From Candidatus Saccharimonadia bacterium (lineage in GTDB: Bacteria; Patescibacteriota; Saccharimonadia; Saccharimonadales; SZUA-47): a stretch of 39,668 nucleotides of DNA. Shown piece after piece: positions 1 to 39,668 of this stretch. The notes under the pieces were generated by a model. That model made no database searches, was not told the origin of the DNA, and was given only the letters and a program-made list of their open reading frames with translations. Where the stretch lies: contig CALLJT010000010.1 of NCBI GenBank assembly GCA_938050265.1, positions 1 to 39,668 on the forward strand, in the 5' to 3' direction. The position numbers and the translations under genes were made by a program. Within the stretch, counting starts at the first letter, position 1; the number at the start of each line of letters is the position of its first letter.

Positions 1-57
1 ATGCCTCTACTCTACACGACTCGTGTCGATTTAACCTAGCCTGTAGATTACATAAGG

Positions 58-2046
58 CTACGGATTAACAAACGGGTTGCTCTGCGAACCATCTGGCTCA
101 TAGAATACAGGCATCTTGCTGTTCGCCTGCGGCAAGTTCGGCATCAATGGAGGTGGTACAGCCGGGGCTGAGCCGCCTTCTGACGGAGTGCTCCCTGCTG
201 ATACGTCGTCAGCGGTCGGCATCTGTACGACATGCTCCGCTGCTGGCTCTGGCTCTTTTGTCTCCGCAGCCTGAGCTGATGGCTCTACGGGAGCCTGTTC
301 ACTCTCTAGCTGCACAGGTGCTTCATACTTAGGCGCTGGTGTCGCAGGAGCCGCCGCAGGTGTCTCACCTACACTCGACCCAGCTGATGGCTCTTCGCCT
401 GGCAATGCAGGCAGTACCGGGAGCGTAGCAGATGCGGTACTCCCCATGAAATCTCCAACGTCTTCGACGATATCGTTCGGCACATCTGGGACTGGGGGGC
501 TATGCACTGCATGCTCGAGATCTTCAAGCGTCGTATGGTCTTCTACAGGGGCCGGCTGAGGTTCCTCTACCGGATCAGGGACAGATGGTGACGGCATGTC
601 TGCCGACGACGGAGTCTGCGCCTGCTGCGTGTCTGCAGGTGGCATACCAGGAATTGGATCTACTAAAAACTGTGGTTCTTCTGGCTGAGATTCGAGCGAT
701 GTATCCGCTGGAGGTAGCACCTTTGCATGCTGTACGTCATCCATGCTCTCTGAAGATGCAGATGCGCCGTCAGAGTCAGAAGACTCTAGGCCTCGTGTGG
801 CTGCAGCCGATGAAAGCACATCAGAAAGATGATCAGGCCCACTACTTTCTGAGCTCGTTCGGTCACTTGGATCAGGTGCGTCGCTGAGTACCTGCTCGCC
901 CCTTTTGAGTACTTTTCCTTCTAAAACTGAAGCGTGGTCCTCTGCGTGACGCGGATCAACATCTGCAAGATCATGCAAACTACCACCGAACAATCCAGAT
1001 GGGTCAGCTTTTTTGGCTGAGTCAGACGGCGGAGCCGCCCCGATGAGTGCGTGCTCTGATGAGTCCATGCGTGCTTCGTCTGTGGGACCACCGGAGCTTG
1101 AATCGTTTGAATCACCACCGAGACGCTCTCCAAGAGGCGTTGACTCCTGTGCTGCTTCGTCACCCTGAACAAGTGGCATCATCATGCCGTCTTCATTAAT
1201 ATGAATTTCTTCAGACGTGTCAGACGCGCCTACGCTCGATGACCCAGACGTATCATGACCGATATCTTCCATGATTGGCTGGATATCGCTGGCGTCTGGT
1301 AGATGCTCCATCTTCTCAGCAATCAGCTGCTGGTTCGCACCTGCACTCATGAGCATTGAGCTCAGCGCCAGTACCTGAGGAGTTGTCTTGTCATTCTTGA
1401 ACCTATCAGTTTCAGAAACCATACCCGTCAGAAGCGCAGTTGCAATCTGGTTATCCACGACTTCTGGGCCGAACAATTCAGCAATACCAGCGATCATTTC
1501 AGAAACACCACTGGCGTTCGGATTATTCCAGTTGAGCGTACCTATTTCTACCGGTGCTGCACCATGACTCAAACTAACCACTGTCGCATCATGCAGGATC
1601 CTACCGTGCGAAACGACCGCTTCGTCGAAATCGTCTTTACTCAACACACCGAGTGTAACGACGACGTCAACATTGAGATCACCCTGACTGAAATTCAGGT
1701 CTTCCTCGGTAATCGACGTTTTATACGGAGTTATGAAAATCCGCACTACGTTATCTTCGACTTTATAGCGCAGTTTGTCGGCTTTCTCTTTGTCGAGCGC
1801 GATTATGAAGTCGCGGAGACTGTCCGTCGTCTGCTCTATCGCCATGTCTGGCTGCAAGAATTCGAGCGTTGACGGAACATGACCACTAAACACAGTCGTG
1901 GCTTTTTTGTCCATATGGTTCAGGATGAGCGTGAGAGCGATGGCCGCTGTTAGATCGTCGACCGACGGGCTGCTTTTGACTGTCAACATGACACTCGTAG
2001 CGCCGCGGAGCGTTTCTACAACTTGTTGTATAACTGGATCTTGCAT
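58..2046 (-). CDS. DHH-family (NrnA-like) phosphoesterase homolog with degenerate catalytic motifs and a ~400-aa acidic Pro/Ser/Asp/Glu-rich low-complexity C-terminal tail
   Basis: 662-aa ORF with an ATG start. The N-terminal ~250 aa have DHH/DHHA1-like architecture, but the DxD and DHH positions read VDD and SLSHG. The rest is compositionally biased. Confidence 0.6.
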   Translation of the reverse strand: MQDPVIQQVVETLRGATSVMLTVKSSPSVDDLTAAIALTLILNHMDKKATTVFSGHVPSTLEFLQPDMAIEQTTDSLRDFIIALDKEKADKLRYKVEDNVVRIFITPYKTSITEEDLNFSQGDLNVDVVVTLGVLSKDDFDEAVVSHGRILHDATVVSLSHGAAPVEIGTLNWNNPNASGVSEMIAGIAELFGPEVVDNQIATALLTGMVSETDRFKNDKTTPQVLALSSMLMSAGANQQLIAEKMEHLPDASDIQPIMEDIGHDTSGSSSVGASDTSEEIHINEDGMMMPLVQGDEAAQESTPLGERLGGDSNDSSSGGPTDEARMDSSEHALIGAAPPSDSAKKADPSGLFGGSLHDLADVDPRHAEDHASVLEGKVLKRGEQVLSDAPDPSDRTSSESSGPDHLSDVLSSAAATRGLESSDSDGASASSESMDDVQHAKVLPPADTSLESQPEEPQFLVDPIPGMPPADTQQAQTPSSADMPSPSVPDPVEEPQPAPVEDHTTLEDLEHAVHSPPVPDVPNDIVEDVGDFMGSTASATLPVLPALPGEEPSAGSSVGETPAAAPATPAPKYEAPVQLESEQAPVEPSAQAAETKEPEPAAEHVVQMPTADDVSAGSTPSEGGSAPAVPPPLMPNLPQANSKMPVFYEPDGSQSNPFVNP

Positions 2047-2205
2047 AGTCAGTGTTTGCCTTGTTTGTTGTTCGTTAGTTGATTTTTGTGTTTTGTAACG
2101 ATAGCTGTTGCTACTTTGTTTTTATTAGTATATATGCGCCAATAGTATCATGCTAGTGATTACATGACAAGACGTGATCCGCAGGTAGCCCTGCAGCCCT
2201 TCCTA

Positions 2206-2234
2206 TTTACTTCTTGTAACATCTTAGGTATACT
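2206..2234 (+). promoter_or_regulatory. Putative sigma70-type promoter for rpsT (TTTACT-N17-TATACT)
   Basis: Hexamers at 2206-2211 and 2229-2234 with a 17-nt spacer. An AAGGAG SD lies at 2284-2289, 13 nt before the ATG at 2303. Confidence 0.3.
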
Positions 2235-2302
2235 TGCAACCCAATAGATTATTTAACAGTAAACTTGAGTGAACACTACTCTTAAGGAGCCACAAAAAAC
2301 CT

Positions 2303-2914
2303 ATGCCAATTATTAAGTCAGCTAAAAAGCGCGTACGAACCACGATCAAAGCGAGTATCCGTAATTCAAAAACTAAGCGAGACATGAGATCTACACTCAA
2401 ATCGTTCCAGACTGCCGTCGCTTCAAACAAAAACGTCGCACAAGCCCAGTCCTCTGCTCAGAGTGCTATTGATACAGCTGTCAAAAAGAACATCATCACC
2501 AAAAACAAAGCCGCACGCATGAAGAAAAACATCAGCGCTCAGGCAAAAACCGCGTCTACTGGACGCCCAACTACAGCTGCCAAAAAACCAGCTACTAAAA
2601 AAGCGACCGCGGCCAAGCCTGTGGCTAAAAAATCCCCAGCGAAAAAAGCACCCGCTAAAACAGCAGCTGACGATCTGACAAAAATTGAAGGTGTTGGACC
2701 GAAAATCAAAGATCTCCTGCACGCCGCAGACATCAAAACATTCCAGAACCTTGCAGATGCACCTACAGCAACAGTCAAGCAGGTTCTCGCAGACGCTGGT
2801 TCACGCTACGCAAGTCACGACCCTGGTACATGGGGCAAACAAGCCAAGCTTGCAGCTGATGGCAAATTCGACGAGCTCAAAACCCTCCAAGACAAGCTCG
2901 ACGGCGGCAAATAG
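2303..2914 (+). CDS. rpsT: 30S ribosomal protein S20 fused to a Lys/Ala/Pro-rich linker and a C-terminal helix-hairpin-helix-like domain
   Basis: The N-terminal ~85 aa (MPIIKSAKKRVRTT...KNKAARMKKNIS) are typical S20. The linker is KKPATKKATAAKPVAKKSPAKKAPAK. The C-terminus (LTKIEGVGPKIKDLL...TWGKQAKLAADGKFDELKTLQDKL) has an HhH G-P-K hairpin. A strong SD is present. Confidence 0.85.
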   Translation: MPIIKSAKKRVRTTIKASIRNSKTKRDMRSTLKSFQTAVASNKNVAQAQSSAQSAIDTAVKKNIITKNKAARMKKNISAQAKTASTGRPTTAAKKPATKKATAAKPVAKKSPAKKAPAKTAADDLTKIEGVGPKIKDLLHAADIKTFQNLADAPTATVKQVLADAGSRYASHDPGTWGKQAKLAADGKFDELKTLQDKLDGGK

Positions 2915-2953
2915 TTCCGCAGACCAGCTCCACTGCCCCTCGATCCGTTCCAA

Positions 2954-3075
2954 CTGACCCACGTCCACTTTTTCCTGTGAGAGTAGTATAAGCGTAGTGC
3001 AGCCAGAGGCATCCCGCCTTCGGGGTGGCCCTGCGCGAAACGCTACTCGATGAGGGAAACGTGGACGTGGGTCAG
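2954..3075. mobile_element. Palindromic ~120-nt MITE-like / structured repeat, copy 1
   Basis: Perfect 14-bp terminal inverted repeat TGACCCACGTCCAC...GTGGACGTGGGTCA. The core 2955-3074 is 120/120 identical to 5371-5490. It lies between the convergent ends of rpsT and holA. Confidence 0.7.
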
Positions 3076-3106
3076 CCTGTTTGTATGAGAACCATATGAA
3101 CACGGT

Positions 3107-4015
3107 TTATACAGTCAGTAGGTACAGTTCGAGTGCCGCATCAGGGTCAGCCACCGATTTTATATCCCTATCTAGATTGAGCAAATCACGTACGTGACGC
3201 TTGGCATCATCTTTACTGACATCGCGAGCTATTTTAAGCGTTTTTCGCGCCGAATACGGTGACTGTCCGGCTGCTATGAGTGCCGACTCAGATTGGGGCT
3301 GTGCAAACACTGCCTGCGTCAGCGAATGTAGCTGCCATGTCAGCATCGACACTATGTAGTGTGGATCAATACGCTGCTTGCGTTGGTCTCTGTATTGAGC
3401 GACTGCTGCCTGAGCGTCACCTGCAAACACTGCGTCTAGCATGTCGAATATACTACTCTGTGGAGACTGTTCAACGTGCCTGTCGATGTCGCTTTTCGTT
3501 ATCTCTGAGGTGACAATGCTCAGCTTAGCAAGTTCGTTTTGCAACATGAATGTATTCACGCCAGCTCGCTCGACCAGATACACCGCGTCACGGTACTGCA
3601 GCGTCATGCCACGCTCCTGAGCCTGAGCGACAACCCACTTCGGCAGCTCATTCTGCTTCATTTCAGGATAGTCACGAATGTCTGCGTGTTTTTTAAGCGT
3701 TTTCCACGCCACGGAACGCTTATCCAGTTTTGAACCTCGTATGACAACATCCACCTGGTCTGCAGTACGATCAATGAGCTGATCAATACGCTCAAGGAGC
3801 TGTTTGTTCTCGTGTGGCTCATGAACCACCACGAGCTTACGCTCCACAAGAAACGGCACGCTCTGCACCGCCTGAATGACTGCGTCTGCGTCTTTTTCAG
3901 AGGCGTCGATCAGCTCAACACCAAACTCCCCCCGCTCACTCCGTGCTGCGCTCACCATATCGGTCAGCGCTGCGTGTATAGCGACTTCGTTTTTGCCCGT
4001 TAGTACAGTAATCAT
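3107..4015 (-). CDS. holA: DNA polymerase III delta subunit
   Basis: 302 aa with an N-terminus and length typical of HolA (MITVLTGKNE...). holA-rpsT adjacency, as I recall it in Firmicutes-type genomes, is consistent. Confidence 0.75.
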   Translation of the reverse strand: MITVLTGKNEVAIHAALTDMVSAARSERGEFGVELIDASEKDADAVIQAVQSVPFLVERKLVVVHEPHENKQLLERIDQLIDRTADQVDVVIRGSKLDKRSVAWKTLKKHADIRDYPEMKQNELPKWVVAQAQERGMTLQYRDAVYLVERAGVNTFMLQNELAKLSIVTSEITKSDIDRHVEQSPQSSIFDMLDAVFAGDAQAAVAQYRDQRKQRIDPHYIVSMLTWQLHSLTQAVFAQPQSESALIAAGQSPYSARKTLKIARDVSKDDAKRHVRDLLNLDRDIKSVADPDAALELYLLTV

Positions 4016-4066
4016 AGGTACTAGTATGCAAGTAGTGGGTAGTAAGTAGCAAGGGACTAAACAGTA

Positions 4067-5023
4067 TTATGCCTGACACTGTGGGCAGGTATGTGTACCG
4101 CGGCCAGCAACCTTGGATTTTTCTATAGTAGACCCACAGCGTGTGCACGGAAGACCCTCTCGCCGAAACACCTGTGCGAAACTGGTGTAGCTGCCTGACT
4201 CGCCTTCTGCATTAACGTATGTTTTATCAGTACTACCACCGTGTTCTATCGACAGTTTTAATACTCGTATGAGCTCGGTGTACAAAACTCTTAACCTATC
4301 GTCGGAAACAGCACTCACACGCTCTGTCGGGTGTATACGTGCCGCCCATAAGCTCTCGTCTGCATATATGTTTCCCACACCAGCAAGCACACTCTGGTCA
4401 AGCAGCGCCGCTTTGATCATCCTCTTGTTAGCAGTGCGCATACGTTGAACAAATATTGTGTTCACAAACGATGTATCAAGTGGCTCTGGTCCCAGCTTCT
4501 TAATAAATGGGTCGTCCTGCACCGCGTAACTCGGCAGGAGCTTGACCCAGCCAAACTTTCGCTGATCGTTGAAATACAAATGTGAACCATCCACAAACTC
4601 AAACACGACCCGTGTCGACTTGTCAGGCAGGTGACCCACAAGGCTTTCGTTTGGGTGCCCTGCTCCAAACCTGACTTCGTCGGGTGAGGTATGAAGACTG
4701 ATAGTTGAGCGCTGACGGTCCGCAGCCAACTTTGGAGTTTCAACTTTGGACTTTGAGCTGTGTTGTTCATTCGGGACAAAAACAAGCTGTCCTGTCATTT
4801 TCAGATGTATCAGGATCGAATACTCAGTACTGAGTGTGATCACCAGTGCCTTGCCTCTCCTCTGTACAGATTCGACACGAGCACCAATCAAAAACGCATC
4901 GACGTCATTACTACTGTTTGGGAACCCCTTAGGCCAGTCGTGTGACACATCGGCAACAGTTCTACCAACGATCAGACGCTCAAGCCCACGTTTAACTGTT
5001 TCAACTTCTGGTAGTTCTGGCAT
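4067..5023 (-). CDS. mutM: Formamidopyrimidine-DNA glycosylase (Fpg/MutM)
   Basis: MPELPEVETVKRG N-terminus with catalytic Pro2, an H2TH region and a C-terminal CxxC...CxxC zinc finger. The start was moved to the ATG at 5023; the longer ORF to 5179 is an upstream read-through. Confidence 0.9.
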   Translation of the reverse strand: MPELPEVETVKRGLERLIVGRTVADVSHDWPKGFPNSSNDVDAFLIGARVESVQRRGKALVITLSTEYSILIHLKMTGQLVFVPNEQHSSKSKVETPKLAADRQRSTISLHTSPDEVRFGAGHPNESLVGHLPDKSTRVVFEFVDGSHLYFNDQRKFGWVKLLPSYAVQDDPFIKKLGPEPLDTSFVNTIFVQRMRTANKRMIKAALLDQSVLAGVGNIYADESLWAARIHPTERVSAVSDDRLRVLYTELIRVLKLSIEHGGSTDKTYVNAEGESGSYTSFAQVFRREGLPCTRCGSTIEKSKVAGRGTHTCPQCQA

Positions 5024-5115
5024 GCATACTAGTATCGTGTACTGTCGTGGAACTATCAAGCACGACCGACACTTCACTCTTGATAGATCCACCCGCGTAC
5101 TCAATACTAGAGAGT

Positions 5116-5352
5116 ATGGAATCAATCTCTGATATAGCACGTGCGCGCAAACCAATTGAGCCGACGCAGATAGCAGCATTAAAAAAGTATGCTCAAGATA
5201 CGCACAACATCCAGATCTCTGTAAAACAGTCGAAACACATGTACCTCATCTACGTACCGAGTGCCGCATTCGCCCAAAAGTTCAGACACGAAACACAAGA
5301 CATAACGCGCCAATGCGAACTCGACAAGCCACTCGTGATACACATCGGATAA
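5116..5352 (+). CDS. Small hypothetical protein (possibly DUF721/DciA-like)
   Basis: 78-aa ORF from the ATG at 5116; the track ORF begins at a GTG at 5047. The resemblance to DUF721 is weak and from recall only. Confidence 0.4.
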   Translation: MESISDIARARKPIEPTQIAALKKYAQDTHNIQISVKQSKHMYLIYVPSAAFAQKFRHETQDITRQCELDKPLVIHIG

Positions 5353-5370
5353 CCGCTACAGTCCGTGCGA

Positions 5371-5490
5371 TGACCCACGTCCACTTTTTCCTGTGAGAGT
5401 AGTATAAGCGTAGTGCAGCCAGAGGCATCCCGCCTTCGGGGTGGCCCTGCGCGAAACGCTACTCGATGAGGGAAACGTGGACGTGGGTCA
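5371..5490. mobile_element. Palindromic MITE-like repeat, copy 2
   Basis: Identical to 2955-3074. Flanked by the 9-bp direct repeat AGTCCGTGC (5360-5368 and 5492-5500). Its last 3 nt supply the stop codon of the HAD gene. Confidence 0.75.
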
Positions 5491-6066
5491 GAGTCCGTGC
5501 TGTCGAAGCGCCTGTGTGCACGAAGAGATCCCCGTATACAACTCAGCAACCATGCCCACACTGCGTGCACCGTCAACGTTACGCTGTACATCATCAAAAA
5601 ACAGGCACTGTTCAGGCTTGATTGCGAGCTGGTCACTCACGTATTCGAATAAGCGACGATCAGGCTTAACATACCCAACTGCCCCACTCTCGACTATCGC
5701 ATCAAAATAATTGTCGACCTGCTCTGTCGATAGATTGCGAGCCAAAAACCCAGCCCCCACGTTCGAAACAATCGCAGTCTTCAGCCCTCGGCTGCGCAGC
5801 TCTGCGATGACCTGCAGTAGCCCTGGGTCGAGCGCACCCATCTGGTCACGCTCCCGGACGACCTCTTCCAGCTCACGCCCATATATCTCAGATGCAGCAC
5901 GCCAAAACTCATCGCGGTCGATATGACCATAGTTAGCTGCTCGGGCAATATCTGCAAGCTCCTGATCCTGTGCATCGGTCCTGTCAGGGATATACAGATT
6001 CGCTAGCCCCCATAACGTGTCTGCATGCAGCACGCCAAAAAAATCAAACAGCACGGCTTTAATCAT
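5488..6066 (-). CDS. HAD-superfamily hydrolase (subfamily IA-like)
   Basis: Motif I-like VLFDFFGVL (second Asp replaced), then IVSNVG, KPD and FFDDVQRN motifs. ATG at 6066 is preferred over the TTG at 6081. Confidence 0.75.
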   Translation of the reverse strand: MIKAVLFDFFGVLHADTLWGLANLYIPDRTDAQDQELADIARAANYGHIDRDEFWRAASEIYGRELEEVVRERDQMGALDPGLLQVIAELRSRGLKTAIVSNVGAGFLARNLSTEQVDNYFDAIVESGAVGYVKPDRRLFEYVSDQLAIKPEQCLFFDDVQRNVDGARSVGMVAELYTGISSCTQALRQHGL

Positions 6067-6139
6067 GCGTACTAGTATCAAGTACGACCCTCATAAATGC
6101 AATGCGTTCGGCATGCTCCGCACTGCTGCTTGCCTACTG

Positions 6140-6787
6140 CTAGTCGCGAGAGAGTCTGAGGCCAGTGTCAGATATAAGTTCGTTGAACTCTGGTACTTGT
6201 CGGATAAACAGACGGCGTACGGCGTTCATATTAGTGCCAGCCGTACCAGGAAACTCGTAGCATGACGTGAACCATCTACGCACATCGTCGCCGAGCTCTA
6301 ACACGTGCCGACGCCCATCAGGACAGACGCCTTTTTCTGCGAAATCGTCGTCAACTGACGTACCAAGTAATCGTGACGTAACGTTAAGCGCTTCGAGTGA
6401 TTCGATAAAGTTCGTATACGCTTCGTCGTTGTTACTATAGGTTTTTTCGTCGATAACAATCTGACCGTAGTTTGAATACACGCGCATCAATACGGTACCG
6501 CTCGAAACCTCAATCGTGTAACTTCGGTGATCCTGAGTCGCTACGATAGGGCCCTCTACGGTGTATCGCACTGTTCGTACGTTTAACAGTCCTTCTTCAC
6601 TGTCGCTATCGGCCACGCCACGGTTTTCAGATGTAGTCGTATCGTCTCCAGTGTTATCACTGCCAAACACTGTCCGGGCGAGCGAAGCGATACCCCATGT
6701 AATAAGGATAAACAGCAGTATACCGCCGATGATGAGTACGACCCATCGGATTTTAGAAACAACGTCAGTGTTAGCAATGAAGTCCAT
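6140..6787 (-). CDS. Membrane-anchored hypothetical protein
   Basis: 215 aa with a single N-terminal TM helix (VVLIIGGILLFILITWGIASL). No recognisable domain. Confidence 0.55.
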   Translation of the reverse strand: MDFIANTDVVSKIRWVVLIIGGILLFILITWGIASLARTVFGSDNTGDDTTTSENRGVADSDSEEGLLNVRTVRYTVEGPIVATQDHRSYTIEVSSGTVLMRVYSNYGQIVIDEKTYSNNDEAYTNFIESLEALNVTSRLLGTSVDDDFAEKGVCPDGRRHVLELGDDVRRWFTSCYEFPGTAGTNMNAVRRLFIRQVPEFNELISDTGLRLSRD

Positions 6788-6852
6788 AGCTATGTATTAT
6801 AGCATATTTATTGCATATAAGCAATAGCAACTTCCTGCTGTACGTATACTGT

Positions 6853-7293
6853 CTATTCGCTTCTTTTCTTCAGGAAATTGACAACCACAGACTTGGCTGG
6901 CTCAAGCACGCCCGCGTCGTCGATATCGTCAAGCCCAACCCAGACTGCCTCCGAAACCTCAGAGTTCTGCAGTTCAAAATCTGTTTCTTCGATTGTACAT
7001 TCAAAAAACACACCGACAAACTGCATGCGCGTATCACCTCGCTCTGCACGCCACTCTCCAACGTCAATAATACCGTTCACCTTCGGTGTGACACCGATTT
7101 CCTCCTCAACTTCACGTGCCACACAATCATAGATCGATTCCCCAAGTTCAAGCATGCCACCTGGAGGGTGGCACTGCTTGTGCCCCGAGATGGTAGGATC
7201 AGACTGCCTCAACACAAGGACTTGGTTATTTTGATTAACGATTATCGCTTTTGCGGCAACGTGCAGGACATTAGGCTTCATACTCTTTGACAT
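6853..7293 (-). CDS. Nudix hydrolase
   Basis: Nudix box GGMLELGESIYDCVAREVEEEIGV. Confidence 0.85.
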   Translation of the reverse strand: MSKSMKPNVLHVAAKAIIVNQNNQVLVLRQSDPTISGHKQCHPPGGMLELGESIYDCVAREVEEEIGVTPKVNGIIDVGEWRAERGDTRMQFVGVFFECTIEETDFELQNSEVSEAVWVGLDDIDDAGVLEPAKSVVVNFLKKRSE

Positions 7294-7417
7294 CGTTTAT
7301 TTGTGGTGTTGTGACTCTAGGGTTACTGATACAAATCCAATGGCACTGAGCCACAGGATCTTTCCAGGTATTTATATTAGATGTGTCTAGTGTAGCACTA
7401 CACTGACATATAAATGC

Positions 7418-8587
7418 TCAGTCAAGCCTCGTTACGTGGCCCTGGTCTGCGTCGACTCGTACGTGGTCACCAGTCTTGAGGACTGTTGTGGCATTCCCTG
7501 TGCCAACTATGCACGGTACGCCAAGCTCTCGTGCAGTAATGGCTGCATGTGACAGTATTCCGCCCTGATCAGTTACGATGGCAGACGCTTTCCCCATGAG
7601 TCCGATATACGCTGGGGTTGTTACGGTGCATACTAGTACGTCGCCATGCCCGAACACATCCTCTTCGATCTTGTCTGGATCAACCGTGCGGACAGGTCCC
7701 TCTGCAGACCCAGGTGAACCAACGTGGCCAGATACCACCACCCCTTCCTCCTCAGATCCGTTCGCCGCCTGGTCAAGTACATTGCACTGCTCGTATAACG
7801 AACCAAGGATACGGTTATAGTCTTTGAAAAATACGCCGAACTCAGTCGAATAGGTAGTCTCAAAATATCCCATTAGATACTCACTGGCGAACACGGACCC
7901 GAGCTCATCTGCAAGTTGCTCGCGCAGGTCAGCATCCGAAACGCGTAAGAGTTCCATCAGATCTTCGATATGAGCTTTTGCATTAACGTCCGCTGGTGGT
8001 ACAACCCACTCCGAAAAATCATGGTGAAACGACACTGGTTGAGACACTTCATGAAATCCTTGCGTCAGCTGGTGGTGTCCACCGGCGACAATTTCGCCAA
8101 ACACACCGTTTTCTGTGACGACGAATATCGTAGACCGTTCGCACGTTTCATGTGGGACAAAATCTACTCTATATTTATCGGCGTCGACGCCCTGCTCTTC
8201 AAACCATTCAACAGCTTTACGGACGGTCTTGCCGCGCATGCGAAGTTTCTGGACTCCATCAGCAATAGGTATCAGACGTATCGCGCAAAGCTGATCACCG
8301 TGCTCGTCAATATACTGAACAAATTCACGTGTTTTGTCCCGAACGTCTACAGCGCTAAACTGAACTGGCTTGTCATACGGAAGTCCTGTGACGTCATTCA
8401 GCACTCTCAGTCGCTCGCGTTTGTCTTTGTCTTCTTCATGAAGCTCATCGGCCTTGTCGCTACCGATCTGTTCAAACCACTCGTGCAGACCCTGTTGCGT
8501 TATGTACAGCTTTGCCAGCTCATCATCCTTTGTTGCCACTACTCTTCCTCCTGTATTTAGTACTCCCTCGTGCCTCGTGTAGATCAT
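7418..8587 (-). CDS. PEP-utilising-enzyme mobile (phosphohistidine swivel) domain protein with an unassigned N-terminal domain
   Basis: The C-terminal ~90 aa (GDVLVCTVTTPAYIGLMGKASAIVTDQGGILSHAAITARELGVPCIVG) match the PpsA/PPDK swivel domain, including the catalytic His. Confidence 0.75.
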   Translation of the reverse strand: MIYTRHEGVLNTGGRVVATKDDELAKLYITQQGLHEWFEQIGSDKADELHEEDKDKRERLRVLNDVTGLPYDKPVQFSAVDVRDKTREFVQYIDEHGDQLCAIRLIPIADGVQKLRMRGKTVRKAVEWFEEQGVDADKYRVDFVPHETCERSTIFVVTENGVFGEIVAGGHHQLTQGFHEVSQPVSFHHDFSEWVVPPADVNAKAHIEDLMELLRVSDADLREQLADELGSVFASEYLMGYFETTYSTEFGVFFKDYNRILGSLYEQCNVLDQAANGSEEEGVVVSGHVGSPGSAEGPVRTVDPDKIEEDVFGHGDVLVCTVTTPAYIGLMGKASAIVTDQGGILSHAAITARELGVPCIVGTGNATTVLKTGDHVRVDADQGHVTRLD

Positions 8588-8635
8588 CTACACTCTACTT
8601 TCATGAAGCATCACTGTTTATAGTGTACACTTTCT

Positions 8636-10345
8636 ATGCGATCATTTGTAATATACAACTATATATTGTATAGTATGTACATGAGTGTCGCTTCTCCTGA
8701 GCTCCTTCAGTCGCCAGAGGCTTTCAGCACCGAAGAGTTGAACCTTTTCGGCTTTTTCGCAGTCGAGGGCTACGAGCCTCGTATTATTCAGGACGAGGAA
8801 GGGGCAAAAGACGGAGAACTGAGTGAATTTATCTTTGTGCCGAAAGACCTGTTTGAAGCAGATAACGGTGCCGAAGATATGCCGTTCAGTAACGGCTTCC
8901 CCTTTACTCAATCTGGAGACTATAGGTGCAAAAAACATGGCTCGTATACCCAGACCGTCCTTGAACTTGGCGGGAGTGTGCTTGTCATGCCGACCAAATC
9001 AGCAGCTGGAGGCGTCAACACAGTTGTAGAAGGCATCTTCAACCCCCTGGACTTTGAAGAGGAGATGCGCAATAGAGGCATCGAACACACTGCAACTCGT
9101 GAAGAAGCAAGAGACATATTCAAAGCACTATCGCAACGAAAAAACTCAAACACACTAGCCGTTCAAGGCAGTTCAGGTGGAGCTGCAGCAGCTGCGCGCT
9201 TCATACATCTTGTGCCAGACCTTGCTAAACAGCTGTTTGGCGAAGATGTCGATGTATCAAAAATCGTATGGTTCGAAAGTGACTTGTCCGGCTCCGCACG
9301 TGACACACGCGCTTCCGTAGGAGCACCGATCGGCATGAAGCTACGTGCTACTAACCCCCATATAACACAGGGCAAAGAAGCAACGAGCAGTGTACACTCA
9401 CTCGCAGACCACGTCGTAACAGCCCACACGACAGAAGATACCGCTCGTATCAACCAGGCTATTGCCCAGCACCGACACCCACGTCGTATAGAACAAGCAC
9501 CTAACTGGCCAGGATTGATTGGCCGGAAAGCGTCAAAATTAGGTACGATTGCAGTTGTCCCGAGCATAGACAACGTGCAAGACTGGGCAGAAATCCACTC
9601 CAACCGAGAACGCCGTGCGTCGCTCAACCATGCGGCCGCACTCCTGAACCAAGCAGAAGGCATATCCGTCAAATGGTTCGATGAAGGACCCATGCCAGCA
9701 CACCACCCTGACGTGCTTGACATGTTCATCGATGCAACTGCAGACGCATCCAGAGAAGACAGACAATGGATAGACGATGCTGCAAAACGCATAGGCTACA
9801 AGGGACCAAAAGACAGAAAAGCACTCTCTGATGTGTACGCTGCTCTTTCTGTGCAGCAACTCGACCCATCTGCACTAAAAGGCATCGCAACTATACTCGA
9901 CAAGAACCGTGCACATGTCCGTGAATGGCTCTCAGGTAACAACGCATCAGCACTCATGTACGCTGAACCCCAAGAACAATACCCGACAGTTGGCGAGGGC
10001 CACATGCTACCCCCAATACTCAGTAAAACCATGGGGATAATGGCTGATAGTCGGTACGCGGACAACAAGACGTGGTCAAAAATGATGCACGAGATAGCCA
10101 AGTGGTCCTTAGGCGGCAGACTACCCGATAACGATGCTTGGACAGGCATACTCGATCTCGACGAGATAGTGTTCAACATCAATACTGGCGGAAACACACG
10201 ACCGCGGGCTATCGCAATCGCTACCCCCTATGTCCACCCGGAAGATTACGCGCAGTATCCAAACGAGGATCCCGTTACAGCAGGAGATGTCCTAGCACTC
10301 GCACACGAAGGAGGACCCCTGCATGGAGTGCTCGCCAAACTATAA
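8636..10345 (+). CDS. Large hypothetical protein with a possible alpha/beta-hydrolase nucleophile elbow
   Basis: 569-aa ORF. It has a G-S-S-G-G motif (GxSxG) in the context LAVQGSSGGAAAAARF and no other recognisable domain. The start is uncertain; alternatives are the ATGs at M14 and M16. Confidence 0.55.
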   Translation: MRSFVIYNYILYSMYMSVASPELLQSPEAFSTEELNLFGFFAVEGYEPRIIQDEEGAKDGELSEFIFVPKDLFEADNGAEDMPFSNGFPFTQSGDYRCKKHGSYTQTVLELGGSVLVMPTKSAAGGVNTVVEGIFNPLDFEEEMRNRGIEHTATREEARDIFKALSQRKNSNTLAVQGSSGGAAAAARFIHLVPDLAKQLFGEDVDVSKIVWFESDLSGSARDTRASVGAPIGMKLRATNPHITQGKEATSSVHSLADHVVTAHTTEDTARINQAIAQHRHPRRIEQAPNWPGLIGRKASKLGTIAVVPSIDNVQDWAEIHSNRERRASLNHAAALLNQAEGISVKWFDEGPMPAHHPDVLDMFIDATADASREDRQWIDDAAKRIGYKGPKDRKALSDVYAALSVQQLDPSALKGIATILDKNRAHVREWLSGNNASALMYAEPQEQYPTVGEGHMLPPILSKTMGIMADSRYADNKTWSKMMHEIAKWSLGGRLPDNDAWTGILDLDEIVFNINTGGNTRPRAIAIATPYVHPEDYAQYPNEDPVTAGDVLALAHEGGPLHGVLAKL

Positions 10346-10351
10346 TCACCA

Positions 10352-10474
10352 CTAAAACACCCCTGCTAGAGACACGATAGACACAACATGGGGCTCGTCA
10401 CCGTGAATCAACACACACTCCTCTAGCTTGACGCCAAGCCGTTTCTCAGCAAGCATGAAGATTGCTGCTCGCAT
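10352..10474 (-). pseudogene. Remnant of a HAD-hydrolase 3' end (40 codons)
   Basis: The translation MRAAIFMLAEKRLGVKLEECVLIHGDEPH... resembles the C-terminal region of a HAD gene, upstream of motif IV. Its ATG overlaps the relE stop (TAATG). Confidence 0.35.
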
Positions 10475-10731
10475 TATTTCCTGTACACGTCCTTTCGGTG
10501 CCTGACCCGCAAAATAAGTATAATAATCTCCTTGTCATGTATGTCGTATACCACTCTATAGTCTCCGACTCTCATACGCCACGAACTTGAACCAACCATT
10601 GACCGCACATTGCCTTTGCGTGGGTCTTGGGACAGTTTGTATAGTGCTTTGTCAATCTGAAGCCGTATATCTGGCGGGAGTTTCTTGCGTTCTCTCTCTG
10701 CAGATTTTACAAACTCAACTGCGTAGATCAT
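10474..10731 (-). CDS. relE: RelE/ParE-family type II toxin
   Basis: 85 aa: IYAVEFVKSAERERKKLPPDIR...WRMRVGDYRVVYDIHDKEIIILILRVRHRKDVY. Confidence 0.85.
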   Translation of the reverse strand: MIYAVEFVKSAERERKKLPPDIRLQIDKALYKLSQDPRKGNVRSMVGSSSWRMRVGDYRVVYDIHDKEIIILILRVRHRKDVYRK

Positions 10732-10954
10732 CAAATGTAAGTCCGCTCTCTTTCAGCACCTCCTCAAAAGATACAGTCGGCTCCCGGCGGCGCTTTTTGA
10801 CTACTTGTGCGTCCTCAATGTCTTCAAGCATGTCCGCAAAATGTTCATTCACAATCTGCGAAACGGATAGCCTATCGGCAACCGCCTTGTGCTTGATGAA
10901 ACTCTTCACTTTAGGATTTAGATAGATCGTCGTTTTTTCAGATAAATTGCTCAT
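10715..10954 (-). CDS. Antitoxin (ribbon-helix-helix / RelB-like)
   Basis: 79-aa ORF overlapping the relE start by 17 nt. The TTIYLNPKVKSFIKHKA segment is RHH-like. Confidence 0.7.
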   Translation of the reverse strand: MSNLSEKTTIYLNPKVKSFIKHKAVADRLSVSQIVNEHFADMLEDIEDAQVVKKRRREPTVSFEEVLKESGLTFDDLRS

Positions 10955-10960
10955 TCTACC

Positions 10961-10989
10961 ATTATAGCGTCATGACGTTATAGCGTCAA
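10961..10989 (-). promoter_or_regulatory. Canonical promoter TTGACG-N17-TATAAT, 6 nt upstream of the antitoxin ATG (leaderless-type), with repeats in the spacer
   Basis: -35 at 10984-10989 and -10 at 10961-10966. The region carries the direct repeat GACGCTATAA x2. The promoter overlaps the stop codon of the upstream Nudix gene. Confidence 0.5.
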
Positions 10990-11497
10990 TTTCTAAGTCA
11001 CCTCCAGCCGTTTCTAGATACTTTTGCATTGTACAGATGAATCCTGGAGTGTATTTCTTATCCCAGTGCGCGTTAATGTCCTGCACGATCTGCTCAACAC
11101 TCATGCGCCGCAACTCCTCAACCTCGTCATTTGGGCTAAACACCCAATCCCTTGGTGCGATGCAGGTATAGATACCGAAATGATGGTTTCCTGCATCAAT
11201 GGGTGACGCGTAGCCAGTGGCGACTTCTTGCAGGTCCGCCTCCATATCAAGTTCTTCTTTAAGCTCACGCACTGCAGCCTCTCGGTACGTCTCGCCAGGG
11301 TCAACATGCCCGCCAGCTGCGTGGTCCAGTAACCCACCAGACTTTTTATGTACCTGCACATACAGCTCGCCACTTACATCGAATACATATATTGCTGCGG
11401 CTCGGTGATGTAAGCGTTCAGTATGTATAACTTCCTTACTCGCCATCCGACCCGTGGATACATCGTGCTCGTCAACTACTTCGTACAGTTCAGGCAT
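10970..11497 (-). CDS. Nudix hydrolase
   Basis: Nudix box GGHVDPGETYREAAVRELKEELDM. Confidence 0.85.
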   Translation of the reverse strand: MPELYEVVDEHDVSTGRMASKEVIHTERLHHRAAAIYVFDVSGELYVQVHKKSGGLLDHAAGGHVDPGETYREAAVRELKEELDMEADLQEVATGYASPIDAGNHHFGIYTCIAPRDWVFSPNDEVEELRRMSVEQIVQDINAHWDKKYTPGFICTMQKYLETAGGDLEIDAITS

Positions 11498-11810
11498 TTT
11501 GATCGACTCTTTCTAGATAGAGCTTTTTACTGAACGCACCGTTGGTTTTGGCTTTGTCGTGACGCACAGTTTCAAGCTCGTTCATCGATACATCTAGACG
11601 ACTTAGGAGTGCGTGCACCACTTCTTGTAGGTCGGCAAGCTCTTTCAGCATGTCCTCTGTGCTCGTCGCCTGACGCACCTCATTAGATTCCTCTAAGAGC
11701 TTGGCTTTGAGTGCTTCGAGATACTCTGCTTCATCCAGCACCCGTACAATCGGGATTTCGCCGGCGTCTTTGATGATTTCTGGTATATTATCACGAATAA
11801 GTTTTTGCAT
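11490..11810 (-). CDS. MazG-like / PRA-PH-like nucleoside triphosphate pyrophosphohydrolase
   Basis: The KLIRDNIPEIIK... N-terminus and EE/E..D helical motifs are typical of small all-alpha NTP pyrophosphatases. It overlaps the downstream Nudix gene by 8 nt. Confidence 0.7.
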   Translation of the reverse strand: MQKLIRDNIPEIIKDAGEIPIVRVLDEAEYLEALKAKLLEESNEVRQATSTEDMLKELADLQEVVHALLSRLDVSMNELETVRHDKAKTNGAFSKKLYLERVDQNA

Positions 11811-11843
11811 TAATTACCTACGTTCAAGTATAGCACTGCACGC

Positions 11844-12236
11844 TCATAAGGATGCGTCCACTACGTCGTCCAGGTCCATGTCGAGTAACACGCTATCCGC
11901 CGTAAGAAATAGCGCGCCCTCGCTCAAAGCCTGAGACAAGAGCATACGATCAAAAGGATCATGCCGAGCAAGACTTTGCAGACCCTGCAGATGCTCCGAA
12001 TGTTTCGCTTCGTAGCAAAGCTCAACGAGTCCGTGGCGTACCAGTACGTCGGCTGTTAAGGGCGCTGGCTTCAGCTTTTTGAGCATAACCTTCATCGATA
12101 TCTCAGTCAGCGAGATTGGTGAAAAATACACAACTGAGCTGCGAATGCTCTCTTGAGCTCGTTTCCCGAGATTGTGGTGCTTTCGCTCATCCATCAACCA
12201 TAGTAATGCGTTGGTGTCCAGTAGTACCGCCCGCAC
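11844..12236 (-). CDS. vapC: PIN-domain toxin (VapC-like)
   Basis: VLLDTNALLWL motif. A GTG start overlaps the antitoxin TAG (TAGTG). The track ORF extends to a TTG at 12251. Confidence 0.8.
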   Translation of the reverse strand: MRAVLLDTNALLWLMDERKHHNLGKRAQESIRSSVVYFSPISLTEISMKVMLKKLKPAPLTADVLVRHGLVELCYEAKHSEHLQGLQSLARHDPFDRMLLSQALSEGALFLTADSVLLDMDLDDVVDASL

Positions 12237-12490
12237 TATTCTTGGTCCCAATCCTTCCCATAAAACAGTTCCTGGATCTCTGGGTCTGATCCAACAAAAA
12301 GAACGTCGTCCAGATGCCCTATCTCCTTTGACATCGATCCAAACTGTACAATTGTATCCTTGGGTATGGGTGCAATTATGGCGTCAGGCTTGCCATACGC
12401 GCCGACATAGATAGTCTCGCCTTTTTTTGCTCGTTTAACGAGCTTAGAGAGGTTCGTCTTTGCTTCATATATCGATAAAGTATCACTCAT
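12236..12490 (-). CDS. Phd/YefM-family antitoxin
   Basis: MSDTLSIYEAKTNLSKLVKRAKKGETIYV... Confidence 0.8.
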   Translation of the reverse strand: MSDTLSIYEAKTNLSKLVKRAKKGETIYVGAYGKPDAIIAPIPKDTIVQFGSMSKEIGHLDDVLFVGSDPEIQELFYGKDWDQE

Positions 12491-12500
12491 GATACTGTGC

Positions 12501-12529
12501 ATAATACTCCAATTTTTTTATTTGGTCAA
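12501..12529 (-). promoter_or_regulatory. Putative promoter TTGACC-N17-TATTAT, 10 nt upstream of the ATG
   Basis: Hexamers at 12524-12529 and 12501-12506. There is a tandem CTTGACC repeat (a second copy at 12535-12540). Confidence 0.4.
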
Positions 12530-12642
12530 GTCTAGGTCAAGTCATACTCACTGCAACGATACTTTGAACACAAAAACCAGCACAGGTCAGACCATTTCCG
12601 ATCAGTCCATAATAGATAAGGGCCTTCTGGATAACCGTCGTA

Positions 12643-13071
12643 CTACTTACGTAATGTGGCTAGTATCTGCGGCAGACCAAAAAACATAATAATTAGCAGA
12701 CTCACCTTGACCGGAACGAAACTACCATAACTCGGACTGACGCCCGCCCAATAAAATGTGAAGTACGTCAGGAGTGGAAAAAATGTATACGCCCTCTCAA
12801 ACGACGCGTTGCGTACCGACATTTCACGCTCATCTGCCTGTCTCACACCTCGAAACCATGGCGCATATGCCCATTCCTGTAGTTTGGCAAGCACAACGGT
12901 AGAGATGGCGCAAAGCGCAACCATGCCTCGGGCAGCATTCTCGTACTGAAAATGAGTGGTCAATGGAGTAGATGGATCTATAGAAGCAGCGTGTAACGCG
13001 AGGACGAGCGCAGCGACAAAGCTCCCGACGGACACCGCTGCGTATAGTCTCTGATTACTGAGTAGGGGCAT
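12643..13071 (-). CDS. Multi-pass membrane protein of unknown function
   Basis: 142 aa with ~4 predicted TM segments. Its start immediately abuts the stop of the XRE regulator (TAAATG). Confidence 0.6.
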   Translation of the reverse strand: MPLLSNQRLYAAVSVGSFVAALVLALHAASIDPSTPLTTHFQYENAARGMVALCAISTVVLAKLQEWAYAPWFRGVRQADEREMSVRNASFERAYTFFPLLTYFTFYWAGVSPSYGSFVPVKVSLLIIMFFGLPQILATLRK

Positions 13072-13299
13072 TTATATATTCTCCTTTTTACGAATGAGTT
13101 GCTCAAATTGCTTGTCGCTAAAAACGTCCTCTACGCCGACTGCAAAGTGTCGGGCGATAATAAACGCTAGTTCTAGACTCGGGCTATAGTCACCCCGCTC
13201 AATAAACCCAACTGTCTGATAATTGACGCCGATAGCCTTTGCCAGATCTTGACGCGATTCTTTCCGGTCAGCTCGAAGTACTGCAATTCTGTTGTTCAT
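13072..13299 (-). CDS. XRE-family helix-turn-helix transcriptional regulator
   Basis: MNNRIAVLRADRKESRQDLAKAIGVNYQTVGFIERGDYSPSLELAFIIARHF. ATG at 13299 is preferred over the GTG at 13341. Confidence 0.85.
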   Translation of the reverse strand: MNNRIAVLRADRKESRQDLAKAIGVNYQTVGFIERGDYSPSLELAFIIARHFAVGVEDVFSDKQFEQLIRKKENI

Positions 13300-13308
13300 A
13301 GCAAACAG

Positions 13309-13337
13309 ATTGTTGCACAAGCGCAACAACATGTCAA
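13309..13337 (-). promoter_or_regulatory. Promoter TTGACA-N17-AACAAT with a near-palindromic operator in the spacer
   Basis: -35 at 13332-13337 and -10 at 13309-13314. The spacer palindrome TTGTTGCGC/GTGCAACAA lies at 13310-13329. The ATG is 9 nt downstream. Confidence 0.5.
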
Positions 13338-13357
13338 CCACTGGTGCCCTTCAGGCC

Positions 13358-13750
13358 TCAAGGAGCCTCTACGATTTTTGATAGTTTTTTAGCGAGTGTT
13401 TTATCAAACGACAGTAGCTTTGCGTCCTGCCTAGCAGCACTGTGTGCAAGGTACACATCAGCGAAAGATACCTTTGGTGACAGCTCGTAGTCAGTAAGCA
13501 CGCGGCCAATAAATGCTGCGTTACACGAAATATTACTATGTGTGATAACTTTCCGAATAAACCGAGCGACATCAATGTTGTCAAACTCATACACCTTGCT
13601 CAAAACCCAAGAAATTTCAATGACTGTAGCATCCGCTACATGTAGTTTGTTTTGAGAGTTATTAAGCACATCTTCTACTCGTTGTGCTTGGTCGGCAACA
13701 TCGAACAACAACCAACGAACCAAACAGTTTGTATCAAGAGCGTATGTCAT
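13358..13750 (-). CDS. vapC: PIN-domain toxin (VapC-like)
   Basis: MTYALDTNCLVRWLL... and conserved acidic residues. ATG at 13750 overlaps vapB by 17 nt. Confidence 0.8.
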   Translation of the reverse strand: MTYALDTNCLVRWLLFDVADQAQRVEDVLNNSQNKLHVADATVIEISWVLSKVYEFDNIDVARFIRKVITHSNISCNAAFIGRVLTDYELSPKVSFADVYLAHSAARQDAKLLSFDKTLAKKLSKIVEAP

Positions 13751-14021
13751 GCTTTTTCTTGTATTCTTCCGCCCGTACTTTGTTGGCCTTATCCATAATC
13801 TGTTCATCAGGCATCCCCAAGAGGCCTTTTGACTTCAAGTGTGCGTGCGCTTTTTTGCGAAGTACCATAAGATCTTCCTCGTAGGCGTCTGGCTTGACCG
13901 TAATGGTTTGGCCCCTCCGGTCCACCACAAGTCTATCACCAGTCTTAATATTCATGGAACGTCTTACTGATACGGGCAGTGTGATAGTTCCTTTGGATGT
14001 AACAGTGGTAGTGAATGCCAT
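13734..14021 (-). CDS. vapB: AbrB/MazE/SpoVT-type antitoxin (VapB-like)
   Basis: VTSKGTITLPVSVRRSMNIKTGDRLVV swapped-hairpin motif. Confidence 0.85.
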   Translation of the reverse strand: MAFTTTVTSKGTITLPVSVRRSMNIKTGDRLVVDRRGQTITVKPDAYEEDLMVLRKKAHAHLKSKGLLGMPDEQIMDKANKVRAEEYKKKHDIRS

Positions 14022-14030
14022 AATGTATGA

Positions 14031-14060
14031 AGTATATCACTTGTATTACCAAATTTTCAA
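14031..14060 (-). promoter_or_regulatory. Putative promoter TTGAAA-N18-TATACT, 9 nt upstream of the vapB ATG
   Basis: Hexamers at 14055-14060 and 14031-14036. The direct repeat ACTTCATAC x2 flanks the promoter. Confidence 0.4.
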
Positions 14061-14085
14061 GTATGAAGTGTGACGCCGGCTTAGT

Positions 14086-16776
14086 CTACAGTTCGCTCCA
14101 CTTAGGGCCGATGGTCACGTCAACTTTCAGCTTCACGCCCAAGTCCGGCTTAATTCCTTCCATGATCTTTTTCATATCGGCGCCGATTTCTTCGGCATCG
14201 GACTCGGCGCACTCGATCATGATACTGTCATGCACCTGCATGATCTGGGCCGGCCATATCTTATCGCTCTTTGCTCGACGCTCTTCGAGCATCTGCTCGA
14301 CACTCACCATAGCCATCTTGGTCAGGTCGGCTGCCCCACCCTGGATCGGCATATTGATCGCTGCACGGTATGCGCCTTCACGCACCATGTACACACTTGA
14401 CTGCACGTCCGGGGTTGGTTTGCGGCGACCCATAATCGTTTCAACGTAGCCTTTGTTTTTGGCATCGTCTTTGAACTGATCGATCATGCCTTTGAGCTTT
14501 GGGCGGACTTCAAAATATTTATCTATAAAATCTTTTGCTTCGTCATACCCTATGCCTGTACCTGCAGCCAATCCGTGCACACCTTGCCCGTACAATATGC
14601 CGAAATTCACGGCTTTAGCGGCATAGCGCATTTCTTTGGTAACGTCATCTGCGTCCACACCCTGGATCAATGCAGCTGTTTCAGTGTGGATGTCACGGTC
14701 ATTGTTAAATGCGTTGATCATAGCTTCATCTGCACTCATTGCAGCTGCGATACGGAGCTCAAACTGGCTATAATCGGCGCTAATGATTACATTACCTGGC
14801 TCTGCGATAAAACCTCGTCGTATTTCACGACCCAACTCTGTCCGCACCGGAATGTTCTGTAGGTTTGGATCAGAGCTCGATAGCCGCCCGGTAGGTGTCA
14901 CCGTCAGACTCAGTGACCCATGGACCCTGTCGCCTTCGCCGACCATCGCCGGCAGCGGGTCAACATAGGTACTTTTAAGCTTAGTGTACTCACGGTAGCG
15001 CTCTATTTCTTCGACTATTGGGTGTAGGCCTTTGAGCTTCTCAAGCACGCCTACGGCCGTACTGTAATGACCGGATTTACCTTTTTTACTCACGTTAGTC
15101 GGCAGGCTCAGCGTCTCAAACAATATCTCCGACAGCTGGGCTGGGCTCGATATATTAAACTCCGTATCCGCATAGCCATAAATCGTTTGTTCAACATCGC
15201 CGATCCAGTCCTTGAGCTGCTCAGACAACTCAGCAAAAAACTCTACATCGAGCTTCATCCCGGTTCGTTCCATCCGAGCAAGTACCGGGATAATTGGCCA
15301 TTCAACGTGTTCAAGCAGCTTGATTACGCCCGTCAGTTCACTAACTTGTTCACCCTGTAGTTCAGCCAGTCTTCGAATAACTGCTACGATCTGAGGAGAC
15401 TTCGCTAGCAGCTCTTCGTCATCGAGCGCATCAAGCTCGGTGTCTATACCGATATCGCTTGCGGCTTGTTCAGTGAGTGACAGATCCTTACGCATGCTGT
15501 TGTGCACAAATGCACCGATATACGTGTCGTGCGTCACCGCAGGTAGGTTGTCTGCCCCAAGCTCTAACAGGGTTTGAAAATGTGTTTTGAGGTCATGACC
15601 GGTTATAGAGTTGAGCAGTGAACATTGAGCAACGAGCAATGGAGTAATTTCTTTTTTATTTTTGCGCAGATCGTACACATAACACGTTTTTTCATCAGAT
15701 AGGAACACGAACTTTGGGTCTACGCCGTGCTTGCCGGCACTCCGCGCGTGTAGCACAACATCACCCTCCAGCTCAACTTTGGTCTTGGCATCAACCATCA
15801 CAACCCGTGGCTTATGCAGATCATCTATATGGTTACGTTTGTCGTCCCCTGCTCCTTGCTCACTACTCACTGCTCCACTTGCCGACGCCCGCATGCCCTC
15901 CGGTAGATTCCTCAGAAGAGACCGGAACTCTAAACGTTTCAAAATATCTGCCAGCTTGTGAGCATCGAGCTTGTCCACGTCCATCTGGTCTAGATCGAGT
16001 CCAATCGGCGCGTCGTCAAACAGCCGAGCTACTTCCCGGCTCATATAGGCAGACTCCTTGCCTGCCTCAAGCTTCTTGGCCAATGAGTGCTTAATCAATG
16101 CCAGGTTTTCGTACACTCCGTCGAGTGTGTCATATTCCTGCAGCAACTTGGCTGCACCTTTTTCGCCTATGCCTGGCACGCCTGGTATGTTGTCGGAACT
16201 GTCACCCATGAGCGCTTTTGCATCCAAAAATTGATCAACGCGGATGCCGTATTTTTCTTCGAACGCTTTTGGATCATATTTGTGTATGTTGGTCAGGCCT
16301 TTTTTTAACGCATACATATGTGTGTGTTCATCTATACTCTGCAAAGCGTCCATGTCGCTGGTGATTAGCATCGTCTCGAGGCCCTCTTTGTGTGCCTTCA
16401 GAGCCATTGTGTGCATAATGTCGTCTGCTTCGTAGTCGTCGAACTCATATAGTGGCCAGTTAAACGCCGCGAGTACTTCGTGCAGTATGGGTATTTGTTC
16501 ATAAAAATCTGGCGGTGGAGGTTTACGCCCAGCTTTGTACTCAGGGTGAACTTTGAGCCGTTTGCGTATATTGGTCTTGGGCTTGTCCCACGCGACACAG
16601 ACGTAATCTGGCTCCAGCCGCTTGATCAGCTCCAGCGCCATCGCACAAAATCCGTAGACGCCACCTGTAGGCGTACCGTCCTTTGTGCGTAAATTTGGCA
16701 TCGCATAATACCCACGGTAGAAGACGCTTTTGCCGTCAATAATCGCTAATTTTTTCCGAGACGCTACTCCTGCCAT
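14086..16776 (-). CDS. polA: DNA polymerase I (5'-3' exonuclease, degenerate 3'-5' exonuclease-like region, polymerase domain)
   Basis: 896 aa. The N-terminal FEN-like domain reads LAIIDGKSVFYRGYYA. The C-terminus carries the family A motifs DYSQFELRI, RYAAKAVNFGILYG and QVHDSI. Confidence 0.97.
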   Translation of the reverse strand: MAGVASRKKLAIIDGKSVFYRGYYAMPNLRTKDGTPTGGVYGFCAMALELIKRLEPDYVCVAWDKPKTNIRKRLKVHPEYKAGRKPPPPDFYEQIPILHEVLAAFNWPLYEFDDYEADDIMHTMALKAHKEGLETMLITSDMDALQSIDEHTHMYALKKGLTNIHKYDPKAFEEKYGIRVDQFLDAKALMGDSSDNIPGVPGIGEKGAAKLLQEYDTLDGVYENLALIKHSLAKKLEAGKESAYMSREVARLFDDAPIGLDLDQMDVDKLDAHKLADILKRLEFRSLLRNLPEGMRASASGAVSSEQGAGDDKRNHIDDLHKPRVVMVDAKTKVELEGDVVLHARSAGKHGVDPKFVFLSDEKTCYVYDLRKNKKEITPLLVAQCSLLNSITGHDLKTHFQTLLELGADNLPAVTHDTYIGAFVHNSMRKDLSLTEQAASDIGIDTELDALDDEELLAKSPQIVAVIRRLAELQGEQVSELTGVIKLLEHVEWPIIPVLARMERTGMKLDVEFFAELSEQLKDWIGDVEQTIYGYADTEFNISSPAQLSEILFETLSLPTNVSKKGKSGHYSTAVGVLEKLKGLHPIVEEIERYREYTKLKSTYVDPLPAMVGEGDRVHGSLSLTVTPTGRLSSSDPNLQNIPVRTELGREIRRGFIAEPGNVIISADYSQFELRIAAAMSADEAMINAFNNDRDIHTETAALIQGVDADDVTKEMRYAAKAVNFGILYGQGVHGLAAGTGIGYDEAKDFIDKYFEVRPKLKGMIDQFKDDAKNKGYVETIMGRRKPTPDVQSSVYMVREGAYRAAINMPIQGGAADLTKMAMVSVEQMLEERRAKSDKIWPAQIMQVHDSIMIECAESDAEEIGADMKKIMEGIKPDLGVKLKVDVTIGPKWSEL

Positions 16777-16854
16777 ACCTACAGTATACGCCTTGGCTCT
16801 AGCAGATGTATACTGACTGTATAGACTACGAAACTAACTTAAGGAGAACCCAGC

Positions 16855-17355
16855 ATGGACACACCTACACACGATAGTGAAACTCCGGCACACGGACAGC
16901 AAGTAATTACGGCATGTGCCTTTATACACGCCGATGTGGACGGAGTTCGTAAAGTGTTTCTACCGAAGCGCGCAGCGACAAAAAAATTTCTCCCAGGTAT
17001 ATTTGAACTTCCAGGTGGCCACATAGATTATGGCGAAGAAATGGCCACCGGCTTGAAACGTGAAATTAAAGAAGAATTCAATAAAAACATCACGGTAGGT
17101 GATCCGTTTTTTGTATTTACATATACCAATCCAGTTAAGGGGTCACACTCGATCGAAGTCGTGTATTTTGCACAGTTCAGCGACAACACGGACAACATCA
17201 TACTCGATCCATCAGACCACTCAGAATACGTGTGGGTAAGCGAAGATGAGCTTGCGACCGTCTATACGGACAATCAACAAGTCGACGATATTGAATTTAC
17301 CGCAGTCCGCAAAGGTTTTGCCTTGCTAGGTGGTGCACCCCTCGTGGCGCAGTAG
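16855..17355 (+). CDS. Nudix hydrolase (MutT-like)
   Basis: Nudix box GGHIDYGEEMATGLKREIKEEFN. AAGGAG SD at 16841-16846. Confidence 0.85.
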   Translation: MDTPTHDSETPAHGQQVITACAFIHADVDGVRKVFLPKRAATKKFLPGIFELPGGHIDYGEEMATGLKREIKEEFNKNITVGDPFFVFTYTNPVKGSHSIEVVYFAQFSDNTDNIILDPSDHSEYVWVSEDELATVYTDNQQVDDIEFTAVRKGFALLGGAPLVAQ

Positions 17356-17414
17356 CAGTAAGTGTCCCGTAGCACCCGCGCTCAAGGCTGGACGATGGGA
17401 GTTTTATATATAAA

Positions 17415-17463
17415 ATGTAAAGTTTACTTTACATTAAGAGAGTCAGTGCTTTACTATGTAAAG
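17415..17463. promoter_or_regulatory. Two palindromic operator-like sites sharing the half-site TGTAAAG
   Basis: ATGTAAAGTTTACTTTACAT (17415-17434) and CTTTACTATGTAAAG (17449-17463) lie in an AT-rich leader upstream of the spondin-like gene. Confidence 0.4.
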
Positions 17464-17529
17464 GTCACTATACATTATCAGTATACATGACGCGTAGGGT
17501 ATAAATAACAAATTGGTAAAAGGAGCTTT

Positions 17530-19113
17530 ATGACTCGACTAATAGCAAACAAAGTACTACTTGGGACAGCGCTTTTCGCGCTCGCTGGACTACCGGGCAT
17601 CGGTACAACGGCAGTGTCGGCGATGCCCATGAACAAGCACGCATCATCGCACACTCGACCAGAAATGTCACTCGGGCATTTTCAAGTAACCATACATAAC
17701 GTCAGTACGGACCAGCCGCTCGCGCCGGGTATATATGTTGTACATGACGACCGAGCATCACTCAACTTCGAGGGTCAACTCTCCCCTGCTGCGTTTGAAT
17801 CGCTGGCAGAAGTAGGCAGCCCAACGGCTGCTGCAGAGCTTGTAGCAACACTACCTGGTGTGCATGATGTTATCGTAATGGACGCACCAGTCACGCCTGG
17901 CGAAAGCACCACCCTCAATATACAAGCACCAGTTGGCAGTCTCCTCTCTGGGCTACAAATGCCAGTCGCAACAAACGACGGGCTTGCGCTTGTAGATTCT
18001 GTAAAGCTTACGGGTAGATCACAGACTATCGATGCAGCTAACTACGACAACGGTACTGAAGAAAACAGTCCACTTGGCTCTGGATTTGACGGTGGTCAAC
18101 CTGACCCAAGCCGTGGAGCCGAAAACATCGACAACGGTGTTGCAACTGACCCGCAGGAACCGTTTGCTGTTCACCCACAGCTGACAGACACCGTACTGCG
18201 TGTGAGTGTAGACAAAATGAAAAAAGACAAAGCACCGAAATCTCACAGCTACGACGTCACAATCTATAACACGAGCACGGACCAGCCGCTCGCGCCTGGT
18301 ATATATGTTGTACATGACGACCGAGCATCACTCAACTTCGAGGGTCAACTCTCCCCTGCTGCGTTTGAATCGCTGGCAGAAGTAGGCAGCCCTGCCGCTG
18401 CAGCTGAACTCGTACAGTCACTCCCTGGTGTCATGAGCGTACACGTTATGGATGCACCGATACTACCAGGTGAAATGACACAGTTCGAGATCATGGCGCC
18501 ACATGGCTACTTATTCTCTGGGTTACAGATGCCAGTCGCAACAAACGACGGACTCGCACTGATTGATTCGATCACGCTGCAAGGAGAGGCCGTAGAAATG
18601 TATGCCGAAAACTACGACAACGGTACTGAAGAAAACAGTCCACTTGGCTCTGGATTCGACGGTGGTCAACCTGACCCAAGCCGGGGCGCTGAAAACATCG
18701 ACAACGGTGTTGCAACTGACCCACAGGAAGTAGTCGCACCGCATCCGCAGCTCACTACACCAGTGTTGAAAGCCTCTGTTGAGCCCGTCCGCGGTCCACT
18801 ATCGTGCGAACTACACGGCTACAACCGCAATAATATGTCAGAAACGTTTTCGAGCGGCCAAGACATTGCACTACACACCAACGTCGGGCTGAAGGTGCAT
18901 GCACCAGACGCAGTGAGTTACGATTGGTATGTTGATTTCAACGGCGACGACATTGAGAATACTCGCCAGCACGAAGTAGCAGAAGATACATGGAGCTATA
19001 CCGTATGGAGCCATGGAACGTTCACCTACACAGTGAAGGTTACTGATGTACACGGCGAAACAGCTACGTGTTCATTCGACGTACACGTGCCATACGCACA
19101 CGATCGCCAGTAA
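17530..19113 (+). CDS. Secreted protein with two tandem spondin-N-like domains and a C-terminal PKD/Ig-like domain
   Basis: Signal peptide MTRLIANKVLLGTALFALAGLPGIGTTAVSA. A ~190-aa module is repeated (FESLAEVGSP...MPVATNDGLAL...YDNGTEENSPLGSGFDGGQPDP). The C-terminus reads YTVKVTDVHGETATCSFDV. SD is AAAGGAG. Confidence 0.8.
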   Translation: MTRLIANKVLLGTALFALAGLPGIGTTAVSAMPMNKHASSHTRPEMSLGHFQVTIHNVSTDQPLAPGIYVVHDDRASLNFEGQLSPAAFESLAEVGSPTAAAELVATLPGVHDVIVMDAPVTPGESTTLNIQAPVGSLLSGLQMPVATNDGLALVDSVKLTGRSQTIDAANYDNGTEENSPLGSGFDGGQPDPSRGAENIDNGVATDPQEPFAVHPQLTDTVLRVSVDKMKKDKAPKSHSYDVTIYNTSTDQPLAPGIYVVHDDRASLNFEGQLSPAAFESLAEVGSPAAAAELVQSLPGVMSVHVMDAPILPGEMTQFEIMAPHGYLFSGLQMPVATNDGLALIDSITLQGEAVEMYAENYDNGTEENSPLGSGFDGGQPDPSRGAENIDNGVATDPQEVVAPHPQLTTPVLKASVEPVRGPLSCELHGYNRNNMSETFSSGQDIALHTNVGLKVHAPDAVSYDWYVDFNGDDIENTRQHEVAEDTWSYTVWSHGTFTYTVKVTDVHGETATCSFDVHVPYAHDRQ

Positions 19114-19134
19114 CAACGAGGCCATCCACGCATC

Positions 19135-19174
19135 GAACGGCACACATGATCAGTACGGGTTATGTGTGCCGTTC
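19135..19174. terminator. 13-bp perfect stem hairpin between convergent genes (possible bidirectional terminator)
   Basis: GAACGGCACACAT-N14-ATGTGTGCCGTTC. No clear U-tract follows. Confidence 0.4.
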
Positions 19175-19199
19175 ATCATAGTTAGTATGTAGAAATAGT

Positions 19200-19766
19200 C
19201 TAAGGTTTTATTTTCGCCGCGACTTGATCTTTCAGTTCGTCCAGTGTGCCATCGTTCACTACAAGAATATCTGCTGAATCGATAATACTTCGAATACCCC
19301 GCTGCGGTCCGTCGCCAATACCTTTGTTTTCGAGTGTATCCTGTTTGAGAAACGCCTCGAAGTCCCGCTGCGACTCTGCGTCACGCACACGCGACTGTAT
19401 ACGCTCATGTCGAACCTGTGGACTCGCATCAACACCGACTATAATGCCGCCCGCCGCCCGTACAGCATCTGCTTCACCGACGGATCGTAGTCCCGTGATT
19501 AGCTGCACATCAAAGCTACGCTCCCTCGCCTGCATGATGCCCATCTGAACAGTAGTCGCCTGATTGAGAGCTCGTAGTTCATTCGCAACTGCATACAACT
19601 GGTCACGAATGATCGGCGTGTCTTGACTGACACCGAACACATGTCGTGTGACCGAGCGCACAAAATCGCTAGTATTCCAATGGTGCGCCTTCAGTAGCAC
19701 ACATATCATTTCAGCAACAGTATCCTTGCCGCTCCCTGCCGTTCCTGCAAGTCCTATAATCTTCAT
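19200..19766 (-). CDS. P-loop nucleotide kinase-like protein (CoaE / dNMP-kinase-like)
   Basis: Walker A motif IIGLAGTAGSGKDT. 188 aa, starting 6 nt after the rpoD stop. Confidence 0.6.
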   Translation of the reverse strand: MKIIGLAGTAGSGKDTVAEMICVLLKAHHWNTSDFVRSVTRHVFGVSQDTPIIRDQLYAVANELRALNQATTVQMGIMQARERSFDVQLITGLRSVGEADAVRAAGGIIVGVDASPQVRHERIQSRVRDAESQRDFEAFLKQDTLENKGIGDGPQRGIRSIIDSADILVVNDGTLDELKDQVAAKIKP

Positions 19767-19772
19767 ACGCCC

Positions 19773-21152
19773 CTACTTCAAGTAGTCCATCAAGTTACGG
19801 CTGTCTTTGTGTTTTTTGAGCTTTGCCAAGGCTTTAGCTTCGATCTGGCGAATACGTTCACGAGTAACCGAAAACTCCTGCCCCACTTCTTCAAGCGTGT
19901 GGTTTTTGCCGTCTTCGAGACCGAACCGCAGGCGCAGGATTTTTTGTTCACGTTCGCTCAGGCTACCGAGCAGACCTTTGACCTGTTCTTTGAGTAGCTG
20001 ACCTGTCGCTGATTCTTCTGGGGTAACCGTGTCTTCGTCTTCGATAAAATCACCGAGCACACTGTCTTCTTCGTCGTCACGGACACTGGCGTCGAGTGAA
20101 CTAATATCTTGTTTGATTTTCATGATGTGTTCGACTTTTTCAACGTCCATTTCCAGCTCAGCACCGAGCTCTTCGTTGGTCGGCTCACGGTTCAGCTCCT
20201 GGGTCATGCGGCGCTGTGTACGAAGCAGTTTGTTGATTGTCTCGACCATGTGCACAGGGATGCGGATCGTACGGGCCTGGTCAGCGATAGCACGTGTGAT
20301 AGCCTGGCGGATCCACCATGTTGCATAGGTAGAAAACTTGAAGCCTTTGTCTGGGTCAAACTTTTCAACCGCACGGAGCAAACCAGTGTTGCCTTCCTGG
20401 ATGAGGTCGAGGAGGTCGAGACCACGACCGACGTAGCGTTTAGCTATCGACACTACAAGTCGCATGTTCGCCTCAGCCATCTGATCCTTGGCCTTCAGTT
20501 CACCTGCAACAACTCGCTTGGCCAGCGCAAGTTCTTCTTCGGCTGTAAGCAGTGGTATCTTACCGATTTCGCGCAGATACAGACGGACCGAATCATCCGA
20601 CACGTCGTCGAGATATTTGGCCTGTTTGGCAAGTTTTTTCGGGTCTTCTTCCTCTTCTTCTGCCTCCCACTCACCTGCTGTAGCCGAGCCGTCAACTTCT
20701 ATCATGCCAGTGAGTTCTGATCCGGCGTCAACGATGTCGTTATACAGCTGGTCAAGCGTCTCTAGGTTTGCTGGGTCTTCCGGTATGACTGCAAGGATGT
20801 CTTTTTGGTCGATTTTACCGTCTTTTGTGGCTTGTTCAAGTAGGTCTTTTGCCGCCTGTATCACGTCACCTGACGGCTGTGCCGCTGGTGAGCTGTCTTT
20901 TTTGGATTTCTTAGCACCCGTTTTTGGCGTGCGTGATGCAGCGGCAGATTTTTTCTGTGCTGGCTTCGGCTTAGTTGTCGTCTTTTCTGCCGGCTTTTTT
21001 ACTGACTTCTTGGTTTGTTTCTTTGCCGGACTGCTGGCTGGACTCTTAGCTGAGCTCTTGGATGAACTCTTAGTTGAACTCTCTGCTGACTTCGCAGCAG
21101 CTGATTCGTCTTTTTTGGGAGTGTCGTTGGATTTTTTGCGTCGATTAAACAT
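19773..21152 (-). CDS. rpoD: RNA polymerase primary sigma factor with a Lys/Ser/Ala-rich N-terminal tail
   Basis: Regions 1.2-4.2 are present: [45 protein letters not shown] and [20 protein letters not shown]. Confidence 0.97.
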
Positions 21153-21241
21153 AGTGCTGTGCGTGCTACGAAAGTGGGCATAAACTCTCTTGGCGAAAGC
21201 TCACGTGCACTGTTCGATGTCCCTTCTTGATTGCTAGTATT

Positions 21242-22996
21242 CTAATGTGTTTTTTCAGAGCTCGAAAACTGAACTATGAGATCGTCAAGCTGCTTAACTG
21301 CTTGTAGTAATATGCCTTGTTCGTTTTCTGTTGCTTCAGCGAGCTCTTGTGCGAGGGCTGATTTTTTCGTTTTTGCGTATACTCGTACCAGTCTGCTAAT
21401 GAGTCGATGGGCTTGATAGCGCAGCTCATGTTCGTCAGTATGCTGGTAGAATTCCTCGTATAGAAGTGCCAACATTGTACCATATTCTTTGTTATCGAGC
21501 GAAGGTGTGACGCCTGGGTGGTCGGCGATCAGTCGCGCCGCAGTCTGAGCCCCCTCAGAAAACACATCCACCGGGATACGTCGGACCATCTCCCCTATCA
21601 CACTATGCTTTGAGCCAAGGGCCAAAATGTGCTGTTCGCGAACACGCTGTTCTTTAGCACTCTGCTGTTCATCTTGTTTTTGCGGGGCTACACGCTTGAG
21701 TCGTTTTTGTGTCGTCTGCTTGGCATTGATTTTGTCAGTGATTGTTTGTATCGACGTGCTTGTGCGTGTGGCCAGCACATCCGCATAATGCTCTTGTTCG
21801 ACGGGGTCGCTGAGCTGTTTTAATATAGGTATAATTTCGGCTACAAATCGTCGTTTACCCTGTGCGCTTTTCATGTCTACACTGCCTGCGACCCGGTCGA
21901 TCAGCCAATCCACCATATACTGTGGGTTTTCAACGACAGCCTGCCACAATCGGGCGTCCTGCGCGATCAGCTCGTCCGGGTCTTTACCCTCTGGGACCGA
22001 AATAATGCTCATGTCGATACCACCGAGGCTTTGAGCGAGTGGGATCGCCCGTTTTGCTGCGTCGTGACCCGCCCGGTCGTCATCAAACGCTACTCGAATA
22101 TCGCCCGTGAACCGCTTAAGACTTTTCAGATGATGCGACGTTAAAGCAGTTCCGGCGCTGGCCACAACATTACACACGCCAGCCTGATGAGACGCTACTA
22201 CATCCAGGTTGCCCTCGACAACGACCGCAAACCCTTGTTTACGGATGGCTTCCTTCGCGAGATAAAACCCAAACACTTGCCTGCCTTTGTCGTACAACTG
22301 TGTCGCTGGCGTATTGATATATTTCGGACCATGTGCCGTGTCGGACAGTTTACGTGCGGTGAACCCAACGGGCCGACCCTGTCCATCTCGCAGAGGTATC
22401 ATCACCCGACCGCGAAACATATCGTAGACATCTGAGCCACGACTACTCACAAGACCTGCCTGTTTCAACTCATCCGCATCGTATCCTTTCGATGTGAGGT
22501 GTTTTAGAAGTGCTTTGCCACTCTCTGGCGCATATCCAAACCGAAAATCCAGTATAGTCTGCTTACTATAGCCGCGTTTCTTGCGCACATATTCTAGTGG
22601 CGGTGTTGTGCGAGTTAGTTGTACCTGATAAAACTTCACCGCTGCTTCTACGGCTTCGTATAGTCGTTTTTTTGATCCAGAACTATTCGGTGCTTGGTCA
22701 CGAGTACCTGTGCGGTACTGCTCCAGATCGACACCGGCTTTCCTGGCGAGTACCTCAAGTGAACCTTTGAAATCCAAACCCTCTACTTCCTGAATAAAGC
22801 TGAACATATCACCACCGCGCCCTGAGCTGAAGTCATGCCATATTTGTTTCTCTGGGCTCACAACAAAACTCGGAGACTTTTCGTTTGTCCAAGGGCTCAG
22901 GCCTTTGAAGTTGCGACCAGCGCGCTTCAGCTGCACGTATTCACTCACAACGTCTTCTATGTCTAGGCGTGATTTGATATCTGCAACAGCATCCAT
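21242..22996 (-). CDS. dnaG: DNA primase
   Basis: The N-terminus is unusual: the zinc-ribbon region GLSPWTNEKSPSFVVSPEKQIWHDFSSGRGGDMFSF has no cysteines. A TOPRIM EGNLDV motif is present. The start was set to MDAVADIK (22996); the 41 upstream codons run into the repeat element. Confidence 0.92.
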   Translation of the reverse strand: MDAVADIKSRLDIEDVVSEYVQLKRAGRNFKGLSPWTNEKSPSFVVSPEKQIWHDFSSGRGGDMFSFIQEVEGLDFKGSLEVLARKAGVDLEQYRTGTRDQAPNSSGSKKRLYEAVEAAVKFYQVQLTRTTPPLEYVRKKRGYSKQTILDFRFGYAPESGKALLKHLTSKGYDADELKQAGLVSSRGSDVYDMFRGRVMIPLRDGQGRPVGFTARKLSDTAHGPKYINTPATQLYDKGRQVFGFYLAKEAIRKQGFAVVVEGNLDVVASHQAGVCNVVASAGTALTSHHLKSLKRFTGDIRVAFDDDRAGHDAAKRAIPLAQSLGGIDMSIISVPEGKDPDELIAQDARLWQAVVENPQYMVDWLIDRVAGSVDMKSAQGKRRFVAEIIPILKQLSDPVEQEHYADVLATRTSTSIQTITDKINAKQTTQKRLKRVAPQKQDEQQSAKEQRVREQHILALGSKHSVIGEMVRRIPVDVFSEGAQTAARLIADHPGVTPSLDNKEYGTMLALLYEEFYQHTDEHELRYQAHRLISRLVRVYAKTKKSALAQELAEATENEQGILLQAVKQLDDLIVQFSSSEKTH

Positions 22997-23071
22997 ACCT
23001 CTAGTATCGTGTATCGTCCTATAAAAACAAAGCATGTACGCTTCGAATGCCCTGTCTGCCATGCAGTGTTT

Positions 23072-23189
23072 CTGACCCACACTCACTTTTTCCTCAAGAG
23101 CAGTATAAGCGTAGTGCAACCAGAGGCGACCCTCCTAAGGGCGCCCCTGCGTGTAACGCTACTCGGAGGGAAAAGTGAGTGTGGGTCAG
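23072..23189. mobile_element. Palindromic MITE-like repeat, copy 3 (divergent variant)
   Basis: TIR TGACCCACACTCAC...GTGAGTGTGGGTCA, a perfect 14 bp. It is flanked by the perfect 9-bp direct repeat GCAGTGTTT (23063-23071 and 23190-23198). Confidence 0.8.
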
Positions 23190-23232
23190 GCAGTGTTTTG
23201 CCGCTTATGATTAAAATGGTAAAATTATAGGC

Positions 23233-23946
23233 ATGCAACCAGACCTACAAAATGGCGAAGAAAACCCCTACGGCTTTATATTCGACCAGAATTCTCAGAC
23301 GACACCCGGCACCAACACGGCGGCTGTCGGAGCAGACAAAACCAAGCAGTACCTCCTGTTTGGCGTATTCGCACTCGCTATCTTAGCAATTGCAGGTATT
23401 GCAGCAACCATATTCCTGAAGCCCACCCCACCGTCAGCACCTGAGCTCGTCCGTGTACGTGCAATTCAAAACGAACTTATCCGCGTCCGCGAAATCGGCA
23501 ACAAAAACCTTGGACAATACGATCTACGAAAAGATGTAGACACTATCAATCTTGTCCTGCAAACCGACACTGCAACAATTAGCGGCCTCATCAGAACCAG
23601 AGGTGTCGTCACCCTGCCTGGCGAACTATCACAGTTCAAAAACTCAACCTACGATACAAGTCTGCAAAACGCGCTCAGTAACGACACACATGACACGGTC
23701 TACCGCGATATCGTGGACCAGCTGGCTGGACAGTACTATGAATCAGTCAAAGCGGCCGAAAACCGTGCGGTCAGCAGAACCGAACAGGCCCAACTAGCAG
23801 CAGTACGTAGCAACATCGAAATCACGTTCGACTTCGAAGACCCGTCTGAGAGTACCGAGTCTACCGAGCGACAAGACACAGCGACAGAACCAAGCGAACC
23901 TGACGCAGACACCGCCGATGAACCTATCCCAAGCCTGTTTAATTAA
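23233..23946 (+). CDS. Membrane-anchored hypothetical protein
   Basis: 237 aa with one TM helix (YLLFGVFALAILAIAGIAATIFL) and an acidic C-terminal tail. Confidence 0.55.
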   Translation: MQPDLQNGEENPYGFIFDQNSQTTPGTNTAAVGADKTKQYLLFGVFALAILAIAGIAATIFLKPTPPSAPELVRVRAIQNELIRVREIGNKNLGQYDLRKDVDTINLVLQTDTATISGLIRTRGVVTLPGELSQFKNSTYDTSLQNALSNDTHDTVYRDIVDQLAGQYYESVKAAENRAVSRTEQAQLAAVRSNIEITFDFEDPSESTESTERQDTATEPSEPDADTADEPIPSLFN

Positions 23947-23993
23947 ACAGCGGCAGTCTAGTGGCTCTGTAGTAACTCTGATACGACAGAGGA

Positions 23994-24371
23994 CTACGTA
24001 CGGCGTCTGCTCTTTCTATCATAGTCAGGTATTGCCGACTCTATGCCAGCTACAAGGTGATAACTATGCATGATCAGATCATGCACTTCCTGCTCTGTAA
24101 GCTGTCCAGTGAGGAGCATGGTGTTCCAGTGCTTTTTATTGAGGTGATACCCCTCCATGACAGACTCATACCGTTCACGAAGTATGCGTGCTAACTGCGG
24201 GTCGCATTTCAGGCTCAAACGAACAGGGTCTGTATCTGCAGGCATGAGTGCAAACATTTTCTCTTCATCGCCAACTGGGATTTTGTACACATTGACGTCT
24301 TCGCCAAACGGAAACGTCAGCTGAGCACCAGGCAACCCAAGTAAAAACTCTTCAACGGCGCTAAACTTCAT
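23994..24371 (-). CDS. MmcQ/YjbR-family protein
   Basis: From M95 of the track ORF: MKFSAVEEFLLGLPGAQLTFPFGEDVNVYKI...YHLNKKHWNTMLL. An AGGAG SD is present. Confidence 0.7.
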   Translation of the reverse strand: MKFSAVEEFLLGLPGAQLTFPFGEDVNVYKIPVGDEEKMFALMPADTDPVRLSLKCDPQLARILRERYESVMEGYHLNKKHWNTMLLTGQLTEQEVHDLIMHSYHLVAGIESAIPDYDRKSRRRT

Positions 24372-24378
24372 GCGGTGA

Positions 24379-24951
24379 CTACTCCTGTCCTTTCGTGTTG
24401 GCATTGTTGGCAAACCATTCGAGATAGTACTGAAGCTCTGCGATGCTGGCCTGTATGTCGTCGTATGCCCGGTGAACAGCTGGTTTTCTGAACTGAACGC
24501 CATACATACTCTGCATGACAACTTTCCATGCGCTGACGTCGAGCATGCGGTAGTGCAGCCGCAAATCAAGCTGGGGCATCCACTGTTTAATGAACGCCCT
24601 GTCGCTATGTATCGAGTTACCCGCGAGTATCGCTGGCTCATCGCCGAAGTCATGTTCTACGATCTCGATCAATTCACGTTCGACTGCTGCTAGTGGCTTG
24701 CCTTTCGCTACACCGCCCAAAAACACGTCGCGGTTTTTAGGGTAACTGTTCCACCAGATGTTTTCCTGCATAAGCTTAGCGACTTTGTCTTTTTTGTGCT
24801 GGACGATTGCTTCGTACGAGCTGATTGTCTCCAGGTCGGTACCGGTTACTTCCGTTGCGACCTCTAAAATCACGTCTTTTTCAGGAACAAGACCAGTCAT
24901 CTCTAGATCAACCCAGAGATACTTCGTTGGGGCTGCATGTTTTTTACTCAC
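24379..24951 (-). CDS. orn: Oligoribonuclease (DEDDh 3'-5' exonuclease)
   Basis: LWVDLEMTGL motif, NSIHSDRAFI and a C-terminal H...D. GTG start preceded by GGGAGGT. Confidence 0.88.
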   Translation of the reverse strand: MSKKHAAPTKYLWVDLEMTGLVPEKDVILEVATEVTGTDLETISSYEAIVQHKKDKVAKLMQENIWWNSYPKNRDVFLGGVAKGKPLAAVERELIEIVEHDFGDEPAILAGNSIHSDRAFIKQWMPQLDLRLHYRMLDVSAWKVVMQSMYGVQFRKPAVHRAYDDIQASIAELQYYLEWFANNANTKGQE

Positions 24952-25086
24952 TCGTACCTCCCGGGGGATATGTCAACATATAGTGCATACCAGACAGTAT
25001 ACACGCTACACAACAAAAGTCGCCCTACTGATAGGGCGACCTTACTGTAGTAACCACTCGACTAACGAGTATTGACTGCAGTGTTG

Positions 25087-25410
25087 CTATTTAGCTTCTT
25101 TGTCGAGCTTGTCGAGACCAGCTTGTTTGACGATCCAGTAGATCACAAACGCGGTAGCAAGAAGAGTGATAATTCCACTCAAGATTGCACCCCAGCCAAA
25201 CGTGAGCACTCGCTCGTCTACACCTGGCTCACCGACAACCGTCAGTGTCTCAGCTGTTAGATCTGCGCCACCGAGGATGAATGCAATAATTGGGTTAATA
25301 AATCCTTCAACGATAGCTTCGACAGCTTTCCCTGCTGCGCCACCGATAGCGAGACCGACAGCTAGTCCGACCACACCTTGTTCTCGGACAAAGTCCATAA
25401 AACCGTTCAT
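25087..25410 (-). CDS. mscL: Large-conductance mechanosensitive channel
   Basis: FMDFVREQGVVGLAVGLAIGGAAGKAVEAIVEGFINPII. ATG at 25410 with an AGGGAG SD. Confidence 0.9.
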   Translation of the reverse strand: MNGFMDFVREQGVVGLAVGLAIGGAAGKAVEAIVEGFINPIIAFILGGADLTAETLTVVGEPGVDERVLTFGWGAILSGIITLLATAFVIYWIVKQAGLDKLDKEAK

Positions 25411-25603
25411 ATACTTGTACTCCCTTATTTGTAATCCTAATGTATACGAAAACTGTTCACTTGGCAAGCTGACCTGCGCTCACTTTTCTAAACCCAAACG
25501 TTCATAGGGTGACAAGATTGAAGTTTTGTTCTTTAGGAATGATGCCATAGCATCATTTCTAAAGGAAAGACTTCCAGATTGTTAGCATAGGGGCGTTTGG
25601 GGT

Positions 25604-25624
25604 GGAAAAGTGAGTGTGGGTCAG
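25604..25624. repeat. Solo right-end remnant of the palindromic repeat family
   Basis: GGAAAAGTGAGTGTGGGTCAG matches the right terminus of copy 3 at 21/21. Confidence 0.5.
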
Positions 25625-25659
25625 CTTGGCAACACACAAGCACTAAACTAGCCATATCC

Positions 25660-27174
25660 CTACGACGATCCCTGGGTTTTGTCCCGCAAAAAATCCTCTG
25701 CGCGGTAGCTAATAATCCTGCGTCGATCCGTGTTCAGCCGCTTGAGCTGACCATAGGCTTTTTTCATCATAGGGTCAGTCTTGAACAACTCTGCGTTTTT
25801 TTCGATCGCGCGCCAATACAGGCCATCCCAGATGTCGCACCAGTCGCCTTTTTTATAATGACTCATGCTGCGTATGTAGTTGCTGCTGCTGATAGCCGGG
25901 AGTGTTCCGTGCTTAGCGAACGCCGCCCCCTGACTCACGCCGTATACGAACGGCACTGCAAGCCACTCATACATGTCTCCGCACATCTCCATGAACCACC
26001 GATACACTTCGTCCGGGTGAAACTCACTGAGGAAGCAGATATTACCTATCACCATGAGTTGTTCAGTTTCGTGCGTATATGACCGGTCGTGGATTTTGAG
26101 TATAACGTCGTCGACCGGCGGAATCCCTGTCGTCCCACGGTACCAGTCAACTGTCATGCGTCTGGTGTGGCCCAATGTATTCGCAGTACGGAGTGCTGTG
26201 TGTCGTTTACGGTACACTCCGCGGTAATATTCCCGCCACCCAAGTACTCCGCGCACAACAAGCTCTACGTCCTCTATACGGACCTTTCCATGACCGAGCT
26301 GTGCGACTACGGCCTGCACGATGTCATGAGGGCTCAAAAGTCCGATGTTCAATGCATGATTAACTGCTGGATGGTGCAGCCAAGGTGCCTCACCGTCGAT
26401 CGCCTCCGAATAGGCGGCAAACCGCCCGAGTCTACCGCTCGCGAACTCGTCGAGCCATTTCATCGCTTCAACACGGCTCGTTGGCCATGGGAAATCGTTT
26501 AGACTTCCTGGGTTGCCTGAAAAATACTTCTCTACATACGCCTCAGCCTCATCCACATATTCGTTCGACCCAAACACCTGGAACGACGGCAGCTGTGTGC
26601 TTTTCGGTATGCGTTTACGCTTGGCGTGGTCTTGCTCCCATGATCCCTCAAGCGGCTTGTATGTTTCTGGGTCAATGAGTACATTGAACCGCTCGCGCTG
26701 CCACTGATAAAACGCCTGAAAACTTGTGTCGCCTCGCTCAGAAAAAAACCTATCGCTTTCTTCATGCGATATATAAAAATTAGGGCTCTGCAACACCGAC
26801 ACCGCCGGCGCTTCAGGGTGGGAACGAATCGCTTCCATAACGCGCCGGCTCAGGATATCGTCAGAAAATTCATAGACATACACGTCTGTGAAATCCTTGA
26901 GTTTCTCGACGATGTCACCGCTCTCAGTCAGTTTATGATGATCAATATACGTCACGCTGTAGCCAGCTGGCCACAATTCTTCTTTCATGTATCGGTTCAT
27001 GCTGGCACGCAGCAACACCAGCTTCTGTTTGTGGATCATCAGCCCATACTGACGATCACTCCCAAACAGAAGCGGCTCTTCAACGAGCACGATCTCATCC
27101 ACATCCTGCGGGATATGCTCTACAGCAAACAGCTGGTTTGGGTACAGCAATAGACTTTTTTTGATTCCACCCAT
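25660..27174 (-). CDS. Cryptochrome/photolyase-family protein (photolyase-related, CryPro/FeS-BCP-like class)
   Basis: ~504 aa. The N-terminus (LLLYPNQLF) and C-terminus (WF...DAYEW-like MYEWLAVPFVYGVSQ...SSSNYI) have features of COG3046-type proteins. ATG at 27174 is preferred over the TTG at 27219. Confidence 0.75.
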   Translation of the reverse strand: MGGIKKSLLLYPNQLFAVEHIPQDVDEIVLVEEPLLFGSDRQYGLMIHKQKLVLLRASMNRYMKEELWPAGYSVTYIDHHKLTESGDIVEKLKDFTDVYVYEFSDDILSRRVMEAIRSHPEAPAVSVLQSPNFYISHEESDRFFSERGDTSFQAFYQWQRERFNVLIDPETYKPLEGSWEQDHAKRKRIPKSTQLPSFQVFGSNEYVDEAEAYVEKYFSGNPGSLNDFPWPTSRVEAMKWLDEFASGRLGRFAAYSEAIDGEAPWLHHPAVNHALNIGLLSPHDIVQAVVAQLGHGKVRIEDVELVVRGVLGWREYYRGVYRKRHTALRTANTLGHTRRMTVDWYRGTTGIPPVDDVILKIHDRSYTHETEQLMVIGNICFLSEFHPDEVYRWFMEMCGDMYEWLAVPFVYGVSQGAAFAKHGTLPAISSSNYIRSMSHYKKGDWCDIWDGLYWRAIEKNAELFKTDPMMKKAYGQLKRLNTDRRRIISYRAEDFLRDKTQGSS

Positions 27175-27299
27175 AATACTCTTATGGTTTATTGTCGCAA
27201 AGATACTGCAGTATAGCAAGCAAGTAGTTGGCAGGCGTATACCATCACCACATAAGGGGCAAGATTACTCCTGCCTCATTGCTCCTTGCTCGCTACTCC

Positions 27300-28505
27300 C
27301 TACGTAGCTAATCGCTCTATGGCGTTCATGAATGCTGCGTTTTTAAGGCTTGTTTGTGCGGACTGCGCCCGCTCATACATAGCTTGGACTGCCTGTTTTT
27401 GCTGCTGTGCGAGCTTGTCGTTCACCTGCTGCTCTGTCCATTGCTCGTGTGCCATATTCTGCAACCATTCAAAATAACTCACCGTGACCCCACCGGCGTT
27501 CGCGATAATGTCCGGTATCACCTGTACGCCGGCCGCATATAACGCGTCCTCGACATCAGCATCGACTGGGCCGTTCGCCAGCTCCAATATGTACTGTGCC
27601 TGAACGCTCGTGTAGTTTTCTTCGTCGACCACGTCGCCGAGTGCAGCAAGCACTAAAACATCCGCTTTTGCTGCCACCACATCGTCGTTTGTCAGCGCCT
27701 GCCCCTGTCCGTAGTCACGCAGTTTTCCGCCACCTGTTTTATACGCGATAACTTCTGCGACGTCGAAGCCATCTTCGCTGTACACGCCGCCACTCGAATC
27801 CGTCACCCCGACCAATTTCCATTCTGGATGCTGTTCAGCTGCAACCTGTGCGAAAAACTGCCCCGCGTTACCAAATCCCTGTAGTACATACGTCAGTGGC
27901 TGGCCTGCGTTGCCTTCTAGCTGACGCAGTTCCGCCAGTGTTATTGCGCCGCCACGCCCGGTCGCTTCATTACGACCCAAACTACCACCACCGGCTATCG
28001 ATTTACCGGTAAAACTACCCCTCGTCGTGTCGCCAGTCAACTGTGAATATTCATCAACCATCCAGTCCATGATCTGGCTGTTCGTGTTCACGTCCGGTGC
28101 TGGTATGTCTTGCTCAGGACCGATATGATCGACGAGCCCTCGCACAAACTGACGTGATACTTCTTCTAGGTCTGCGTCTGTTAGCTGTTTAGGGTCGACC
28201 TCGACGCCGCCCTTGCCCCCTCCGAGTGGTATAGCTACAGCGGCGGTTTTGAAGCTCATGAGTGTTGCCAGCGCCTGTACTTCGTCACGGTCCACTTCCG
28301 GGTGGAAGCGTATGCCGCCTTTATACGGTCCGCGCTTGTTACTATGCTGCACACGAAACGCGCTATATTTTTTGCCACTCTCAAGTTCGATCGCAAACTC
28401 ATGCACTGCATCAGGTTTCTGCAGTACAGCTAACTGTTCATCGGTCAGTCCAAGCAGTTTTGCCGCTCGTGTAATGTTTTTCTGTGCTGAATCCAACATA
28501 GCCAT
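27300..28505 (-). CDS. gdhA: Glutamate dehydrogenase (Glu/Leu/Phe/Val dehydrogenase family)
   Basis: GPYKGGIRFHP catalytic motif, a GFGNAG dinucleotide fold and a GAGGAG SD. Confidence 0.92.
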   Translation of the reverse strand: MAMLDSAQKNITRAAKLLGLTDEQLAVLQKPDAVHEFAIELESGKKYSAFRVQHSNKRGPYKGGIRFHPEVDRDEVQALATLMSFKTAAVAIPLGGGKGGVEVDPKQLTDADLEEVSRQFVRGLVDHIGPEQDIPAPDVNTNSQIMDWMVDEYSQLTGDTTRGSFTGKSIAGGGSLGRNEATGRGGAITLAELRQLEGNAGQPLTYVLQGFGNAGQFFAQVAAEQHPEWKLVGVTDSSGGVYSEDGFDVAEVIAYKTGGGKLRDYGQGQALTNDDVVAAKADVLVLAALGDVVDEENYTSVQAQYILELANGPVDADVEDALYAAGVQVIPDIIANAGGVTVSYFEWLQNMAHEQWTEQQVNDKLAQQQKQAVQAMYERAQSAQTSLKNAAFMNAIERLAT

Positions 28506-28545
28506 CTATAGATACTCCTCTTTATGTACCCATAGTACAACGAGC

Positions 28546-28923
28546 CTATGCGTTTTTAGGAACTTCGAAATCAATACGCGTTGAGTAGTTCTGCGCGAAC
28601 GTCTGGTCGATGGTTAAGATTTTGCTGCAGCCACTACGGAGGGCTACGGCCAGTTGCAAGGCGTCTTCGAATTCGTTATCGGCAAGCAACTCCAATGCTT
28701 GTACGTAATCATCTGCCGTAACATCGAGGAGCTGGAACTCGCTCAGACTGTCATGGATCTGTTCTGCCGTGTACTTCTCTTTTCTACCAAAGTAGTGCGC
28801 GAGATGAACGCTCAGCATCGAAATGGCGGCCTGCTCTCCTCGCAGTGCTTTGGCCACAGCGTGTTTACGGATACGATCTGGTAACAGCAGCTCCAACACA
28901 ATGTTTGCGTCAGCGAACACCAT
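28546..28923 (-). CDS. PIN-domain toxin (VapC-like)
   Basis: MVFADANIVLELLL... The ATG at 28923 overlaps the upstream antitoxin by 14 nt. Confidence 0.72.
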   Translation of the reverse strand: MVFADANIVLELLLPDRIRKHAVAKALRGEQAAISMLSVHLAHYFGRKEKYTAEQIHDSLSEFQLLDVTADDYVQALELLADNEFEDALQLAVALRSGCSKILTIDQTFAQNYSTRIDFEVPKNA

Positions 28924-29209
28924 ACTTTTCACCAACGCTTTCTGCGTACAGCTCCTTGATAGATTTGTTGGGATCTAATACGGCCTTGCCTGCTCGACTT
29001 TCGCTCAATACAAGTGCTTTGTCTATGGCACGATGTATAGCTTCTGCTGACCCAGGTTCAGAACTAGAAAGCTTGGGCGTGCTTGAATTAATCGTAACCA
29101 GTGGTTTGGATCGGTGCAACACAGTAACCTGGTGGCCGTCGCCTAAACTCCGCAGAAACGGCACCAGGTTTTTACGAATTTCAGATGTACTGACAATATC
29201 TAAGTTCAT
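28910..29209 (-). CDS. Phd/YefM-like antitoxin
   Basis: MNLDIVSTSEIRKNLVPFLRSL...VTVLHRSKPLVTI. TAGTAT lies 6 nt upstream of this ATG, with TTGAGT 17 nt further up. Confidence 0.62.
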   Translation of the reverse strand: MNLDIVSTSEIRKNLVPFLRSLGDGHQVTVLHRSKPLVTINSSTPKLSSSEPGSAEAIHRAIDKALVLSESRAGKAVLDPNKSIKELYAESVGEKYGVR

Positions 29210-29291
29210 GCCCATATACTAACATGACATTAACGTAAACTCAAGTTCAAGTGTAGTTAAACTTGTACCTTTTGCTTGCTCCACTACCCGC

Positions 29292-30989
29292 CTACATAGA
29301 CTCAGGGGTATCGATACCAAGTGTCGTGAGTCCGTGGTTGAGTACATTGATGTAACGCGTGAGCAACTCCCAGCGGTGCGGTATACCCGAGCCTGCAACC
29401 CGGTTGTTTTCGTAGAATTGGTTAAACGTCTGAGCCAGTTCATACAAATAGAGACACAGCGTATTAGGCGCGAGGTGCTCAACGGCTTCGCCAAACACAC
29501 CCTCGTACTGAGCAAGCTTGTGCGCCAACCGTCGGTCATATTCGTCGAGGGACAGCGTCGCGATATCAACTTCTCCGTTGTCGTCATTGGTTTTTGACAG
29601 AGCTATTTTGCGAGCACGCACGTATGCATATTGCAGGTACGGTCCGCTGTTGCCTTTTGTACTAACAGACTCGTTGACGTCAAACGCTACATCACTGCCG
29701 ACGGCATATTTCAAAAATTCATATTTGACAGCGCCGAGCATGACTTTGTCTTTTTCATCCGAACCAGACTCTTGTGCCACGACTTTTGTCACGGCGTCGA
29801 GCACGTCTATCGCCCGCGTGACGTTGCCCAAACGTGAACTCATTTTGGATCCATCAGCGAACTTAACGATGCCGTTTGTAAGGTGAGTCATCGTACCTCG
29901 ATACCGAGAATCGATGTCATATAGTGCCGCCCATACGACTTTCATGTACGCTTTCTGGTCTGATCCAGTTATCAGAATACGCCTGTCGAAATCATAGTCT
30001 TCTTTTTCCTGCGTGAGCACGCCAAGATCCTTTGTCTCGTACGTAGGTAGGCCTTCTGACGTCTGAAATACTCGTGTATGCAGACCTTCTTTCTCGCCCC
30101 TGTACACAATTGCGCGCTCAGACTCTTCGAACACACCATCCTCGAGCCCTCCACGTACAAGCGCCATTCCACGCTCAGCCGTCGTACTTTCAGGGTAGTA
30201 CTTCTGAAAATCATCCACGTTAATCCGATCAAAGAAATAATGAAAATACTCAGTAGACCACTCACGAGCAGCAAAGTACACTGCAGAAACGTCAGAATGC
30301 GTGCTTTTGTCGGTATGGAACGCGTATATCTGTTTATTCAGCTCACGGATCTCTGCCTCATCCGAGCCACCCTGCTCAAACGCAGCAGTACCCTTGACGT
30401 AGTGCTGAGTAATGAACCGTGCACGGACCTGAGGGTCGTCGTTTTGCTGCGCTTCTGCATACCCCTCAGGGTCTTTCAGAATTGACCACACTGCCTTGGC
30501 GACATGCATCCCGACATCCCCGCCAAATGTTGTTCGTGTGACGTTCGCACCAGCCACCTCCAGCATACGCGCAAGTGCGTTTCCGAGGATCGTCTGATAC
30601 AGATGCCCTGTGTGCAGCTCTTTGAACCAGTTCGGGCAGGCGTACTCGAGCACTACGTTTTTGGCGTCGTAGTCTGGCTGCGTGAGCGCAAACCCCTGCA
30701 CACTATAGTCCTGGGAGCTACTCCATATAGCCTCGTCATTGAGCCGGATATTCAAAAACCCCGGGCCAGCAACACTCACCTCAGCAAAGTCGTCGAGCTC
30801 CTGTAGCGTGTCCGCCAACTGCTCAGCTATTTCACGCGGATTTTTACCAACTTCCTTTGCAAGCTGCATTGCCACATTGCTCGCCACGTCACCAAACTGT
30901 TCGTCAGGCACCTCAACAGTCGGCGTCACATCAACTCCGAACACTGCTTTGACTGCCGCTTTTAATCTATCTTGTACTTCTGTGATCAT
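29292..30989 (-). CDS. argS: Arginine--tRNA ligase
   Basis: 565 aa. HIGH-type motif (KELHTGHL), an anticodon-binding DALR-like C-terminus and a terminal Met. Confidence 0.95.
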   Translation of the reverse strand: MITEVQDRLKAAVKAVFGVDVTPTVEVPDEQFGDVASNVAMQLAKEVGKNPREIAEQLADTLQELDDFAEVSVAGPGFLNIRLNDEAIWSSSQDYSVQGFALTQPDYDAKNVVLEYACPNWFKELHTGHLYQTILGNALARMLEVAGANVTRTTFGGDVGMHVAKAVWSILKDPEGYAEAQQNDDPQVRARFITQHYVKGTAAFEQGGSDEAEIRELNKQIYAFHTDKSTHSDVSAVYFAAREWSTEYFHYFFDRINVDDFQKYYPESTTAERGMALVRGGLEDGVFEESERAIVYRGEKEGLHTRVFQTSEGLPTYETKDLGVLTQEKEDYDFDRRILITGSDQKAYMKVVWAALYDIDSRYRGTMTHLTNGIVKFADGSKMSSRLGNVTRAIDVLDAVTKVVAQESGSDEKDKVMLGAVKYEFLKYAVGSDVAFDVNESVSTKGNSGPYLQYAYVRARKIALSKTNDDNGEVDIATLSLDEYDRRLAHKLAQYEGVFGEAVEHLAPNTLCLYLYELAQTFNQFYENNRVAGSGIPHRWELLTRYINVLNHGLTTLGIDTPESM

Positions 30990-31065
30990 AGTGTGTACTG
31001 CCCTTCAATCCTTGTAGTCATTCGTCTTTCAAGCTTCATGTTTCACTCCTGGCTCTCAGCATTAT

Positions 31066-31407
31066 TCACAGGTCTAATACTTTCCTGAGGCCATCATCTA
31101 TCTGTCGCTGTGCCTTCTGTGATAGCTGCCCAACGTATTCCTTGAGAAATCGTCTATCAATCGTTATTAACTGTGACACATTCGCGACTGAATCTTTGGG
31201 TAGCCCTTCTTCTTTTTTGTGTAACATTACGTTGCCTGGAGACATAGCCATCTTGAGATTTGAAGTGATGCCTATCGCTAATACTGTTCTTATTTTGGTT
31301 TCGTTAAAATCGTCAGACTGAACGACGAGTATTGGTCGTCTATAGCCAGGTTCTGAGCCAGTTGGTTCTGGTAAATCTACCCACCATATCGCTCCTCTAA
31401 CTACCAT
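31066..31407 (-). CDS. mazF: MazF/PemK-family endoribonuclease toxin
   Basis: RGAIWWVDLPEPTGSEPGYRRPILVVQSDDFN. Overlaps the mazE stop (ATGGTAG). Confidence 0.88.
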   Translation of the reverse strand: MVVRGAIWWVDLPEPTGSEPGYRRPILVVQSDDFNETKIRTVLAIGITSNLKMAMSPGNVMLHKKEEGLPKDSVANVSQLITIDRRFLKEYVGQLSQKAQRQIDDGLRKVLDL

Positions 31408-31643
31408 TCCCCGTGTCCGTTGTTAATGGAATCGTACTGCATTTTGTAGAGCGGTGGATCCAACGAAGAATCTTCTTGCGAATACAGTTCATTCAGTTGT
31501 CTTTTAGTAGCTTCACCCTCGATACGCTCTATATACTCTTCTAGAGCCCGTGCGTAAAACTTACTTCTGGAGCCGCCCATCTTTTTCGCGTGGTGCTCCG
31601 CCTTACTAAAAGTCGAGTCTGGGATAGATACTGCTATTTTCAT
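31401..31643 (-). CDS. mazE: Ribbon-helix-helix (CopG/MazE-type) antitoxin
   Basis: MKIAVSIPDSTFSKAEHHAKKMGGSRSKFYARALEEYI. ATG at 31643 is preferred over the GTG at 31649. Confidence 0.8.
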   Translation of the reverse strand: MKIAVSIPDSTFSKAEHHAKKMGGSRSKFYARALEEYIERIEGEATKRQLNELYSQEDSSLDPPLYKMQYDSINNGHGEW

Positions 31644-31649
31644 ACCCAC

Positions 31650-31678
31650 AGTATAACAAAAAGTATTACGCTATCCAA
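31650..31678 (-). promoter_or_regulatory. Putative mazEF promoter TTGGAT-N17-TATACT, 6 nt from the ATG (leaderless-type)
   Basis: -10 at 31650-31655 and -35 at 31673-31678. The heptad array starts 2 nt further upstream. Confidence 0.45.
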
Positions 31679-31679
31679 A

Positions 31680-31749
31680 CGTCTCACGTCTCACGTCTCA
31701 CGTCTCACGTCTCACGTCTCACGTCTCACGTCTCACGTCTCACGTCTCA
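31680..31749. repeat. Perfect tandem heptanucleotide array (CGTCTCA)x10
   Basis: Counted directly: ten uninterrupted identical units. They are followed by the palindrome CTCAC-TA-GTGAG, a partial inverted unit. Confidence 0.97.
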
Positions 31750-31809
31750 CTAGTGAGTATGCCCTACTTATCCCCATTCTGAAACAAAATACTATATACT
31801 CTTAGCTAT

Positions 31810-32535
31810 ATGGGAGACCCAACGAAACTCATTGTACAAGCTGTGCGCCTCTGGATGGCACGCTTTGCTCGGTGGCTCAACGCCGTAACCAACGGCGCCG
31901 TGTTGCCCGTGCATATCACTATACTGTCGCTTCTCGGCCACTTCAGCGTCGTGTGGGCACTCTGGGACTCTCGCCCAGTGCTCGCTGCGGGACTACTGAC
32001 TGGGTTTGGCCTCCTTGATGCACTCGACGGTGCACTCGCGAGAGAACAAGGAACAGCGAGCAAACTTGGCATGCTGTTTGACGCAGTTACCGACCGACTC
32101 AAAGAAACGCTGGTCTACGTCGGCCTGATCGTGTACGCAGGCAATCATGTATCCGAAGTCCGTCCCTGGGTAATCGTCGCGGTTGCTGGTACGTCCTTGC
32201 TTGTCAGTTATGTAAAAGCCAAAAGCGAAATGGCTGTCGCCGACTCTCATGCGGACCGCCAGAAACTCAACCAGATGTTTTCCATCGGCCTCGCACGGTA
32301 TGAAATCCGCACGACAATCGTAGTCGTTGGGCTCCTCATGCCCGTGCTGCTCGCACCGCTCCTGCACTTCACGATCGCTATCAACCTCATGACTGCAGCG
32401 CTGCGGTTTCTCCAAGCGGCAGAGGTCCTACAAAAAGAGAACTCAGAAGAGTCATCCGACTCTCAAAACACAACAAAAACGCTCCCACAACGCACAGCCA
32501 CGTCCAGGAAACAAAAGAAAGACAAGAAAAAATGA
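31810..32535 (+). CDS. CDP-alcohol phosphatidyltransferase
   Basis: Exact signature D-x2-DG-x2-AR-x8-G-x3-D-x3-D (DALDGALAREQGTASKLGMLFDAVTD). Multi-TM protein with a Lys-rich tail. Confidence 0.88.
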   Translation: MGDPTKLIVQAVRLWMARFARWLNAVTNGAVLPVHITILSLLGHFSVVWALWDSRPVLAAGLLTGFGLLDALDGALAREQGTASKLGMLFDAVTDRLKETLVYVGLIVYAGNHVSEVRPWVIVAVAGTSLLVSYVKAKSEMAVADSHADRQKLNQMFSIGLARYEIRTTIVVVGLLMPVLLAPLLHFTIAINLMTAALRFLQAAEVLQKENSEESSDSQNTTKTLPQRTATSRKQKKDKKK

Positions 32536-33086
32536 GCGACCTTCTCCCTGCACTTTGGTTTTTCTTACCGGGCGCATACGCCAACATGGCACCTATATTT
32601 GCTAACAACATACCACTGCTCAAACCGTACACATACCCGCTCGACCATCACAAATCATACAGAGGCGTCCGGATATTTGGTGATCACAAAACCTACCGCG
32701 GTGTTATCTCAGGCACGATTTTCGGGGCGCTTACTGGGCTGGTGCAATACCTGCTCGCATCGAATTTTGACGCGCTGTCGGACATTGCAAGCCTCACTGA
32801 TTACACGTCTCTCTCCGTCGTCGCACTTGGCGCTGCTATCGGGTTTGGTAGCCTCATGGGAGACGCCGTTAAAAGCTTCTTCAAACGACAAGCCCGTGTC
32901 GCTCCTGGTAAAAACTGGATACCGTTCGACCAGATAGATTTCGTGGTTGGCGGACTGATCGCTAGCCTACCGTTTGTCAGGCTAGAAATATCGACATACC
33001 TTATCATCCTGGCCGCCGCCGGACTATTGCACCCGGCCATCAACGTCCTTGGTTGGATGCTGCACCTCAAAGATAAACCACTCTAG
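32532..33086 (+). CDS. CDP-archaeol synthase-like (CarS / DUF46 family) cytidylyltransferase
   Basis: LPGAYANMAPIF...GDHKTYRGVISG...GDAVKSFFKRQ...DQIDFVVGG...LKDKPL parallels the archaeal CarS sequence as I recall it. ATGA start/stop overlap with the upstream gene. Confidence 0.75.
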   Translation: MSDLLPALWFFLPGAYANMAPIFANNIPLLKPYTYPLDHHKSYRGVRIFGDHKTYRGVISGTIFGALTGLVQYLLASNFDALSDIASLTDYTSLSVVALGAAIGFGSLMGDAVKSFFKRQARVAPGKNWIPFDQIDFVVGGLIASLPFVRLEISTYLIILAAAGLLHPAINVLGWMLHLKDKPL

Positions 33087-33100
33087 TACCCCGCGCAGGG

Positions 33101-33775
33101 CTACTGATGTTTATAAATATATACTGGCTGGTCAACATACCTGTCCAGTGTCTGTGCAAGTACATCAACCTGCTGGTGCTGCTCGCCATCACCAGTAACG
33201 AGCGCGTTATACGCAATATACGGCTGCAGTACGTCCATGCCAGTTAAAAACAACGTACCGTGCAGAAGCGGGTACAGATGCTGAATCATGCTCGCTCCAT
33301 GCTCTCCGCCAGGCCCATAGGCGCTCTCTTGATCGTTGGTTGTGGCTACGACCAGCGCCTGCTTGCCACGCAAGAACCCTTGTGCATACCGGTGGGAGCT
33401 ATCAGACACAATCCCTCTCGCGCATACCTTGTCAAACCAACCTTTCATGATAGCTGGTGCGGCACTCCACCATACAGGGAACTCAAATATAACAATGTCT
33501 GCAGCACGCAGTCGCTGTATCTCTTGCTGGATGTCCTCTGCGAACCCTTCAGATCCACCTGCAGCCACACGACTCTGTTCGAGATTATAATCTTGATTCG
33601 GTCCACCCGACGTTTTGAAGTCCCATTTCTCTGCTACTGCGTGAAACCCGCTCGCGTACAGATCAGATATCACGACCGTGTCGCCACGCCTCTCATAGAA
33701 CCCAACGACCTGACTATGCAGACGAGCCCCGAACGAGTGAGTATCTTGATACGCGTATACCACAAGCACATTCAT
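33101..33775 (-). CDS. Flavodoxin-like-fold NAD(P)H:quinone oxidoreductase
   Basis: MNVLVVYAYQDTHSF...FEFPVWWSAAPAIMKGWFDKV is typical of the NQO1/Flavodoxin_2 family. Confidence 0.78.
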   Translation of the reverse strand: MNVLVVYAYQDTHSFGARLHSQVVGFYERRGDTVVISDLYASGFHAVAEKWDFKTSGGPNQDYNLEQSRVAAGGSEGFAEDIQQEIQRLRAADIVIFEFPVWWSAAPAIMKGWFDKVCARGIVSDSSHRYAQGFLRGKQALVVATTNDQESAYGPGGEHGASMIQHLYPLLHGTLFLTGMDVLQPYIAYNALVTGDGEQHQQVDVLAQTLDRYVDQPVYIYKHQ

Positions 33776-33843
33776 GCTTCTAGTATCTCAAACAGCTGCG
33801 GAATATGAAACATGACTTTTCAGCAGCATTGCTAAAACGTAGC

Positions 33844-34284
33844 TCAAGCACCGACGGGCTGAGTGCGTTGGTCAACGACTTTCAGCGTGAGTGAATCAAT
33901 CTTCCAGCGGCCAGCTACTTTACGAAACGTATATTCGTATACACCGTCCATGATATGCACGTACCGCTTGCCTTCTTTCAGGCTATAGTACCGTGCTTCA
34001 ACCTCTGATGTGGCTGCGACCTCTTTTTTGCCTGTTCGCTCGATGTCCATATGGCCGAGCCTGTGGCGAGCACTGTAGTACATGTCACGAAGCATCCTGC
34101 GCCAACCATACAGCACGTTGGCTGGTGATTTTTTGCCGGGAGCTTCTTTATTAAACATACTTTCGTCGATGTACGGCGACTCTGTGAATAGGTGTTCAAG
34201 TTTGTCCCATTGCCCCTGATCACGGTACTCCATGACGAGCTCTATCAGCTCTCTGATGTGTGCATTTACTGCTGCTGAATACAT
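33844..34284 (-). CDS. SnoaL-like / NTF2-fold protein
   Basis: 146 aa. The pattern (IRELIELVMEYRDQGQWDKLEHLF...) is consistent with the NTF2-like fold. Based on recall only. Confidence 0.55.
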   Translation of the reverse strand: MYSAAVNAHIRELIELVMEYRDQGQWDKLEHLFTESPYIDESMFNKEAPGKKSPANVLYGWRRMLRDMYYSARHRLGHMDIERTGKKEVAATSEVEARYYSLKEGKRYVHIMDGVYEYTFRKVAGRWKIDSLTLKVVDQRTQPVGA

Positions 34285-34478
34285 AGTTTTTTACCTTTCC
34301 CCTTTACGACTAGTGCCGGAACAACTAGTGCATTACCTGTATGATACACCTCGGATTAGAAATTAGCAAACTCGAACCTAGAGTGCCAATTTTACAACAT
34401 TGTCTGTCTGTTTTGCAGGGGCTATTGCCCTCCTTGGGTTTTGTTTTCTGCGACTACTGTGTCACAGTTTACGCTACA

Positions 34479-34955
34479 ATGACAATAACCATCATAACTG
34501 TCGGTGCACAGTCCAAACAGGAGTACGCTGCACTGTGCCAGTCATACCTAAAGCGCCTACCCCGACACATACGTGTGACCTGGCAGCTCATTAAGCACGG
34601 CCCAGGGGACCGTATAAAAAGCGTACGCACCGAATCTGAGAATATACTGAAATCAATCCCCGCACAGGCAACTGTCATACTTCTAGACGAGCGGGGTCGC
34701 ACGCTCACATCACCCGAGCTATCTTCTGCCATGTTCAGTCGTCACGCTGCTGGCACTGCGGCACCTGGAGGGCACGATGTCGTGTTCATCATAGGAGGCG
34801 CCTACGGTGTAGACCGTGCCGTACAGAACCGCGCAGACATCGTCGTATCTCTCGGAAAGCTCGTATATCCACATCACATTGTGCGACTCATACTTTGTGA
34901 GCAAATCTATAGATCCTACACCATACACACCAATCACCCATACCACCATAGCTAG
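34479..34955 (+). CDS. rlmH: 23S rRNA (pseudouridine1915-N3)-methyltransferase (SPOUT)
   Basis: MTITIITVGAQSK...FIIGGAYGV...SLGKLVYPHHIVRLILCEQIYRSYTI..NHPYH. The start was moved to the ATG at 34479. Confidence 0.88.
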   Translation: MTITIITVGAQSKQEYAALCQSYLKRLPRHIRVTWQLIKHGPGDRIKSVRTESENILKSIPAQATVILLDERGRTLTSPELSSAMFSRHAAGTAAPGGHDVVFIIGGAYGVDRAVQNRADIVVSLGKLVYPHHIVRLILCEQIYRSYTIHTNHPYHHS

Positions 34956-34975
34956 CCCCAGAGTCTGGCTATCCG

Positions 34976-35623
34976 CTACACTTCCGAGAGCAGAGCTTTT
35001 TTGAGCTCGCTCATTTTCGAAAACAACATATCAGGCTCAGCTGGTTCCATTGCCTCGACGCCCCCAAGCCCCCAGGTAACGCCGTACACACGCACGCCAG
35101 CCTTTTTGCTCGACGCAACATCCCTGGGCTCGTCACCGACGTAAATTACGTGATCTTTGCTGAGTTTGTGGCGCTCAATGATTCGTTCAAGCGCTTTTTC
35201 TTTCCCAAAAACAGTTTTCTCAGACACAACGAAATCAAACGCCGGAAAATCGTTCGCCTGCAGAAACTCCTGAACCAGAGCATGCTCGTTTGACGTCAGT
35301 ACACCGATCCCCACACCTGCCTGCTTGAGCGCAACTAACATAGGTATTGCGCCGCGATACGGCTTAACCTCTCCCATGTGAGCTTTCATCTCTTTGCGAA
35401 CCAGCATAATCAGTCGGGGTACGACAAACCAACGGATATTCAGATGCTTCATGGCTTTTTTGTAGCCCATAGTACGCAAATCAGAAAACTGATCAGGTGT
35501 CACTGGGTTCATACCAAGTTGCTCAGCATGATCATTATAAATACGCACTATCAAATCCAGCGTATTAGCCAGCGTTCCATCAAAATCAAATATAACCGTC
35601 AGATCAGTCTTCTTTTTTCCCAT
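34976..35623 (-). CDS. HAD-superfamily phosphatase (phosphoglycolate phosphatase-like)
   Basis: VIFDFDGTLANT (motif I), LTSN, K and GDEPRD motifs. Confidence 0.85.
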   Translation of the reverse strand: MGKKKTDLTVIFDFDGTLANTLDLIVRIYNDHAEQLGMNPVTPDQFSDLRTMGYKKAMKHLNIRWFVVPRLIMLVRKEMKAHMGEVKPYRGAIPMLVALKQAGVGIGVLTSNEHALVQEFLQANDFPAFDFVVSEKTVFGKEKALERIIERHKLSKDHVIYVGDEPRDVASSKKAGVRVYGVTWGLGGVEAMEPAEPDMLFSKMSELKKALLSEV

Positions 35624-35693
35624 TACCTGTATGATAGCAGTTTTATTGGGCGAATATATAGGTTTTCATGGTCTATTCTCATCGAGCTGTGGC

Positions 35694-35861
35694 TATAGCC
35701 AAAGCAAAACAAAATCAGCTTCTTTTGAATCTTGATCTGAGCGAGCTTGAAAAAGCTGTTTCTCGAATGAAGTATATCTGTAGATATAGCAAGGGAGAGA
35801 ACGGGTTTTTGAGCCGTTCAGGCGAGTTCAAAAGTGTTTGTTTTGTTTTGCTTTGGCTATA
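35694..35861. repeat. Perfect 21-bp inverted repeat pair separated by 126 bp
   Basis: TATAGCCAAAGCAAAACAAAA (35694-35714) is the exact reverse complement of 35841-35861. The right arm lies within the last 11 codons of tag. Confidence 0.9.
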
Positions 35862-36412
35862 ACACATGAAGCCACATGGTCGTCAACCACACCAACTGCC
35901 TGGAGATACGCGTAGACTATCGTTGTACCGACGAACGACATGCCACGTTTTTTCAGATCTTTACTGATACGATCTGATAATTCAGTGCTGGCGGGCACGT
36001 CTGCGAGTGTTTTTGGGTTATTAATAATCTGTGTGCCATCCACAAACGCCCATAGATAGTCAGAGAAGCTCCCGAATTCTTTTTGAATATCGATAAATAT
36101 GTGCGCGTTTTTGACTGCCGATCGGACCTTGAGCTTGTTGCGGATAATACCTTCATCTTCCAGCGCCGCTTGGATGCCTGACTCAGTAAACGCAGCTACT
36201 GTCTGTACGTCGAAGTCATTAAACACTCGCCGGTACCCTTCCCTGCGCTTCAGAATAGTGATCCAGCTTAGGCCGGCTTGTGCTCCTTCTAAAACCAAAA
36301 ATTCGAACAAAACCCGGTCGTCGTAGACAGGTGCGCCCCACTCTTCGTCATGATAGCTCTCATACAGTTCGTCACCCTCTGCCCAGCCACATCGAACTAT
36401 CTTTTGAGCCAC
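35828..36412 (-). CDS. tag: DNA-3-methyladenine glycosylase I
   Basis: RCGWAEGDELYESYHDEEWGAPVYDDRVLFEFLVLEGAQAGLSW. GTG start. Confidence 0.9.
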   Translation of the reverse strand: MAQKIVRCGWAEGDELYESYHDEEWGAPVYDDRVLFEFLVLEGAQAGLSWITILKRREGYRRVFNDFDVQTVAAFTESGIQAALEDEGIIRNKLKVRSAVKNAHIFIDIQKEFGSFSDYLWAFVDGTQIINNPKTLADVPASTELSDRISKDLKKRGMSFVGTTIVYAYLQAVGVVDDHVASCVIAKAKQNKHF

Positions 36413-36678
36413 AGAGTGCCTTTCTTGCGGTCATGCTCAAGCTCTCCGCGGGCTTCCATGTCAAGCTTTACCGACTCACCATACCAGGCAGCGGACCCGT
36501 CGAAATCTGGCCCCACAGCGTCAGAAATCGCCTGCAGAAACGCCATTGGCTTCATGGTCTTCTCACGCTCGAGCACTGCAAACGCGGCCTTCCGAATCAC
36601 ATCGTACTTACCCTGGTCGATGTTCACCCCTGACTTCTTCGGGTCAGGATGCAGCGTCAGAATTTTTGTATCACTCAT
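36397..36678 (-). CDS. Conserved-looking small hypothetical protein
   Basis: 93-aa ORF translationally coupled on both sides (an ATGA overlap upstream and a 16-nt overlap with tag). Confidence 0.55.
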   Translation of the reverse strand: MSDTKILTLHPDPKKSGVNIDQGKYDVIRKAAFAVLEREKTMKPMAFLQAISDAVGPDFDGSAAWYGESVKLDMEARGELEHDRKKGTLWLKR

Positions 36679-37091
36679 ACGAGTCCGGGCGATTTTTCAG
36701 CACGTTTCAAGATCTTTGCTACCGTCTGCAAATTCAGATCGTCGAGTTTCTTAAACCGTATGCAGCTTTTGCCGACACTCACTTTGCCGAGTTCGTCTTT
36801 GTACTTCTCGGTTAGGTACTCCTTGCCACCTTCGACTGCACATACGTACAGACTCACGTAATTCTTCTGGCTTGCGAGTGCAATCAGCGGCCAGTCAATC
36901 AGCTCTTTTTTGTAGTTCGTATACTCAAACTTCCCGTACCCTAGCATATTGTAGGCAAACCACCGCTCCTGTTTGGGTAGTGTCTTTTTGATAAGCGCGT
37001 CGAGTGCCTCAATGATTTCTCGCCTCTCGTCATTAAGCAGTGCGATGTACTCAGTATCGCTTTTTGCCCCAACGGGTTTAAACATGTTCAT
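36675..37091 (-). CDS. DUF1801 (YdhG-like) domain protein
   Basis: 138 aa with YdhG-like pattern ...VSVGKSCIRFKKLDDLNLQTVAKILKRA. Based on recall only. Confidence 0.62.
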   Translation of the reverse strand: MNMFKPVGAKSDTEYIALLNDERREIIEALDALIKKTLPKQERWFAYNMLGYGKFEYTNYKKELIDWPLIALASQKNYVSLYVCAVEGGKEYLTEKYKDELGKVSVGKSCIRFKKLDDLNLQTVAKILKRAEKSPGLV

Positions 37092-37107
37092 AGCTATAGC
37101 TTCCTTG

Positions 37108-37998
37108 TTATTGGTCGGCTTGCTTAGCTTGTGACTTACCGGCTTGCTTGTTCACTTCGTTCGCAGTAATCATTGCGTTGCGGAGCTGCTGCGATATGTC
37201 GTTCATTCCTGACGGACTGTGTGGGATGAGCACGGTATTGCTGTTTGAGCTCAGGCCCACGTCCTTGAGTGTGTCAAAATACTGCGTCATCAGGACCAGG
37301 TTCATGACATCATGCGCGCTGGTACCACTGACGTCACTCTGAAATTCTGTGACACTTTCTTTGAGCCCATTCACGATTGCGGTTCGCTGGTCGGCGATAC
37401 CCTTACCCTGCAGTGCCTTGCTCTCAGCTTCTGCTTCAGCAGCCTTCACGACACGAATCTTCTCTGCTTCTGCCTCTTCAACTGCAGCAACACGGAGGCG
37501 CTGGGCTGCGTTGATCTGGTTCATACTTGCCTTGACGTTTGCATCTGGGTCAATGTCCGTCACGAGTGTTTTGACAATACCATAGCCAAAATCGTCCATG
37601 ATCTGTTCAAGCTCGAGCTTCACCGCCTGGGCGATGTCGTCTTTGGTTTCAAACACGTTATCCAGCGTTATGCTCGGCACACGTGCCCGCACCACGTCGT
37701 AGACATAGCTGGTGATCTGCGCTTCAGCATTCTGCAGTTTATAAAACGCGTCGACGACCTTGTCTGGTATCACGAAATACTGCACGCTCACAATCACAAA
37801 CACGAACACGTTGTCCTTGGTCTTTGTTTCGACTTTGACGTCGAGCTGGCGCACACGCAGGCTGATACGACCAGCTATCTGATCAACAATAGGGATCTTA
37901 AACCCAAGACCCGGTCGCGCTACCTTTTTGAACTTACCAAACCGCTCAACAACTGCATTTGTTTGTTGTGTAACTGTGTAAAATAGCCCGAAATCCAT
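37108..37998 (-). CDS. SPFH/Band-7 (stomatin/prohibitin-like) domain protein
   Basis: VVERFGKFKKVARPGLGFKIPIVD...; coiled-coil AAEAEAE region; AGGAGG SD. Confidence 0.9.
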   Translation of the reverse strand: MDFGLFYTVTQQTNAVVERFGKFKKVARPGLGFKIPIVDQIAGRISLRVRQLDVKVETKTKDNVFVFVIVSVQYFVIPDKVVDAFYKLQNAEAQITSYVYDVVRARVPSITLDNVFETKDDIAQAVKLELEQIMDDFGYGIVKTLVTDIDPDANVKASMNQINAAQRLRVAAVEEAEAEKIRVVKAAEAEAESKALQGKGIADQRTAIVNGLKESVTEFQSDVSGTSAHDVMNLVLMTQYFDTLKDVGLSSNSNTVLIPHSPSGMNDISQQLRNAMITANEVNKQAGKSQAKQADQ

Positions 37999-38313
37999 AT
38001 TCGACTATGCCTCCTGTTTATATCCTTTAGTGTACACCTCCCGCACCCCGTATCAAACACAGGCTACTGTGCAGCGGAACTCCAAATCGCAAACTGAGCC
38101 ATAAGTGCAGCCTTCGACCTCTCCGCATCCCACACCACGCCCTCGATCACCGGCCACCCTTCGGGTGTCCACTCAAAACCGTGCTCATCAGTTGCATGGA
38201 CAAACCAACCTTTCGTTGGCTCCTTCTGCTACCACGCTCGATGTACTGTGTGTGTTGTGTGTTTCGATATTCATTTCCCTGATCTCCTTGATCTATTGTA
38301 GTGTCTTTTACTA

Positions 38314-38340
38314 ATTAAAAACCTCGCACGTTTGGCGAGG
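38314..38340 (-). terminator. Rho-independent terminator candidate (minus strand)
   Basis: CCTCGC-N7-GCGAGG hairpin (38322-38340), followed on the minus strand by TTTTTAATT. Confidence 0.45.
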
Positions 38341-38500
38341 CATACTGTTTTTGATATCTTCTCCAAGAACAAGCTACATCAACAGCACGCCAATCCCCCG
38401 CAACAACATGCGGTACCTTGATCGATGATGCTGTGTGTTTGTTTTTGCATAGCTACTCAAATACTACCACACACTACACGGCAATACATGAGGCAGCACC

Positions 38501-38618
38501 CTGACCCACATTCACTTTTTTCTCAAGAGTAGTATAAGCGTAGTGCAGCCAGAGACACCCTTCCTAGGGGTGGCCCTGCGCGAAACGCTACTCGGAGGGA
38601 AACGTGAGTATGGGTCAG
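38501..38618. mobile_element. Palindromic MITE-like repeat, copy 4
   Basis: TIR TGACCCACATTCAC...GTGAGTATGGGTCA (one mismatch and one G-U). The flanks GGCAGCACC and GGCAACATT match 6/9. It lies 77 nt upstream of tRNA-Ser. Confidence 0.7.
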
Positions 38619-38695
38619 GGCAACATTTGGTCAAGTCTCTTCTCTTTTGCTAACAGATACGGTACAATCTTTTCACGTAGTCACTCATAGATCGC

Positions 38696-38788
38696 GGAGA
38701 GGTACCCAAGTGGCTTAAGGGGACGGTTTGCTAAATCGTTAGTGGGGAGCAATCTCCAGCGAGGGTTCGAATCCCTCTCTCTCCGCCA
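38696..38788 (+). tRNA. tRNA-Ser (anticodon GCT) with long variable arm and encoded CCA
   Basis: Folded by hand. Acceptor GGAGAGG/TCTCTCC, D-arm, anticodon stem ACGGT/ATCGT with loop TTGCTAA, a 21-nt variable arm, T-arm GAGGG-TTCGAAT-CCCTC, discriminator G and CCA. Confidence 0.95.
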
Positions 38789-38797
38789 AAACAACAA

Positions 38798-38829
38798 CCC
38801 GACTGGTGCTTCAGTCGGGTTTTTGTTTT
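38798..38829 (+). terminator. Rho-independent terminator after tRNA-Ser
   Basis: CCCGACTG-N6-CAGTCGGG, followed by TTTTTGTTTT. Confidence 0.75.
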
Positions 38830-38830
38830 G

Positions 38831-39427
38831 ATGGTGTACAATACGCTTATGGCAACGAATCAACCGCACAACCAGCAAGCACAGCACAACCAGCAAGAGA
38901 TGGCAAACTGGCAGGCAGCGCAGCAACAAGGGTTCACAGACCAGTACCCTGCAGACATGCCAATGAACGTTGATCCTGTCACCTGGAAAAGCGCCGAATA
39001 CATGACCCATACTAAGACGTCACAGTGGTATATTGTTTTTCTCGTCTGTACGTTCCTGGTCGCCGGGCTGATACTCTTGCTAACCCGTGAATGGCTTGCA
39101 TCAATCACGATACTGATCGTCGGAGCTTCTGCGGGATTTTTTGCATCTCGCCCGCCATCAGAGCGACAATACGAAATCAACGAACACGAAGTCAAAATAG
39201 ATCAGCGCAGCTTCCCTCTTGAATCATTCAAATCGTTTTCTGTCGTAGAAGAAGGCACCCAAGACAGCATCTGGCTCAAGCCAGTCAAACGGTTTGCGCC
39301 GTTTCAAATCATCTATTTTCATGCTGAAGACGAGCAACGCATCATAGACATACTTGGCCTATTCCTACCGCACGAAGAACGCGAACTAGACCACCTCGAC
39401 CTCTTGAGCAAAAAACTCAAGTTTTAA
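38831..39427 (+). CDS. Membrane protein with Gln-rich N-terminus and a possible bacterial PH-like C-terminal domain
   Basis: Two TM helices (WYIVFLVCTFLVAGLILLL and ASITILIVGASAGFFA). The start is uncertain: ATG at 38831 or 38849. Confidence 0.6.
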   Translation: MVYNTLMATNQPHNQQAQHNQQEMANWQAAQQQGFTDQYPADMPMNVDPVTWKSAEYMTHTKTSQWYIVFLVCTFLVAGLILLLTREWLASITILIVGASAGFFASRPPSERQYEINEHEVKIDQRSFPLESFKSFSVVEEGTQDSIWLKPVKRFAPFQIIYFHAEDEQRIIDILGLFLPHEERELDHLDLLSKKLKF

Positions 39428-39436
39428 ATAGTGTAG

Positions 39437-39486
39437 AGGTCGCACGTTCGAATCGGGCCTGGTTTGCAGCCATAAAAAAAGCCGGT
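39437..39486 (+). repeat. 50-bp direct repeat, copy 1 (tRNA-3'-end-like segment plus left half of a terminator)
   Basis: Identical to 39619-39668. Contains GCACG-TTCGAAT-CGGGC (T-arm-like) and ...GCAGCCA. Confidence 0.9.
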
Positions 39487-39504
39487 CAGAAGACCGGCAT
39501 TTTT
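39473..39504. terminator. Bidirectional rho-independent terminator
   Basis: AAAAAAA-GCCGGTC-AGAA-GACCGGC-ATTTTTT. Confidence 0.72.
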
Positions 39505-39618
39505 TGTGGTGCACCCGGCACGAACGTACTCACTGGCTCCCCCCACTTTTTCACTGTTGTCAGCAGAGCCGCCACCGGAAAAAGCTACTCAGAGCGCCAC
39601 TGGCGCTCTTCCCCTCAC

Positions 39619-39668
39619 GGTCGCACGTTCGAATCGGGCCTGGTTTGCAGCCATAAAAAAAGCCGGTC
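39619..39668 (+). repeat. 50-bp direct repeat, copy 2 (truncated by the window end)
   Basis: 50/50 identical to 39437-39486. Confidence 0.9.

Follow-up and report, generated by a model that had tools for sequence, protein, structure and literature searches.

The window, by which we mean the whole stretch of 39,668 nucleotides analysed here, makes up the whole of a 39.7-kb contig in a Saccharibacteria (TM7) MAG whose nearest relative on record shares only 69% identity in DnaG. Along it lie five palindromic elements (Table 1), a density of approximately one per 8 kb, all hosted by short spacers with housekeeping genes around them: those of rpsT-HHH/holA, HAD hydrolase/fpg, dnaG/unknown ORF and SPFH protein/tRNA-Ser, and the upstream side of a photolyase-related gene. 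Copy 3 separates the divergent starts of dnaG (−, ~22996) and ORF 23233 (+), and the tRNA-Ser gene (38696) follows 78 bp downstream of copy 4. The rpsT-HHH gene (ORF 2303-2914) is a fusion of ribosomal protein S20 with a C-terminal helix-hairpin-helix domain (203 aa; Pfam S20p + HHH_5), and the GC skew is negative over nearly the whole contig.

Table 1. Palindromic elements of the window, with their ends and flanking repeats.
Element	Positions	Strand	Length and ends	9-bp target-site duplication
Copy 1, subfamily D (putative MITE)	2954..3075	+	122 bp; inverted repeats 2954-2975 / 3054-3075; triplet GTC/GAC; lies between the stops of rpsT-HHH (+) and holA (-)	none recognisable (CCGTTCCAA vs CCTGTTTGT)
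Copy 2, subfamily D (putative MITE)	5370..5491	+	122 bp; differs from copy 1 at first base	AGTCCGTGC, 9/9, at 5360-5368 and 5492-5500
Copy 3, subfamily D (putative MITE)	23072..23189	+	118 bp; triplet ACT/AGT	GCAGTGTTT, 9/9, at 23063-23071 and 23190-23198
Copy 4, subfamily D (putative MITE)	38501..38618	+	118 bp; triplet ATT/AGT, one mismatch; right end ATGGGTCAG, one mismatch	decayed, 6/9: GGCAGCACC at 38492-38500 vs GGCAACATT at 38619-38627
Fifth element, another subfamily (putative MITE)	25469..25624	.	complete, 156 bp; left end degenerate, CTGACCTGCGCTCAC (end sequence CTGACCTGCGCTCACTTTTCT, 2 mismatches); right end GGAAAAGTGAGTGTGGGTCAG	8/9: CTTGGCAAG at 25460-25468, CTTGGCAAC at 25625-25633

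A sequence-only reading of this DNA had described four ~120-nt copies of a rod-like element, and all four were recovered, the bounds of copy 2 being 5370-5491 rather than 5371-5490. The two copies that it called identical do match at 121 of 122 positions, the sole difference being the first base (C vs A); at the start of copy 2 an A stands for C and an extra G precedes it, that is, GA replaces the usual terminal C. Pairwise identity was 80% for copies 1 and 3, 85% for copies 1 and 4, and 88% for copies 3 and 4. The earlier description had to be corrected in places: the inverted repeats, given as 14 bp, are actually ~20–24 bp with true ends one base longer than reported, and the sequence at 25604-25624, taken for a remnant, is the right end of the complete fifth element. 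The window elements share ends of the form CTGACCCAC-NNN-CAC-T(4-5), the full end pair being CTGACCCAC...GTGGGTCAG, and an invariant 17-mer (AGTATAAGCGTAGTGCA) occurs four times where 0.07 occurrences are expected.

Four of the five window elements are flanked by 9-bp target-site duplications, a feature that the earlier reading overlooked. Copy 1, which equals copy 2 and is without a duplication, suggests gene conversion or rearrangement between copies, not a simple new insertion. Comparison of the folding of each subfamily-D copy with that of shuffled sequence gave z values of −5 to −10.6, and the fifth element, whose interior is unlike subfamily D, is rod-like nonetheless (z = −11.8). No reading frame is open in all copies, and the six-frame translations of the element had no match in the protein database.

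The elements also bear on the annotation of their neighbours. Every element end read inward has the form C-TGA-CCC, so that a TGA stop comes with it. One such TGA, in the right end of copy 2, terminates the HAD-hydrolase ORF (5488-6081, −), and the insertion of copy 2 may have reshaped the C-terminus of the hydrolase. At copy 3, the deposited DnaG (21242-23119, 614 aa) starts at a GTG within the element; judging by homologues and by the Zn-ribbon domain, its real start is the ATG near 22996 (584 aa). Gene callers are thus misled by such elements, which supply a TGA stop in the one case and take in a deposited start in the other.

The earlier statement that no partner gene accompanies the repeats holds within the window, in which tblastn found no transposase gene and no IS copy was present; outside the window, however, a partner does exist in the form of an autonomous IS. 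At one locus (L010, 5076-6219), a 1,144-bp IS with the same ends and a 9-bp duplication (GGTGTAGGG) contains a 349-aa ORF, which matched Pfam DDE_Tnp_1 (PF01609; E = 4.7 × 10−8, 33.5 bits against a cut-off of 23) and the NCBIfam IS4 model (NF033591; E = 8 × 10−25, 87.7 bits, under the curated cut-off of 152), the low score against the latter being that of a divergent IS4 lineage. The signature of the IS4 family is Y-(2)-R-(3)-E-(6)-K, and the transposase carries it as Y253-x2-R256-x3-E260-x6-K267, with residues that are invariant or nearly so. Its segment YAERFEIEEAFKDVK aligns with the YREK region of Tn5 (YTHRWRIEEFHKAWK), to which sequence similarity with Tn5 is confined. An AlphaFold model of the transposase (pLDDT 77, pTM 0.78) was compared with the PDB by Foldseek, and the best five matches were all Tn5 transposase–DNA complexes (E = 8.5 × 10−9 to 6.3 × 10−8, TM 0.54–0.60).

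More than 500 homologues of the transposase were found, mostly on ~1.2-kb contigs, as is expected of a repeated IS at which assemblies break. Complete IS copies numbered 46 (1,135–1,193 bp; from 61 metagenome loci and L010), 15 of them with intact 9-bp duplications, and the closest plasmid-borne relatives were Deinococcus transposases at 31% identity. When the IS was compared with the window by blastn, the matches were confined to the ends of the elements: the ends of copy 3 are those of the IS (95.7% over 23 bases), and the right end of the IS is resembled over ~26 bp. An origin of the element interior by internal deletion of the IS was considered and rejected, there being no interior similarity. 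The long IS-bearing contigs that we examined had few of the short elements nearby.

Shared ends, 9-bp duplications and an IS encoding a Tn5-like DDE/YREK transposase together lead us to conclude that the palindromes of the window are very probably MITEs bearing the ends of a ~1.14-kb IS4-family IS that is widespread in Saccharibacteria. They are short and non-coding, they have terminal inverted repeats and a duplication of fixed length, and they share their ends with a transposase-encoding IS; the earlier impression of a mobile-looking repeat family is upheld. That the family was active recently is indicated by two nearly identical copies and two perfect duplications within the window. The repeat is thereby identified and its mobilising partner named, and a reduced Saccharibacteria genome is seen to harbour recently active mobile DNA. 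The MITE family is real and recently active, and it is undescribed as far as the searchable literature shows, where our search found neither this IS nor this MITE family described, nor any MITEs in CPR bacteria.

In the mechanism that we propose, the ~350-aa transposase from an IS copy elsewhere in the genome would bind both ends of an element, and excision and reinsertion would follow the manner of Tn5/Tn10, with a 9-bp staggered cut of the target. Against this model stand the lack of an IS copy and of a transposase gene in the window, the missing duplication of copy 1, the sub-cut-off NCBIfam IS4 score, the unlikeness of MITE interiors to IS interiors, and the triplet GTC at the ends of copies 1 and 2, which was seen in none of the 46 sampled IS copies.

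To place the window elements in a wider family, we searched genome and metagenome contigs. The conserved core of subfamily D (GTATAAGCGTAGTGCANCCAG) had 0 matches in either, so that the subfamily is absent from both collections, and a pattern defined by the ends only (TGACCCAC NNN CAC ... GTG NNN GTGGGTCA, with 75–105 bases between) retrieved 52 loci, nearly all in Saccharibacteria MAGs, with elements of 103–132 bp. The window included, the family ranges from 103 to 156 bp and is non-coding. Scored in strict register, flanking 9-bp repeats with at most one mismatch were present at 34 of 56 elements and at none in the shifted control. The MITEs from the scan fell into ~20 sequence clusters whose interiors are often unrelated, and every one of them folds as a rod. 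They are almost always intergenic, typically 10–100 bp from the adjoining ORFs, in tandem (30), divergent (15) and convergent (7) contexts, counts to which no formal test was applied; relative to flanking genes, 16 lie in sense and 14 in antisense orientation, without bias.

Several loci of the scan merit separate mention. MITEs with duplications were found at five loci (L014, L018, L019, L026 and L028) of MAG SMAG_U12547, labelled Candidatus Limnocylindria (Chloroflexota), and likewise in a chromosome labelled Parcubacteria (L049; OY970378.1); these occurrences beyond Saccharibacteria could be due to mis-binning, mislabelling or horizontal spread. The sole match in a cultured actinobacterium (Kribbella sp., L020 3502-3628) has the terminal 9-mers and G-rich arms; it has no target duplication, its palindrome continues into the flanks, and it is probably a chance match of an unrelated palindrome. 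At L035, a 132-bp MITE (3795-3926) lies within a 722-codon ORF (2801-4969) without interrupting the frame, which could represent an in-frame insertion or two genes fused by a crude ORF call.

The paired changes in the arms, which the sequence-only reading had listed as GTC/GAC, ACT/AGT and ATT/AGT with an apex of CCCG/CGGG or CCCT/AGGG, are all present. It took them as pointing to selection on a folded RNA or ssDNA and not just on transposase-binding ends. For the outer arms this is not supported: the covarying arm triplet is position 10–12 of the end, between the invariant CTGACCCAC and CAC, and the same triplet occurs at both ends in 43 of 46 IS copies, in which the two ends lie 1.1 kb apart with a protein-coding gene between them. 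Ends are matched in the 1.1-kb IS too, and a role of the triplet in transposase specificity, as set out below, would explain the matched arms without RNA.

For the inner stems, pairing was evaluated with a covariance model based on six members with the window-type core. The model recovers all MITEs and scored the ten copies of genome JTS-RE396 at ~70 bits on the core-sense strand against ~50 on the other. The core (GCGYT..CRCGCRG - hairpin - CYGGYTGCACT..GC - bulge) is common to five genomes, with a bulge of 5–8 nt that is always on the same side, and copies 1 and 3 of the window differ by four pairs altered on both sides with pairing kept. Joint treatment of all subfamilies by MAFFT and RNAalifold yielded the terminal stem only, and a subfamily seed with the covariance model was needed. 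In the resulting 17-member alignment, 90.2% of cells were paired, compared with 79.4% in shuffles and 35–46% in slid controls; 18 of 43 pairs were changed on both sides, and not one of 500 shuffles equalled the real alignment on any measure. Support extended to helices 1, 2 and 4 but not to helix 3. Pairing of the inner stems is thus statistically supported and maintained, as the sequence-only reading had suspected, and the signal is not specific to RNA, since the same covariation is expected from a DNA palindrome. G:U cells (29) and A:C cells (23) in this alignment each come mostly from one column, and a cruder family-wide count of the two is balanced as well.

The apical hairpins are entirely different in sequence and length from genome to genome, a pattern that looks like substitution by new palindromes and unlike stepwise compensation. 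The upkeep of pairing is most likely due to template-switch correction at the DNA level or to selection for the mobilisation of a very short transposon, both of which are candidates. Template-switch correction of quasipalindromes is an established mutational process, and through such quasipalindrome or hairpin correction, or through selection of the kind just named, the interior of the rod would be kept paired. A hairpin would arise whenever an element is co-transcribed, and nothing in this requires an RNA function. More generally, covariation in a palindromic mobile element calls for caution, as it is no evidence of a structured RNA.

These results bear directly on three other explanations of the elements. 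That the rod is itself the functional product, as a structured non-coding RNA gene or a cis-regulatory RNA whose mobility is incidental, is in our judgement quite improbable. Such a product would account for the low folding z values, for the supported pairing with its double-changed pairs, for an asymmetric core whose one-sided bulge is kept in MITEs of five genomes, and for one G:U column kept in 13 of 17 members; nevertheless, the G:U and A:C counts prefer neither strand, orientation relative to genes is random, and interiors are unrelated among subfamilies that share ends and duplications, as are the apical hairpins of different genomes, which look like replacements by new palindromes. The window copies contain no internal sigma70-like promoter or intrinsic terminator, and a search of Rfam with the window copies and 17 representative loci at gathering and relaxed thresholds returned no family, the best relaxed scores being far under gathering, which agrees with the earlier failure to match the element to a named RNA motif. 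The functional RNA reading is therefore not supported, and the overall interpretation of the sequence-only reading is partly supported.

A read-through hairpin could still have been domesticated, stabilising, terminating or processing the adjoining mRNAs, a role suggested for ERIC, Correia and RUP elements, with copies retained on its account. Such domestication would complement the MITE reading rather than replace it, and we consider it unlikely: the elements do fill short spacers 10–100 bp from gene ends, the window copies adjoin rpsT, holA, fpg, dnaG and tRNA-Ser, and the hairpins are very stable on both strands, yet intact duplications indicate young, unselected insertions, and neither orientation nor context (30/15/7, without formal test) departs clearly from random. 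Palindromic, intergenic and multicopy elements might also be REP/BIME-like or IS200/IS605-type hairpins moved as ssDNA by a tyrosine (Y1/RAYT) transposase, for which the single orientation of the subfamily-D copies could be cited. This explanation has next to no probability, and we regard it as refuted by the 9-bp target duplications, which accompany true terminal inverted repeats, and by an IS with the same ends whose transposase is of the DDE type rather than Y1; moreover, the family as a whole shows no orientation bias with respect to genes. In the window, the core of subfamily D is on the plus strand in four of four copies, which is not significant by itself (P = 0.125).

Returning to the MITEs and their partner IS, we compared the end triplet with the transposase sequence. 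The IS triplets were ACT (27), CCT (8), ATG (4), CTG (2), GTG (1) and ATT (1), and perfectly matched triplets were present in 46 of 62 MITEs. In the transposase tree, the CCT and ATG types arise in several separate places. An N-terminal motif, LNAAGRxLG-[51]-NR-[54]-TGE-[58]-R, covaries with the triplet: ACT-type transposases have L51, W/F54 and N58, whereas seven of the eight CCT copies, which belong to three of four clades, have V/A51 together with S/A54, and residue 58 is S or A in every xTG type and N in every xCT type. The mutual information between column 51 and the triplet amounted to 1.02 bits, and permutations gave at most 0.91. The outside end of Tn5 (CTGACTCTTATACACAAGT) has the same CTGAC (1–5) and CAC (13–15) as these ends. 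In Tn5, residue 54 contacts end positions 10–12 (PMC2632911). The triplet thus probably determines specificity in co-evolution with the transposase, the residue-to-base mapping being drawn from covariation, and its probable reader is the DNA-binding helix in the N-terminal part of the enzyme (residues ~51–58). Such a determinant would account for the same triplet at both ends and for variants that change together.

Within single genomes the triplet is exceptionally variable. Its diversity and that of the rest of the element were 0.59 and 0.058 in JTS-RE396, 0.23 and 0.021 in USDE_metabat.8, and 0.49 and 0.13 in cluster 2, whose members come from several MAGs; inside one genome it is thus ~10x more diverse than the remaining element, yet matched end to end, with most duplications intact. 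Mismatch between the two ends of an element was ~0.09–0.10 per position, far under the diversity between copies, so that copies seem to have been born with different matched triplets. MITE triplets TAG, CCC, ACC, AGT, GTC and GCT do not occur in the IS sample, and near-identical MITEs of one genome carry many different triplets, which argues against a simple model with one transposase. The diversity may stem from several specificity variants per genome, from patch conversion from IS ends or from a concerted mechanism. On one contig (L117) two IS variants are found together, one with CTA/CTA ends and a divergent, frameshifted transposase (4898-6121) and one with ACT/ACT ends (9917-11064), which shows that several end/transposase variants can coexist in a genome.

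Single mismatches within a pair of triplets (clusters 0, 1 and 2; L001-L052) are mostly transitions, often in a CG context (ACG/ATG, GCG/GTG, CCG/CTG). The notion that elements with mismatched triplets are old copies was rejected, as duplications were intact in 11 of 16 mismatched and 33 of 44 matched elements (Fisher's exact test P = 0.74); with duplications equally intact, a matched triplet is not strictly required. A copying of the triplet from the target duplication, suggestive in three of three window cases, failed across loci.

Two further readings, one of the triplet and one of the rod, can be offered only tentatively. Positions 10–12 may serve as a three-base 'address' for each transposase variant, in an arms race or tracking between IS and MITEs inside the very small genomes of CPR bacteria, or the rod may aid the joining of the ends of a ~110-bp transposon. 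On the former reading, IS lineages would have repeatedly altered their address together with residues 51, 54 and 58, and MITEs would alter theirs, at both ends, far faster than their remaining sequence. On the latter, a transposon of ~110 bp is shorter than the persistence length of DNA, and the rod may be required for bringing its two ends together.

Comparison with known systems places the partner IS beside IS50/Tn5 within the IS4 family (IS10/Tn10, IS231), with which it has in common a DDE_Tnp_1 domain, the YREK signature, a predicted fold closest to that of Tn5, a 9-bp target duplication and ends beginning with CTG. It differs in that its transposase has ~350 aa against 477 aa in Tn5, with an identity of only ~13–15%, falls under the NCBIfam IS4 cut-offs and occurs almost only in Saccharibacteria. 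The short elements resemble other bacterial MITEs that give rod-like transcripts, namely Correia/CREE of Neisseria, ERIC/IRU of enterobacteria, RUP of Streptococcus pneumoniae and Nezha of cyanobacteria, which are likewise 100–160 bp, non-coding, intergenic and multicopy, with inverted repeats, duplications, a long imperfect hairpin and subfamilies with compensated arms. Correia and RUP elements duplicate TA; the elements described here have different ends, a 9-bp duplication and an IS4-type partner.

For the triplet, the closest parallel is the discrimination between outside and inside ends by Tn5 (E54K), in which end positions 10–12 also vary between fixed flanks and residues ~51–58 change along with them. 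The Tn5 case is that of one element with two end types and laboratory mutants, whereas here the end/transposase variants are natural (ACT, CCT, ATG, CTG, GTG, ATT and CTA), and the MITEs have more triplets still. Tn5 is a major laboratory tool; the covariation of triplet and transposase constitutes a natural data set on end reading of the Tn5 type, which could help in designing orthogonal transposase/end pairs.

One arrangement joins both kinds of element directly. At L010 (4942-6219; also listed as L053), a MITE with ATG/GTG triplets and a full IS with ACT/ACT triplets are arranged head to tail, and the target GTGTAGGG is present three times, between them and on either side; this implies that one site was hit twice or that the event was a coupled one.

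Follow-up and report, generated by a model that had tools for sequence, protein, structure and literature searches.

Leaderless gene organisation is known from Actinobacteria, Deinococcus and the systems that GeneMarkS-2 places in its group C, and the analysis presented here suggests Saccharibacteria as an additional lineage. In M. tuberculosis and M. smegmatis (PMC3898074, PMC4633059), in Deinococcus and in group C (PMC6028130), a Pribnow box lies 6-8 nt before operon-first genes, and a box is similarly placed here. The remaining genes of group C systems carry a Shine-Dalgarno (SD) sequence (PMC6028130), again as found here. The leaderless Actinobacteria and Deinococcus also have a weak -35 element and a TAnnnT or extended -10 element, features that recur in part in the DNA described below, and in them a quarter to half of the transcription units are organised in this way, a fraction similar to ours. 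Toxin-antitoxin (TA) modules are predominantly leaderless according to PMC8485053, as the TA operons here appear to be. Our literature search found no paper tying leaderless mRNAs to Saccharibacteria, Patescibacteria or CPR; PMC12641261 uses 188 transcription start sites (TSS) of TM7x and describes the -10-to-TSS distance as unusually variable in N. lyticus.

The window, by which we mean the whole 39,668-nt stretch of DNA that was analysed, is a contig of marine Saccharibacteria (TM7/CPR). The DNA runs that contain it (X1, X2) are marine metagenomes, none of the RNA runs searched for its sequence contains it, and an Rfam scan of its full length returned one tRNA and nothing else. Many of its genes have a -10-like hexamer, hereafter the box, a few nucleotides before the start codon and no SD. 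We consider it very probable that these hexamers are sigma-70-type -10 boxes at the starts of leaderless mRNAs, operating alongside SD-led genes; transcription starts and ribosome loading are here predicted from sequence. At mutM the features of the arrangement are the following.

5021-5023, minus strand: ATG start codon of mutM (fpg), opening the MPELPE reading frame
5024-5030, minus strand: 7-nt spacer AGTATGC between box and ATG, without an SD
5031-5036, minus strand: box GATACT, exact at these coordinates; most orthologues have a -10-like box
5054-5059, minus strand: -35-like hexamer TTGATA, 17 nt upstream of GATACT

Read on the minus strand, mutM is thus laid out as TTGATA, 17 nt, GATACT, 7 nt and ATG 5023-5021. 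The codons that follow the ATG, CCA GAA CTA CCA GAA, give MPELPE, which is the obligatory Fpg/MutM N-terminus with its catalytic Pro2, and the Pfam Fapy_DNA_glyco domain starts exactly at this hexapeptide; because obligatory N-terminus and domain onset coincide, the start codon is secure. With the 7-nt spacing that is usual from -10 box to start, the mutM transcript would be predicted to begin with the A of the ATG or with the nucleotide upstream of it. The same arrangement is found at the other genes listed here, each given with its hexamers, spacers and start codon.

4013-4028, minus strand, holA: CATACT 4023-4028, 7 nt, ATG 4015-4013
5080-5118, plus strand, orf5116 (ORF 5116-5352), a conserved 78-aa ORF divergent from mutM: TTGATA, 17 nt, AATACT 5103-5108, 7 nt, ATG 5116
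6064-6102, minus strand, HAD hydrolase (HAD1): TTGCAT, 17 nt, GATACT 6074-6079, 7 nt, ATG 6066
6785-6801, minus strand, hypothetical 215-aa gene (hyp215): TGcTATAAT 6796-6801, 8 nt, ATG 6787
8646-8683, plus strand, hypothetical 554-aa gene (hyp569): TTGTAA, 17 nt, TATAGT 8669-8674, 6 nt, ATG 8681
10952-10989, minus strand, relB-like antitoxin: TTGACG, 17 nt, TATAAT 10961-10966, 6 nt, ATG 10954
12488-12529, minus strand, phd antitoxin: TTGACC, 17 nt, TATTAT 12501-12506, 10 nt, ATG 12490
13297-13337, minus strand, xre-type HTH gene: TTGACA, 17 nt, TGcAACAAT 13309-13314, 9 nt, ATG 13299, with an overlap between the box and a 9-bp inverted repeat
14019-14060, minus strand, vapB/AbrB-type antitoxin: TTGAAA, 18 nt, TGaTATACT 14031-14036, 9 nt, ATG 14021
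16774-16788, minus strand, polA: TATACT 16783-16788, 6 nt, ATG 16776
22994-23008, minus strand, dnaG: GATACT 23003-23008, 6 nt, ATG 22996
23220-23235, plus strand, hypothetical 237-aa gene (hyp237): TGgTAAAAT 23220-23225, 7 nt, ATG 23233
29207-29221, minus strand, phd-like antitoxin: TGtTAGTAT 29216-29221, 6 nt, ATG 29209
31641-31655, minus strand, antitoxin in the mazE position: TGtTATACT 31650-31655, 6 nt, ATG 31643
31795-31812, plus strand, CDP-alcohol phosphatidyltransferase: TATACT 31795-31800, 9 nt, ATG 31810
33773-33787, minus strand, flavodoxin-like NAD(P)H oxidoreductase (NQO): TGaGATACT 33782-33787, 6 nt, ATG 33775
35621-35636, minus strand, second HAD hydrolase (HAD2): TGcTATCAT 35631-35636, 7 nt, ATG 35623
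38837-38851, plus strand, hypothetical 192-aa gene (hyp199): TACAAT 38837-38842, 6 nt, ATG 38849

Altogether, 19 of the 47 window genes (about 40%) have a box 6-10 nt upstream of the ATG and no SD, counted on curated starts, of which those of phd, phd-like, mazE, hyp569 and hyp199 were picked among close ATGs partly by their fit to the box pattern. A preliminary description of this DNA had located 16 hexamers, and all of them lie exactly where it placed them, on the right strand and with 6-10 nt between hexamer and ATG; four genes of the same type were absent from its list (ORF 5116-5352 on the plus strand, hyp569 at 8681, hyp237 at 23233 and hyp199 at 38849). The lack of an SD that it reported is borne out, as no GGAG, GAGG or AGGA core occurs at -17 to -4 in its 15 listed genes, save for one GGAG as far off as 16 nt upstream of the phd ATG. 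The antitoxins, which it had assigned to the leaderless type without exception, do all have the box (relB-like, phd, vapB, phd-like and mazE), as does xre, the weakest cases being phd with its 10-nt spacer and xre with AACAAT. The phd mRNA likely has a leader of a few nucleotides, or the gene may instead start at an alternative ATG at 12502. The toxin genes that overlap their antitoxin genes have no box.

Within the 19 cases the geometry is narrow, with a spacer of 6-7 nt in 14, and the anatomy is promoter-like: A and T occupy positions 2 and 6 of every box, nine are preceded by an extended -10 TGn, six have a -35 hexamer that matches at 5-6 of its 6 positions and lies at 17-18 nt, and 17 show a pyrimidine at -1. 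At -12, several boxes are off consensus (GATACT, CATACT, AATACT), and the AACAAT of xre is weak. Across the window, ATACT has the ATG of a long ORF (60 codons or more) 6-9 nt downstream in 12 cases against 1.95 expected (p = 7e-7), and TA[TC]A[AC]T is so placed in 8 cases against 1.43 (p = 1e-4); the loose TANNNT, in the window alone, is not significantly enriched (21 vs 16.9). In the first 20 kb, the total of full sigma-70 consensus matches is not significant alone (28 vs 20.9 +/- 4.6), and the four best of these matches (10-11 of 12 positions) all lie directly upstream of the relB, vapB, xre and phd starts, the relB-like site being the top match (11 of 12). The signal of the full matches is in their position, not in their total.

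The preliminary description had also proposed that two initiation modes coexist, and the window agrees: besides the box genes, about 10 genes have an AGGAG-type SD. The SD sites, and the sigma factor encoded in the window, are as follows.

2285-2305, plus strand, rpsT, SD-led contrast: AGGAG 2285-2289, 13 nt, ATG 2303
28503-28519, minus strand, gdh, SD-led contrast: AGGAG 28515-28519, 9 nt, ATG 28505
8547-8552, 13081-13085, 16842-16846, 17521-17525, 24382-24386, 24957-24961, 25420-25423 and 38010-38015: further SD sites
19773-21152, minus strand: rpoD, a complete primary sigma-70 factor with regions 1.2, 2, 3 and 4

Upstream of rpsT, a promoter-like site at 2206-2234 (TTTACT, 17 nt, TATACT) would imply an rpsT leader some 60 nt long. 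The product of the window's rpoD would read these -10 and -35 elements.

The position of -10 matches relative to start codons was then determined, together with SD occurrence, in 80 related genomes or loci with 1,265 genes, the start of each gene being taken blindly as the first ATG, and the same script was applied to 200 kb of E. coli (164 genes) as a control. TA[TC]A[AC]T is found 95, 63, 54 and 44 times at spacers of 6, 7, 8 and 9 nt, and about 3 times per position elsewhere. A broader -10-like hexamer sits at spacer 6-9 in 29.8% of the 1,265 genes, as compared with 7% at control offsets, and an SD core accompanies the box in only 13 of the 376 box-bearing genes; in the E. coli control, the box geometry occurs in 0 of 164 genes. 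The consensus in the relatives is tggTAtAaT, with TATACT as the commonest hexamer, ahead of TATAAT and TACAAT among the top class-wide forms. TGn precedes 28% of the boxes vs 11% at the control position, and the -35 is weakly enriched class-wide (at least 4 of 6 matches in 19% vs 14% at the control position). A second, independent set of 120 rRNA-linked loci, recovered with a TM7-specific 16S probe and including Nanosynbacter sp. TM7-087 (L186) and not TM7x, again peaks at spacer 6. The RNA runs matching L186 are tiny contig assemblies of 90-95% identity that are uninformative on 5' ends.

The box is also conserved gene by gene. Orthologues of polA have (g)TATACT or TATAAT 5-10 nt upstream of the ATG in 63 of the roughly 70 examined, mutM has a box at spacer 6-9 in 52 of 58 and orf5116 in 10 of 10, and dnaG has one in 30 of 45; rpsT is SD-led in 29 of 42. 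For polA, mutM, dnaG and orf5116, the distance of the box is kept in flanking DNA that is otherwise unconserved, and codon conservation begins at the ATG. Occasional switches occur, with polA carrying a 22-25-nt SD-bearing leader in three of the related loci (L017, L020, L078). In many genomes holA is SD-coupled to mutM, and in this window it has a promoter of its own. The analyses thus demonstrate the geometry of the element, its positional statistics, its promoter-like properties and the gene-by-gene conservation of initiation mode in the sampled Saccharibacteria. Whether Saccharibacteria as a whole (all sampled orders, with polA identity down to about 52%) initiate mostly leaderless, with box-at-ATG outnumbering SD about 2:1 at transcription-unit starts and the mode fixed for each gene over deep time (polA, mutM and dnaG leaderless, rpsT SD-led) apart from such switches, is in our judgement evenly balanced.

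Three neighbouring boxes have a further feature in common, which at mutM takes this form.

5026-5035: 10-bp palindrome ATACTAGTAT overlapping the mutM box, the sole exact copy in the window

That several genes share this palindrome, as had been claimed, is true of the three neighbouring starts holA, mutM and HAD1, and is otherwise overstated, since the full ATACTAGTAT occurs once and is unconserved. The shorter TACTAGTA has 4 copies in the window vs 0.34 expected, three of them at the starts of these genes. As a bidirectional promoter the palindrome was rejected, because the opposite strand has no following ATG or ORF at holA, mutM or HAD1, and orf5116 is served by a separate AATACT box at a distance of 70 nt; it was also rejected as a class-wide element, because it is unconserved at orthologous promoters and not enriched in relatives. 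At start-like sites of the related loci, AG follows ATACT no more often than TA, GT or AA.

It is conceivable, though in our view unlikely, that ATACTAGTA(T/C) serves as operator for a dimeric regulator, which would co-control a small replication and repair regulon (holA, mutM, HAD) and repress it by overlapping the -10 box. Beyond the excess of TACTAGTA, ATACTAG occurs 11 times against 3.2 expected, with 6 copies at leaderless-type starts; the three neighbouring promoters have 12-16 nt in common, mutM GATACTAGTATGCATG and HAD1 GATACTAGTACGCATG being one base apart; and the HAD orthologue of the closest relative (L001) also carries TATACTAGT. Against this, the full instances are three only and all adjacent, the palindrome was not found at mutM, holA and dnaG orthologues, where ordinary TACAAT, TATAAT or TATACT boxes stand instead, and ATACTAGTAT, with 10 strand-counts over the 2.27 Mb of related loci, is about at chance level. 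The -10 core ATACT followed by AGTA makes the palindrome automatically, and no cognate regulator was identified. On these comparisons, the palindrome is an incidental, local feature of three neighbouring genes.

The hexamer could in principle act in translation rather than transcription, as an A/T-rich ribosome-binding or unstructured region on a leadered mRNA. This would resemble the non-SD motif of Bacteroidota (group B, PMC6028130), which also keeps a short and constant spacing to the start codon, and the distance of our hexamer is indeed about that of an SD; moreover, in a first rough split, operon-internal genes (a co-directional neighbour within 60 nt) had about the same motif frequency as first genes. 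When genes are instead split by the gap to the co-directional upstream gene, the two signals exchange places: at gaps below 5 nt, where a promoter is unlikely, 4% of genes have the box, which is the background level for overlapping or abutting genes, and 32% an SD, whereas at gaps of 20-60 nt the box is found in 46% and an SD in 12%. The group B motif precedes all genes, operon-internal ones included, and is not a promoter; the Saccharibacteria motif vanishes at overlapping genes and has the TAnnnT core and the TGn, joined at the best sites by a TTGACA-like hexamer 17 nt away. It also pairs only with ATG (91.5% before and about 100% after correction for background, with GTG and TTG no higher than in the offset control), whereas SD-type starts are 66% ATG and include GTG and TTG. 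A pyrimidine at -1, in agreement with a transcription start, is present in 83% of spacer-6 cases vs 58% of genes without a box (p = 1e-10), a Nanosynbacter 16S rRNA has the canonical CCUCC anti-SD at its end, and the window contains AGGAG SDs. We therefore regard a role as a non-SD translation signal as very improbable. The idea that starts are misassigned, with the true ones up- or downstream and the ATGs near hexamers coincidental, is less credible still: five or six small genes do have several in-frame ATGs 6-45 nt apart, chosen among partly by the box, but the mutM start is fixed by Pro2, the chosen starts of dnaG, polA, argS, NQO, HAD2 and vapB lie only a few residues from where their Pfam domains begin, the class-wide peak came from the blind first-ATG rule, and codons are conserved from the ATG on and the DNA upstream is not.

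We thus favour promoters of leaderless mRNAs. RNA polymerase usually starts about 7 nt past the -10 box, at a purine that follows a pyrimidine. The hexamers would be -10 (Pribnow) elements with the genome consensus nATACT/TATAAT, in many cases extended by TGn, and with a weak to moderate -35; because only 6-9 nt separate them from the start codon, the usual distance would bring the first transcribed nucleotide to 0-3 nt from the A of the ATG. Such an mRNA leaves no room for an SD and would therefore be translated leaderless, the ribosome binding its 5'-terminal AUG directly. Overlapping or abutting genes and a set that is probably highly expressed (rpsT, gdh, the SPFH gene, mscL) use AGGAG SDs. 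At spacers of 8-10 nt (hyp215, xre, vapB, the CDP-alcohol phosphatidyltransferase gene and phd), leaders of 1-4 nt are more likely than strictly leaderless mRNAs. The main proposal of the preliminary description, that the first transcribed base is the A of the ATG or a neighbour of it, is thus supported by the spacer peak, the TGn and, at the best sites, the -35 element, the gap dependence, the ATG bias, the -1 pyrimidine and the conservation, with the start positions as predictions.

If this is correct and unreported, an ultrasmall, ribosome-reduced lineage living on Actinobacteria joins the leaderless-rich bacterial groups, which raises the question of whether the trait is ancestral, or tied to the reduced translation apparatus or to leaderless-rich hosts. 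Leaderless initiation is a mode often discussed as ancestral, and a deep-branching, reduced-genome lineage that relies on it would be a useful point of comparison. Genomes of Saccharibacteria and CPR are nearly all metagenome-assembled, and programs that call starts mostly seek an SD; should 25-40% of the genes prove leaderless, starts would be signalled better by a -10 box placed 6-9 nt before them, and its use could correct many N-termini, in the window those of mutM, dnaG, phd, phd-like, mazE, hyp569 and hyp199. TGnTATACT, 6 nt and ATG would form a compact promoter and initiation module for constructs in the few genetically tractable Saccharibacteria. Because a leader for translational control would be absent, TA operons and replication and repair genes are predicted to be controlled here at the promoter alone.

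Saccharibacteria (Patescibacteria/CPR) differ from the group C examples as a lineage, being ultrasmall episymbionts with reduced genomes, and in their commonest hexamer, which is TATACT. Their box goes with a start codon that is nearly ATG only, unlike in mycobacteria, whose leaderless genes also use GTG freely. The systems of Actinobacteria and Deinococcus are backed by dRNA-seq and ribosome profiling, whereas the Saccharibacteria pattern is known from sequence alone. The phage lambda cI mRNA from PRM (PMC10491246) and single leaderless mRNAs of E. coli start on the A of an SD-free, 5'-terminal AUG, as we propose for the box genes. In E. coli, such mRNAs are rare exceptions in an SD-dominated genome, whereas in Saccharibacteria the corresponding layout of box and ATG is the commonest arrangement for first genes.

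The start of mutM gives the clearest view of the arrangement, here described as a −10-like hexamer (box) separated by a short spacer from the start codon. On the minus strand, TTGATA (5059-5054) is followed after 17 nt by GATACT (5036-5031), the spacer AGTATGC and the ATG (5023-5021). The next codons, CCA GAA CTA CCA GAA, give a product beginning MPELPE. The catalytic residue of Fpg/MutM is the N-terminal proline, and because this residue and the Pfam Fapy domain both begin here, the start codon is fixed; the 7-nt spacer is too short for any Shine-Dalgarno (SD) site.

The preliminary description had noted such boxes shortly before many ATGs, an observation that is confirmed: all 16 of its hexamer coordinates are exact, at 6-10 nt from the respective ATGs. 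With curated starts, 19 of 47 window genes lack an SD core and carry, 6-10 nt upstream of the ATG, a box (A at position 2 and T at position 6 of the hexamer), with a spacer of 6-7 nt in 14 of them; four were absent from the earlier list (ORF 5116-5352 and the genes starting at 8681, 23233 and 38849). Counting only cases in which an ATG 6-9 nt downstream opens an ORF of 60 codons or more, ATACT occurs 12 times in the window against 1.95 expected (p = 7e-7), and TA[TC]A[AC]T 8 times against 1.43. The looser TANNNT shows no significant excess before ATGs in the window alone (21 versus 16.9). In the first 20 kb, the total of full sigma-70 matches is not significant; the best four each lie directly before an antitoxin or regulator start.

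About ten other window genes carry an AGGAG-type SD 4-13 nt from the start (rpsT, the PEP-utilising-domain gene, hyp142, the polA-adjacent Nudix gene, hyp527, orn, the YjbR-domain gene, mscL, gdh and the SPFH gene), bearing out the earlier proposal that two initiation modes coexist. Both stand side by side in the 78-bp divergent polA/Nudix intergenic region (16777-16854), judging by its two oppositely facing TATACT boxes, of which the first makes polA leaderless-type:

16783-16788, minus strand: TATACT, 6 nt before the polA ATG
16809-16814, plus strand: TATACT, about 40 nt upstream of the Nudix ATG; AGGAG at 16842-16846

The DNA polymerase I encoded in the window is 52-73% identical to its counterparts in 80 Saccharibacteria (TM7, Patescibacteria/CPR) genomes; DNA runs containing the window sequence are marine metagenomes only, and G+C is about 50%. 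Pfam scans give a compact gene map with replication, repair and core genes (holA, mutM, polA, dnaG, rpoD, argS, rpsT), metabolic and other genes (gdh, mscL, three Nudix genes, two HAD hydrolases) and six toxin-antitoxin-like pairs. A primary sigma-70 is encoded in full. The sole RNA gene detected by Rfam and ARAGORN, tRNA-Ser(GCT) (38696-38788, plus strand), stands shortly before the leaderless-type gene that begins at 38849.

The preliminary description had proposed plotting −10 positions relative to start codons and comparing them with SD occurrence. In about 1.45 Mb from 80 other Saccharibacteria, with genes called blindly as long non-overlapping ORFs starting at the first ATG (1,265 genes), the plot peaks at spacers 6-9: TA[TC]A[AC]T occurs 95, 63, 54 and 44 times at spacers 6, 7, 8 and 9, and about 3 times at each other position. 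A broader box pattern at 6-9 nt precedes 29.8% of the genes, compared with 7-8% at control offsets of 21-24 or 31-34 nt. The same script applied to 200 kb of E. coli K-12 finds the box in 0 of 164 genes and an SD in 47%, and in 120 independent rRNA-linked loci the box is present in 16%, likewise peaking at spacer 6. Across the related loci the aligned consensus, tggTAtAaT, is an extended −10; TGn precedes the box in 28% of cases versus 11% at a control position, −35 enrichment is weak, and the top hexamers are TATACT (98), TATAAT (64) and TACAAT (59).

The geometry is also conserved gene by gene. Of about 70 polA orthologues examined, 63 have (g)TATACT or TATAAT 5-10 nt upstream of the ATG, and the upstream DNA shows no other conservation. 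In three related loci (L017, L020 and L078) the polA box lies 22-25 nt upstream with a purine-rich leader, which indicates a switch between initiation modes during evolution. In many genomes holA follows the end of mutM, coupled to it by AAGGAG, but the window copy carries a box-at-ATG promoter of its own.

Orthologues with a box 6-9 nt before the ATG
mutM: 52 of 58
dnaG: 30 of 45, often with a conserved TTGATA −35
orf5116, the small divergent ORF beside mutM: 10 of 10
holA: 9 of 20
rpsT: 8 of 42, with 29 of 42 SD-led

Could the box be an unconventional ribosome-binding site and no promoter? Its distribution argues otherwise. Where a gene overlaps or abuts a co-directional upstream gene (gap below 5 nt), the box is found in 4% and an SD in 32%, whereas at gaps of 20-60 nt the figures are 46% and 12%. 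When every candidate start near the 5′ end of a long ORF is counted, those with a box before them are 91.5% ATG, with GTG and TTG at the offset-control level, whereas SD-preceded starts are 66% ATG, 18.5% GTG and 15.5% TTG. A pyrimidine stands immediately before the ATG in 83% of spacer-6 cases versus 58% of box-less genes (p = 1e-10), and in 17 of the 19 window box genes. Transcription starts usually favour pyrimidine(−1)/purine(+1), and the bias is this usual preference. A Nanosynbacter 16S rRNA carries the canonical CCUCC at its end, and the SD pathway is therefore intact.

These boxes are thus very probably the −10 elements of sigma-70 promoters ending 6-9 nt upstream of the ATG, so that transcription would start on the A or a few nucleotides away and the mRNAs would be translated without a leader. 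The 8-10-nt spacers (hyp215, xre, vapB, CDP-OH, phd) probably give 1-4-nt leaders. Operon genes that overlap, together with a group whose products are probably abundant, would rely on SD-led initiation. We infer the transcription starts and the mode of ribosome loading at the box-at-ATG genes from the observed box geometry, and the earlier leaderless-promoter reading is supported by the position peak, promoter traits and conservation.

The weight once placed on a palindrome overlapping the mutM box (5026-5035) is not sustained. TACTAGTA has 4 copies in the window versus 0.34 expected, three of them at the neighbouring holA, mutM and HAD hydrolase starts; the full palindromic 10-mer occurs once. 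The fourth copy (ATACTAGTAC, 7630-7639), within the PEP-utilising-domain gene and out of its frame, is followed by no long ORF on either strand and is probably a chance copy. ATACTAG occurs 11 times versus 3.2 expected, with 6 copies at leaderless-type starts, so the genome seems to favour AG after the box. The palindrome is missing from orthologous promoters of other Saccharibacteria and unenriched in 2.27 Mb of related loci, where AG after ATACT is not favoured, and no ORF lies on the opposite strand downstream of it. We take it to be ATACT followed by an AGTA that is shared locally; that these neighbouring copies form a small local operator seems improbable.

Several neighbouring features were also observed. 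At least 10 other Saccharibacteria have a homologue of orf5116 beside mutM, and every one of these homologues starts 6-9 nt after a −10 box; several genomes leave no more than about 25-35 nt between the divergent ATGs, placing the two −10 boxes back to back. A hairpin lies between orf5116 and the HAD gene, whose ends converge there; a perfect 13-bp stem (GACCCACGUCCAC / GUGGACGUGGGUC) closes it, and its tip is of the UUCG type (minimum free energy −75.5 kcal/mol, z-score −7.3 versus shuffles). Searches of Rfam, up to E ≤ 10, and of the 200 related loci gave no match to this hairpin; a bidirectional terminator and an undescribed small RNA are both possible readings. The sole in-frame ATG of rpoD (21152) has neither SD nor −10 box nearby (21153-21241, minus strand), and the N-terminal 70 residues of its product match no orthologue; transcripts from the AATACT upstream would have about 80 nt of leader with no obvious SD.

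5116-5352, plus strand: orf5116, 78 aa, divergent from mutM, no Pfam match
5371-5490, plus strand: long irregular hairpin, about 120 nt
21241-21236, minus strand: AATACT box directly after the dnaG stop codon, upstream of rpoD

The six toxin-antitoxin-like pairs in 39.7 kb (10474-14021, 28546-29215 and 31066-31649), a high density for a reduced genome, are ParE/RelB-like, PIN/Phd, Xre with a 142-aa partner, PIN/AbrB-type VapB, PIN/Phd-like and MazF/MazE-position. Short repeats overlap or flank the −35 and −10 boxes of each antitoxin promoter and look like autorepression operators of toxin-antitoxin operons:

10952-11010, minus strand: relB promoter, GACGCTATAA twice
12488-12560, minus strand: phd promoter, ACTTGACC twice
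13297-13360, minus strand: xre promoter, 9-bp inverted repeat over the −10 box
14019-14085, minus strand: vapB promoter, ACTTCATAC twice
29207-29270, minus strand: phd-like promoter, ACTTGA twice
31641-31710, minus strand: mazE promoter, GAGACGT four times

A full-text literature search returned no paper tying leaderless mRNAs to Saccharibacteria, Patescibacteria or CPR, its matches being limited to reference-list items or a remark on YchF; for N. lyticus, with 188 RNA-seq transcription start sites, the sole comment concerns a variable −10-to-TSS distance (PMC12641261). In GeneMarkS-2 group C, the first gene of an operon has a Pribnow box some 6-8 nt from its start, an arrangement common in Actinobacteria (90%) and Deinococcus-Thermus (97%) (PMC6028130) and mapped by experiment in M. 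tuberculosis (PMC3898074). The pattern has value for correct start annotation and construct design in CPR bacteria. The window, judged by its sequence, shows this known group C arrangement and adds a deep-branching, reduced lineage to the leaderless-rich groups; its antitoxin genes parallel the toxin-antitoxin transcripts of M. tuberculosis, which PMC8485053 gives as predominantly leaderless.

Follow-up and report, generated by a model that had tools for sequence, protein, structure and literature searches.

A probable MITE of IS10-like origin at the junction of two convergent genes in Candidatus Saccharimonadales

The element and the junction that it occupies

We analysed a 39.7-kb stretch of DNA (hereafter the window), in which a 122-nt repeat separates the ends of two convergent genes, a small gene on the plus strand and, on the minus strand, a gene whose product matches Pfam Hydrolase/HAD_2. 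The window belongs to a Saccharimonadales genome, and the PolA that it encodes is 70-72% identical to named homologues. The features of this junction are as follows.

5116-5352, plus strand: small conserved convergent gene from the ORF list, 78 aa from the ATG at 5116, ending ...DKPLVIHIG
5350-5352, plus strand: TAA stop of the small gene (sequence reading)
5356-5359, minus strand: relic of the pre-insertion 3' end of the HAD gene (sequence reading; orthologue L003 ends GGA CTG TAG)
5360-5368: left copy of the 9-bp target-site duplication, AGTCCGTGC (direct sequence reading)
5369: extra G between the left duplication and the element (comparison with copy 1 and all other copies)
5370-5491, plus strand: MITE copy 2, 122 nt (repeat family, alignment and fold)
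5370-5389, plus strand: left terminal inverted repeat of copy 2, (A)TGACCCAC-GTC-CACTTTTT
5472-5491, minus strand: right terminal inverted repeat of copy 2, CTGACCCAC-GTC-CACGTTTC as read on the minus strand
5488-5490, minus strand: new TGA stop of the HAD gene, donated by the element terminus (sequence reading)
5488-6066, minus strand: HAD-family hydrolase gene (gene call P0001), 192 aa from the ATG at 6066; the ORF reaches a TTG at 6081
5492-5500: right copy of the target-site duplication, AGTCCGTGC, which still codes for the last HAD codons

The original prediction described the two 9-bp repeats, the left one offset from the element by GA, and a HAD gene that ends ...QHGL-TGA and uses the element terminus as its stop; direct reading of the sequence confirmed both. 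At the left junction the duplication is followed by GA at 5369-5370 and then by TGACCC, that is, by GA and TGACCCACGTCCAC. At the right end the element closes with GGGTCAG, the last base of which is 5491, so that GTGGACGTGGGTCAG stands directly before the right duplication. The 3' end of the HAD gene now reads CAG CAC GGA CTC TGA (...QHGL-stop). The last four of these letters, C-TGA, form the tip of the element (5488-5491), and 5491 provides the third position of the Leu codon.

Deletion of 5369-5500 gave ...TAA CCG CTA CAG TCC GTG CTG..., reproducing the junction that had been proposed for the state before insertion. Its minus strand reads CAG CAC GGA CTG TAG, with the same QHGL end, and the two convergent stops are separated by a gap of 3 nt (CCG). 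The former TAG stop lies at 5356-5358 (CTA on the plus strand), and 5359 is the third base of the former Leu codon. The predicted unoccupied junction is ...CTACAGTCCGTGCTG..., and the empty site made in silico is ...GGATAACCGCTACAGTCCGTGCTGTCGAAGC.... The net coding change brought by the insertion is CTG to CTC, which is synonymous, and TAG to TGA, and nothing else. The HAD protein is unchanged because of this synonymous replacement and because the element supplies C-TGA; the small plus-strand gene was untouched, and neither protein is altered. The original prediction placed the insertion exactly at the stop codon; more precisely, the first base of the duplicated 9-mer lies within the last sense codon, by 1 nt, and not on the stop.

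Repeats of this kind rarely flank arbitrary stretches of the window. When random 122-nt segments were drawn from it, a 9-mer was shared between their 14-nt flanks in 121 of 200,000 trials (6e-4), and repeats directly abutting the segment were found in none of the 200,000. The left terminus of copy 2 is damaged, carrying A for the canonical C plus an extra G (C to GA). Since this end is altered, copy 2 is probably no longer a substrate for transposase and probably immobile now.

We then compared orthologous loci, where the gene order is an unknown gene, HAD, the small convergent gene, fpg, holA and the convergent S20. At two of them (L002 and L006) the HAD stop overlaps that of the small gene (...TTTAA... 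and ...TTTAG...), with no intergenic DNA and no element; therefore, the ancestral junction would have had essentially no intergenic DNA. This zero-length junction, seen in orthologues of 51-62% identity, fits the reconstruction; for orthologue DNA in general, the divergence (49-62% amino acid identity) was too large for the exact predicted junction to be compared. The small protein is 57-59% identical to its L002 and L006 orthologues, with an identical C-terminus; ...DKPLVIHIG ends the protein in 3/3 genomes, indicating that the small ORF is a real conserved gene. The C-termini of the HAD orthologues align within 0-5 residues of QHGL, and the HAD gene of L003 ends GGA CTG TAG (GGACTGTAG in L003), the very codons of the reconstruction. 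In the data covered, a strain-level empty site was not found. Both same-species contigs are from other samples and carry insertions: L001 is cut off within copy 2, and copy 1 is present on L084. Exact-protein look-ups with the 197-aa HAD ORF and the 78-aa small protein returned no records, and those with P0001 and holA returned one extra contig each, both occupied.

A repeat family and its parent insertion sequence

The window holds five copies of the family, with termini CTGACCCAC-NNN-CACTTTTT. All five start CTGACCCAC-NNN-CAC-TTTT, and the other end is the reverse complement. Apart from copy 2, these are the following.

2954-3075, plus strand: MITE copy 1, in the S20/holA convergent junction; no recognisable duplication (CCGTTCCAA / CCTGTTTGT)
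23063-23071 and 23190-23198: duplication of copy 3, GCAGTGTTT, abutting both ends
23072-23189, plus strand: MITE copy 3, 118 nt, with this perfect abutting 9-bp duplication
25469-25624 (with flanks 25460-25633), plus strand: related MITE of 156 nt with the same terminal repeats; flanks CTTGGCAAG / CTTGGCAAC, 8/9 matching
38501-38618, plus strand: MITE copy 5, 118 nt, upstream of tRNA-Ser; decayed flanks GGCAGCACC / GGCAACATT, 6/9 matching

Copies 1 and 2 are identical at 121/121 positions, copies 3 and 5 are about 87% identical to them, and the interior of the 156-nt MITE is unrelated to that of the other window copies. The elements are 116-156 nt long, below the limit of roughly 300 bp for a MITE, with stops in most frames and no coding capacity. 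Copy 2 folds as a long imperfect hairpin (-71.9 kcal/mol, z = -9.3). An Rfam 15 search with the element gave nothing at the gathering score, and at an E-value threshold only a chance match to SNORD75 (E = 0.21). A hammerhead or kink-turn reading of CGATGAG/GAAAC, made by eye, was rejected, as the motifs are missing from copies 3 and 5. The four window-type copies (1, 2, 3 and 5) are all in one orientation, and invariant G-U pairs give the RNA of the plus strand an advantage in folding stability of about 13 kcal/mol over that of the minus strand; a G-U wobble bias in the arms, considered by eye as a sign of selection at the RNA level, was inconsistent across copies. Copy 1 lacks a target duplication despite its identity to copy 2, and it is also present in the contig from the other sample (L084). 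Its neighbours, S20 and holA, overlap by 11 bp in orthologue L003.

To look for relatives, we used the terminal-repeat pattern, which carries 36 bits, to scan prokaryotic genomes, one for each species. The scan matched 42 loci, of which about 20 are chance (17 expected); over the metagenome and genome scans together, about half of the matches were chance, as expected. One Candidatus Saccharimonadales MAG, JTS-RE396, accounted for 19 of the 42 loci, and two other Saccharibacteria MAGs for 3. Complete MITEs of 116 nt number at least 13 in JTS-RE396; they share the terminal repeats but have yet another filler. Seven of these have perfect abutting 9-bp duplications, all different in sequence, and three show flank matches of 7-8/9. 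Another copy in this MAG, L034, combines a perfect duplication with a damaged terminus; the flanks of L036 are partly decayed, and L047 has mismatched arms and no duplication, and is therefore a recombinant of two copies. The filler of the window type was not found elsewhere in the metagenome and genome scans with the terminal-repeat pattern, and a scan of viral contigs with it gave one chance match.

The metagenome scan and transposase homologues further revealed an autonomous partner, present in metagenomes and Saccharimonadales MAGs. Nine full-length copies of this insertion sequence (IS), 1135-1161 bp long, have a perfect 20-bp terminal repeat, CTGACCCACACTCACTTTTT, and each contains a single ORF for a protein of about 349 aa. 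Four of the nine (L061, L078, L079 and L082) are flanked by perfect 9-bp target duplications. Perfect 9-bp duplications also flank 12 other MITE copies and copy 3 of the window, and every one of them has its own sequence; therefore, the repeat is target DNA and not part of the element. The possibility that the duplication belongs to the element was looked at in these other copies, and their 9-bp flanks all differ. A consensus drawn from 18 duplications showed no clear motif, with GC slightly raised (56% versus 50%).

The MITE and IS ends correspond closely. Copy 3 matches the IS terminal repeat at 20/20 positions in its left arm and 19/20 in its right arm, and the left repeat of copy 2 equals it except for the triplet at positions 10-12 and for base 1. 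Both MITE arms look like the right end of the IS (...CCTCC past the terminal repeat). CTGA ends are common to MITE and IS, and the ends of IS10 and IS50 also begin CTGA. The ORF of the IS ends 11 nt from the IS end, the TGA stop of the transposase being positions 14-12 of the right terminal repeat.

The transposase matches Pfam DDE_Tnp_1 (PF01609) with 33.5 bits against a gathering score of 23. Its best NCBIfam model is NF033591 (IS4), with 87.7 bits, below the curated cut-off of 152; this score points to a divergent or new IS4 subgroup. The Y-x2-R-x3-E-x6-K (YREK) signature is present in 119 of 120 transposase homologues (YAERFEIEEAFKDVK at residue 253), and the region around it aligns weakly with residues 282-359 of the Tn5 transposase (E = 0.15). 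There are at least 500 homologues, mostly on contigs of about 1.2 kb, and the one named match is Candidatus Saccharimonadales. Direct repeats of about 9-10 bp are a mark of the IS4 family, CT ends are typical of its IS10 and IS50 subgroups (PMC2266710), and the IS10 subgroup is defined by CT ends, YREK and 9-bp direct repeats (PMC2266710, Table 1), all of which we found in the parent IS. Taken together, the sequences suggest that the parent is an IS4-family, IS10-like IS, widespread in Candidatus Saccharimonadales.

We consider it very probable that copy 2 is a non-coding, hairpin-forming MITE from this IS4-family (IS10-like) IS of about 1.14 kb, inserted with a 9-bp duplication. The family-level evidence supports the transposition-type insertion, with target duplication and preserved frame, that had been put forward from the single locus. 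Because neither a transposase nor a full-length IS was found in the window, mobilisation would have occurred in trans. By analogy with Tn5 and Tn10, the IS transposase, encoded outside the window, would recognise the 20-bp ends, excise the element and insert it into a 9-bp staggered cut (cut-and-paste), and gap repair would then produce the duplication. The other steps can be read from the sequence. The target 9-mer was the AGTCCGTGC at the very end of the HAD gene, in a junction where this gene and the small convergent gene were 3 nt apart. The right duplicate stayed joined to the HAD gene, the terminal G of the element (C on the coding strand) completing the last Leu codon synonymously and the next three bases becoming the new stop; the old stop and left duplicate persist as a 13-nt relic. 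The insertion probably survived purifying selection because both proteins remained unchanged in the tight junction, a rare position and frame harming neither gene. Several points stand against this reading: the negative searches for a transposase or full-length IS in the window and for a strain-level empty site, the non-canonical left junction of copy 2 (GA for C), the lack of a duplication at the identical copy 1, the GTC at positions 10-12 in copies 1 and 2, and the transposase score of 87.7 against the IS4 cut-off of 152.

Competing explanations and known systems

According to the original prediction, moreover, the terminal TGA means that insertion at the end of a gene need not lengthen its protein. 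This is true of one of three frames at each end, where the TGA is an immediate stop; in the other frames 8-11 codons are gained, or no stop is met across the element. A broader version of the idea is that the mobile element has also been co-opted, the hairpin acting as a transcript 3' end or bidirectional barrier and C-TGA being kept as portable stops in compact genomes. We regard such co-option as unlikely. Copies 1 and 2 both lie in convergent junctions, and several JTS-RE396 copies lie 10-17 nt past the stop of a long ORF. However, further copies are found in divergent promoter regions and between tandem genes, and purifying selection alone would, in a gene-dense genome, place copies near gene 3' ends. 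For the same reason we set aside stop-proximal targeting, for which a crude ORF-based test was suggestive, the pattern being explained by such selection. The hairpin is preserved by compensatory changes, folding energies favour the plus strand over the minus strand (-71.9 versus -58.7 kcal/mol) through its invariant G-U pairs, and the common orientation of the four window-type copies would also suit co-option. Yet a promoter/terminator scan found no such site, the stem is not followed by a U-tract, and the filler is unrelated between family members, hence no specific RNA is conserved. As to the stops, copy 2 is the only one of 19 copies examined whose terminal TGA ends a real gene. CTGA ends are shared with the parent IS; therefore, the TGA is inherited from the parent. 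From the sequences at hand, the portable stop is not a demonstrated adaptation of the MITE.

The strong conserved hairpin with its compensatory substitutions could, alternatively, belong to a structured ncRNA gene, or to a REP/BIME/PATE-like palindrome that spreads without a DDE transposase, the flanking 9-mers being coincidental. This we find highly improbable. No Rfam family matches the element and the interiors are interchangeable; many copies carry perfect abutting 9-bp duplications, all different, against a chance frequency of 0/200,000, and identical terminal repeats bound an IS that encodes a transposase and itself produces such duplications. REP/BIME elements or a PATE of IS200/IS605 type (no duplication, Y1/HUH) were rejected on the presence of the 9-bp duplications and on the associated transposase, which is of the DDE type. 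Origin from another transposon family with 8-9 bp duplications (IS1, IS256, ISAs1 or Mutator-like), the likeness to the IS being accidental, is likewise highly improbable in our view. In its favour, a 9-bp duplication alone is not diagnostic; against it, the terminal repeat is identical at 20/20 positions to that of an IS whose transposase has DDE_Tnp_1 and YREK, and no other transposase type was associated with these ends.

With the MITE reading preferred, the closest described analogue is the MITEAba12/ISAba12 pair of Acinetobacter. Like the present elements, MITEAba12 is non-coding (about 113 bp), its terminal repeats match a co-resident IS, and its 9-bp target duplications are intact in just a fraction of copies (PMC6382973). 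It has stops in all frames, and cases are documented in which it is fused with a neighbouring gene, at the 3' or the 5' end (PMC6382973). In contrast, its terminal repeats (GGCTTTGTTGCACAAA) and parent IS are unrelated to those found here, the structure predicted for it is weak (about -24 to -27 kcal/mol) when compared with the near-perfect hairpin here (-72 kcal/mol), its host is a proteobacterium, and in the 3' fusion reported for it the gene was cut short (PMC6382973). At the present locus the protein is preserved exactly. The parent IS, for its part, resembles the IS10/IS50 subgroups in its 5'-CT ends, DDE and YREK residues, 9-bp direct repeats and compact single ORF (PMC2266710). At 1135-1161 bp it is, however, shorter than the 1200-1350 bp of the IS10 subgroup, and its host phylum, Saccharibacteria, is absent from the phyla listed for the IS10/IS50 subgroups (PMC2266710).

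In the literature searched, we found no description of a MITE or of an IS4-family element in Saccharibacteria or other CPR bacteria. The genomes of Saccharibacteria and other CPR are roughly 1 Mb and gene-dense. Palindromic hairpin repeats of 100-150 bp at or inside gene ends include the Correia elements of Neisseria, the RPEs of Rickettsia and ERIC; they are co-transcribed with their neighbours and sometimes change or supply gene termini. Correia elements duplicate TA, not 9 bp, and RPEs insert in frame within genes. None of the three is known to have an IS4-family parent IS or any sequence relationship to the element described here.

The MITE/IS pair is previously undescribed, but its biology is that of ordinary bacterial MITEs and is unsurprising to a specialist; the understanding of MITEs in general is unchanged. 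The results suggest that the pair is active, or was recently so, in the Saccharimonadales lineage. The locus also shows that a MITE can settle where two genes have virtually no DNA between them, through replacement of the stop codon and of a third base whose change is synonymous. In practice, the stop of the HAD gene will be called within a repeat, and the element can serve as a strain marker. Many Saccharibacteria MAG contigs were seen to start or end inside the IS/MITE family: L009 and L019 (JABCZM01), L007, L010, L011, L027 and L001. These repeats are accordingly a frequent cause of metagenomic assembly breaks in Saccharibacteria.

Co-variation of the arms and minor observations

Positions 10-12 of the MITE terminal repeat occur in at least seven forms (ACT, GTC, ATT, ACC, TAG, ATG and GCT). 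Both arms of one MITE copy nearly always carry the same triplet, with a per-position agreement of 16-17/19, and position 21 and an apical stem pair co-vary too. Arms of the ATG type were found in three MITEs with unrelated fillers. The parent IS has ACT in 16 of 18 arms of the nine copies, and copies 1 and 2 carry GTC, whereas the sampled full-length IS all have ACT or CCT. We found no complete IS with a non-ACT triplet, just an IS-like end of the GTC type at the start of a contig (L010).

These patterns suggest that the arms of each MITE copy evolve in concert. Possible causes are correction of quasi-palindromes by template switching, selection on the hairpin, or cognate transposase variants. 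In Tn5, positions 10-12 serve as an address that distinguishes outside from inside ends. It is conceivable, though we think it rather doubtful, that the hairpin or cruciform MITE, and not the linear duplex, is selected or used as the transposition substrate, or that the triplet is an address by which each MITE sub-lineage is matched to its cognate transposase variant. Of all aspects of this family, only this concerted evolution might lead somewhere new. We also considered by eye, and rejected, that the variable triplet is tied to the target sequence.

A second observation concerns the outermost bases. In L034, positions 7651-7652 read TA-GACCC in place of CT-GACCC, with the duplication intact, which parallels the GA-TGACCC of copy 2 at 5369-5370. 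Two of the 19 MITE copies are, in this way, changed exactly at the terminal cleavage dinucleotide, with the duplication and the rest of the element intact. Speculatively, damage confined to the cleavage site may be the scar of aborted excision; copies that carry it should be immobile.

Several other features of the window were noted. A perfect direct repeat of 50 nt (39438-39487 and 39619-39668, spaced by 181 nt) extends up to the end of the contig. It resembles the T-arm, acceptor and CCA end of a tRNA or tmRNA with an intrinsic-terminator hairpin (AAAAAAAGCCGGTC...GACCGGCATTTTTT) behind it. ARAGORN called no gene at this repeat (39438-39668); duplication of an att site is one possible explanation, an artefact of assembly another. 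At 35694-35714 and 35841-35861, a perfect 21-nt inverted repeat (TATAGCCAAAGCAAAACAAAA) around 126 nt may be another small palindromic element, and at 31665-31755, between genes, the heptamer ACGTCTC is repeated in tandem about 10-12 times. Within the ORF at 17530-19113 (527 aa, with no Pfam match), two segments of about 150-176 nt at 17686-18755 are each repeated 570 nt downstream (start-to-start) with 87-88% identity. Finally, the ribosomal protein S20 ORF at 2303-2914 encodes 203 aa, including a C-terminal extension with a weak helix-hairpin-helix match; its orthologue in L003 and L004 has 85 aa.

Follow-up and report, generated by a model that had tools for sequence, protein, structure and literature searches.

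The 118-bp segment at positions 23072-23189, lying upstream of dnaG, is very probably a MITE that carries the ends of an IS4-family (IS10-like) IS resident in the Saccharibacteria/Saccharimonadales. It was analysed within a stretch of 39,668 nt from a Candidatus Saccharimonadia bacterium, here called the window, in which it is one of five elements with the same termini and is designated copy 3. We observe a family of repeats, 9-bp duplications, termini in common with a transposase-bearing IS, and the family features of the transposase of that IS. The coordinates are collected in Table 1.

Table 1. Coordinates of the five elements, of the parts of copy 3 and of the neighbouring features in the window.
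Feature	Position	Strand	Basis or remarks
MITE copy 1, 122 bp	2954-3075	+	interior as copy 3; TIR triplet GTC/GTC; abutting 9-mers 3/9
MITE copy 2	5370-5491	+	5371-5491 100% identical to copy 1
dnaG, 584 aa, true start ATG 22996	21242-22996	-	domain start, homologue lengths, N-terminus
Left copy of 9-bp target-site duplication, GCAGTGTTT	23063-23071	.	sequence read
MITE copy 3, 118 bp, non-coding, single-hairpin fold	23072-23189	+	sequence, repeat and fold analysis
Left terminal inverted repeat of copy 3, CTGACCCACACTCACTTTTTCCTC	23072-23095	+	first 19-20 nt identical to both autonomous-IS ends
Right terminal inverted repeat of copy 3	23166-23189	-	reverse complement CTGACCCACACTCACTTTTCCCTC; resembles IS right end ...CACTTTTTCCCTCC over ~25 nt
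Right copy of 9-bp target-site duplication, GCAGTGTTT	23190-23198	.	sequence read
Promoter-like site TTGCCG-16-TG-TAAAAT	23198-23225	+	consensus match only; ends 7 nt before ATG 23233
Divergent 237-aa gene	23233-23946	+	no Pfam match; orthologue (35% identity) of 247-aa gene beside dnaG in closest relative
MITE copy 4, 156 bp	25469-25624	+	same termini, unrelated hairpin interior of 108 nt
MITE copy 5, 118 bp	38501-38618	+	87% identical to copy 3

Copy 3 starts with CTGACCCACACTCACTTTTTCCTC and ends with GAGGGAAAAGTGAGTGTGGGTCAG. Its terminal inverted repeats (TIRs) are 24 nt in length and 96% complementary, and start with CTGACCCAC. The element is flush with GCAGTGTTT on either side, i.e. there are zero bases between the element and the 9-mer, and the perfect 9-bp target-site duplication (TSD) abutting both ends that was described in an earlier sequence-only reading is correct in both coordinates and description. 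A search of the window found this 9-mer twice on the plus strand, both occurrences being those at copy 3, and twice on the minus strand ~20 kb away. The probability that two abutting 9-mers are identical at all nine positions (9/9) by chance is 4^-9, or ~4e-6. The plus strand of copy 3 is predicted to fold into a single long hairpin of -71.5 kcal/mol with z = -11, and the opposite strand folds about as well, with z about -9. The ORFs that cross the element are a false extension of DnaG and a number of mechanical ORFs of 43-73 codons that are unsupported as genes.

The terminus occurs ten times in the window at ≤2 mismatches, where the chance expectation is none. The five elements have sizes of 118-156 bp, all have TIRs and all are intergenic. 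They occupy 1.6% of the 39.7-kb window, corresponding to one copy per 8 kb. Two unrelated kinds of interior lie behind the common termini, one of 70 nt that is present in copies 1, 2, 3 and 5, and another in copy 4. Between copies 1 and 2 the identity is 100% across 121 nt, and spread was therefore recent. A recognisable TSD was not found at copy 1 (abutting 9-mers 3/9), which sits between the convergent S20-HHH and holA genes. Copy 2 has AGTCCGTGC on both sides, but one extra base displaces the left one. The 9-mers abutting copy 4, CTTGGCAAG and CTTGGCAAC, match at 8/9 positions, and those abutting copy 5, GGCAGCACC and GGCAACATT, at 6/9. Copy 5 is located 77 nt upstream of tRNA-Ser.

We note that at the right end of copy 2 (5485-5491) the terminal cTGAccc gives the HAD-hydrolase ORF its stop codon (5488-5490, minus strand). 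The reconstructed empty site would read ..CAC GGA CTG TAG and the filled site reads ..CAC GGA CTC TGA, so the end of the HAD-hydrolase protein is unchanged by the insertion.

Related elements were sought using a permissive pattern for the terminus with one genome per species. This returned 114 rows, mostly chance matches in unrelated bacteria, and the informative rows were ~20 loci in Candidatus Saccharibacteria, Saccharimonadales and Patescibacteria MAGs. In the loci of the Saccharibacteria lineage the same termini enclose elements of 103-149 bp with several more unrelated interiors, and in five of these MAG elements (L037, L063, L065, L103 and L113) the abutting 9-mers match at 8/9 positions. 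Taking the window together with the Saccharibacteria/Saccharimonadales contigs, abutting 9-mers that match at 8/9 or better are found in 9 of ~19 bounded elements, where the chance is ~1e-4 per element. Numerous copies sit at the ends of MAG contigs, which indicates that the repeat breaks the assemblies. No copy of the terminus was found in viral contigs, and the papers searched gave no description of MITEs in Saccharibacteria.

Three of these loci deserve brief comment. Single TIR matches in L057 and L058 were considered as possible IS ends and rejected, the former being a truncated copy and the latter an ordinary small element. Contig L075 begins inside an element (1-46), with the terminus triplet GTC like that of window copies 1 and 2 and a subterminal sequence, CCCTCCAATATGT, that agrees with the right end of the IS. 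The 46 nt present there hint at a GTC-type autonomous IS.

The 237-aa protein adjacent to copy 3 was looked up by exact match, which gave one further contig (L127), from the same organism, and in this the site is filled. For none of the copies did L127, the DnaG relatives or the reconstructed sites reveal an empty site. The nearest DnaG relative is 69% identical and too distant to align, and the reconstructed empty sites (one of which is ...CTGCCATGCAGTGTTTTGCCGC...) gave no match when blasted against the collected loci.

The autonomous IS was located in related Saccharibacteria metagenomes. Copies at the contig ends of L002, L067 and L092 run past the terminus into shared sequence with an ATG and the start of an ORF, and a metagenome scan with 23 nt of this ORF start as query returned 12 loci. 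Complete IS elements of 1144-1162 bp are present in six of the 12, with the 19-nt sequence CTGACCCACACTCACTTTT bounding both sides; in L116 the right-end terminus has one mismatch. Each IS contains one ORF, of 348-354 aa. More complete copies, of 1135-1181 bp, are found on contigs with more distant transposase homologues. Target-site duplications of 9/9 flank the IS in L115 (GCTCACAGC), L132 (GCAAATCTC), L136 (GCTTGACAG), L138 (TATAACAAT) and L144 (GTTCCACAC). In L133 a 9/9 duplication follows a duplicated terminal 7-mer, and in L116 the match is 8/9. At the left end of the IS the sequence TTGAC lies just inside the TIR, as a -35-like box directed into the ORF. At the right end the sequence is ...CCTCC-AAAAGTG..., and in the main MITE subfamily of the window the two arms are both similar to it. 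No transposase was found in the 39.7-kb window itself. The sequence-only reading had proposed a MITE mobilised by a DDE transposase, and held that this would weaken if no element with related termini and a transposase existed in the genome or lineage and the other genomic copies had no TSD pattern. An autonomous DDE IS with the same termini does exist in the lineage, and 9-bp duplications recur in both the small and the full-length elements, supporting the proposal.

Some individual IS copies have irregular ends. A second terminus begins 4 nt past the IS in L122 (1694-1710), two left termini lie in tandem in L132 (1396-1436), the 7-mer duplicated in L133 (2597-2604) is the terminal GGGTCAG, and in L141 (305-314) a single additional base separates the duplication from the left end, like that at window copy 2. 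In L139 compared with L140, and in L143 and L145 compared with L144, the same IS copy has one flank in common and the other flank different, the contigs compared having been assembled from different samples. Such a pattern points either to recombination between IS copies or to contigs that are chimeric across the repeat.

The transposase belongs to a recognisable family. It matches Pfam DDE_Tnp_1 (PF01609) with 30.9 bits, against a cutoff of 23, and the best NCBIfam model is the IS4 family transposase NF033591, with E 9e-25 over profile positions 5-321 of 340. IS701 and other related families score far below this model. The NF033591 score of 87.5 bits is less than the curated cutoff of 152, so the transposase is a distant member of the family and not closely related to the curated set. 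In an alignment of 19 homologues, 71-100% identical to the first sequence, the DDE catalytic triad of D94, D158 and E260 is invariant. Y253, R256, E260 and K267 are also invariant, giving a complete YREK signature with the exact Y-(2)-R-(3)-E-(6)-K spacing. Searching at E < 1e-5 gave 459 transposase homologues, mostly on contigs of 1.1-2 kb as expected of a repeated IS; one carries the name of a Candidatus Saccharimonadales transposase. A tblastn search of plasmids gave only transposases ~30% identical, from Deinococcus.

Comparison of the transposase with the PDB by sequence was not significant (E 0.2-0.4 for Tn5); the link to Tn5 rests on a fold search. An AlphaFold model calculated on the transposase alignment has a mean pLDDT of 65 overall and 70-94 in the core. 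In a Foldseek comparison of this model with the PDB the six best matches were all Tn5 transposase (E 1.6e-6, TM(query) 0.49), the confidence of the model being moderate.

According to De Palmenaer et al. 2008 (PMC2266710, Table 1), the YREK signature and direct repeats of ~10 bp separate the IS4 family from IS701, ISH3 and IS1634, in which YREK is absent or partial. In the IS4 family the direct repeats measure about 8-13 bp and the ends are CT or CA, and the IS10 subgroup is listed with a length of 1200-1350 bp, direct repeats of 9 bp, CT ends and YREK (PMC2266710, Table 1). IS231A moves by cut-and-paste, and in vitro systems exist for IS10R and IS50R (PMC2266710). The partner IS fits the IS10-type subgroup in its CT ends, YREK and 9-bp duplication, and is ~20-65 bp below the published size range. 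The sequence-only reading had named IS1-, IS4- and IS256-type elements as candidate relatives; of these IS4 is the right family, judged by YREK, the CT ends and the 9-bp duplication (table in PMC2266710).

Positions 10-12 of the TIR vary between subfamilies and lineages, and are nearly always equal in both arms. In the small elements the triplet pairs are ACT/ACT, GTC/GTC, ATG/ATG, AGT/AGT, CCT/CCT, TCT/TCT and ATT/ATT. The IS triplet is ACT/ACT for the sampled transposases that are at least 76% identical to P0121, with the exception of L116 (ACT/CCT), and CCT/CCT for P0174, P0180 and P0201, which are 71-73% identical to P0121. Among the three distinct sequences of the window, two-sided changes that preserve pairing occur at four base pairs, three in the TIR triplet and one apical. 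The simplest reading is that the symmetric ends are matched transposase-binding ends that are inherited within lineages. It is possible, if rather doubtful, that the triplet acts as an address code that pairs transposase variants with their own MITEs, or alternatively that the hairpin has been selected and exapted as an RNA or DNA signal. If there were such an address code, a small, streamlined Saccharibacteria genome would host several MITE lineages without cross-mobilisation.

The hairpin bears on how the element should be regarded. It might primarily be a structured RNA or DNA hairpin that is kept by the host as a terminator, RNA stabiliser or regulatory stem-loop, with mobility being secondary. 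Such a role would be consistent with its great stability on both strands (z about -11 on the plus and -9 on the minus strand), with four pairing-preserving two-sided changes among only three sequences, with hairpin interiors in most subfamilies (z -3 to -9), and with the intergenic position of all copies. However, the TIR triplet accounts for three of the four covarying pairs, and symmetric variation of the triplet is seen in the autonomous IS too, so these three are explained by matched transposase-binding ends. Moreover, the interiors of the subfamilies are unrelated, and some fold no better than shuffled sequence. There is no T-run after the stem, and hence no intrinsic terminator is reported for the element; Rfam at gathering thresholds gave no family match to it, the only match in the window being tRNA-Ser. 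Lastly copy 3 lies between divergent genes, where transcription is not required. We therefore regard a primary function as a hairpin as unlikely. A multi-copy intergenic palindrome with hairpin character could also recall a REP/BIME-like sequence spread by a RAYT (IS200/IS605-type Y1) transposase, or a palindrome-associated element of the IS200/IS605 type. Those elements have neither TSDs nor the long TIRs common to a DDE element, whereas here 9-bp duplications recur and the termini match those of a DDE_Tnp_1 IS, so that this origin can be almost wholly discounted.

Another alternative is that each small element is the remnant of a full-length IS that lost its interior in situ, and was never mobile as a short form. 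The termini of the small elements are identical to those of the IS, and MITEs classically originate by internal deletion. Yet copies 1, 2, 3 and 5 have a common 70-nt interior at four loci that is unrelated to the interior of the IS, and two of them are 100% identical, from which it follows that the short form has itself multiplied. In addition, both arms of this subfamily are like the IS right end (..TTTTCCCTCC) and neither has the IS left end (..TTTTTGACAC). Separate internal deletions, one per site, would not give such arms, and loss in situ is thus very improbable.

The preferred reading, a mobile MITE with the ends of the IS4-family element, suggests how copy 3 came to its present position. 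The DDE transposase of ~350 aa would bind the ~20-bp termini CTGACCCAC-NNN-CACTTTTT in trans, excise the element and join it to target cuts staggered by 9 bp. Repair of these staggered cuts would yield GCAGTGTTT on both sides. By analogy with Tn5/Tn10 the chemistry would be cut-and-paste via a hairpin intermediate, which is known from the biochemistry of those transposons. Copy 3 would have landed in a spacer of ~109 bp, upstream of both putative core promoters, and been tolerated there. It is probably neutral for the expression of dnaG. The sole demonstrated effect of copy 3 is to provide an open frame that misleads gene callers into an extended DnaG.

That extension is seen in a 625-codon ORF (21242-23119), which begins at a TTG within copy 3 and is 41 codons longer than the 584-aa DnaG, and in the database DnaG (P0001, 614 aa), which also starts within copy 3. 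The extra N-terminal residues are therefore an artefact that the insertion has created. In the 625-codon ORF the Pfam zinc-ribbon starts at residue 44, which aligns with profile position 5. The DnaG homologues have lengths of 571-585 aa, and the closest relative has the same MDAV start. The position of the zinc-ribbon, the lengths of the homologues and the shared MDAV together identify ATG 22996 as the true start of dnaG. The left end of copy 3 is 76 nt from this ATG. The sequence-only reading had placed the element at this distance from a probable start at 22996, between divergent genes, and had taken the 41-codon extension to be spurious; the placement is confirmed in the sequence, and the zinc-ribbon and homologue lengths bear out the extension as false. 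The best named relatives of the DnaG of the window are from Candidatus Saccharibacteria and Saccharimonadales.

The spacer between the divergent genes is ~109 bp once the element and one copy of the duplication are removed. Only one promoter-like site is found in 22900-23300, i.e. that directed towards the divergent 237-aa gene (Table 1). The last base of the right duplication is also the first base of its -35 box, and thus the insertion is just upstream of an intact putative core promoter. On the dnaG side there is a GATACT box 6 nt before the ATG. From these consensus matches copy 3 appears to sit between two apparently intact putative core promoters, and scans for promoters and terminators gave no sign of either within the element itself.

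Relatives with 68-69% DnaG identity (P0002 and P0006) have neither rpsU nor a MITE ahead of dnaG. On L128 and L129, the P0002 contigs, an orthologous divergent gene encoding a membrane protein directly adjoins dnaG-rpoD, and in the P0006 contigs (L130 and L131) an extra 365-aa gene separates the divergent gene from dnaG. It had also been remarked from the sequence that the element occupies the position at which rpsU precedes dnaG in classical macromolecular-synthesis operons. This holds as a fact of position and carries no weight, because the closest relatives examined lack rpsU there too.

The partner IS resembles IS10/Tn10 and IS50/Tn5 in having a DDE transposase with complete YREK encoded by a single ORF, 5'-CT(GA) ends, a 9-bp duplication and an inward -35-like TTGAC in the left end, and its predicted fold is closest to Tn5 transposase. 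It differs from Tn5 in that the transposase is ~350 aa compared with 477 aa (the Tn5 chain length), with sequence similarity that is not significant, and from the IS10 subgroup in its size, 1.14-1.18 kb compared with the published 1.2-1.35 kb. Unlike IS10 and Tn5, its host is a member of the Saccharibacteria (Patescibacteria/CPR), and its nearest annotated plasmid-borne relatives are ~30% identical (Deinococcus). The symmetric target consensus of IS10 is NGCTNAGCN; a symmetric consensus of this kind is not evident among the collected 9-mers.

Known bacterial MITEs include the Correia element of Neisseria, RUP of Streptococcus and ERIC/IRU of enterobacteria. They are non-coding elements of ~100-160 bp with TIRs, a TSD, many intergenic copies and strong hairpin potential, and often mislead gene callers. 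The window elements have these same traits, and, compared by description, differ in their termini, the length of the duplication and the parent IS family. Here, unlike those systems, several unrelated interiors lie behind one pair of termini, and the parent IS is directly identified. A likeness to REP/BIME (RAYT) sequences extends to short intergenic palindromes in many copies; REPs are 20-40 nt, lack a TSD and are Y1-linked, whereas copy 3 measures 118 bp, has a 9-bp TSD and is partnered by a DDE element.

The mechanism is a textbook one, so that the finding adds a member to a family without establishing a new principle. It puts on record, for the Saccharibacteria, which are episymbionts with very small genomes, an IS4-family IS that looks active, together with derived MITEs. 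In practical terms it corrects the start of dnaG, the database protein of 614 aa beginning within the element, and it accounts for the breaks in the assemblies of these genomes at the repeat.

Other features of the window may be recorded. The sequence (G/C/A)ATACTAG, followed by 4-5 nt and ATG, immediately precedes at least six gene starts (dnaG, fpg, the HAD hydrolase, holA and others), with sites at 23006, 5034, 6077, 4026 and 33785 on the minus strand and 5105 on the plus strand. The GATACT part resembles a -10 box whose end is 6-7 nt from the ATG, and the mRNAs would then be leaderless.

At the end of the contig there is a perfect 50-nt direct repeat (39438-39487 and 39619-39668), 181 nt from start to start, with its second copy truncated where the contig stops. 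The repeat resembles a tRNA 3' end (..GTTCGAATCGGGCC..GCAGCCA) that runs into the beginning of a terminator hairpin; there was no tRNA call at 39438-39668. The repeat may be att-site-like or an artefact of assembly. A perfect 21-nt inverted repeat, TATAGCCAAAGCAAAACAAAA / TTTTGTTTTGCTTTGGCTATA, with arms 126 nt apart and no obvious TSD, occupies 35694-35861, and could represent a further small element or a structured region.

Tandem repetition is seen at two places. A heptamer ACGTCTC is repeated in tandem as ~11 units at 31679-31755, between the ORFs 31066-31407 (minus strand) and 31810-32535 (plus strand). A 570-bp tandem duplication of 87-88% identity (17686-18755) lies within a 527-aa ORF (17530-19113), and the protein therefore has an internal repeat. 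Finally, the gene at 2303-2914 encodes a fusion protein of 203 aa, with ribosomal protein S20 followed by a helix-hairpin-helix domain at the C-terminus.

What the first reader, a model, noticed from the sequence alone, without database searches (positions are those of the whole stretch)
31650..31760. Perfect 10 x 7-bp heptad array abutting the -35 box of an RHH-antitoxin promoter: candidate iteron operator or phase-variable tract
(CGTCTCA)x10 at 31680-31749 is uninterrupted and ends in a partial inverted unit (CTCAC-TA-GTGAG). It starts 2 nt upstream of the putative mazE -35 box (TTGGAT 31673-31678; -10 TATACT 31650-31655; ATG 31643). It ends 60 nt upstream of the divergent lipid operon at 31810. 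MazE here is a ribbon-helix-helix protein. RHH repressors are known to bind arrays of short direct or inverted repeats. The closest precedent is the omega repressor of inc18 plasmids, which binds 7-10 consecutive 7-bp heptads upstream of its promoters. The array is therefore a plausible cooperative operator for MazE or MazEF. Alternatively, a perfect 7-bp microsatellite is a classic slipped-strand contingency locus that could change the phasing between the two divergent promoters. Perfect identity of ten units indicates recent expansion or active homogenisation. Each unit contains a CGTCTC (BsmBI-type) site.
Basis: partly seen in the sequence, partly recalled or inferred. Interest (0 to 1): 0.8.

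Follow-up and report, generated by a model that had tools for sequence, protein, structure and literature searches.

The report
Ordinary 7-bp microsatellite between two promoters
The perfect ten-copy CGTCTCA repeat is real, but it is most likely an ordinary slippage-made 7-bp microsatellite of a kind common in environmental bacteria; the neighbouring antitoxin almost certainly binds a different sequence, its own -10 box.

Summary
(CGTCTCA)x10 is perfect at 31680-31749. It lies 1 nt from the -35 of a leaderless mazE promoter and 60 nt from the divergent lipid gene.

The favoured interpretation, a MazE iteron operator like omega, is not supported.
- The antitoxin is a MazE6/ChpI-type ribbon-helix-helix (RHH) protein.
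- It keeps every residue that M. tuberculosis MazE6 uses to contact its operator CCGGTTATACTATCTGTA.
- The window has GTTATACT as the mazE -10 box.
- Four of five distinct homologue promoters carry GTTATAC half-sites there, three of them as the palindrome GGTATAAC-N4-GTTATACC. None has heptads.

The same heptad array (at least 4 units) occurs in at least 120 places in unrelated bacterial phyla. There it sits in tandem, convergent or divergent intergenic spacers, with no MazE nearby. In those loci 7-bp arrays far outnumber arrays of periods 5, 6 and 8-11, as described for heptanucleotide long simple-sequence repeats.

The mazEF-plus-array segment is an insertion into a conserved argS | lipid-operon junction.

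The array is probably length-unstable. Paralogous copies in another genome carry 4, 12 and 12 units. However, it lies upstream of both core promoters, so it is at most a variable spacer and not an on/off switch. Copy-number variation at this locus could not be tested.

Verdict: a new member of a known kind, of low interest.

The parts
31680..31749 (.). Perfect (CGTCTCA)x10 heptanucleotide microsatellite. Tandem Repeats Finder extends it to 31679-31750 (10.3 copies).
   Evidence: The right junction is reproduced in an independent Logan contig.
31746..31757 (.). 12-bp palindrome CTCACTAGTGAG, formed by the last repeat unit plus the flank. Probably chance. It has the orientation that is rare among inverted heptad pairs elsewhere.
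31673..31678 (-). Putative -35 (TTGGAT) of the mazE promoter, 1 nt from the array.
   Evidence: TTG-type -35 boxes 17-18 nt upstream of the -10 are also seen at other leaderless genes of the contig (read by me from the output).
31650..31657 (-). GTTATACT. This is the -10 box (TATACT), 6 nt before the ATG, and the predicted MazE operator half-site. It is identical to the core of the M. tuberculosis mazEF6 operator.
31663..31669 (-). GTAATAC, a degenerate left half-site. It matches 5 of 7 positions of GTATAAC and its spacer is 1 nt longer than in the homologues' palindrome GGTATAAC-N4-GTTATACC.
   Evidence: inference
31401..31643 (-). mazE: MazE6/ChpI-type ribbon-helix-helix antitoxin, 80 aa, apparently on a leaderless transcript.
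31066..31407 (-). mazF: PemK/MazF-type toxin, 113 aa. It overlaps mazE by 7 nt.
31795..31800 (+). Putative -10 (TATACT) of the lipid operon, 9 nt before the ATG. The surrounding AAATACTATATACTCT is conserved in relative L126.
31810..32535 (+). CDP-alcohol phosphatidyltransferase, resembling archaetidylinositol-phosphate and phosphatidylinositol-phosphate synthases. First gene of the divergent lipid operon.
32532..33086 (+). CarS-like CDP-archaeol synthase family gene, second gene of the operon.
29292..30989 (-). argS (arginyl-tRNA synthetase). In relatives argS starts 38 bp from the lipid gene (L127), or a different gene sits between them (L126, 52-bp gap). This marks mazEF plus the array as an insertion.

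Best explanation
The array is an ordinary heptanucleotide long simple-sequence repeat. It is a non-coding 7-bp microsatellite that grew by replication slippage in the spacer between two back-to-back leaderless promoters: mazEF on the minus strand and the CDP-alcohol-transferase/CarS-like operon on the plus strand. The spacer arose when a mazEF module was inserted into a formerly tight argS | lipid-operon junction.

The array is not the antitoxin's operator. MazE (MazE6/ChpI-type ribbon-helix-helix protein) most likely represses its own promoter by binding the GTTATACT -10 box at 31657-31650, as its M. tuberculosis relative does.

Perfect identity of ten units means recent expansion, so the tract is probably length-unstable in 7-bp steps. 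Because it sits upstream of both -35 regions, it acts at most as a variable-length spacer that changes the distance and rotational phase between the two promoters. It is not an on/off switch.

Shown: the array itself, the promoter layout, the antitoxin family and its conserved DNA-reading residues, the conserved operator motif, the wide occurrence of the same heptad without MazE, and the insertion.

Inferred: slippage origin, instability at this locus, MazE binding at the -10 box, and little or no regulatory role for the array.
For: 1. Antitoxin family and DNA-reading residues.
- The N-terminal 44 residues match PDB 7wj0, the M. tuberculosis MazE6 ribbon-helix-helix domain (E 8e-7).
- PMC9477884 shows that nMazE6 binds the 18-bp operator CCGGTTATACTATCTGTA.
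- In that complex K5 and A7 contact bases, and M4, K5, F15, S28, R29 and S30 contact the backbone.
- All of these residues are invariant in the window protein, as M1, K2, A4, F12, S25, R26 and S27.

2. Operator motif.
- The window has GTTATACT exactly at the mazE -10.
- Homologue promoters read: GGTATAAC-CATA-GTTATACC (L001), GGTATAAC-CAAA-GTTATACC (L129-132), GGTATAAC-CGTA-GTTATACC (Calothrix ChpI, L133), GTTATACT (L002) and GTGATACT-CGG-GTCATACT (L134).
- None of these loci has a heptad array.

3. The heptad is not tied to MazE.
- (CGTCTCA) of at least 4 units occurs in at least 120 stretches across many phyla, including long-read assemblies and isolates.
- tblastn finds no MazE homologue in any of those loci, and only one MazF homologue, 5 kb from its array.
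- Among clearly intergenic cases the flanking genes are tandem in 28, convergent in 20 and divergent in 10, so the arrays are not promoter-specific.

4. Period 7 dominates.
- In those loci, 165 arrays of at least 4 copies have period 7, against 0-4 for periods 5, 6, 8 and 9.
- More than 500 bp from the target arrays, 36 arrays in 29 sequence classes have period 7, against 0-7 for periods 5, 6 and 8-11 and 14 for period 4.
- This matches the published picture that heptanucleotide repeats are the most abundant long simple-sequence repeats (Mrazek 2007, as summarised in PMC4679880).

5. Instability. In L026, three paralogous units with near-identical flanks carry 4, 12 and 12 heptads. Cyanothece strains differ mostly by 7-nt indels in heptamer tracts (PMC4679880).

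6. Insertion. Relatives have argS(-) 38 bp from the lipid gene, or a different gene between them with a 52-bp gap, and no toxin-antitoxin genes.

7. Leaderless layout. Many genes of the contig have TATACT, CATACT or TATAAT 6-9 nt before the ATG. This places the array at about -38 to -107 of the mazE promoter and about -58 to -127 of the lipid promoter.
Against: - No second strain or read-level data exist for this organism, so instability and neutrality at this locus are untested.
- The array directly abuts the -35 box, a position where upstream elements or regulators can act.
- GTTATACT is also close to this lineage's general -10 consensus. Its conservation in the window alone is therefore weak evidence for an operator. 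The case rests on homologues from other lineages and on the M. tuberculosis experiment.
- The heptad in the register GTCTCAC shares 4 of 7 positions with GTTATAC, so weak non-specific MazE binding cannot be excluded.
- I could not run control heptamers against the genome collection. I therefore cannot say whether CGTCTCA is commoner than other heptads.
Confidence: 0.7

Rival explanations
1. Rheostat-type contingency locus. The tract is a selected hypermutable element. Its 7-bp gains and losses tune transcription of mazEF, the lipid operon or both, by changing the distance and helical phase between the divergent promoters or between a promoter and an upstream-bound factor. The meningococcal nadA TAAA tract and the H. 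influenzae hmw 7-bp repeats work this way.
For: - Ten perfect units imply recent slippage.
- The same heptad changes copy number between paralogous copies elsewhere.
- The array abuts the mazE -35 and lies between two promoters.
- 7-bp promoter-region repeats do control expression in H. influenzae hmw1A (PMC8262952, listed).
Against: - The array is outside the -35/-10 spacer and outside the transcripts of both genes, so no simple switch is available.
- No upstream-binding factor is known.
- The neighbouring genes, a toxin-antitoxin module and phospholipid synthases, are not typical contingency genes.
- Identical arrays elsewhere sit more often between convergent or tandem genes than between divergent ones.
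- No population data are available.
Confidence: 0.15
2. Omega-like cooperative operator. MazE or MazEF dimers polymerise on the ten heptads and repress one or both divergent promoters.
For: - Ribbon-helix-helix proteins can read tandem short repeats (general knowledge).
- The inc18 omega heptad is WATCACW (recalled, not checked here). In the register TCTCACG the repeat unit shares the TCAC core, matching 5 of 7 positions.
- The array abuts the -35 box.
Against: - The protein is of MazE6/ChpI type. Neither it nor any of 40 family members matches Pfam's Omega repressor family.
- Its base-reading residues equal those of MazE6, whose operator is GTTATACT. That motif is present at the -10.
- None of the five distinct homologue promoters has heptads.
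- At least 120 identical arrays elsewhere lack any MazE homologue.
Confidence: 0.05
3. Member of a cross-phylum family of CGTCTCA-type heptad elements with dedicated biology. Examples would be binding arrays for a widespread heptad-reading or nucleoid protein, or structured elements that spread or are generated by something other than plain slippage.
For: - The identical heptad occurs in many phyla, and several genomes carry several arrays.
- About 20 of the 120 loci show inverted arrays, (TGAGACG)n - GC hairpin - (CGTCTCA)n, almost always in that orientation.
- L026 and L053 carry the tract inside a larger repeated unit.
Against: - No control heptamer could be scanned. With about one heptad array per 20 kb in such genomes and about 1,200 heptamer classes (my estimate), more than 120 hits among 185,579 genomes is expected without special biology.
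- No conserved flanks and no enriched neighbouring gene were found.
- The window array has no inverted partner and no hairpin.
Confidence: 0.07
4. Assembly artefact: a collapsed, expanded or chimeric repeat.
For: - The k=31 Logan assembly breaks inside the array.
- The copy number rests on one contig.
Against: - The right junction is reproduced independently.
- Both flanks are syntenic with relatives.
- At 70 bp the array is shorter than ordinary reads.
- Identical arrays exist in long-read and isolate genomes.
Confidence: 0.03

Closest known systems
Heptanucleotide long simple-sequence repeats of prokaryotes (Mrazek, Guo & Shah 2007, as summarised in PMC4679880). This class includes cyanobacterial 7-bp repeats and the TAACTGA arrays of Beggiatoaceae, Cyanobacteria and Bacteroidetes.
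   Same: - 7-bp unit, head-to-tail, intergenic, far longer than chance allows.
- 7-bp arrays dominate other periods in the genomes that carry them.
- Copy number changes in 7-nt steps.
- Function is generally unknown.
   Different: - The unit sequence is different (CGTCTCA).
- TAACTGA arrays in Maribeggiatoa sit just upstream of start codons, whereas this array is upstream of both promoters.
- Only one contig of this genome is available, so genome-wide abundance is unknown.
M. tuberculosis MazE6 - mazEF6 operator (PDB 7wj0; PMC9477884)
   Same: - Ribbon-helix-helix antitoxin with identical DNA-contact residues.
- The operator core GTTATACT coincides with the -10 box of a promoter that sits just upstream of the gene.
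- A MazF/PemK toxin gene lies downstream.
   Different: - About 36% identity overall, in an uncultured bacterium of unknown phylum.
- The window has a degenerate second half-site, whereas many homologues have a perfect palindrome GGTATAAC-N4-GTTATACC.
- Binding was not tested here. This comparison concerns the real operator, not the heptad array.
Omega repressor heptads of inc18 plasmids
   Same: - 7-10 consecutive 7-bp units upstream of a promoter, next to a gene for a ribbon-helix-helix protein.
- A shared TCAC core.
   Different: - The consensus WATCACW is not met.
- The protein is not in the Omega family.
- Homologue promoters lack heptads.
- The setting is chromosomal.
Promoter-region 7-bp repeats with proven roles: H. 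influenzae hmw1A/hmw2A (PMC8262952) and V. cholerae ctxAB TTTTGAT heptads (bioRxiv 10.1101/2021.05.14.444153)
   Same: Tandem heptads near a promoter whose number can vary between strains.
   Different: - Per its abstract, the ctx heptads recruit transcriptional regulators to the promoter.
- From my own knowledge, the hmw repeats lie between the promoter and the coding region.
- Here no binder is known, the array is outside both transcripts, and variation is unobserved.

Membership tests
Heptanucleotide long simple-sequence repeat | Head-to-tail repeats of a 5-11 bp unit (here 7 bp), with total length beyond chance expectation | tested here: met
   10.3 copies at 100% identity. 9 pattern matches against 0.51 expected.
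Heptanucleotide long simple-sequence repeat | Non-coding location | tested here: met
   Lies in the 166-bp spacer between mazE (ATG 31643) and the lipid gene (ATG 31810). The only ORF across it is a 71-aa artefact that runs antisense over the start of mazE.
Heptanucleotide long simple-sequence repeat | Copy number varies between close relatives | not testable with these tools
   No second genome or read set of this species. Indirect support comes from paralogous units in L026 with 4, 12 and 12 copies.
Omega-type (inc18) heptad operator | Several consecutive 7-bp units immediately upstream of the regulated promoter | tested here: met
   The array starts 1 nt from the -35.
Omega-type (inc18) heptad operator | Heptad consensus WATCACW (recalled from the literature, not checked here) | tested here: not met
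   The best register, TCTCACG, matches 5 of 7. Position 2 (A) and position 7 (W) fail.
Omega-type (inc18) heptad operator | The cognate repressor belongs to the Omega repressor family | tested here: not met
   The window protein has no Pfam match. The family members match RHH_1, RHH_3 and RHH_5 only. The closest solved structure is MazE6.
Omega-type (inc18) heptad operator | Cooperative binding of the repressor to the heptads | not testable with these tools
   Needs EMSA or footprinting.
MazE6/ChpI-type antitoxin with an operator overlapping the -10 box | Ribbon-helix-helix N-terminal domain | tested here: met
   - PDB 7wj0, E 8e-7.
- 15 of 40 family members hit RHH_1.
- AlphaFold2 mean pLDDT 80; the top Foldseek hits are ribbon-helix-helix proteins but none reaches E 0.001, the best being 7wj0 at E 0.038.
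MazE6/ChpI-type antitoxin with an operator overlapping the -10 box | MazE6 DNA-contact residues conserved | tested here: met
   M1, K2, A4, F12, S25, R26 and S27 are invariant with MazE6 M4, K5, A7, F15, S28, R29 and S30.
MazE6/ChpI-type antitoxin with an operator overlapping the -10 box | GTTATAC(T/C) motif at the -10 of its own promoter | tested here: met
   Window 31657-31650. Also in L001, L002, L129-132, L133 and M. tuberculosis. L134 has a variant.
MazE6/ChpI-type antitoxin with an operator overlapping the -10 box | Heptad arrays are part of the family's promoters | tested here: not met
   None of the five distinct homologue promoters has a tandem heptad.
Simple-sequence-repeat contingency (phase-variation) locus | The tract lies where unit changes switch expression: within an ORF, between -35 and -10, or in the 5' leader | tested here: not met
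   The array is upstream of both -35 regions and outside both leaderless transcripts.
Simple-sequence-repeat contingency (phase-variation) locus | Observed within-population length variation linked to expression | not testable with these tools
   No reads or strains are available.
Plasmid iterons | Direct repeats of about 17-22 bp next to a rep gene or replication origin and bound by the initiator | tested here: not met
   The unit is 7 bp. The context is chromosomal housekeeping genes (polA, dnaG, rpoD, argS) with no rep gene.

The most novel reading that the evidence does not exclude
CGTCTCA-type heptads may be more than slippage debris. They could be a cross-phylum class of intergenic elements with their own biology. 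In other genomes they often occur as inverted arrays that extend terminator-like hairpins in a fixed orientation. One copy here may have been recruited as a length-variable module abutting the -35 of a toxin-antitoxin promoter. That would couple mazEF and membrane-lipid operon expression to repeat number.
Probability: 0.1. Interest if true: 0.6.

Novelty: new member of a known kind. Interest (0 to 1): 0.25.

Why it matters
As it stands, the finding matters little. It adds one more heptanucleotide microsatellite to a well-known but functionally unexplained class, in an uncultured bacterium.

The useful outcome is a correction. The antitoxin's operator can be predicted with good support as the GTTATACT -10 box. 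The MazE6/ChpI family turns out to share a conserved GGTATAAC-N4-GTTATACC operator across phyla.

If the tract did tune the divergent promoters, it would be an example of repeat-length control of a toxin-antitoxin module outside pathogens.

The side observation, inverted heptad arrays flanking terminator hairpins in many phyla, may deserve its own census.

Tried and rejected
- Exact-protein look-ups for MazF and MazE found no second contig. The lipid gene gave only a Logan contig that breaks inside the array. Copy-number variation therefore could not be measured.
- A scan of the genome collection with the lipid protein found no relatives.
- A metagenome scan for the right junction gave 0 hits.
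- A viral scan for four heptad units gave 1 hit, too few to use as a frequency control.
It is a bacterium (rpoD, dnaG, polA).
- The idea that the BsmBI-type CGTCTC site matters was dropped. The site is neither enriched nor clearly avoided outside the array, and related arrays elsewhere use units without the site, such as CGTTTCA, CGACTCA and CATCTCA.
- A structured single-stranded DNA or RNA was rejected. The strands form only 4-bp ACGT mini-hairpins (-10.9 and -11.9 kcal/mol), and the centroid structures are almost unpaired.
- No Rfam family matches the region.
- A chimeric join at the repeat was rejected on synteny.
- Mrazek 2007 could not be read directly. It is cited through PMC4679880.

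Full report
**The observation**

The plus strand at 31680-31749 reads CGTCTCA ten times without a single deviation. Tandem Repeats Finder reports 31679-31750, period 7, 10.3 copies, 100% matches. It is the only array of this kind in the 39.7-kb window.

The array runs into CTAGTGAG, which gives the 12-bp palindrome CTCACTAGTGAG at 31746-31757. A Logan assembly of run ERR9287625 stops inside the array, as a k=31 graph would, and reproduces the right junction. The copy number rests on the deposited contig only.

**Genes around the array**

On the minus strand there are two genes:
- An 80-aa antitoxin at 31401-31643.
- A PemK/MazF toxin at 31066-31407 (Pfam E 1.7e-25).

On the plus strand there are also two:
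- A CDP-alcohol phosphatidyltransferase at 31810-32535.
- A CarS-like gene at 32532-33086.

The contig is bacterial and chromosomal, carrying rpoD, dnaG, polA and argS. The taxon could not be named.

**Promoters**

The consensus scan finds TGGATA/16 nt/TATACT upstream of mazE. That call is not significant on its own.

Listing the upstream regions of all genes shows a pattern. Many genes have TATACT, CATACT or TATAAT 6-9 nt before the ATG and no Shine-Dalgarno sequence, for example polA, the genes at 3107-4015, 4067-5179, 6140-6787 and 33101-33775, mazE, and the lipid gene. Others have AGGAG-type ribosome-binding sites.

The lipid gene has TATACT at 31795-31800. The motif AAATACTATATACTCT around it is conserved in a relative whose protein is only 58% identical.

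The array thus occupies about -38 to -107 of the mazE promoter and about -58 to -127 of the lipid promoter. It is outside both core promoters and both transcripts.

**Is the array the antitoxin's operator?**

The antitoxin has no Pfam hit of its own. Its N-terminal 44 residues match PDB 7wj0, the ribbon-helix-helix domain of M. tuberculosis MazE6 (E 8e-7).

A profile search finds 1,439 relatives. Sources annotate some of them as CopG/Arc/MetJ regulators, ChpI or MazE6. 15 of 40 sampled relatives hit Pfam RHH_1 and none hits the Omega repressor family.

An AlphaFold2 model has mean pLDDT 80. Its best structural matches are nMazE6 and other ribbon-helix-helix proteins such as PutA, CopG, AtaR and Arc, though none reaches E 0.001.

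PMC9477884 shows that the nMazE6 dimer binds the 18-bp sequence CCGGTTATACTATCTGTA, which contains the -10 box TATACT. K5 and A7 read bases. M4, K5, F15, S28, R29 and S30 hold the backbone. All of these residues are invariant in the window protein.

The window carries GTTATACT exactly at the mazE -10.

Five distinct homologue promoters were fetched:

| Locus | Sequence at the -10 region |
|---|---|
| L001 | GGTATAAC-CATA-GTTATACC |
| L129-132 | GGTATAAC-CAAA-GTTATACC, then AGTCT-ATG |
| L133 (Calothrix ChpI) | GGTATAAC-CGTA-GTTATACC, then AGTCT-ATG |
| L002 | GTTATACT |
| L134/135 | GTGATACT-CGG-GTCATACT |

None of these loci contains any tandem heptad. The family's operator is therefore a GTTATAC-type site overlapping the -10. 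The window has the right arm intact and a degenerate left arm (GTAATAC, spacer 5).

One caveat applies. TATACT is also this lineage's general -10 consensus, so the argument leans on the homologues from other lineages and on the published experiment.

**Is the heptad private to this promoter?**

It is not. The hosts include Saprospiraceae and other Bacteroidota, Verrucomicrobia, Acidimicrobiia, Gemmatimonadota, Chloroflexi, Gammaproteobacteria, Planctomycetes and Treponema. They include long-read assemblies and isolates, and some genomes have several arrays.

The flanks are not conserved. Arrays grade into one-mutation variants such as CGTTTCA, CGACTCA, CATCTCA and CGTCTTA.

tblastn with the window's MazE finds nothing in these loci. 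MazF finds one hit, 5 kb from its array.

With a crude ORF caller, the clearly intergenic arrays lie between tandem genes in 28 cases, convergent genes in 20 and divergent genes in 10. They are no more tied to promoters than to gene ends.

In the same loci, 7-bp arrays dominate:
- 165 arrays of at least 4 copies have period 7, against 0-4 for periods 5, 6, 8 and 9.
- More than 500 bp from the target arrays, 36 arrays in 29 sequence classes have period 7. Periods 5, 6 and 8-11 have 0-7 each, and period 4 has 14.

This is the published behaviour of heptanucleotide long simple-sequence repeats (Mrazek 2007, as summarised in PMC4679880). That paper also documents TAACTGA arrays in several phyla and 7-nt indels between strains.

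A rough estimate of mine runs as follows. With about one heptad array per 20 kb in such genomes, about 1,200 heptamer classes and 185,579 genomes, more than 120 hits for one class needs no special explanation. I could not run control heptamers to test this.

**Instability**

L026 holds three tandem paralogous units with almost identical flanks. Their CGTCTCA-type tracts are 4, 12 and 12 units long. This tract can therefore change length quickly relative to point mutation.

For the window locus itself nothing could be measured.

**Origin of the spacer**

In relatives the gene order is glutamate dehydrogenase - DPRP - argS(-) | CDP-alcohol transferase(+) - CarS-like - flavodoxin-like(-).
- In L127, only 38 bp separate argS from the lipid gene.
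- In L126, an esterase gene sits between them, 52 bp from the lipid gene.

The window has mazF, mazE and the array at that junction. The toxin-antitoxin module is therefore an insertion into a variable spot. The array lies between the module's promoter and the ancestral lipid promoter. Whether it arrived with the module or grew in place is unknown.

**Other checks**

- Single strands of the array fold only into 4-bp ACGT mini-hairpins.
- No Rfam family matches the region.
- CGTCTC sites are not notably enriched or avoided outside the array.

**Conclusion**

The array is real. It is best read as an ordinary, recently expanded heptanucleotide microsatellite that serves at most as a variable spacer between two divergent leaderless promoters.

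MazE most likely autoregulates at its -10 box. The omega-like operator idea fails three of its defining tests. A graded, repeat-number-dependent effect on the promoters remains possible but has no evidence behind it.

Noticed in passing
L105 4530-4650; L120 4850-4965; also L116, L114, L021, L032, L075, L083, L087, L123, L045, L023, L094: In about 20 of the 120 loci from other genomes, the array is the 3' arm of a long palindrome: (TGAGACG)n - GC-rich stem-loop - (CGTCTCA)n. In L105 and L120 it starts right after a stop codon. 24 of 31 inverted 6-mer hits lie on the 5' side of the array, so the orientation is nearly fixed. Flanks carry such hits in 31 of 236 cases, against 29 of 410 control windows. 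It looks as if heptad arrays extend terminator-like hairpins.
   Followed up: partly
L026 2840-3300; similar in L053 3245-3880 and L061 7645-7772: The heptad tract sits inside a larger tandemly repeated unit of about 170-200 bp with conserved flanks (ATTAAAATCCCGCCATCCAT...array...CGCAATGGTGCGTAAAACGCACCCT). The three L026 copies carry 4, 12 and 12 heptads.
   Followed up: partly
window, upstream of genes at 3107-4015, 4067-5179, 6140-6787, 14086-16776, 23233-23946, 31401-31643, 31810-32535, 33101-33775, 34976-35623: Many genes have a -10-like box (TATACT, CATACT or TATAAT) only 6-9 nt before the ATG and no Shine-Dalgarno sequence. Other genes have AGGAG. The organism appears to use leaderless mRNAs widely, with a consensus close to TATACTGTAGGTATG.
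   Followed up: partly
L001 250-275; L129 about 1175-1200; L133 about 1175-1200; window 31650-31670: The MazE6/ChpI antitoxin family shares a conserved operator-like palindrome, GGTATAAC-N4-GTTATACC, whose right arm is the -10 box. It is seen in the Calothrix locus and in two loci of unnamed origin, and the same core forms the M. tuberculosis mazEF6 operator. In L129-132 and L133 the start codon follows 5 nt after it.
   Followed up: yes
window 31066-31750, compared with L126 3835-4654 and L127 4963-5000: mazEF plus the array occupy a variable insertion spot between argS and the lipid operon. One relative has nothing there (38-bp spacer). Another has an esterase gene.
   Followed up: yes
window 31810-33086: This bacterium pairs a CarS-like CDP-archaeol-synthase family gene with a CDP-alcohol transferase resembling archaetidylinositol-phosphate synthase (NCBIfam E 6e-21, below the family cut-off). 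The pairing is conserved in relatives. L127 has a PHP-domain gene inserted between the two.
   Followed up: no
window 26099-26106 (-): This is the only other exact GTTATACT in the window. It would be a possible second MazE site or leaderless promoter. It lies within the 25660-27219 (-) ORF region and was not examined.
   Followed up: no

Follow-up and report, generated by a model that had tools for sequence, protein, structure and literature searches.

A contig assigned to Candidatus Saccharimonadia bacterium (39,668 nucleotides, hereafter the window) encodes, on the plus strand, two membrane enzymes whose combination raises the question of what a protein of the CarS family, viewed as the archaeal equivalent of CdsA, does next to a CDP-alcohol phosphatidyltransferase in a bacterium. 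ORF A (positions 31,810 to 32,535; 241 aa) is a CDP-alcohol phosphatidyltransferase of class I that falls into the group accepting inositol phosphate (PIPS/AIPS-like), and ORF B (32,532 to 33,086, plus strand; 184 aa) is an integral-membrane CarS-family cytidylyltransferase that belongs to a Patescibacteria clade. The stop codon of ORF A (TGA) and the start codon of ORF B (ATG) overlap in the tetranucleotide ATGA (32,532 to 32,535, plus strand), as read directly from the sequence, a configuration suggestive of translational coupling. We consider it somewhat better than an even bet that the pair is the stripped-down core of a Patescibacteria-wide head-group operon acting on a scavenged bacterial-type lipid, in a route that would lead from phosphatidic acid (PA), in some cases derived from diacylglycerol (DAG), through CDP-DAG (ORF B) to phosphatidylinositol phosphate (PIP; ORF A) and, in some cases, to phosphatidylinositol (PI).

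The intergenic region 5' of ORF A (31,650 to 31,809) contains an array of 10.3 copies of the heptad ACGTCTC (31,679 to 31,750; 100% perfect according to Tandem Repeats Finder), located 59 nt upstream of the ATG of ORF A. The promoter or leader of the A-B operon presumably lies within this intergenic region; a consensus scan of the plus strand upstream of ORF A identified no sigma-70-like site. L002, which is an independent assembly from this organism, begins within the heptad array. The initial annotation of the window had reported both reading frames, their overlap and the array just upstream, all of which are seen in the sequence, and had noted that no genes for CdsA or for fatty-acid or isoprenoid synthesis were visible; a Pfam scan of all sizeable ORFs of the window agrees, in that, besides ORF A and ORF B, it detected no family involved in phospholipid, fatty-acid or isoprenoid synthesis (six ORFs have no Pfam match at all).

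The assignment of ORF B to the CarS (DUF46) family is borne out by a near full-length match to PF01864 (96.7 bits, E = 2.1e-27, cut-off 22; profile positions 5 to 173 of 175), and the motifs originally quoted in its favor fall on family-invariant positions, all of which are occupied by the expected residues in ORF B. By sequence, ORF B matches the A. pernix CarS structure (ApCarS, 5GUF) with E = 2.8e-10, and its AF2 model (pLDDT 93.2, pTM 0.89) adopts the five-helix CarS fold of 5GUF, which is the sole significant PDB match in a Foldseek search (E = 2.6e-5, probability 1.0, TM 0.68/0.78), with no CdsA structure among the significant matches. ApCarS and AF1740 of A. fulgidus share with ORF B not only PF01864 membership and the fold but also the size (170 to 185 aa) and the polar core of the CTP/metal site. 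In ORF B, this core consists of N18, D38, R47, K53, T54, G110, D111, K118, R119, D133, Q134, H167 and K180, that is, the polar columns at least 85% conserved both among 35 Patescibacteria sequences and among 18 archaeal CarS; its role in the CTP/metal cavity is taken from the published description of the structure (PMC9385802) rather than from residue-level mapping. Judging from the invariant residues, the core shared with CarS and the 5GUF-like model, ORF B is predicted to be catalytically competent.

ORF B and CdsA (PF01148; T. maritima 4Q2E) belong to one CTP-transferase superfamily (PMC9385802), and the reaction that we propose for ORF B is that of CdsA, namely, PA + CTP to CDP-DAG. However, ORF B is about 100 aa shorter, aligns with CdsA at the core segment only (a partial PF01148 match of 28.6 bits, residues 53 to 123 on profile positions 170 to 230 of 264), reaches 16.5 bits (cut-off 385) with the E. 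coli-type CdsA model NF008635, and lacks the HGG-x-DR-x-D part of the CdsA signature (S-x-[LIVMF]-K-R-x4-K-D-...-H-G-G-x-D-R-x-D), by both inspection and pattern search. A regular expression for this signature found no instance in the window and 1.3 Mb of related loci, which is weak evidence because all these loci surround the same gene. Moreover, the characterized archaeal CarS prefer isoprenoid substrates, and AfCarS failed to complement an E. coli cdsA mutant (reviewed in PMC9385802), and possession of the CarS fold is by itself no guide to activity on PA.

The archaeal-type character initially ascribed to ORF B is not reflected in its phylogeny: a neighbor-joining tree splits 35 Patescibacteria sequences from 18 archaeal CarS with 99/100 bootstrap support (the bootstrap calculation raised a numerical warning because a few distances were saturated), and the mean identity between the two groups is 0.31, compared to 0.43 to 0.47 within them. 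The Patescibacteria clade carries specific residues near the membrane-facing parts of the protein (W9/F10/F11, R56, Q120 and W129-x-P-F), with R56 replacing E, Q120 replacing R and W129-x-P-F replacing A-P-L-L of archaeal CarS, and ORF B additionally contains two insertions, one of about 7 aa following TM1 and another, between helices, of about 15 aa. It further differs from archaeal CarS in its bacterial host, its PIPS-like partner gene and the neighboring lipid kinases of the family, which suggest a diacyl substrate. These differences bear on the reading under which ORF B is a genuine CDP-archaeol synthase and ORF A an archaetidylinositol-phosphate synthase, so that the bacterium would gain archaeal-type polar lipids from isoprenoid ether (or mixed) lipids that archaea produce or that are acquired from them. 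The PF01864 membership and ApCarS-like fold of ORF B are compatible with this scenario, as is the observation that the best NCBIfam model of ORF A is the archaeal AIP synthase, and some Patescibacteria are reported to parasitize methanogenic archaea. Nevertheless, we consider this reading very improbable given the separation of the clade and its residue replacements, the presence of diacylglycerol-type kinases as neighbors, the absence of GGGPS and DGGGPS from the annotated conserved neighbor families of the cluster, the Actinomycetia hosts of cultivated Saccharibacteria, and the fact that carS does not adjoin a CDP-OH_P_transf gene in the three archaeal genomes examined. For the three archaeal carS neighborhoods inspected, inheritance of the A-B pairing from archaea was likewise rejected.

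ORF A was initially described as a canonical CDP-alcohol phosphatidyltransferase, and this description is confirmed by a Pfam profile search (PF01066, 50.3 bits, E = 4.4e-13, cut-off 22) and by the full, intact motif D-x2-DG-x2-AR-x8-G-x3-D-x3-D (D70, D73, G74, A77, R78, G87, D91 and D95), which ORF A has in common with M. tuberculosis PgsA1 (6H53), R. salmoninarum PIPS (5D91) and the archaeal AIPS. The motif residues are invariant or almost so among 31 members of the A family, in which the invariant positions include D70, D73, G74, G87, D91, D95, R96, S133, R167 and R199. The top NCBIfam models on ORF A are those for AIP synthase (75.1 bits, cut-off 180) and PIP synthase (56.2 bits, cut-off 170), and these equivalog cut-offs are missed by the relatives as well (86 to 138 bits). 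ORF B similarly reaches 126.1 bits, under the cut-off of 148, with the CarS equivalog NF003114 (CDP-2,3-bis-(O-geranylgeranyl)-sn-glycerol synthase), and the scores of both proteins below the equivalog cut-offs argue that neither is an ortholog in the strict sense.

Across the A family, the AIPS and PIPS models are always the top-scoring ones, followed by BT1523-type PIPS and DIPPS, and the family profile yields only 26 to 43 bits with PssA and CPT. ORF A itself matches PgsA1 with E = 1e-11, and the 31-sequence family profile aligns with this M. tuberculosis PIPS over the full length (6H53, E = 2.3e-28). In this alignment, the family segment S-Y-V-K-A-K falls on S-Y-I-K-A-R of PgsA1; the phosphate-site residues S132, R155 and R195 of PgsA1 align with the family-invariant S133, R167 and R199; and PgsA1 K135 and R94 correspond to K136, the family consensus residue, and the invariant R96 of ORF A. 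The similarity is not complete, however: the first arginine of the mycobacterial ER-x-ER is swapped for F, Y or L in the Saccharibacteria proteins, although it is retained in those of the Levyibacteriota type, and, compared to PIPS and AIPS, ORF A has an additional hydrophilic, lysine-rich C-terminal tail (approximately residues 205 to 241). The possibility that this tail is a remnant of a PHP gene was ruled out because close relatives that carry the PHP gene also align into the tail.

The family of ORF B is encoded by at least 508 GTDB species genomes of Patescibacteria and has already been annotated automatically as 'CDP-archaeol synthase' by pipelines; the best 80 of these genomes are nearly all from Saccharibacteria, with the addition of Dojkabacteria and Levyibacteriota. 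We compared 82 sequences, comprising 80 genome loci, two other assemblies of the same organism and the window. In most of these, the A and B genes lie on one strand and are either adjacent or separated by a single phosphatase gene, and the junctions within the cluster often overlap by 1, 4 or 8 nt, usually as a stop/start overlap. The prevailing layout, found in 50 of the 82, places a gene for a PHP phosphoesterase between A and B, and the arrangement without this gene is seen in the window and about 13 other sequences. Furthermore, fusions of the CDP-OH_P_transf and CarS-like domains occur in three independent 50%-identity clusters, one such A-B fusion being encoded in a closed genome of Ca. 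Nomurabacteria (CP060223.1) and found also in an independent Logan assembly. The operon layouts, the overlapping junctions and the fusions together indicate, at the level of sequence, that A and B act together; the two-step module postulated initially, in which a lipid phosphate would be activated with CTP prior to head-group transfer, thus gains support from comparative genomics.

A tblastn search of the window with 51 PHP proteins produced a best match of only E = 0.02, and the 39.7-kb window contains no gene for a PHP phosphatase, a lipid kinase or an inositol-phosphate synthase. By this comparison, the pair appears as a reduced form of a three-gene operon from which the PHP gene between A and B is missing, and the window is one ordinary, slightly reduced member of the operon system. 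The novelty attributed to the pair in the initial annotation was accordingly overstated, considering the number of genomes that encode the B family, its existing automatic annotation and the earlier proposal of a PA to CDP-DAG to PI route (PMC6031116).

The neighbors of the cluster in related genomes point to the nature of the lipid. Of the 82 sequences, 14 loci carry a gene for a lipid kinase of the YegS/DgkB type inside the cluster or next to it: in four loci of the Levyibacteriota type, a DAGK_cat + YegS_C kinase gene lies between the PHP gene and B, and in about 10 Saccharimonadales loci, the kinase gene is located near the cluster, either on the same strand just 5' of A, or divergently upstream, or downstream of B. 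In the locus L070, CDP-OH_P_transf and DAGK_cat are joined in a single protein. The kinase neighbors, the A-kinase fusion and the lack of GGGPS and DGGGPS among the annotated neighbor families make it probable, on genomic context, that the lipid is diacyl.

The CTP-transferase superfamily also includes CTP-dependent polyprenol kinases, and the lipid could accordingly be polyprenyl phosphate, or ORF B could be a CTP-dependent lipid kinase similar to dolichol kinase, with the pair yielding a polyprenyl-linked or cell-envelope polymer precursor. The peptidoglycan of Patescibacteria requires a lipid carrier, and genes of the MraY, FtsW and MurE types are found in some flanks; these cell-wall genes, however, are not conserved neighbors. 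The retention of the CarS core residues in ORF B, its coupling, or fusion in relatives, to an enzyme that requires a CDP-activated donor, and the lipid kinases, inositol-phosphate synthase and PIPS-like ORF A, which all indicate glycerophospholipid chemistry, render the polyprenyl alternative quite improbable.

With regard to the acceptor, inositol-3-phosphate synthase genes abut the cluster in three loci (L045, L046 and L081), and in a fourth (L038), such a gene is located about 0.8 kb downstream of B, so that the association spans two lineages but only four of the 82 sequences. Sequences 81-88% identical to the L045 synthase fall into more than 120 clusters, and among the listed matches that carry an organism name, 6 of 7 come from Ca. 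Saccharimonadales, suggesting that the enzyme is common in this order. The acceptor is probably a phosphorylated alcohol, and inositol phosphate is the likely one because of the PIPS/AIPS-like scores, the phosphate-pocket residues, the PHP gene present in 50 loci and the inositol-3-phosphate synthase neighbors. Among the substrates left open in the initial annotation, a diacyl lipid combined with inositol phosphate is favored by the kinase and inositol-phosphate synthase neighbors and by the PIPS/AIPS-like ORF A, at the expense of an ether lipid or polyprenyl phosphate.

The phosphate pocket formed by the conserved S133, R167 and R199 would suit glycerol-3-phosphate as well. The same two steps could therefore involve glycerol-3-phosphate as the head group, in which case ORF A would act as a PGP synthase and the PHP protein found in relatives as the corresponding PGP phosphatase, giving phosphatidylglycerol and subsequently cardiolipin. 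These are the usual anionic lipids of bacteria, a phosphatase in the operon is equally expected for PGP and PIP, and the rarity of the inositol-phosphate synthase near the cluster is compatible with this possibility. We nonetheless regard it as unlikely because PgsA models match the A family far more weakly, if at all (at most 18.9 bits on ORF A and, among the relatives, no more than 42.9 bits, in one Levyibacteriota member, versus 138 for AIPS/PIPS), and because the top structural-sequence matches of the family profile, namely, PIPS, AF2299 and DIPPS, all accept inositol phosphate. In addition, several loci contain, directly downstream of B, a second CDP-OH_P_transf paralog that is more similar to PgsA/ClsA and could fill this role.

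A precedent for the combination of such activities is IPCT/DIPPS of hyperthermophiles (4MND), in which a cytidylyltransferase is fused to an inositol-phosphate-accepting CDP-alcohol transferase, and a separate phosphatase completes the pathway. In that system, however, the nucleotidyltransferase is soluble and activates inositol phosphate for the synthesis of a soluble solute, whereas the partner of ORF A is a membrane protein of the CarS type that should activate a lipid. The A family scores 41 to 61 bits with the IPCT/DIPPS model, and it is conceivable that ORF A uses a soluble CDP-alcohol (CDP-inositol or CDP-glycerol), either to transfer the alcohol phosphate to diacylglycerol or to produce a soluble solute of the di-inositol-phosphate type, with ORF B being functionally unrelated or merely co-regulated. 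Along the same lines, Southlakia, an oral Saccharibacterium, has a CDP-OH_P_transf gene whose Tn-seq values are strongly negative and an annotated glycerol-3-phosphate cytidylyltransferase, and its annotation table and Tn-seq supplement, in versions that may be truncated, list no PF01864, PF01148 or PF00781; this oral lineage appears to be without the A-B module, and the missing PF01148 is a further weak hint that these genomes may lack a canonical CdsA. In the loci compared, however, a soluble inositol-phosphate cytidylyltransferase domain is neither attached to A nor conserved beside it, the existence of A-B fusions and the tight coupling of the genes speak for B as the source of the donor for A, and both proteins are integral to the membrane, so that a soluble CDP-alcohol seems highly improbable.

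The preferred reading, a diacyl lipid receiving inositol phosphate, can be laid out as a pathway in which every substrate and product is a prediction; what the analysis establishes are the families to which the proteins belong, the fold, the presence of the catalytic residues, the coupling of the genes, the conservation of the operon and the existence of fusions. ORF B would combine CTP with a lipid of the phosphatidic acid type to yield a CDP-lipid, most likely CDP-DAG, in the role of CdsA. PIP would then arise as ORF A moves the phosphatidyl moiety onto a phosphorylated alcohol, for which the best candidate is myo-inositol phosphate supplied by inositol-3-phosphate synthase. In most relatives, the PHP phosphoesterase encoded between A and B, the gene that is absent in the window, would strip the phosphate, converting PIP to PI, and in some, the lipid kinase of the YegS/DgkB type would provide PA by phosphorylating diacylglycerol. 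These wider parts of the pathway (phosphatase, kinase and inositol-phosphate synthase) are borrowed from relatives of the window. In the organism with the two-gene arrangement, their genes may lie outside the window, or the pathway might run from scavenged PA to PIP only.

Patescibacteria have no de novo lipid synthesis, and the papers on Saccharibacteria metabolism that we consulted (PMC12592800, PMC3812714 and PMC8406219) state only this absence; a 2024 perspective (PMC11665869) reports that no mechanism of lipid uptake or breakdown has been identified for these bacteria. The closest precedent is the annotation-based proposal for 'T. rhizospherense', a rhizosphere Saccharibacterium (Starr et al. 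2018, PMC6031116), of a salvage route from PA through CDP-DAG and PI to PIMs. This route resembles the one proposed here for A-B in that, without fatty-acid synthesis, scavenged 1,2-diacyl-sn-glycerol-3-phosphate would be converted to CDP-DAG and then to PI; the passages of that paper examined label the enzyme as a 'putative phosphatidate cytidylyltransferase' and contain no mention of the CarS type, the A-PHP-B operon, the kinase, the linkage to inositol-phosphate synthase or the fusions. A literature search yielded no relevant report of a connection between CarS or CDP-archaeol synthase and either Saccharibacteria or CPR (the terms are merely co-cited in one paper), and the search on PIP phosphatases gave nothing usable; a paper on the FCB group reports CarS as absent, and Coleman et al. 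2019 do not treat it.

If confirmed, this conserved and often fused gene set (lipid kinase, CarS-type cytidylyltransferase, PIPS-like transferase, PHP phosphatase and, in some loci, inositol-phosphate synthase) would constitute a defined route of lipid salvage and remodeling. The PHP-family protein is a candidate PIP or PGP phosphatase and, in the former case, might represent a new class of such enzymes. Such a route would also show that CarS, a family seen as the equivalent of CdsA in archaea, has a large bacterial branch that probably acts on bacterial lipids, which bears on arguments about the lipid divide. The value of these observations is smaller for the window itself than for the operon system at large. 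A further possibility, which we put forward only tentatively and consider doubtful, is that Saccharibacteria and other Patescibacteria lack any CdsA, so that an old, vertically inherited bacterial branch of CarS is their only CDP-DAG synthase and, together with the PIPS-like transferase and the PHP phosphatase, enables these lipid-auxotrophic epibionts to turn DAG or PA of the host into inositol phospholipids of their own. If this were true, the split between CarS and CdsA would not track the lipid divide between archaea and bacteria, and the operon would provide a concrete entry point into the way Patescibacteria build their membranes.

In the window, a CDP-alcohol phosphatidyltransferase gene (ORF A, 31810-32535, + strand, 241 aa) is directly followed by a CarS-family gene (ORF B, 32532-33086, + strand, 184 aa), the two sharing the sequence ATGA at 32532-32535 (+), as read in the initial annotation. 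Both family assignments were borne out by Pfam searches: ORF A matches PF01066 with 50.3 bits, and ORF B matches nearly the entire PF01864 (CarS-like) profile with 96.7 bits, in addition to a short match to the PF01148 core (28.6 bits).

ORF A contains the complete D-x2-DG-x2-AR-x8-G-x3-D-x3-D motif. Among the NCBIfam models, the top scores of the A family always belong to archaetidylinositol-phosphate synthase and phosphatidylinositol-phosphate synthase (PIPS), at 75-138 bits, below the respective cut-offs of 170-180; the next-ranked models are Bacteroides-type PIPS and DIPPS, with PgsA weak or absent. A profile built from 31 A-family sequences aligned with the whole of Mycobacterium tuberculosis PgsA1 (E 2.3e-28), followed by other PIPS, AF2299 and IPCT-DIPPS, with PssA and CPT at just 26-43 bits. 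In PgsA1, a sulfate or phosphate is held by S132, R155 and R195, with K135 and R94 close by (PMC6506517); these residues correspond to S133, R167, R199, K136 and R96 of ORF A, of which S133, R167, R199 and R96 are invariant in the family alignment.

In contrast to archaeal CarS, the B family carries two insertions and the clade-specific residues W9/F10/F11, R56, Q120 and W129-x-P-F, on a common polar core (N18, D38, R47, K53-T54, G110-D111, K118-R119, D133-Q134, H167 and K180). The sole meaningful PDB sequence match of ORF B is Aeropyrum pernix CarS (5GUF, E 2.8e-10), which is also the only match of the predicted fold (probability 1.0, TM 0.68/0.78; AlphaFold model with 29 homologues, pLDDT 93.2, pTM 0.89). 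In a neighbour-joining tree, 35 Patescibacteria and 18 archaeal sequences form two cleanly separate groups (bootstrap 99/100), with a mean identity of 0.31 between the groups and 0.43-0.47 inside each. ORF B misses the NCBI CarS equivalog cut-off (126 vs 148), and none of the three archaeal genomes inspected has a CDP-OH_P_transf gene adjoining carS. Three points make true archaeal-type ether-lipid chemistry very improbable: the clade stands apart, lipid kinases lie nearby and the hosts are actinobacterial. A caution for the PA-based pathway proposed below is that characterised CarS discriminates against phosphatidic acid (PA), and AfCarS does not complement Escherichia coli cdsA (PMC9385802); therefore, activity of ORF B on PA is to be shown, not taken for granted.

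To compare the neighbourhoods of ORF B relatives, we used 82 sequences: the window, two further assemblies of its organism and 80 genome loci. Just three families are broadly conserved, namely B, A (67 loci) and X (58 loci), a PHP-domain metal-dependent phosphoesterase of about 217 aa (PF02811 and PF13263) for which no specific NCBIfam equivalog model reached its cut-off. Fifty sequences show the single-strand order A-X-B, with junction overlaps of mostly 1, 4 or 8 nt, and about 14, including the window, show A-B; the remainder are X-B, B alone or other arrangements, some at contig ends, and several X-B or B-only loci have a second, more generic, convergent CDP-OH_P_transf gene directly 3' of B. 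X was found nowhere in the 39.7-kb window and is cleanly missing at the A-B junction (32535/32532), yet it is present in all of the closest relatives (L003-L012), which makes the window a derived two-gene form.

Four Levyibacteriota-type loci carry a lipid kinase (DAGK_cat and YegS_C) between X and B, and in about 10 Saccharimonadales loci a kinase adjoins or lies near the cluster. Inositol-3-phosphate synthase (PF01658; TIGR03450, 471 bits) directly adjoins the cluster in L045 (7578-8684), L046 (1050-2132) and L081 (6720-7838), and in L038 (5188-6282) lies about 0.8 kb 3' of B. More than 120 relatives of this synthase share 81-88% identity with it, some on contigs of about 1 Mb; six of the seven with an organism name are Ca. 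Saccharimonadales. A PG pathway with glycerol-3-phosphate as the acceptor would suit the phosphate pocket and the phosphatase equally well, which makes it the strongest rival; the family-level similarities of A and the linkage to inositol-phosphate synthase argue against it, and we consider it unlikely, if worth keeping in view.

In three protein clusters (P0443 and P0479 among them), the CDP-OH_P_transf and CarS-like domains form one polypeptide of 330-353 aa. Such a fusion is encoded in the closed 1.08-Mb Ca. Nomurabacteria genome CP060223.1 (L083, 8001-8993), between gyrB and secE-nusG-rplK, and in an independent assembly. In L070, a single 562-aa ORF adjoining the A-X-B cluster (6979-8670, - strand) fuses a CDP-alcohol phosphatidyltransferase to DAGK_cat. 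The A-B fusions render very improbable the use of polyprenyl phosphate, or kinase chemistry, by ORF B, and leave a soluble CDP-alcohol donor scarcely plausible.

The rarity implied by the initial annotation found no support in the searches. ORF B has hundreds of equal-length homologues at 41-57% identity, those with names already being called 'CDP-archaeol synthase [Candidatus Saccharimonadales bacterium]' or the JGI equivalent, and relatives are encoded in at least 508 genomes (one genome scanned per GTDB species), the best 80 of which come nearly all from Saccharibacteria, plus some Dojkabacteria/WS6 and Levyibacteriota. When 1.84 billion cluster representatives were searched with a profile, 2,866 matched, a set that contains archaeal CarS; 445 of these matches are at E <= 1e-30. 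In both the window and its nearest relatives, argS, a flavodoxin-fold gene and a HAD gene flank the pair, which places the source of the window with Saccharibacteria-like organisms; the pair is a common feature of that group and not peculiar to this genome. Three metagenome-assembled records with the CarS-like gene and cluster genes are labelled Gammaproteobacteria (L056 and L068) or Bacillota (L080); wrong labelling or binning of Patescibacteria contigs is the probable cause.

A Pfam scan of all sizeable ORFs confirmed that the window contains no lipid gene apart from A and B, and left six ORFs without a hit. The housekeeping genes include S20, holA, fpg, polA, rpoD, dnaG, argS, gdh, mscL, rlmH and tag, and HAD hydrolase genes are also present; in the longest ORF at 34341-34955 (+), the RlmH (SPOUT methyltransferase) domain does not begin until residue 47, which probably places the real start codon 3' of 34341. 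Three separate NUDIX genes lie within 11 kb (6853-7293, 10970-11497 (-) and 16855-17355 (+)), and five ORFs of 215-662 aa have no Pfam match at E <= 0.001 (58-2046 (-), 6140-6787 (-), 8636-10345 (+), 17530-19113 (+) and 23233-23946 (+)). The contig carries a high density of genes of the toxin-antitoxin type, with one MazF/PemK toxin gene and its overlapping small upstream partner directly upstream of the operon (31066-31649 (-)) and three PIN-domain genes elsewhere (11844-12251, 13358-13807 and 28546-28935 (-)). The heptad array noticed initially is a perfect tandem repeat of ACGTCTC (31679-31750; 10.3 copies, 100% matches), with the divergent antitoxin gene on one side and, 59 nt further 3', the ATG of ORF A on the other; L002, which was assembled independently from this organism, starts within it. 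Slippage in the array could shift the spacing of the promoter or leader.

What the analysis shows directly is the coupling and fusion of the genes, the fold and the conserved residues; every substrate is inferred. The originally proposed scheme of CTP activation followed by head-group transfer is supported and sharpened. In genomes with the lipid kinase, diacylglycerol would be converted to PA; ORF B would then form a CDP-lipid from CTP and PA, ORF A would move the phosphatidyl group onto a phosphorylated alcohol, inositol phosphate being the likeliest, and the PHP enzyme, where X is present, would remove the phosphate. The window encodes only the second and third of these steps. The outline is not new: a route from PA through CDP-DAG and PI to PI mannosides has been drawn from annotation labels for a rhizosphere Saccharibacterium (Starr et al. 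2018, PMC6031116). Our literature search found no description of the cytidylyltransferase as CarS-type, of the PHP-containing operon, of the kinase and inositol-phosphate-synthase linkage or of the fusions.

In the annotation table of the oral Saccharibacterium Southlakia epibionticum ML1, CarS-like (PF01864), CdsA (PF01148) and DAGK_cat proteins are apparently absent (supplement, 10.1101/2023.05.02.539146). One CDP-alcohol phosphatidyltransferase is retained (SEML1_0297, with strongly negative Tn-seq insertion scores), suggesting that this lineage lost the module and that other routes exist; a glycerol-3-phosphate cytidylyltransferase and a PLD-type synthase are also listed (10.1101/2023.05.02.539146). 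The A/B system consists of known kinds of enzyme in a bacterial variant, of which the window holds an ordinary, slightly reduced copy, and it bears on an acknowledged gap, namely how Patescibacteria get and tailor their membrane lipids.
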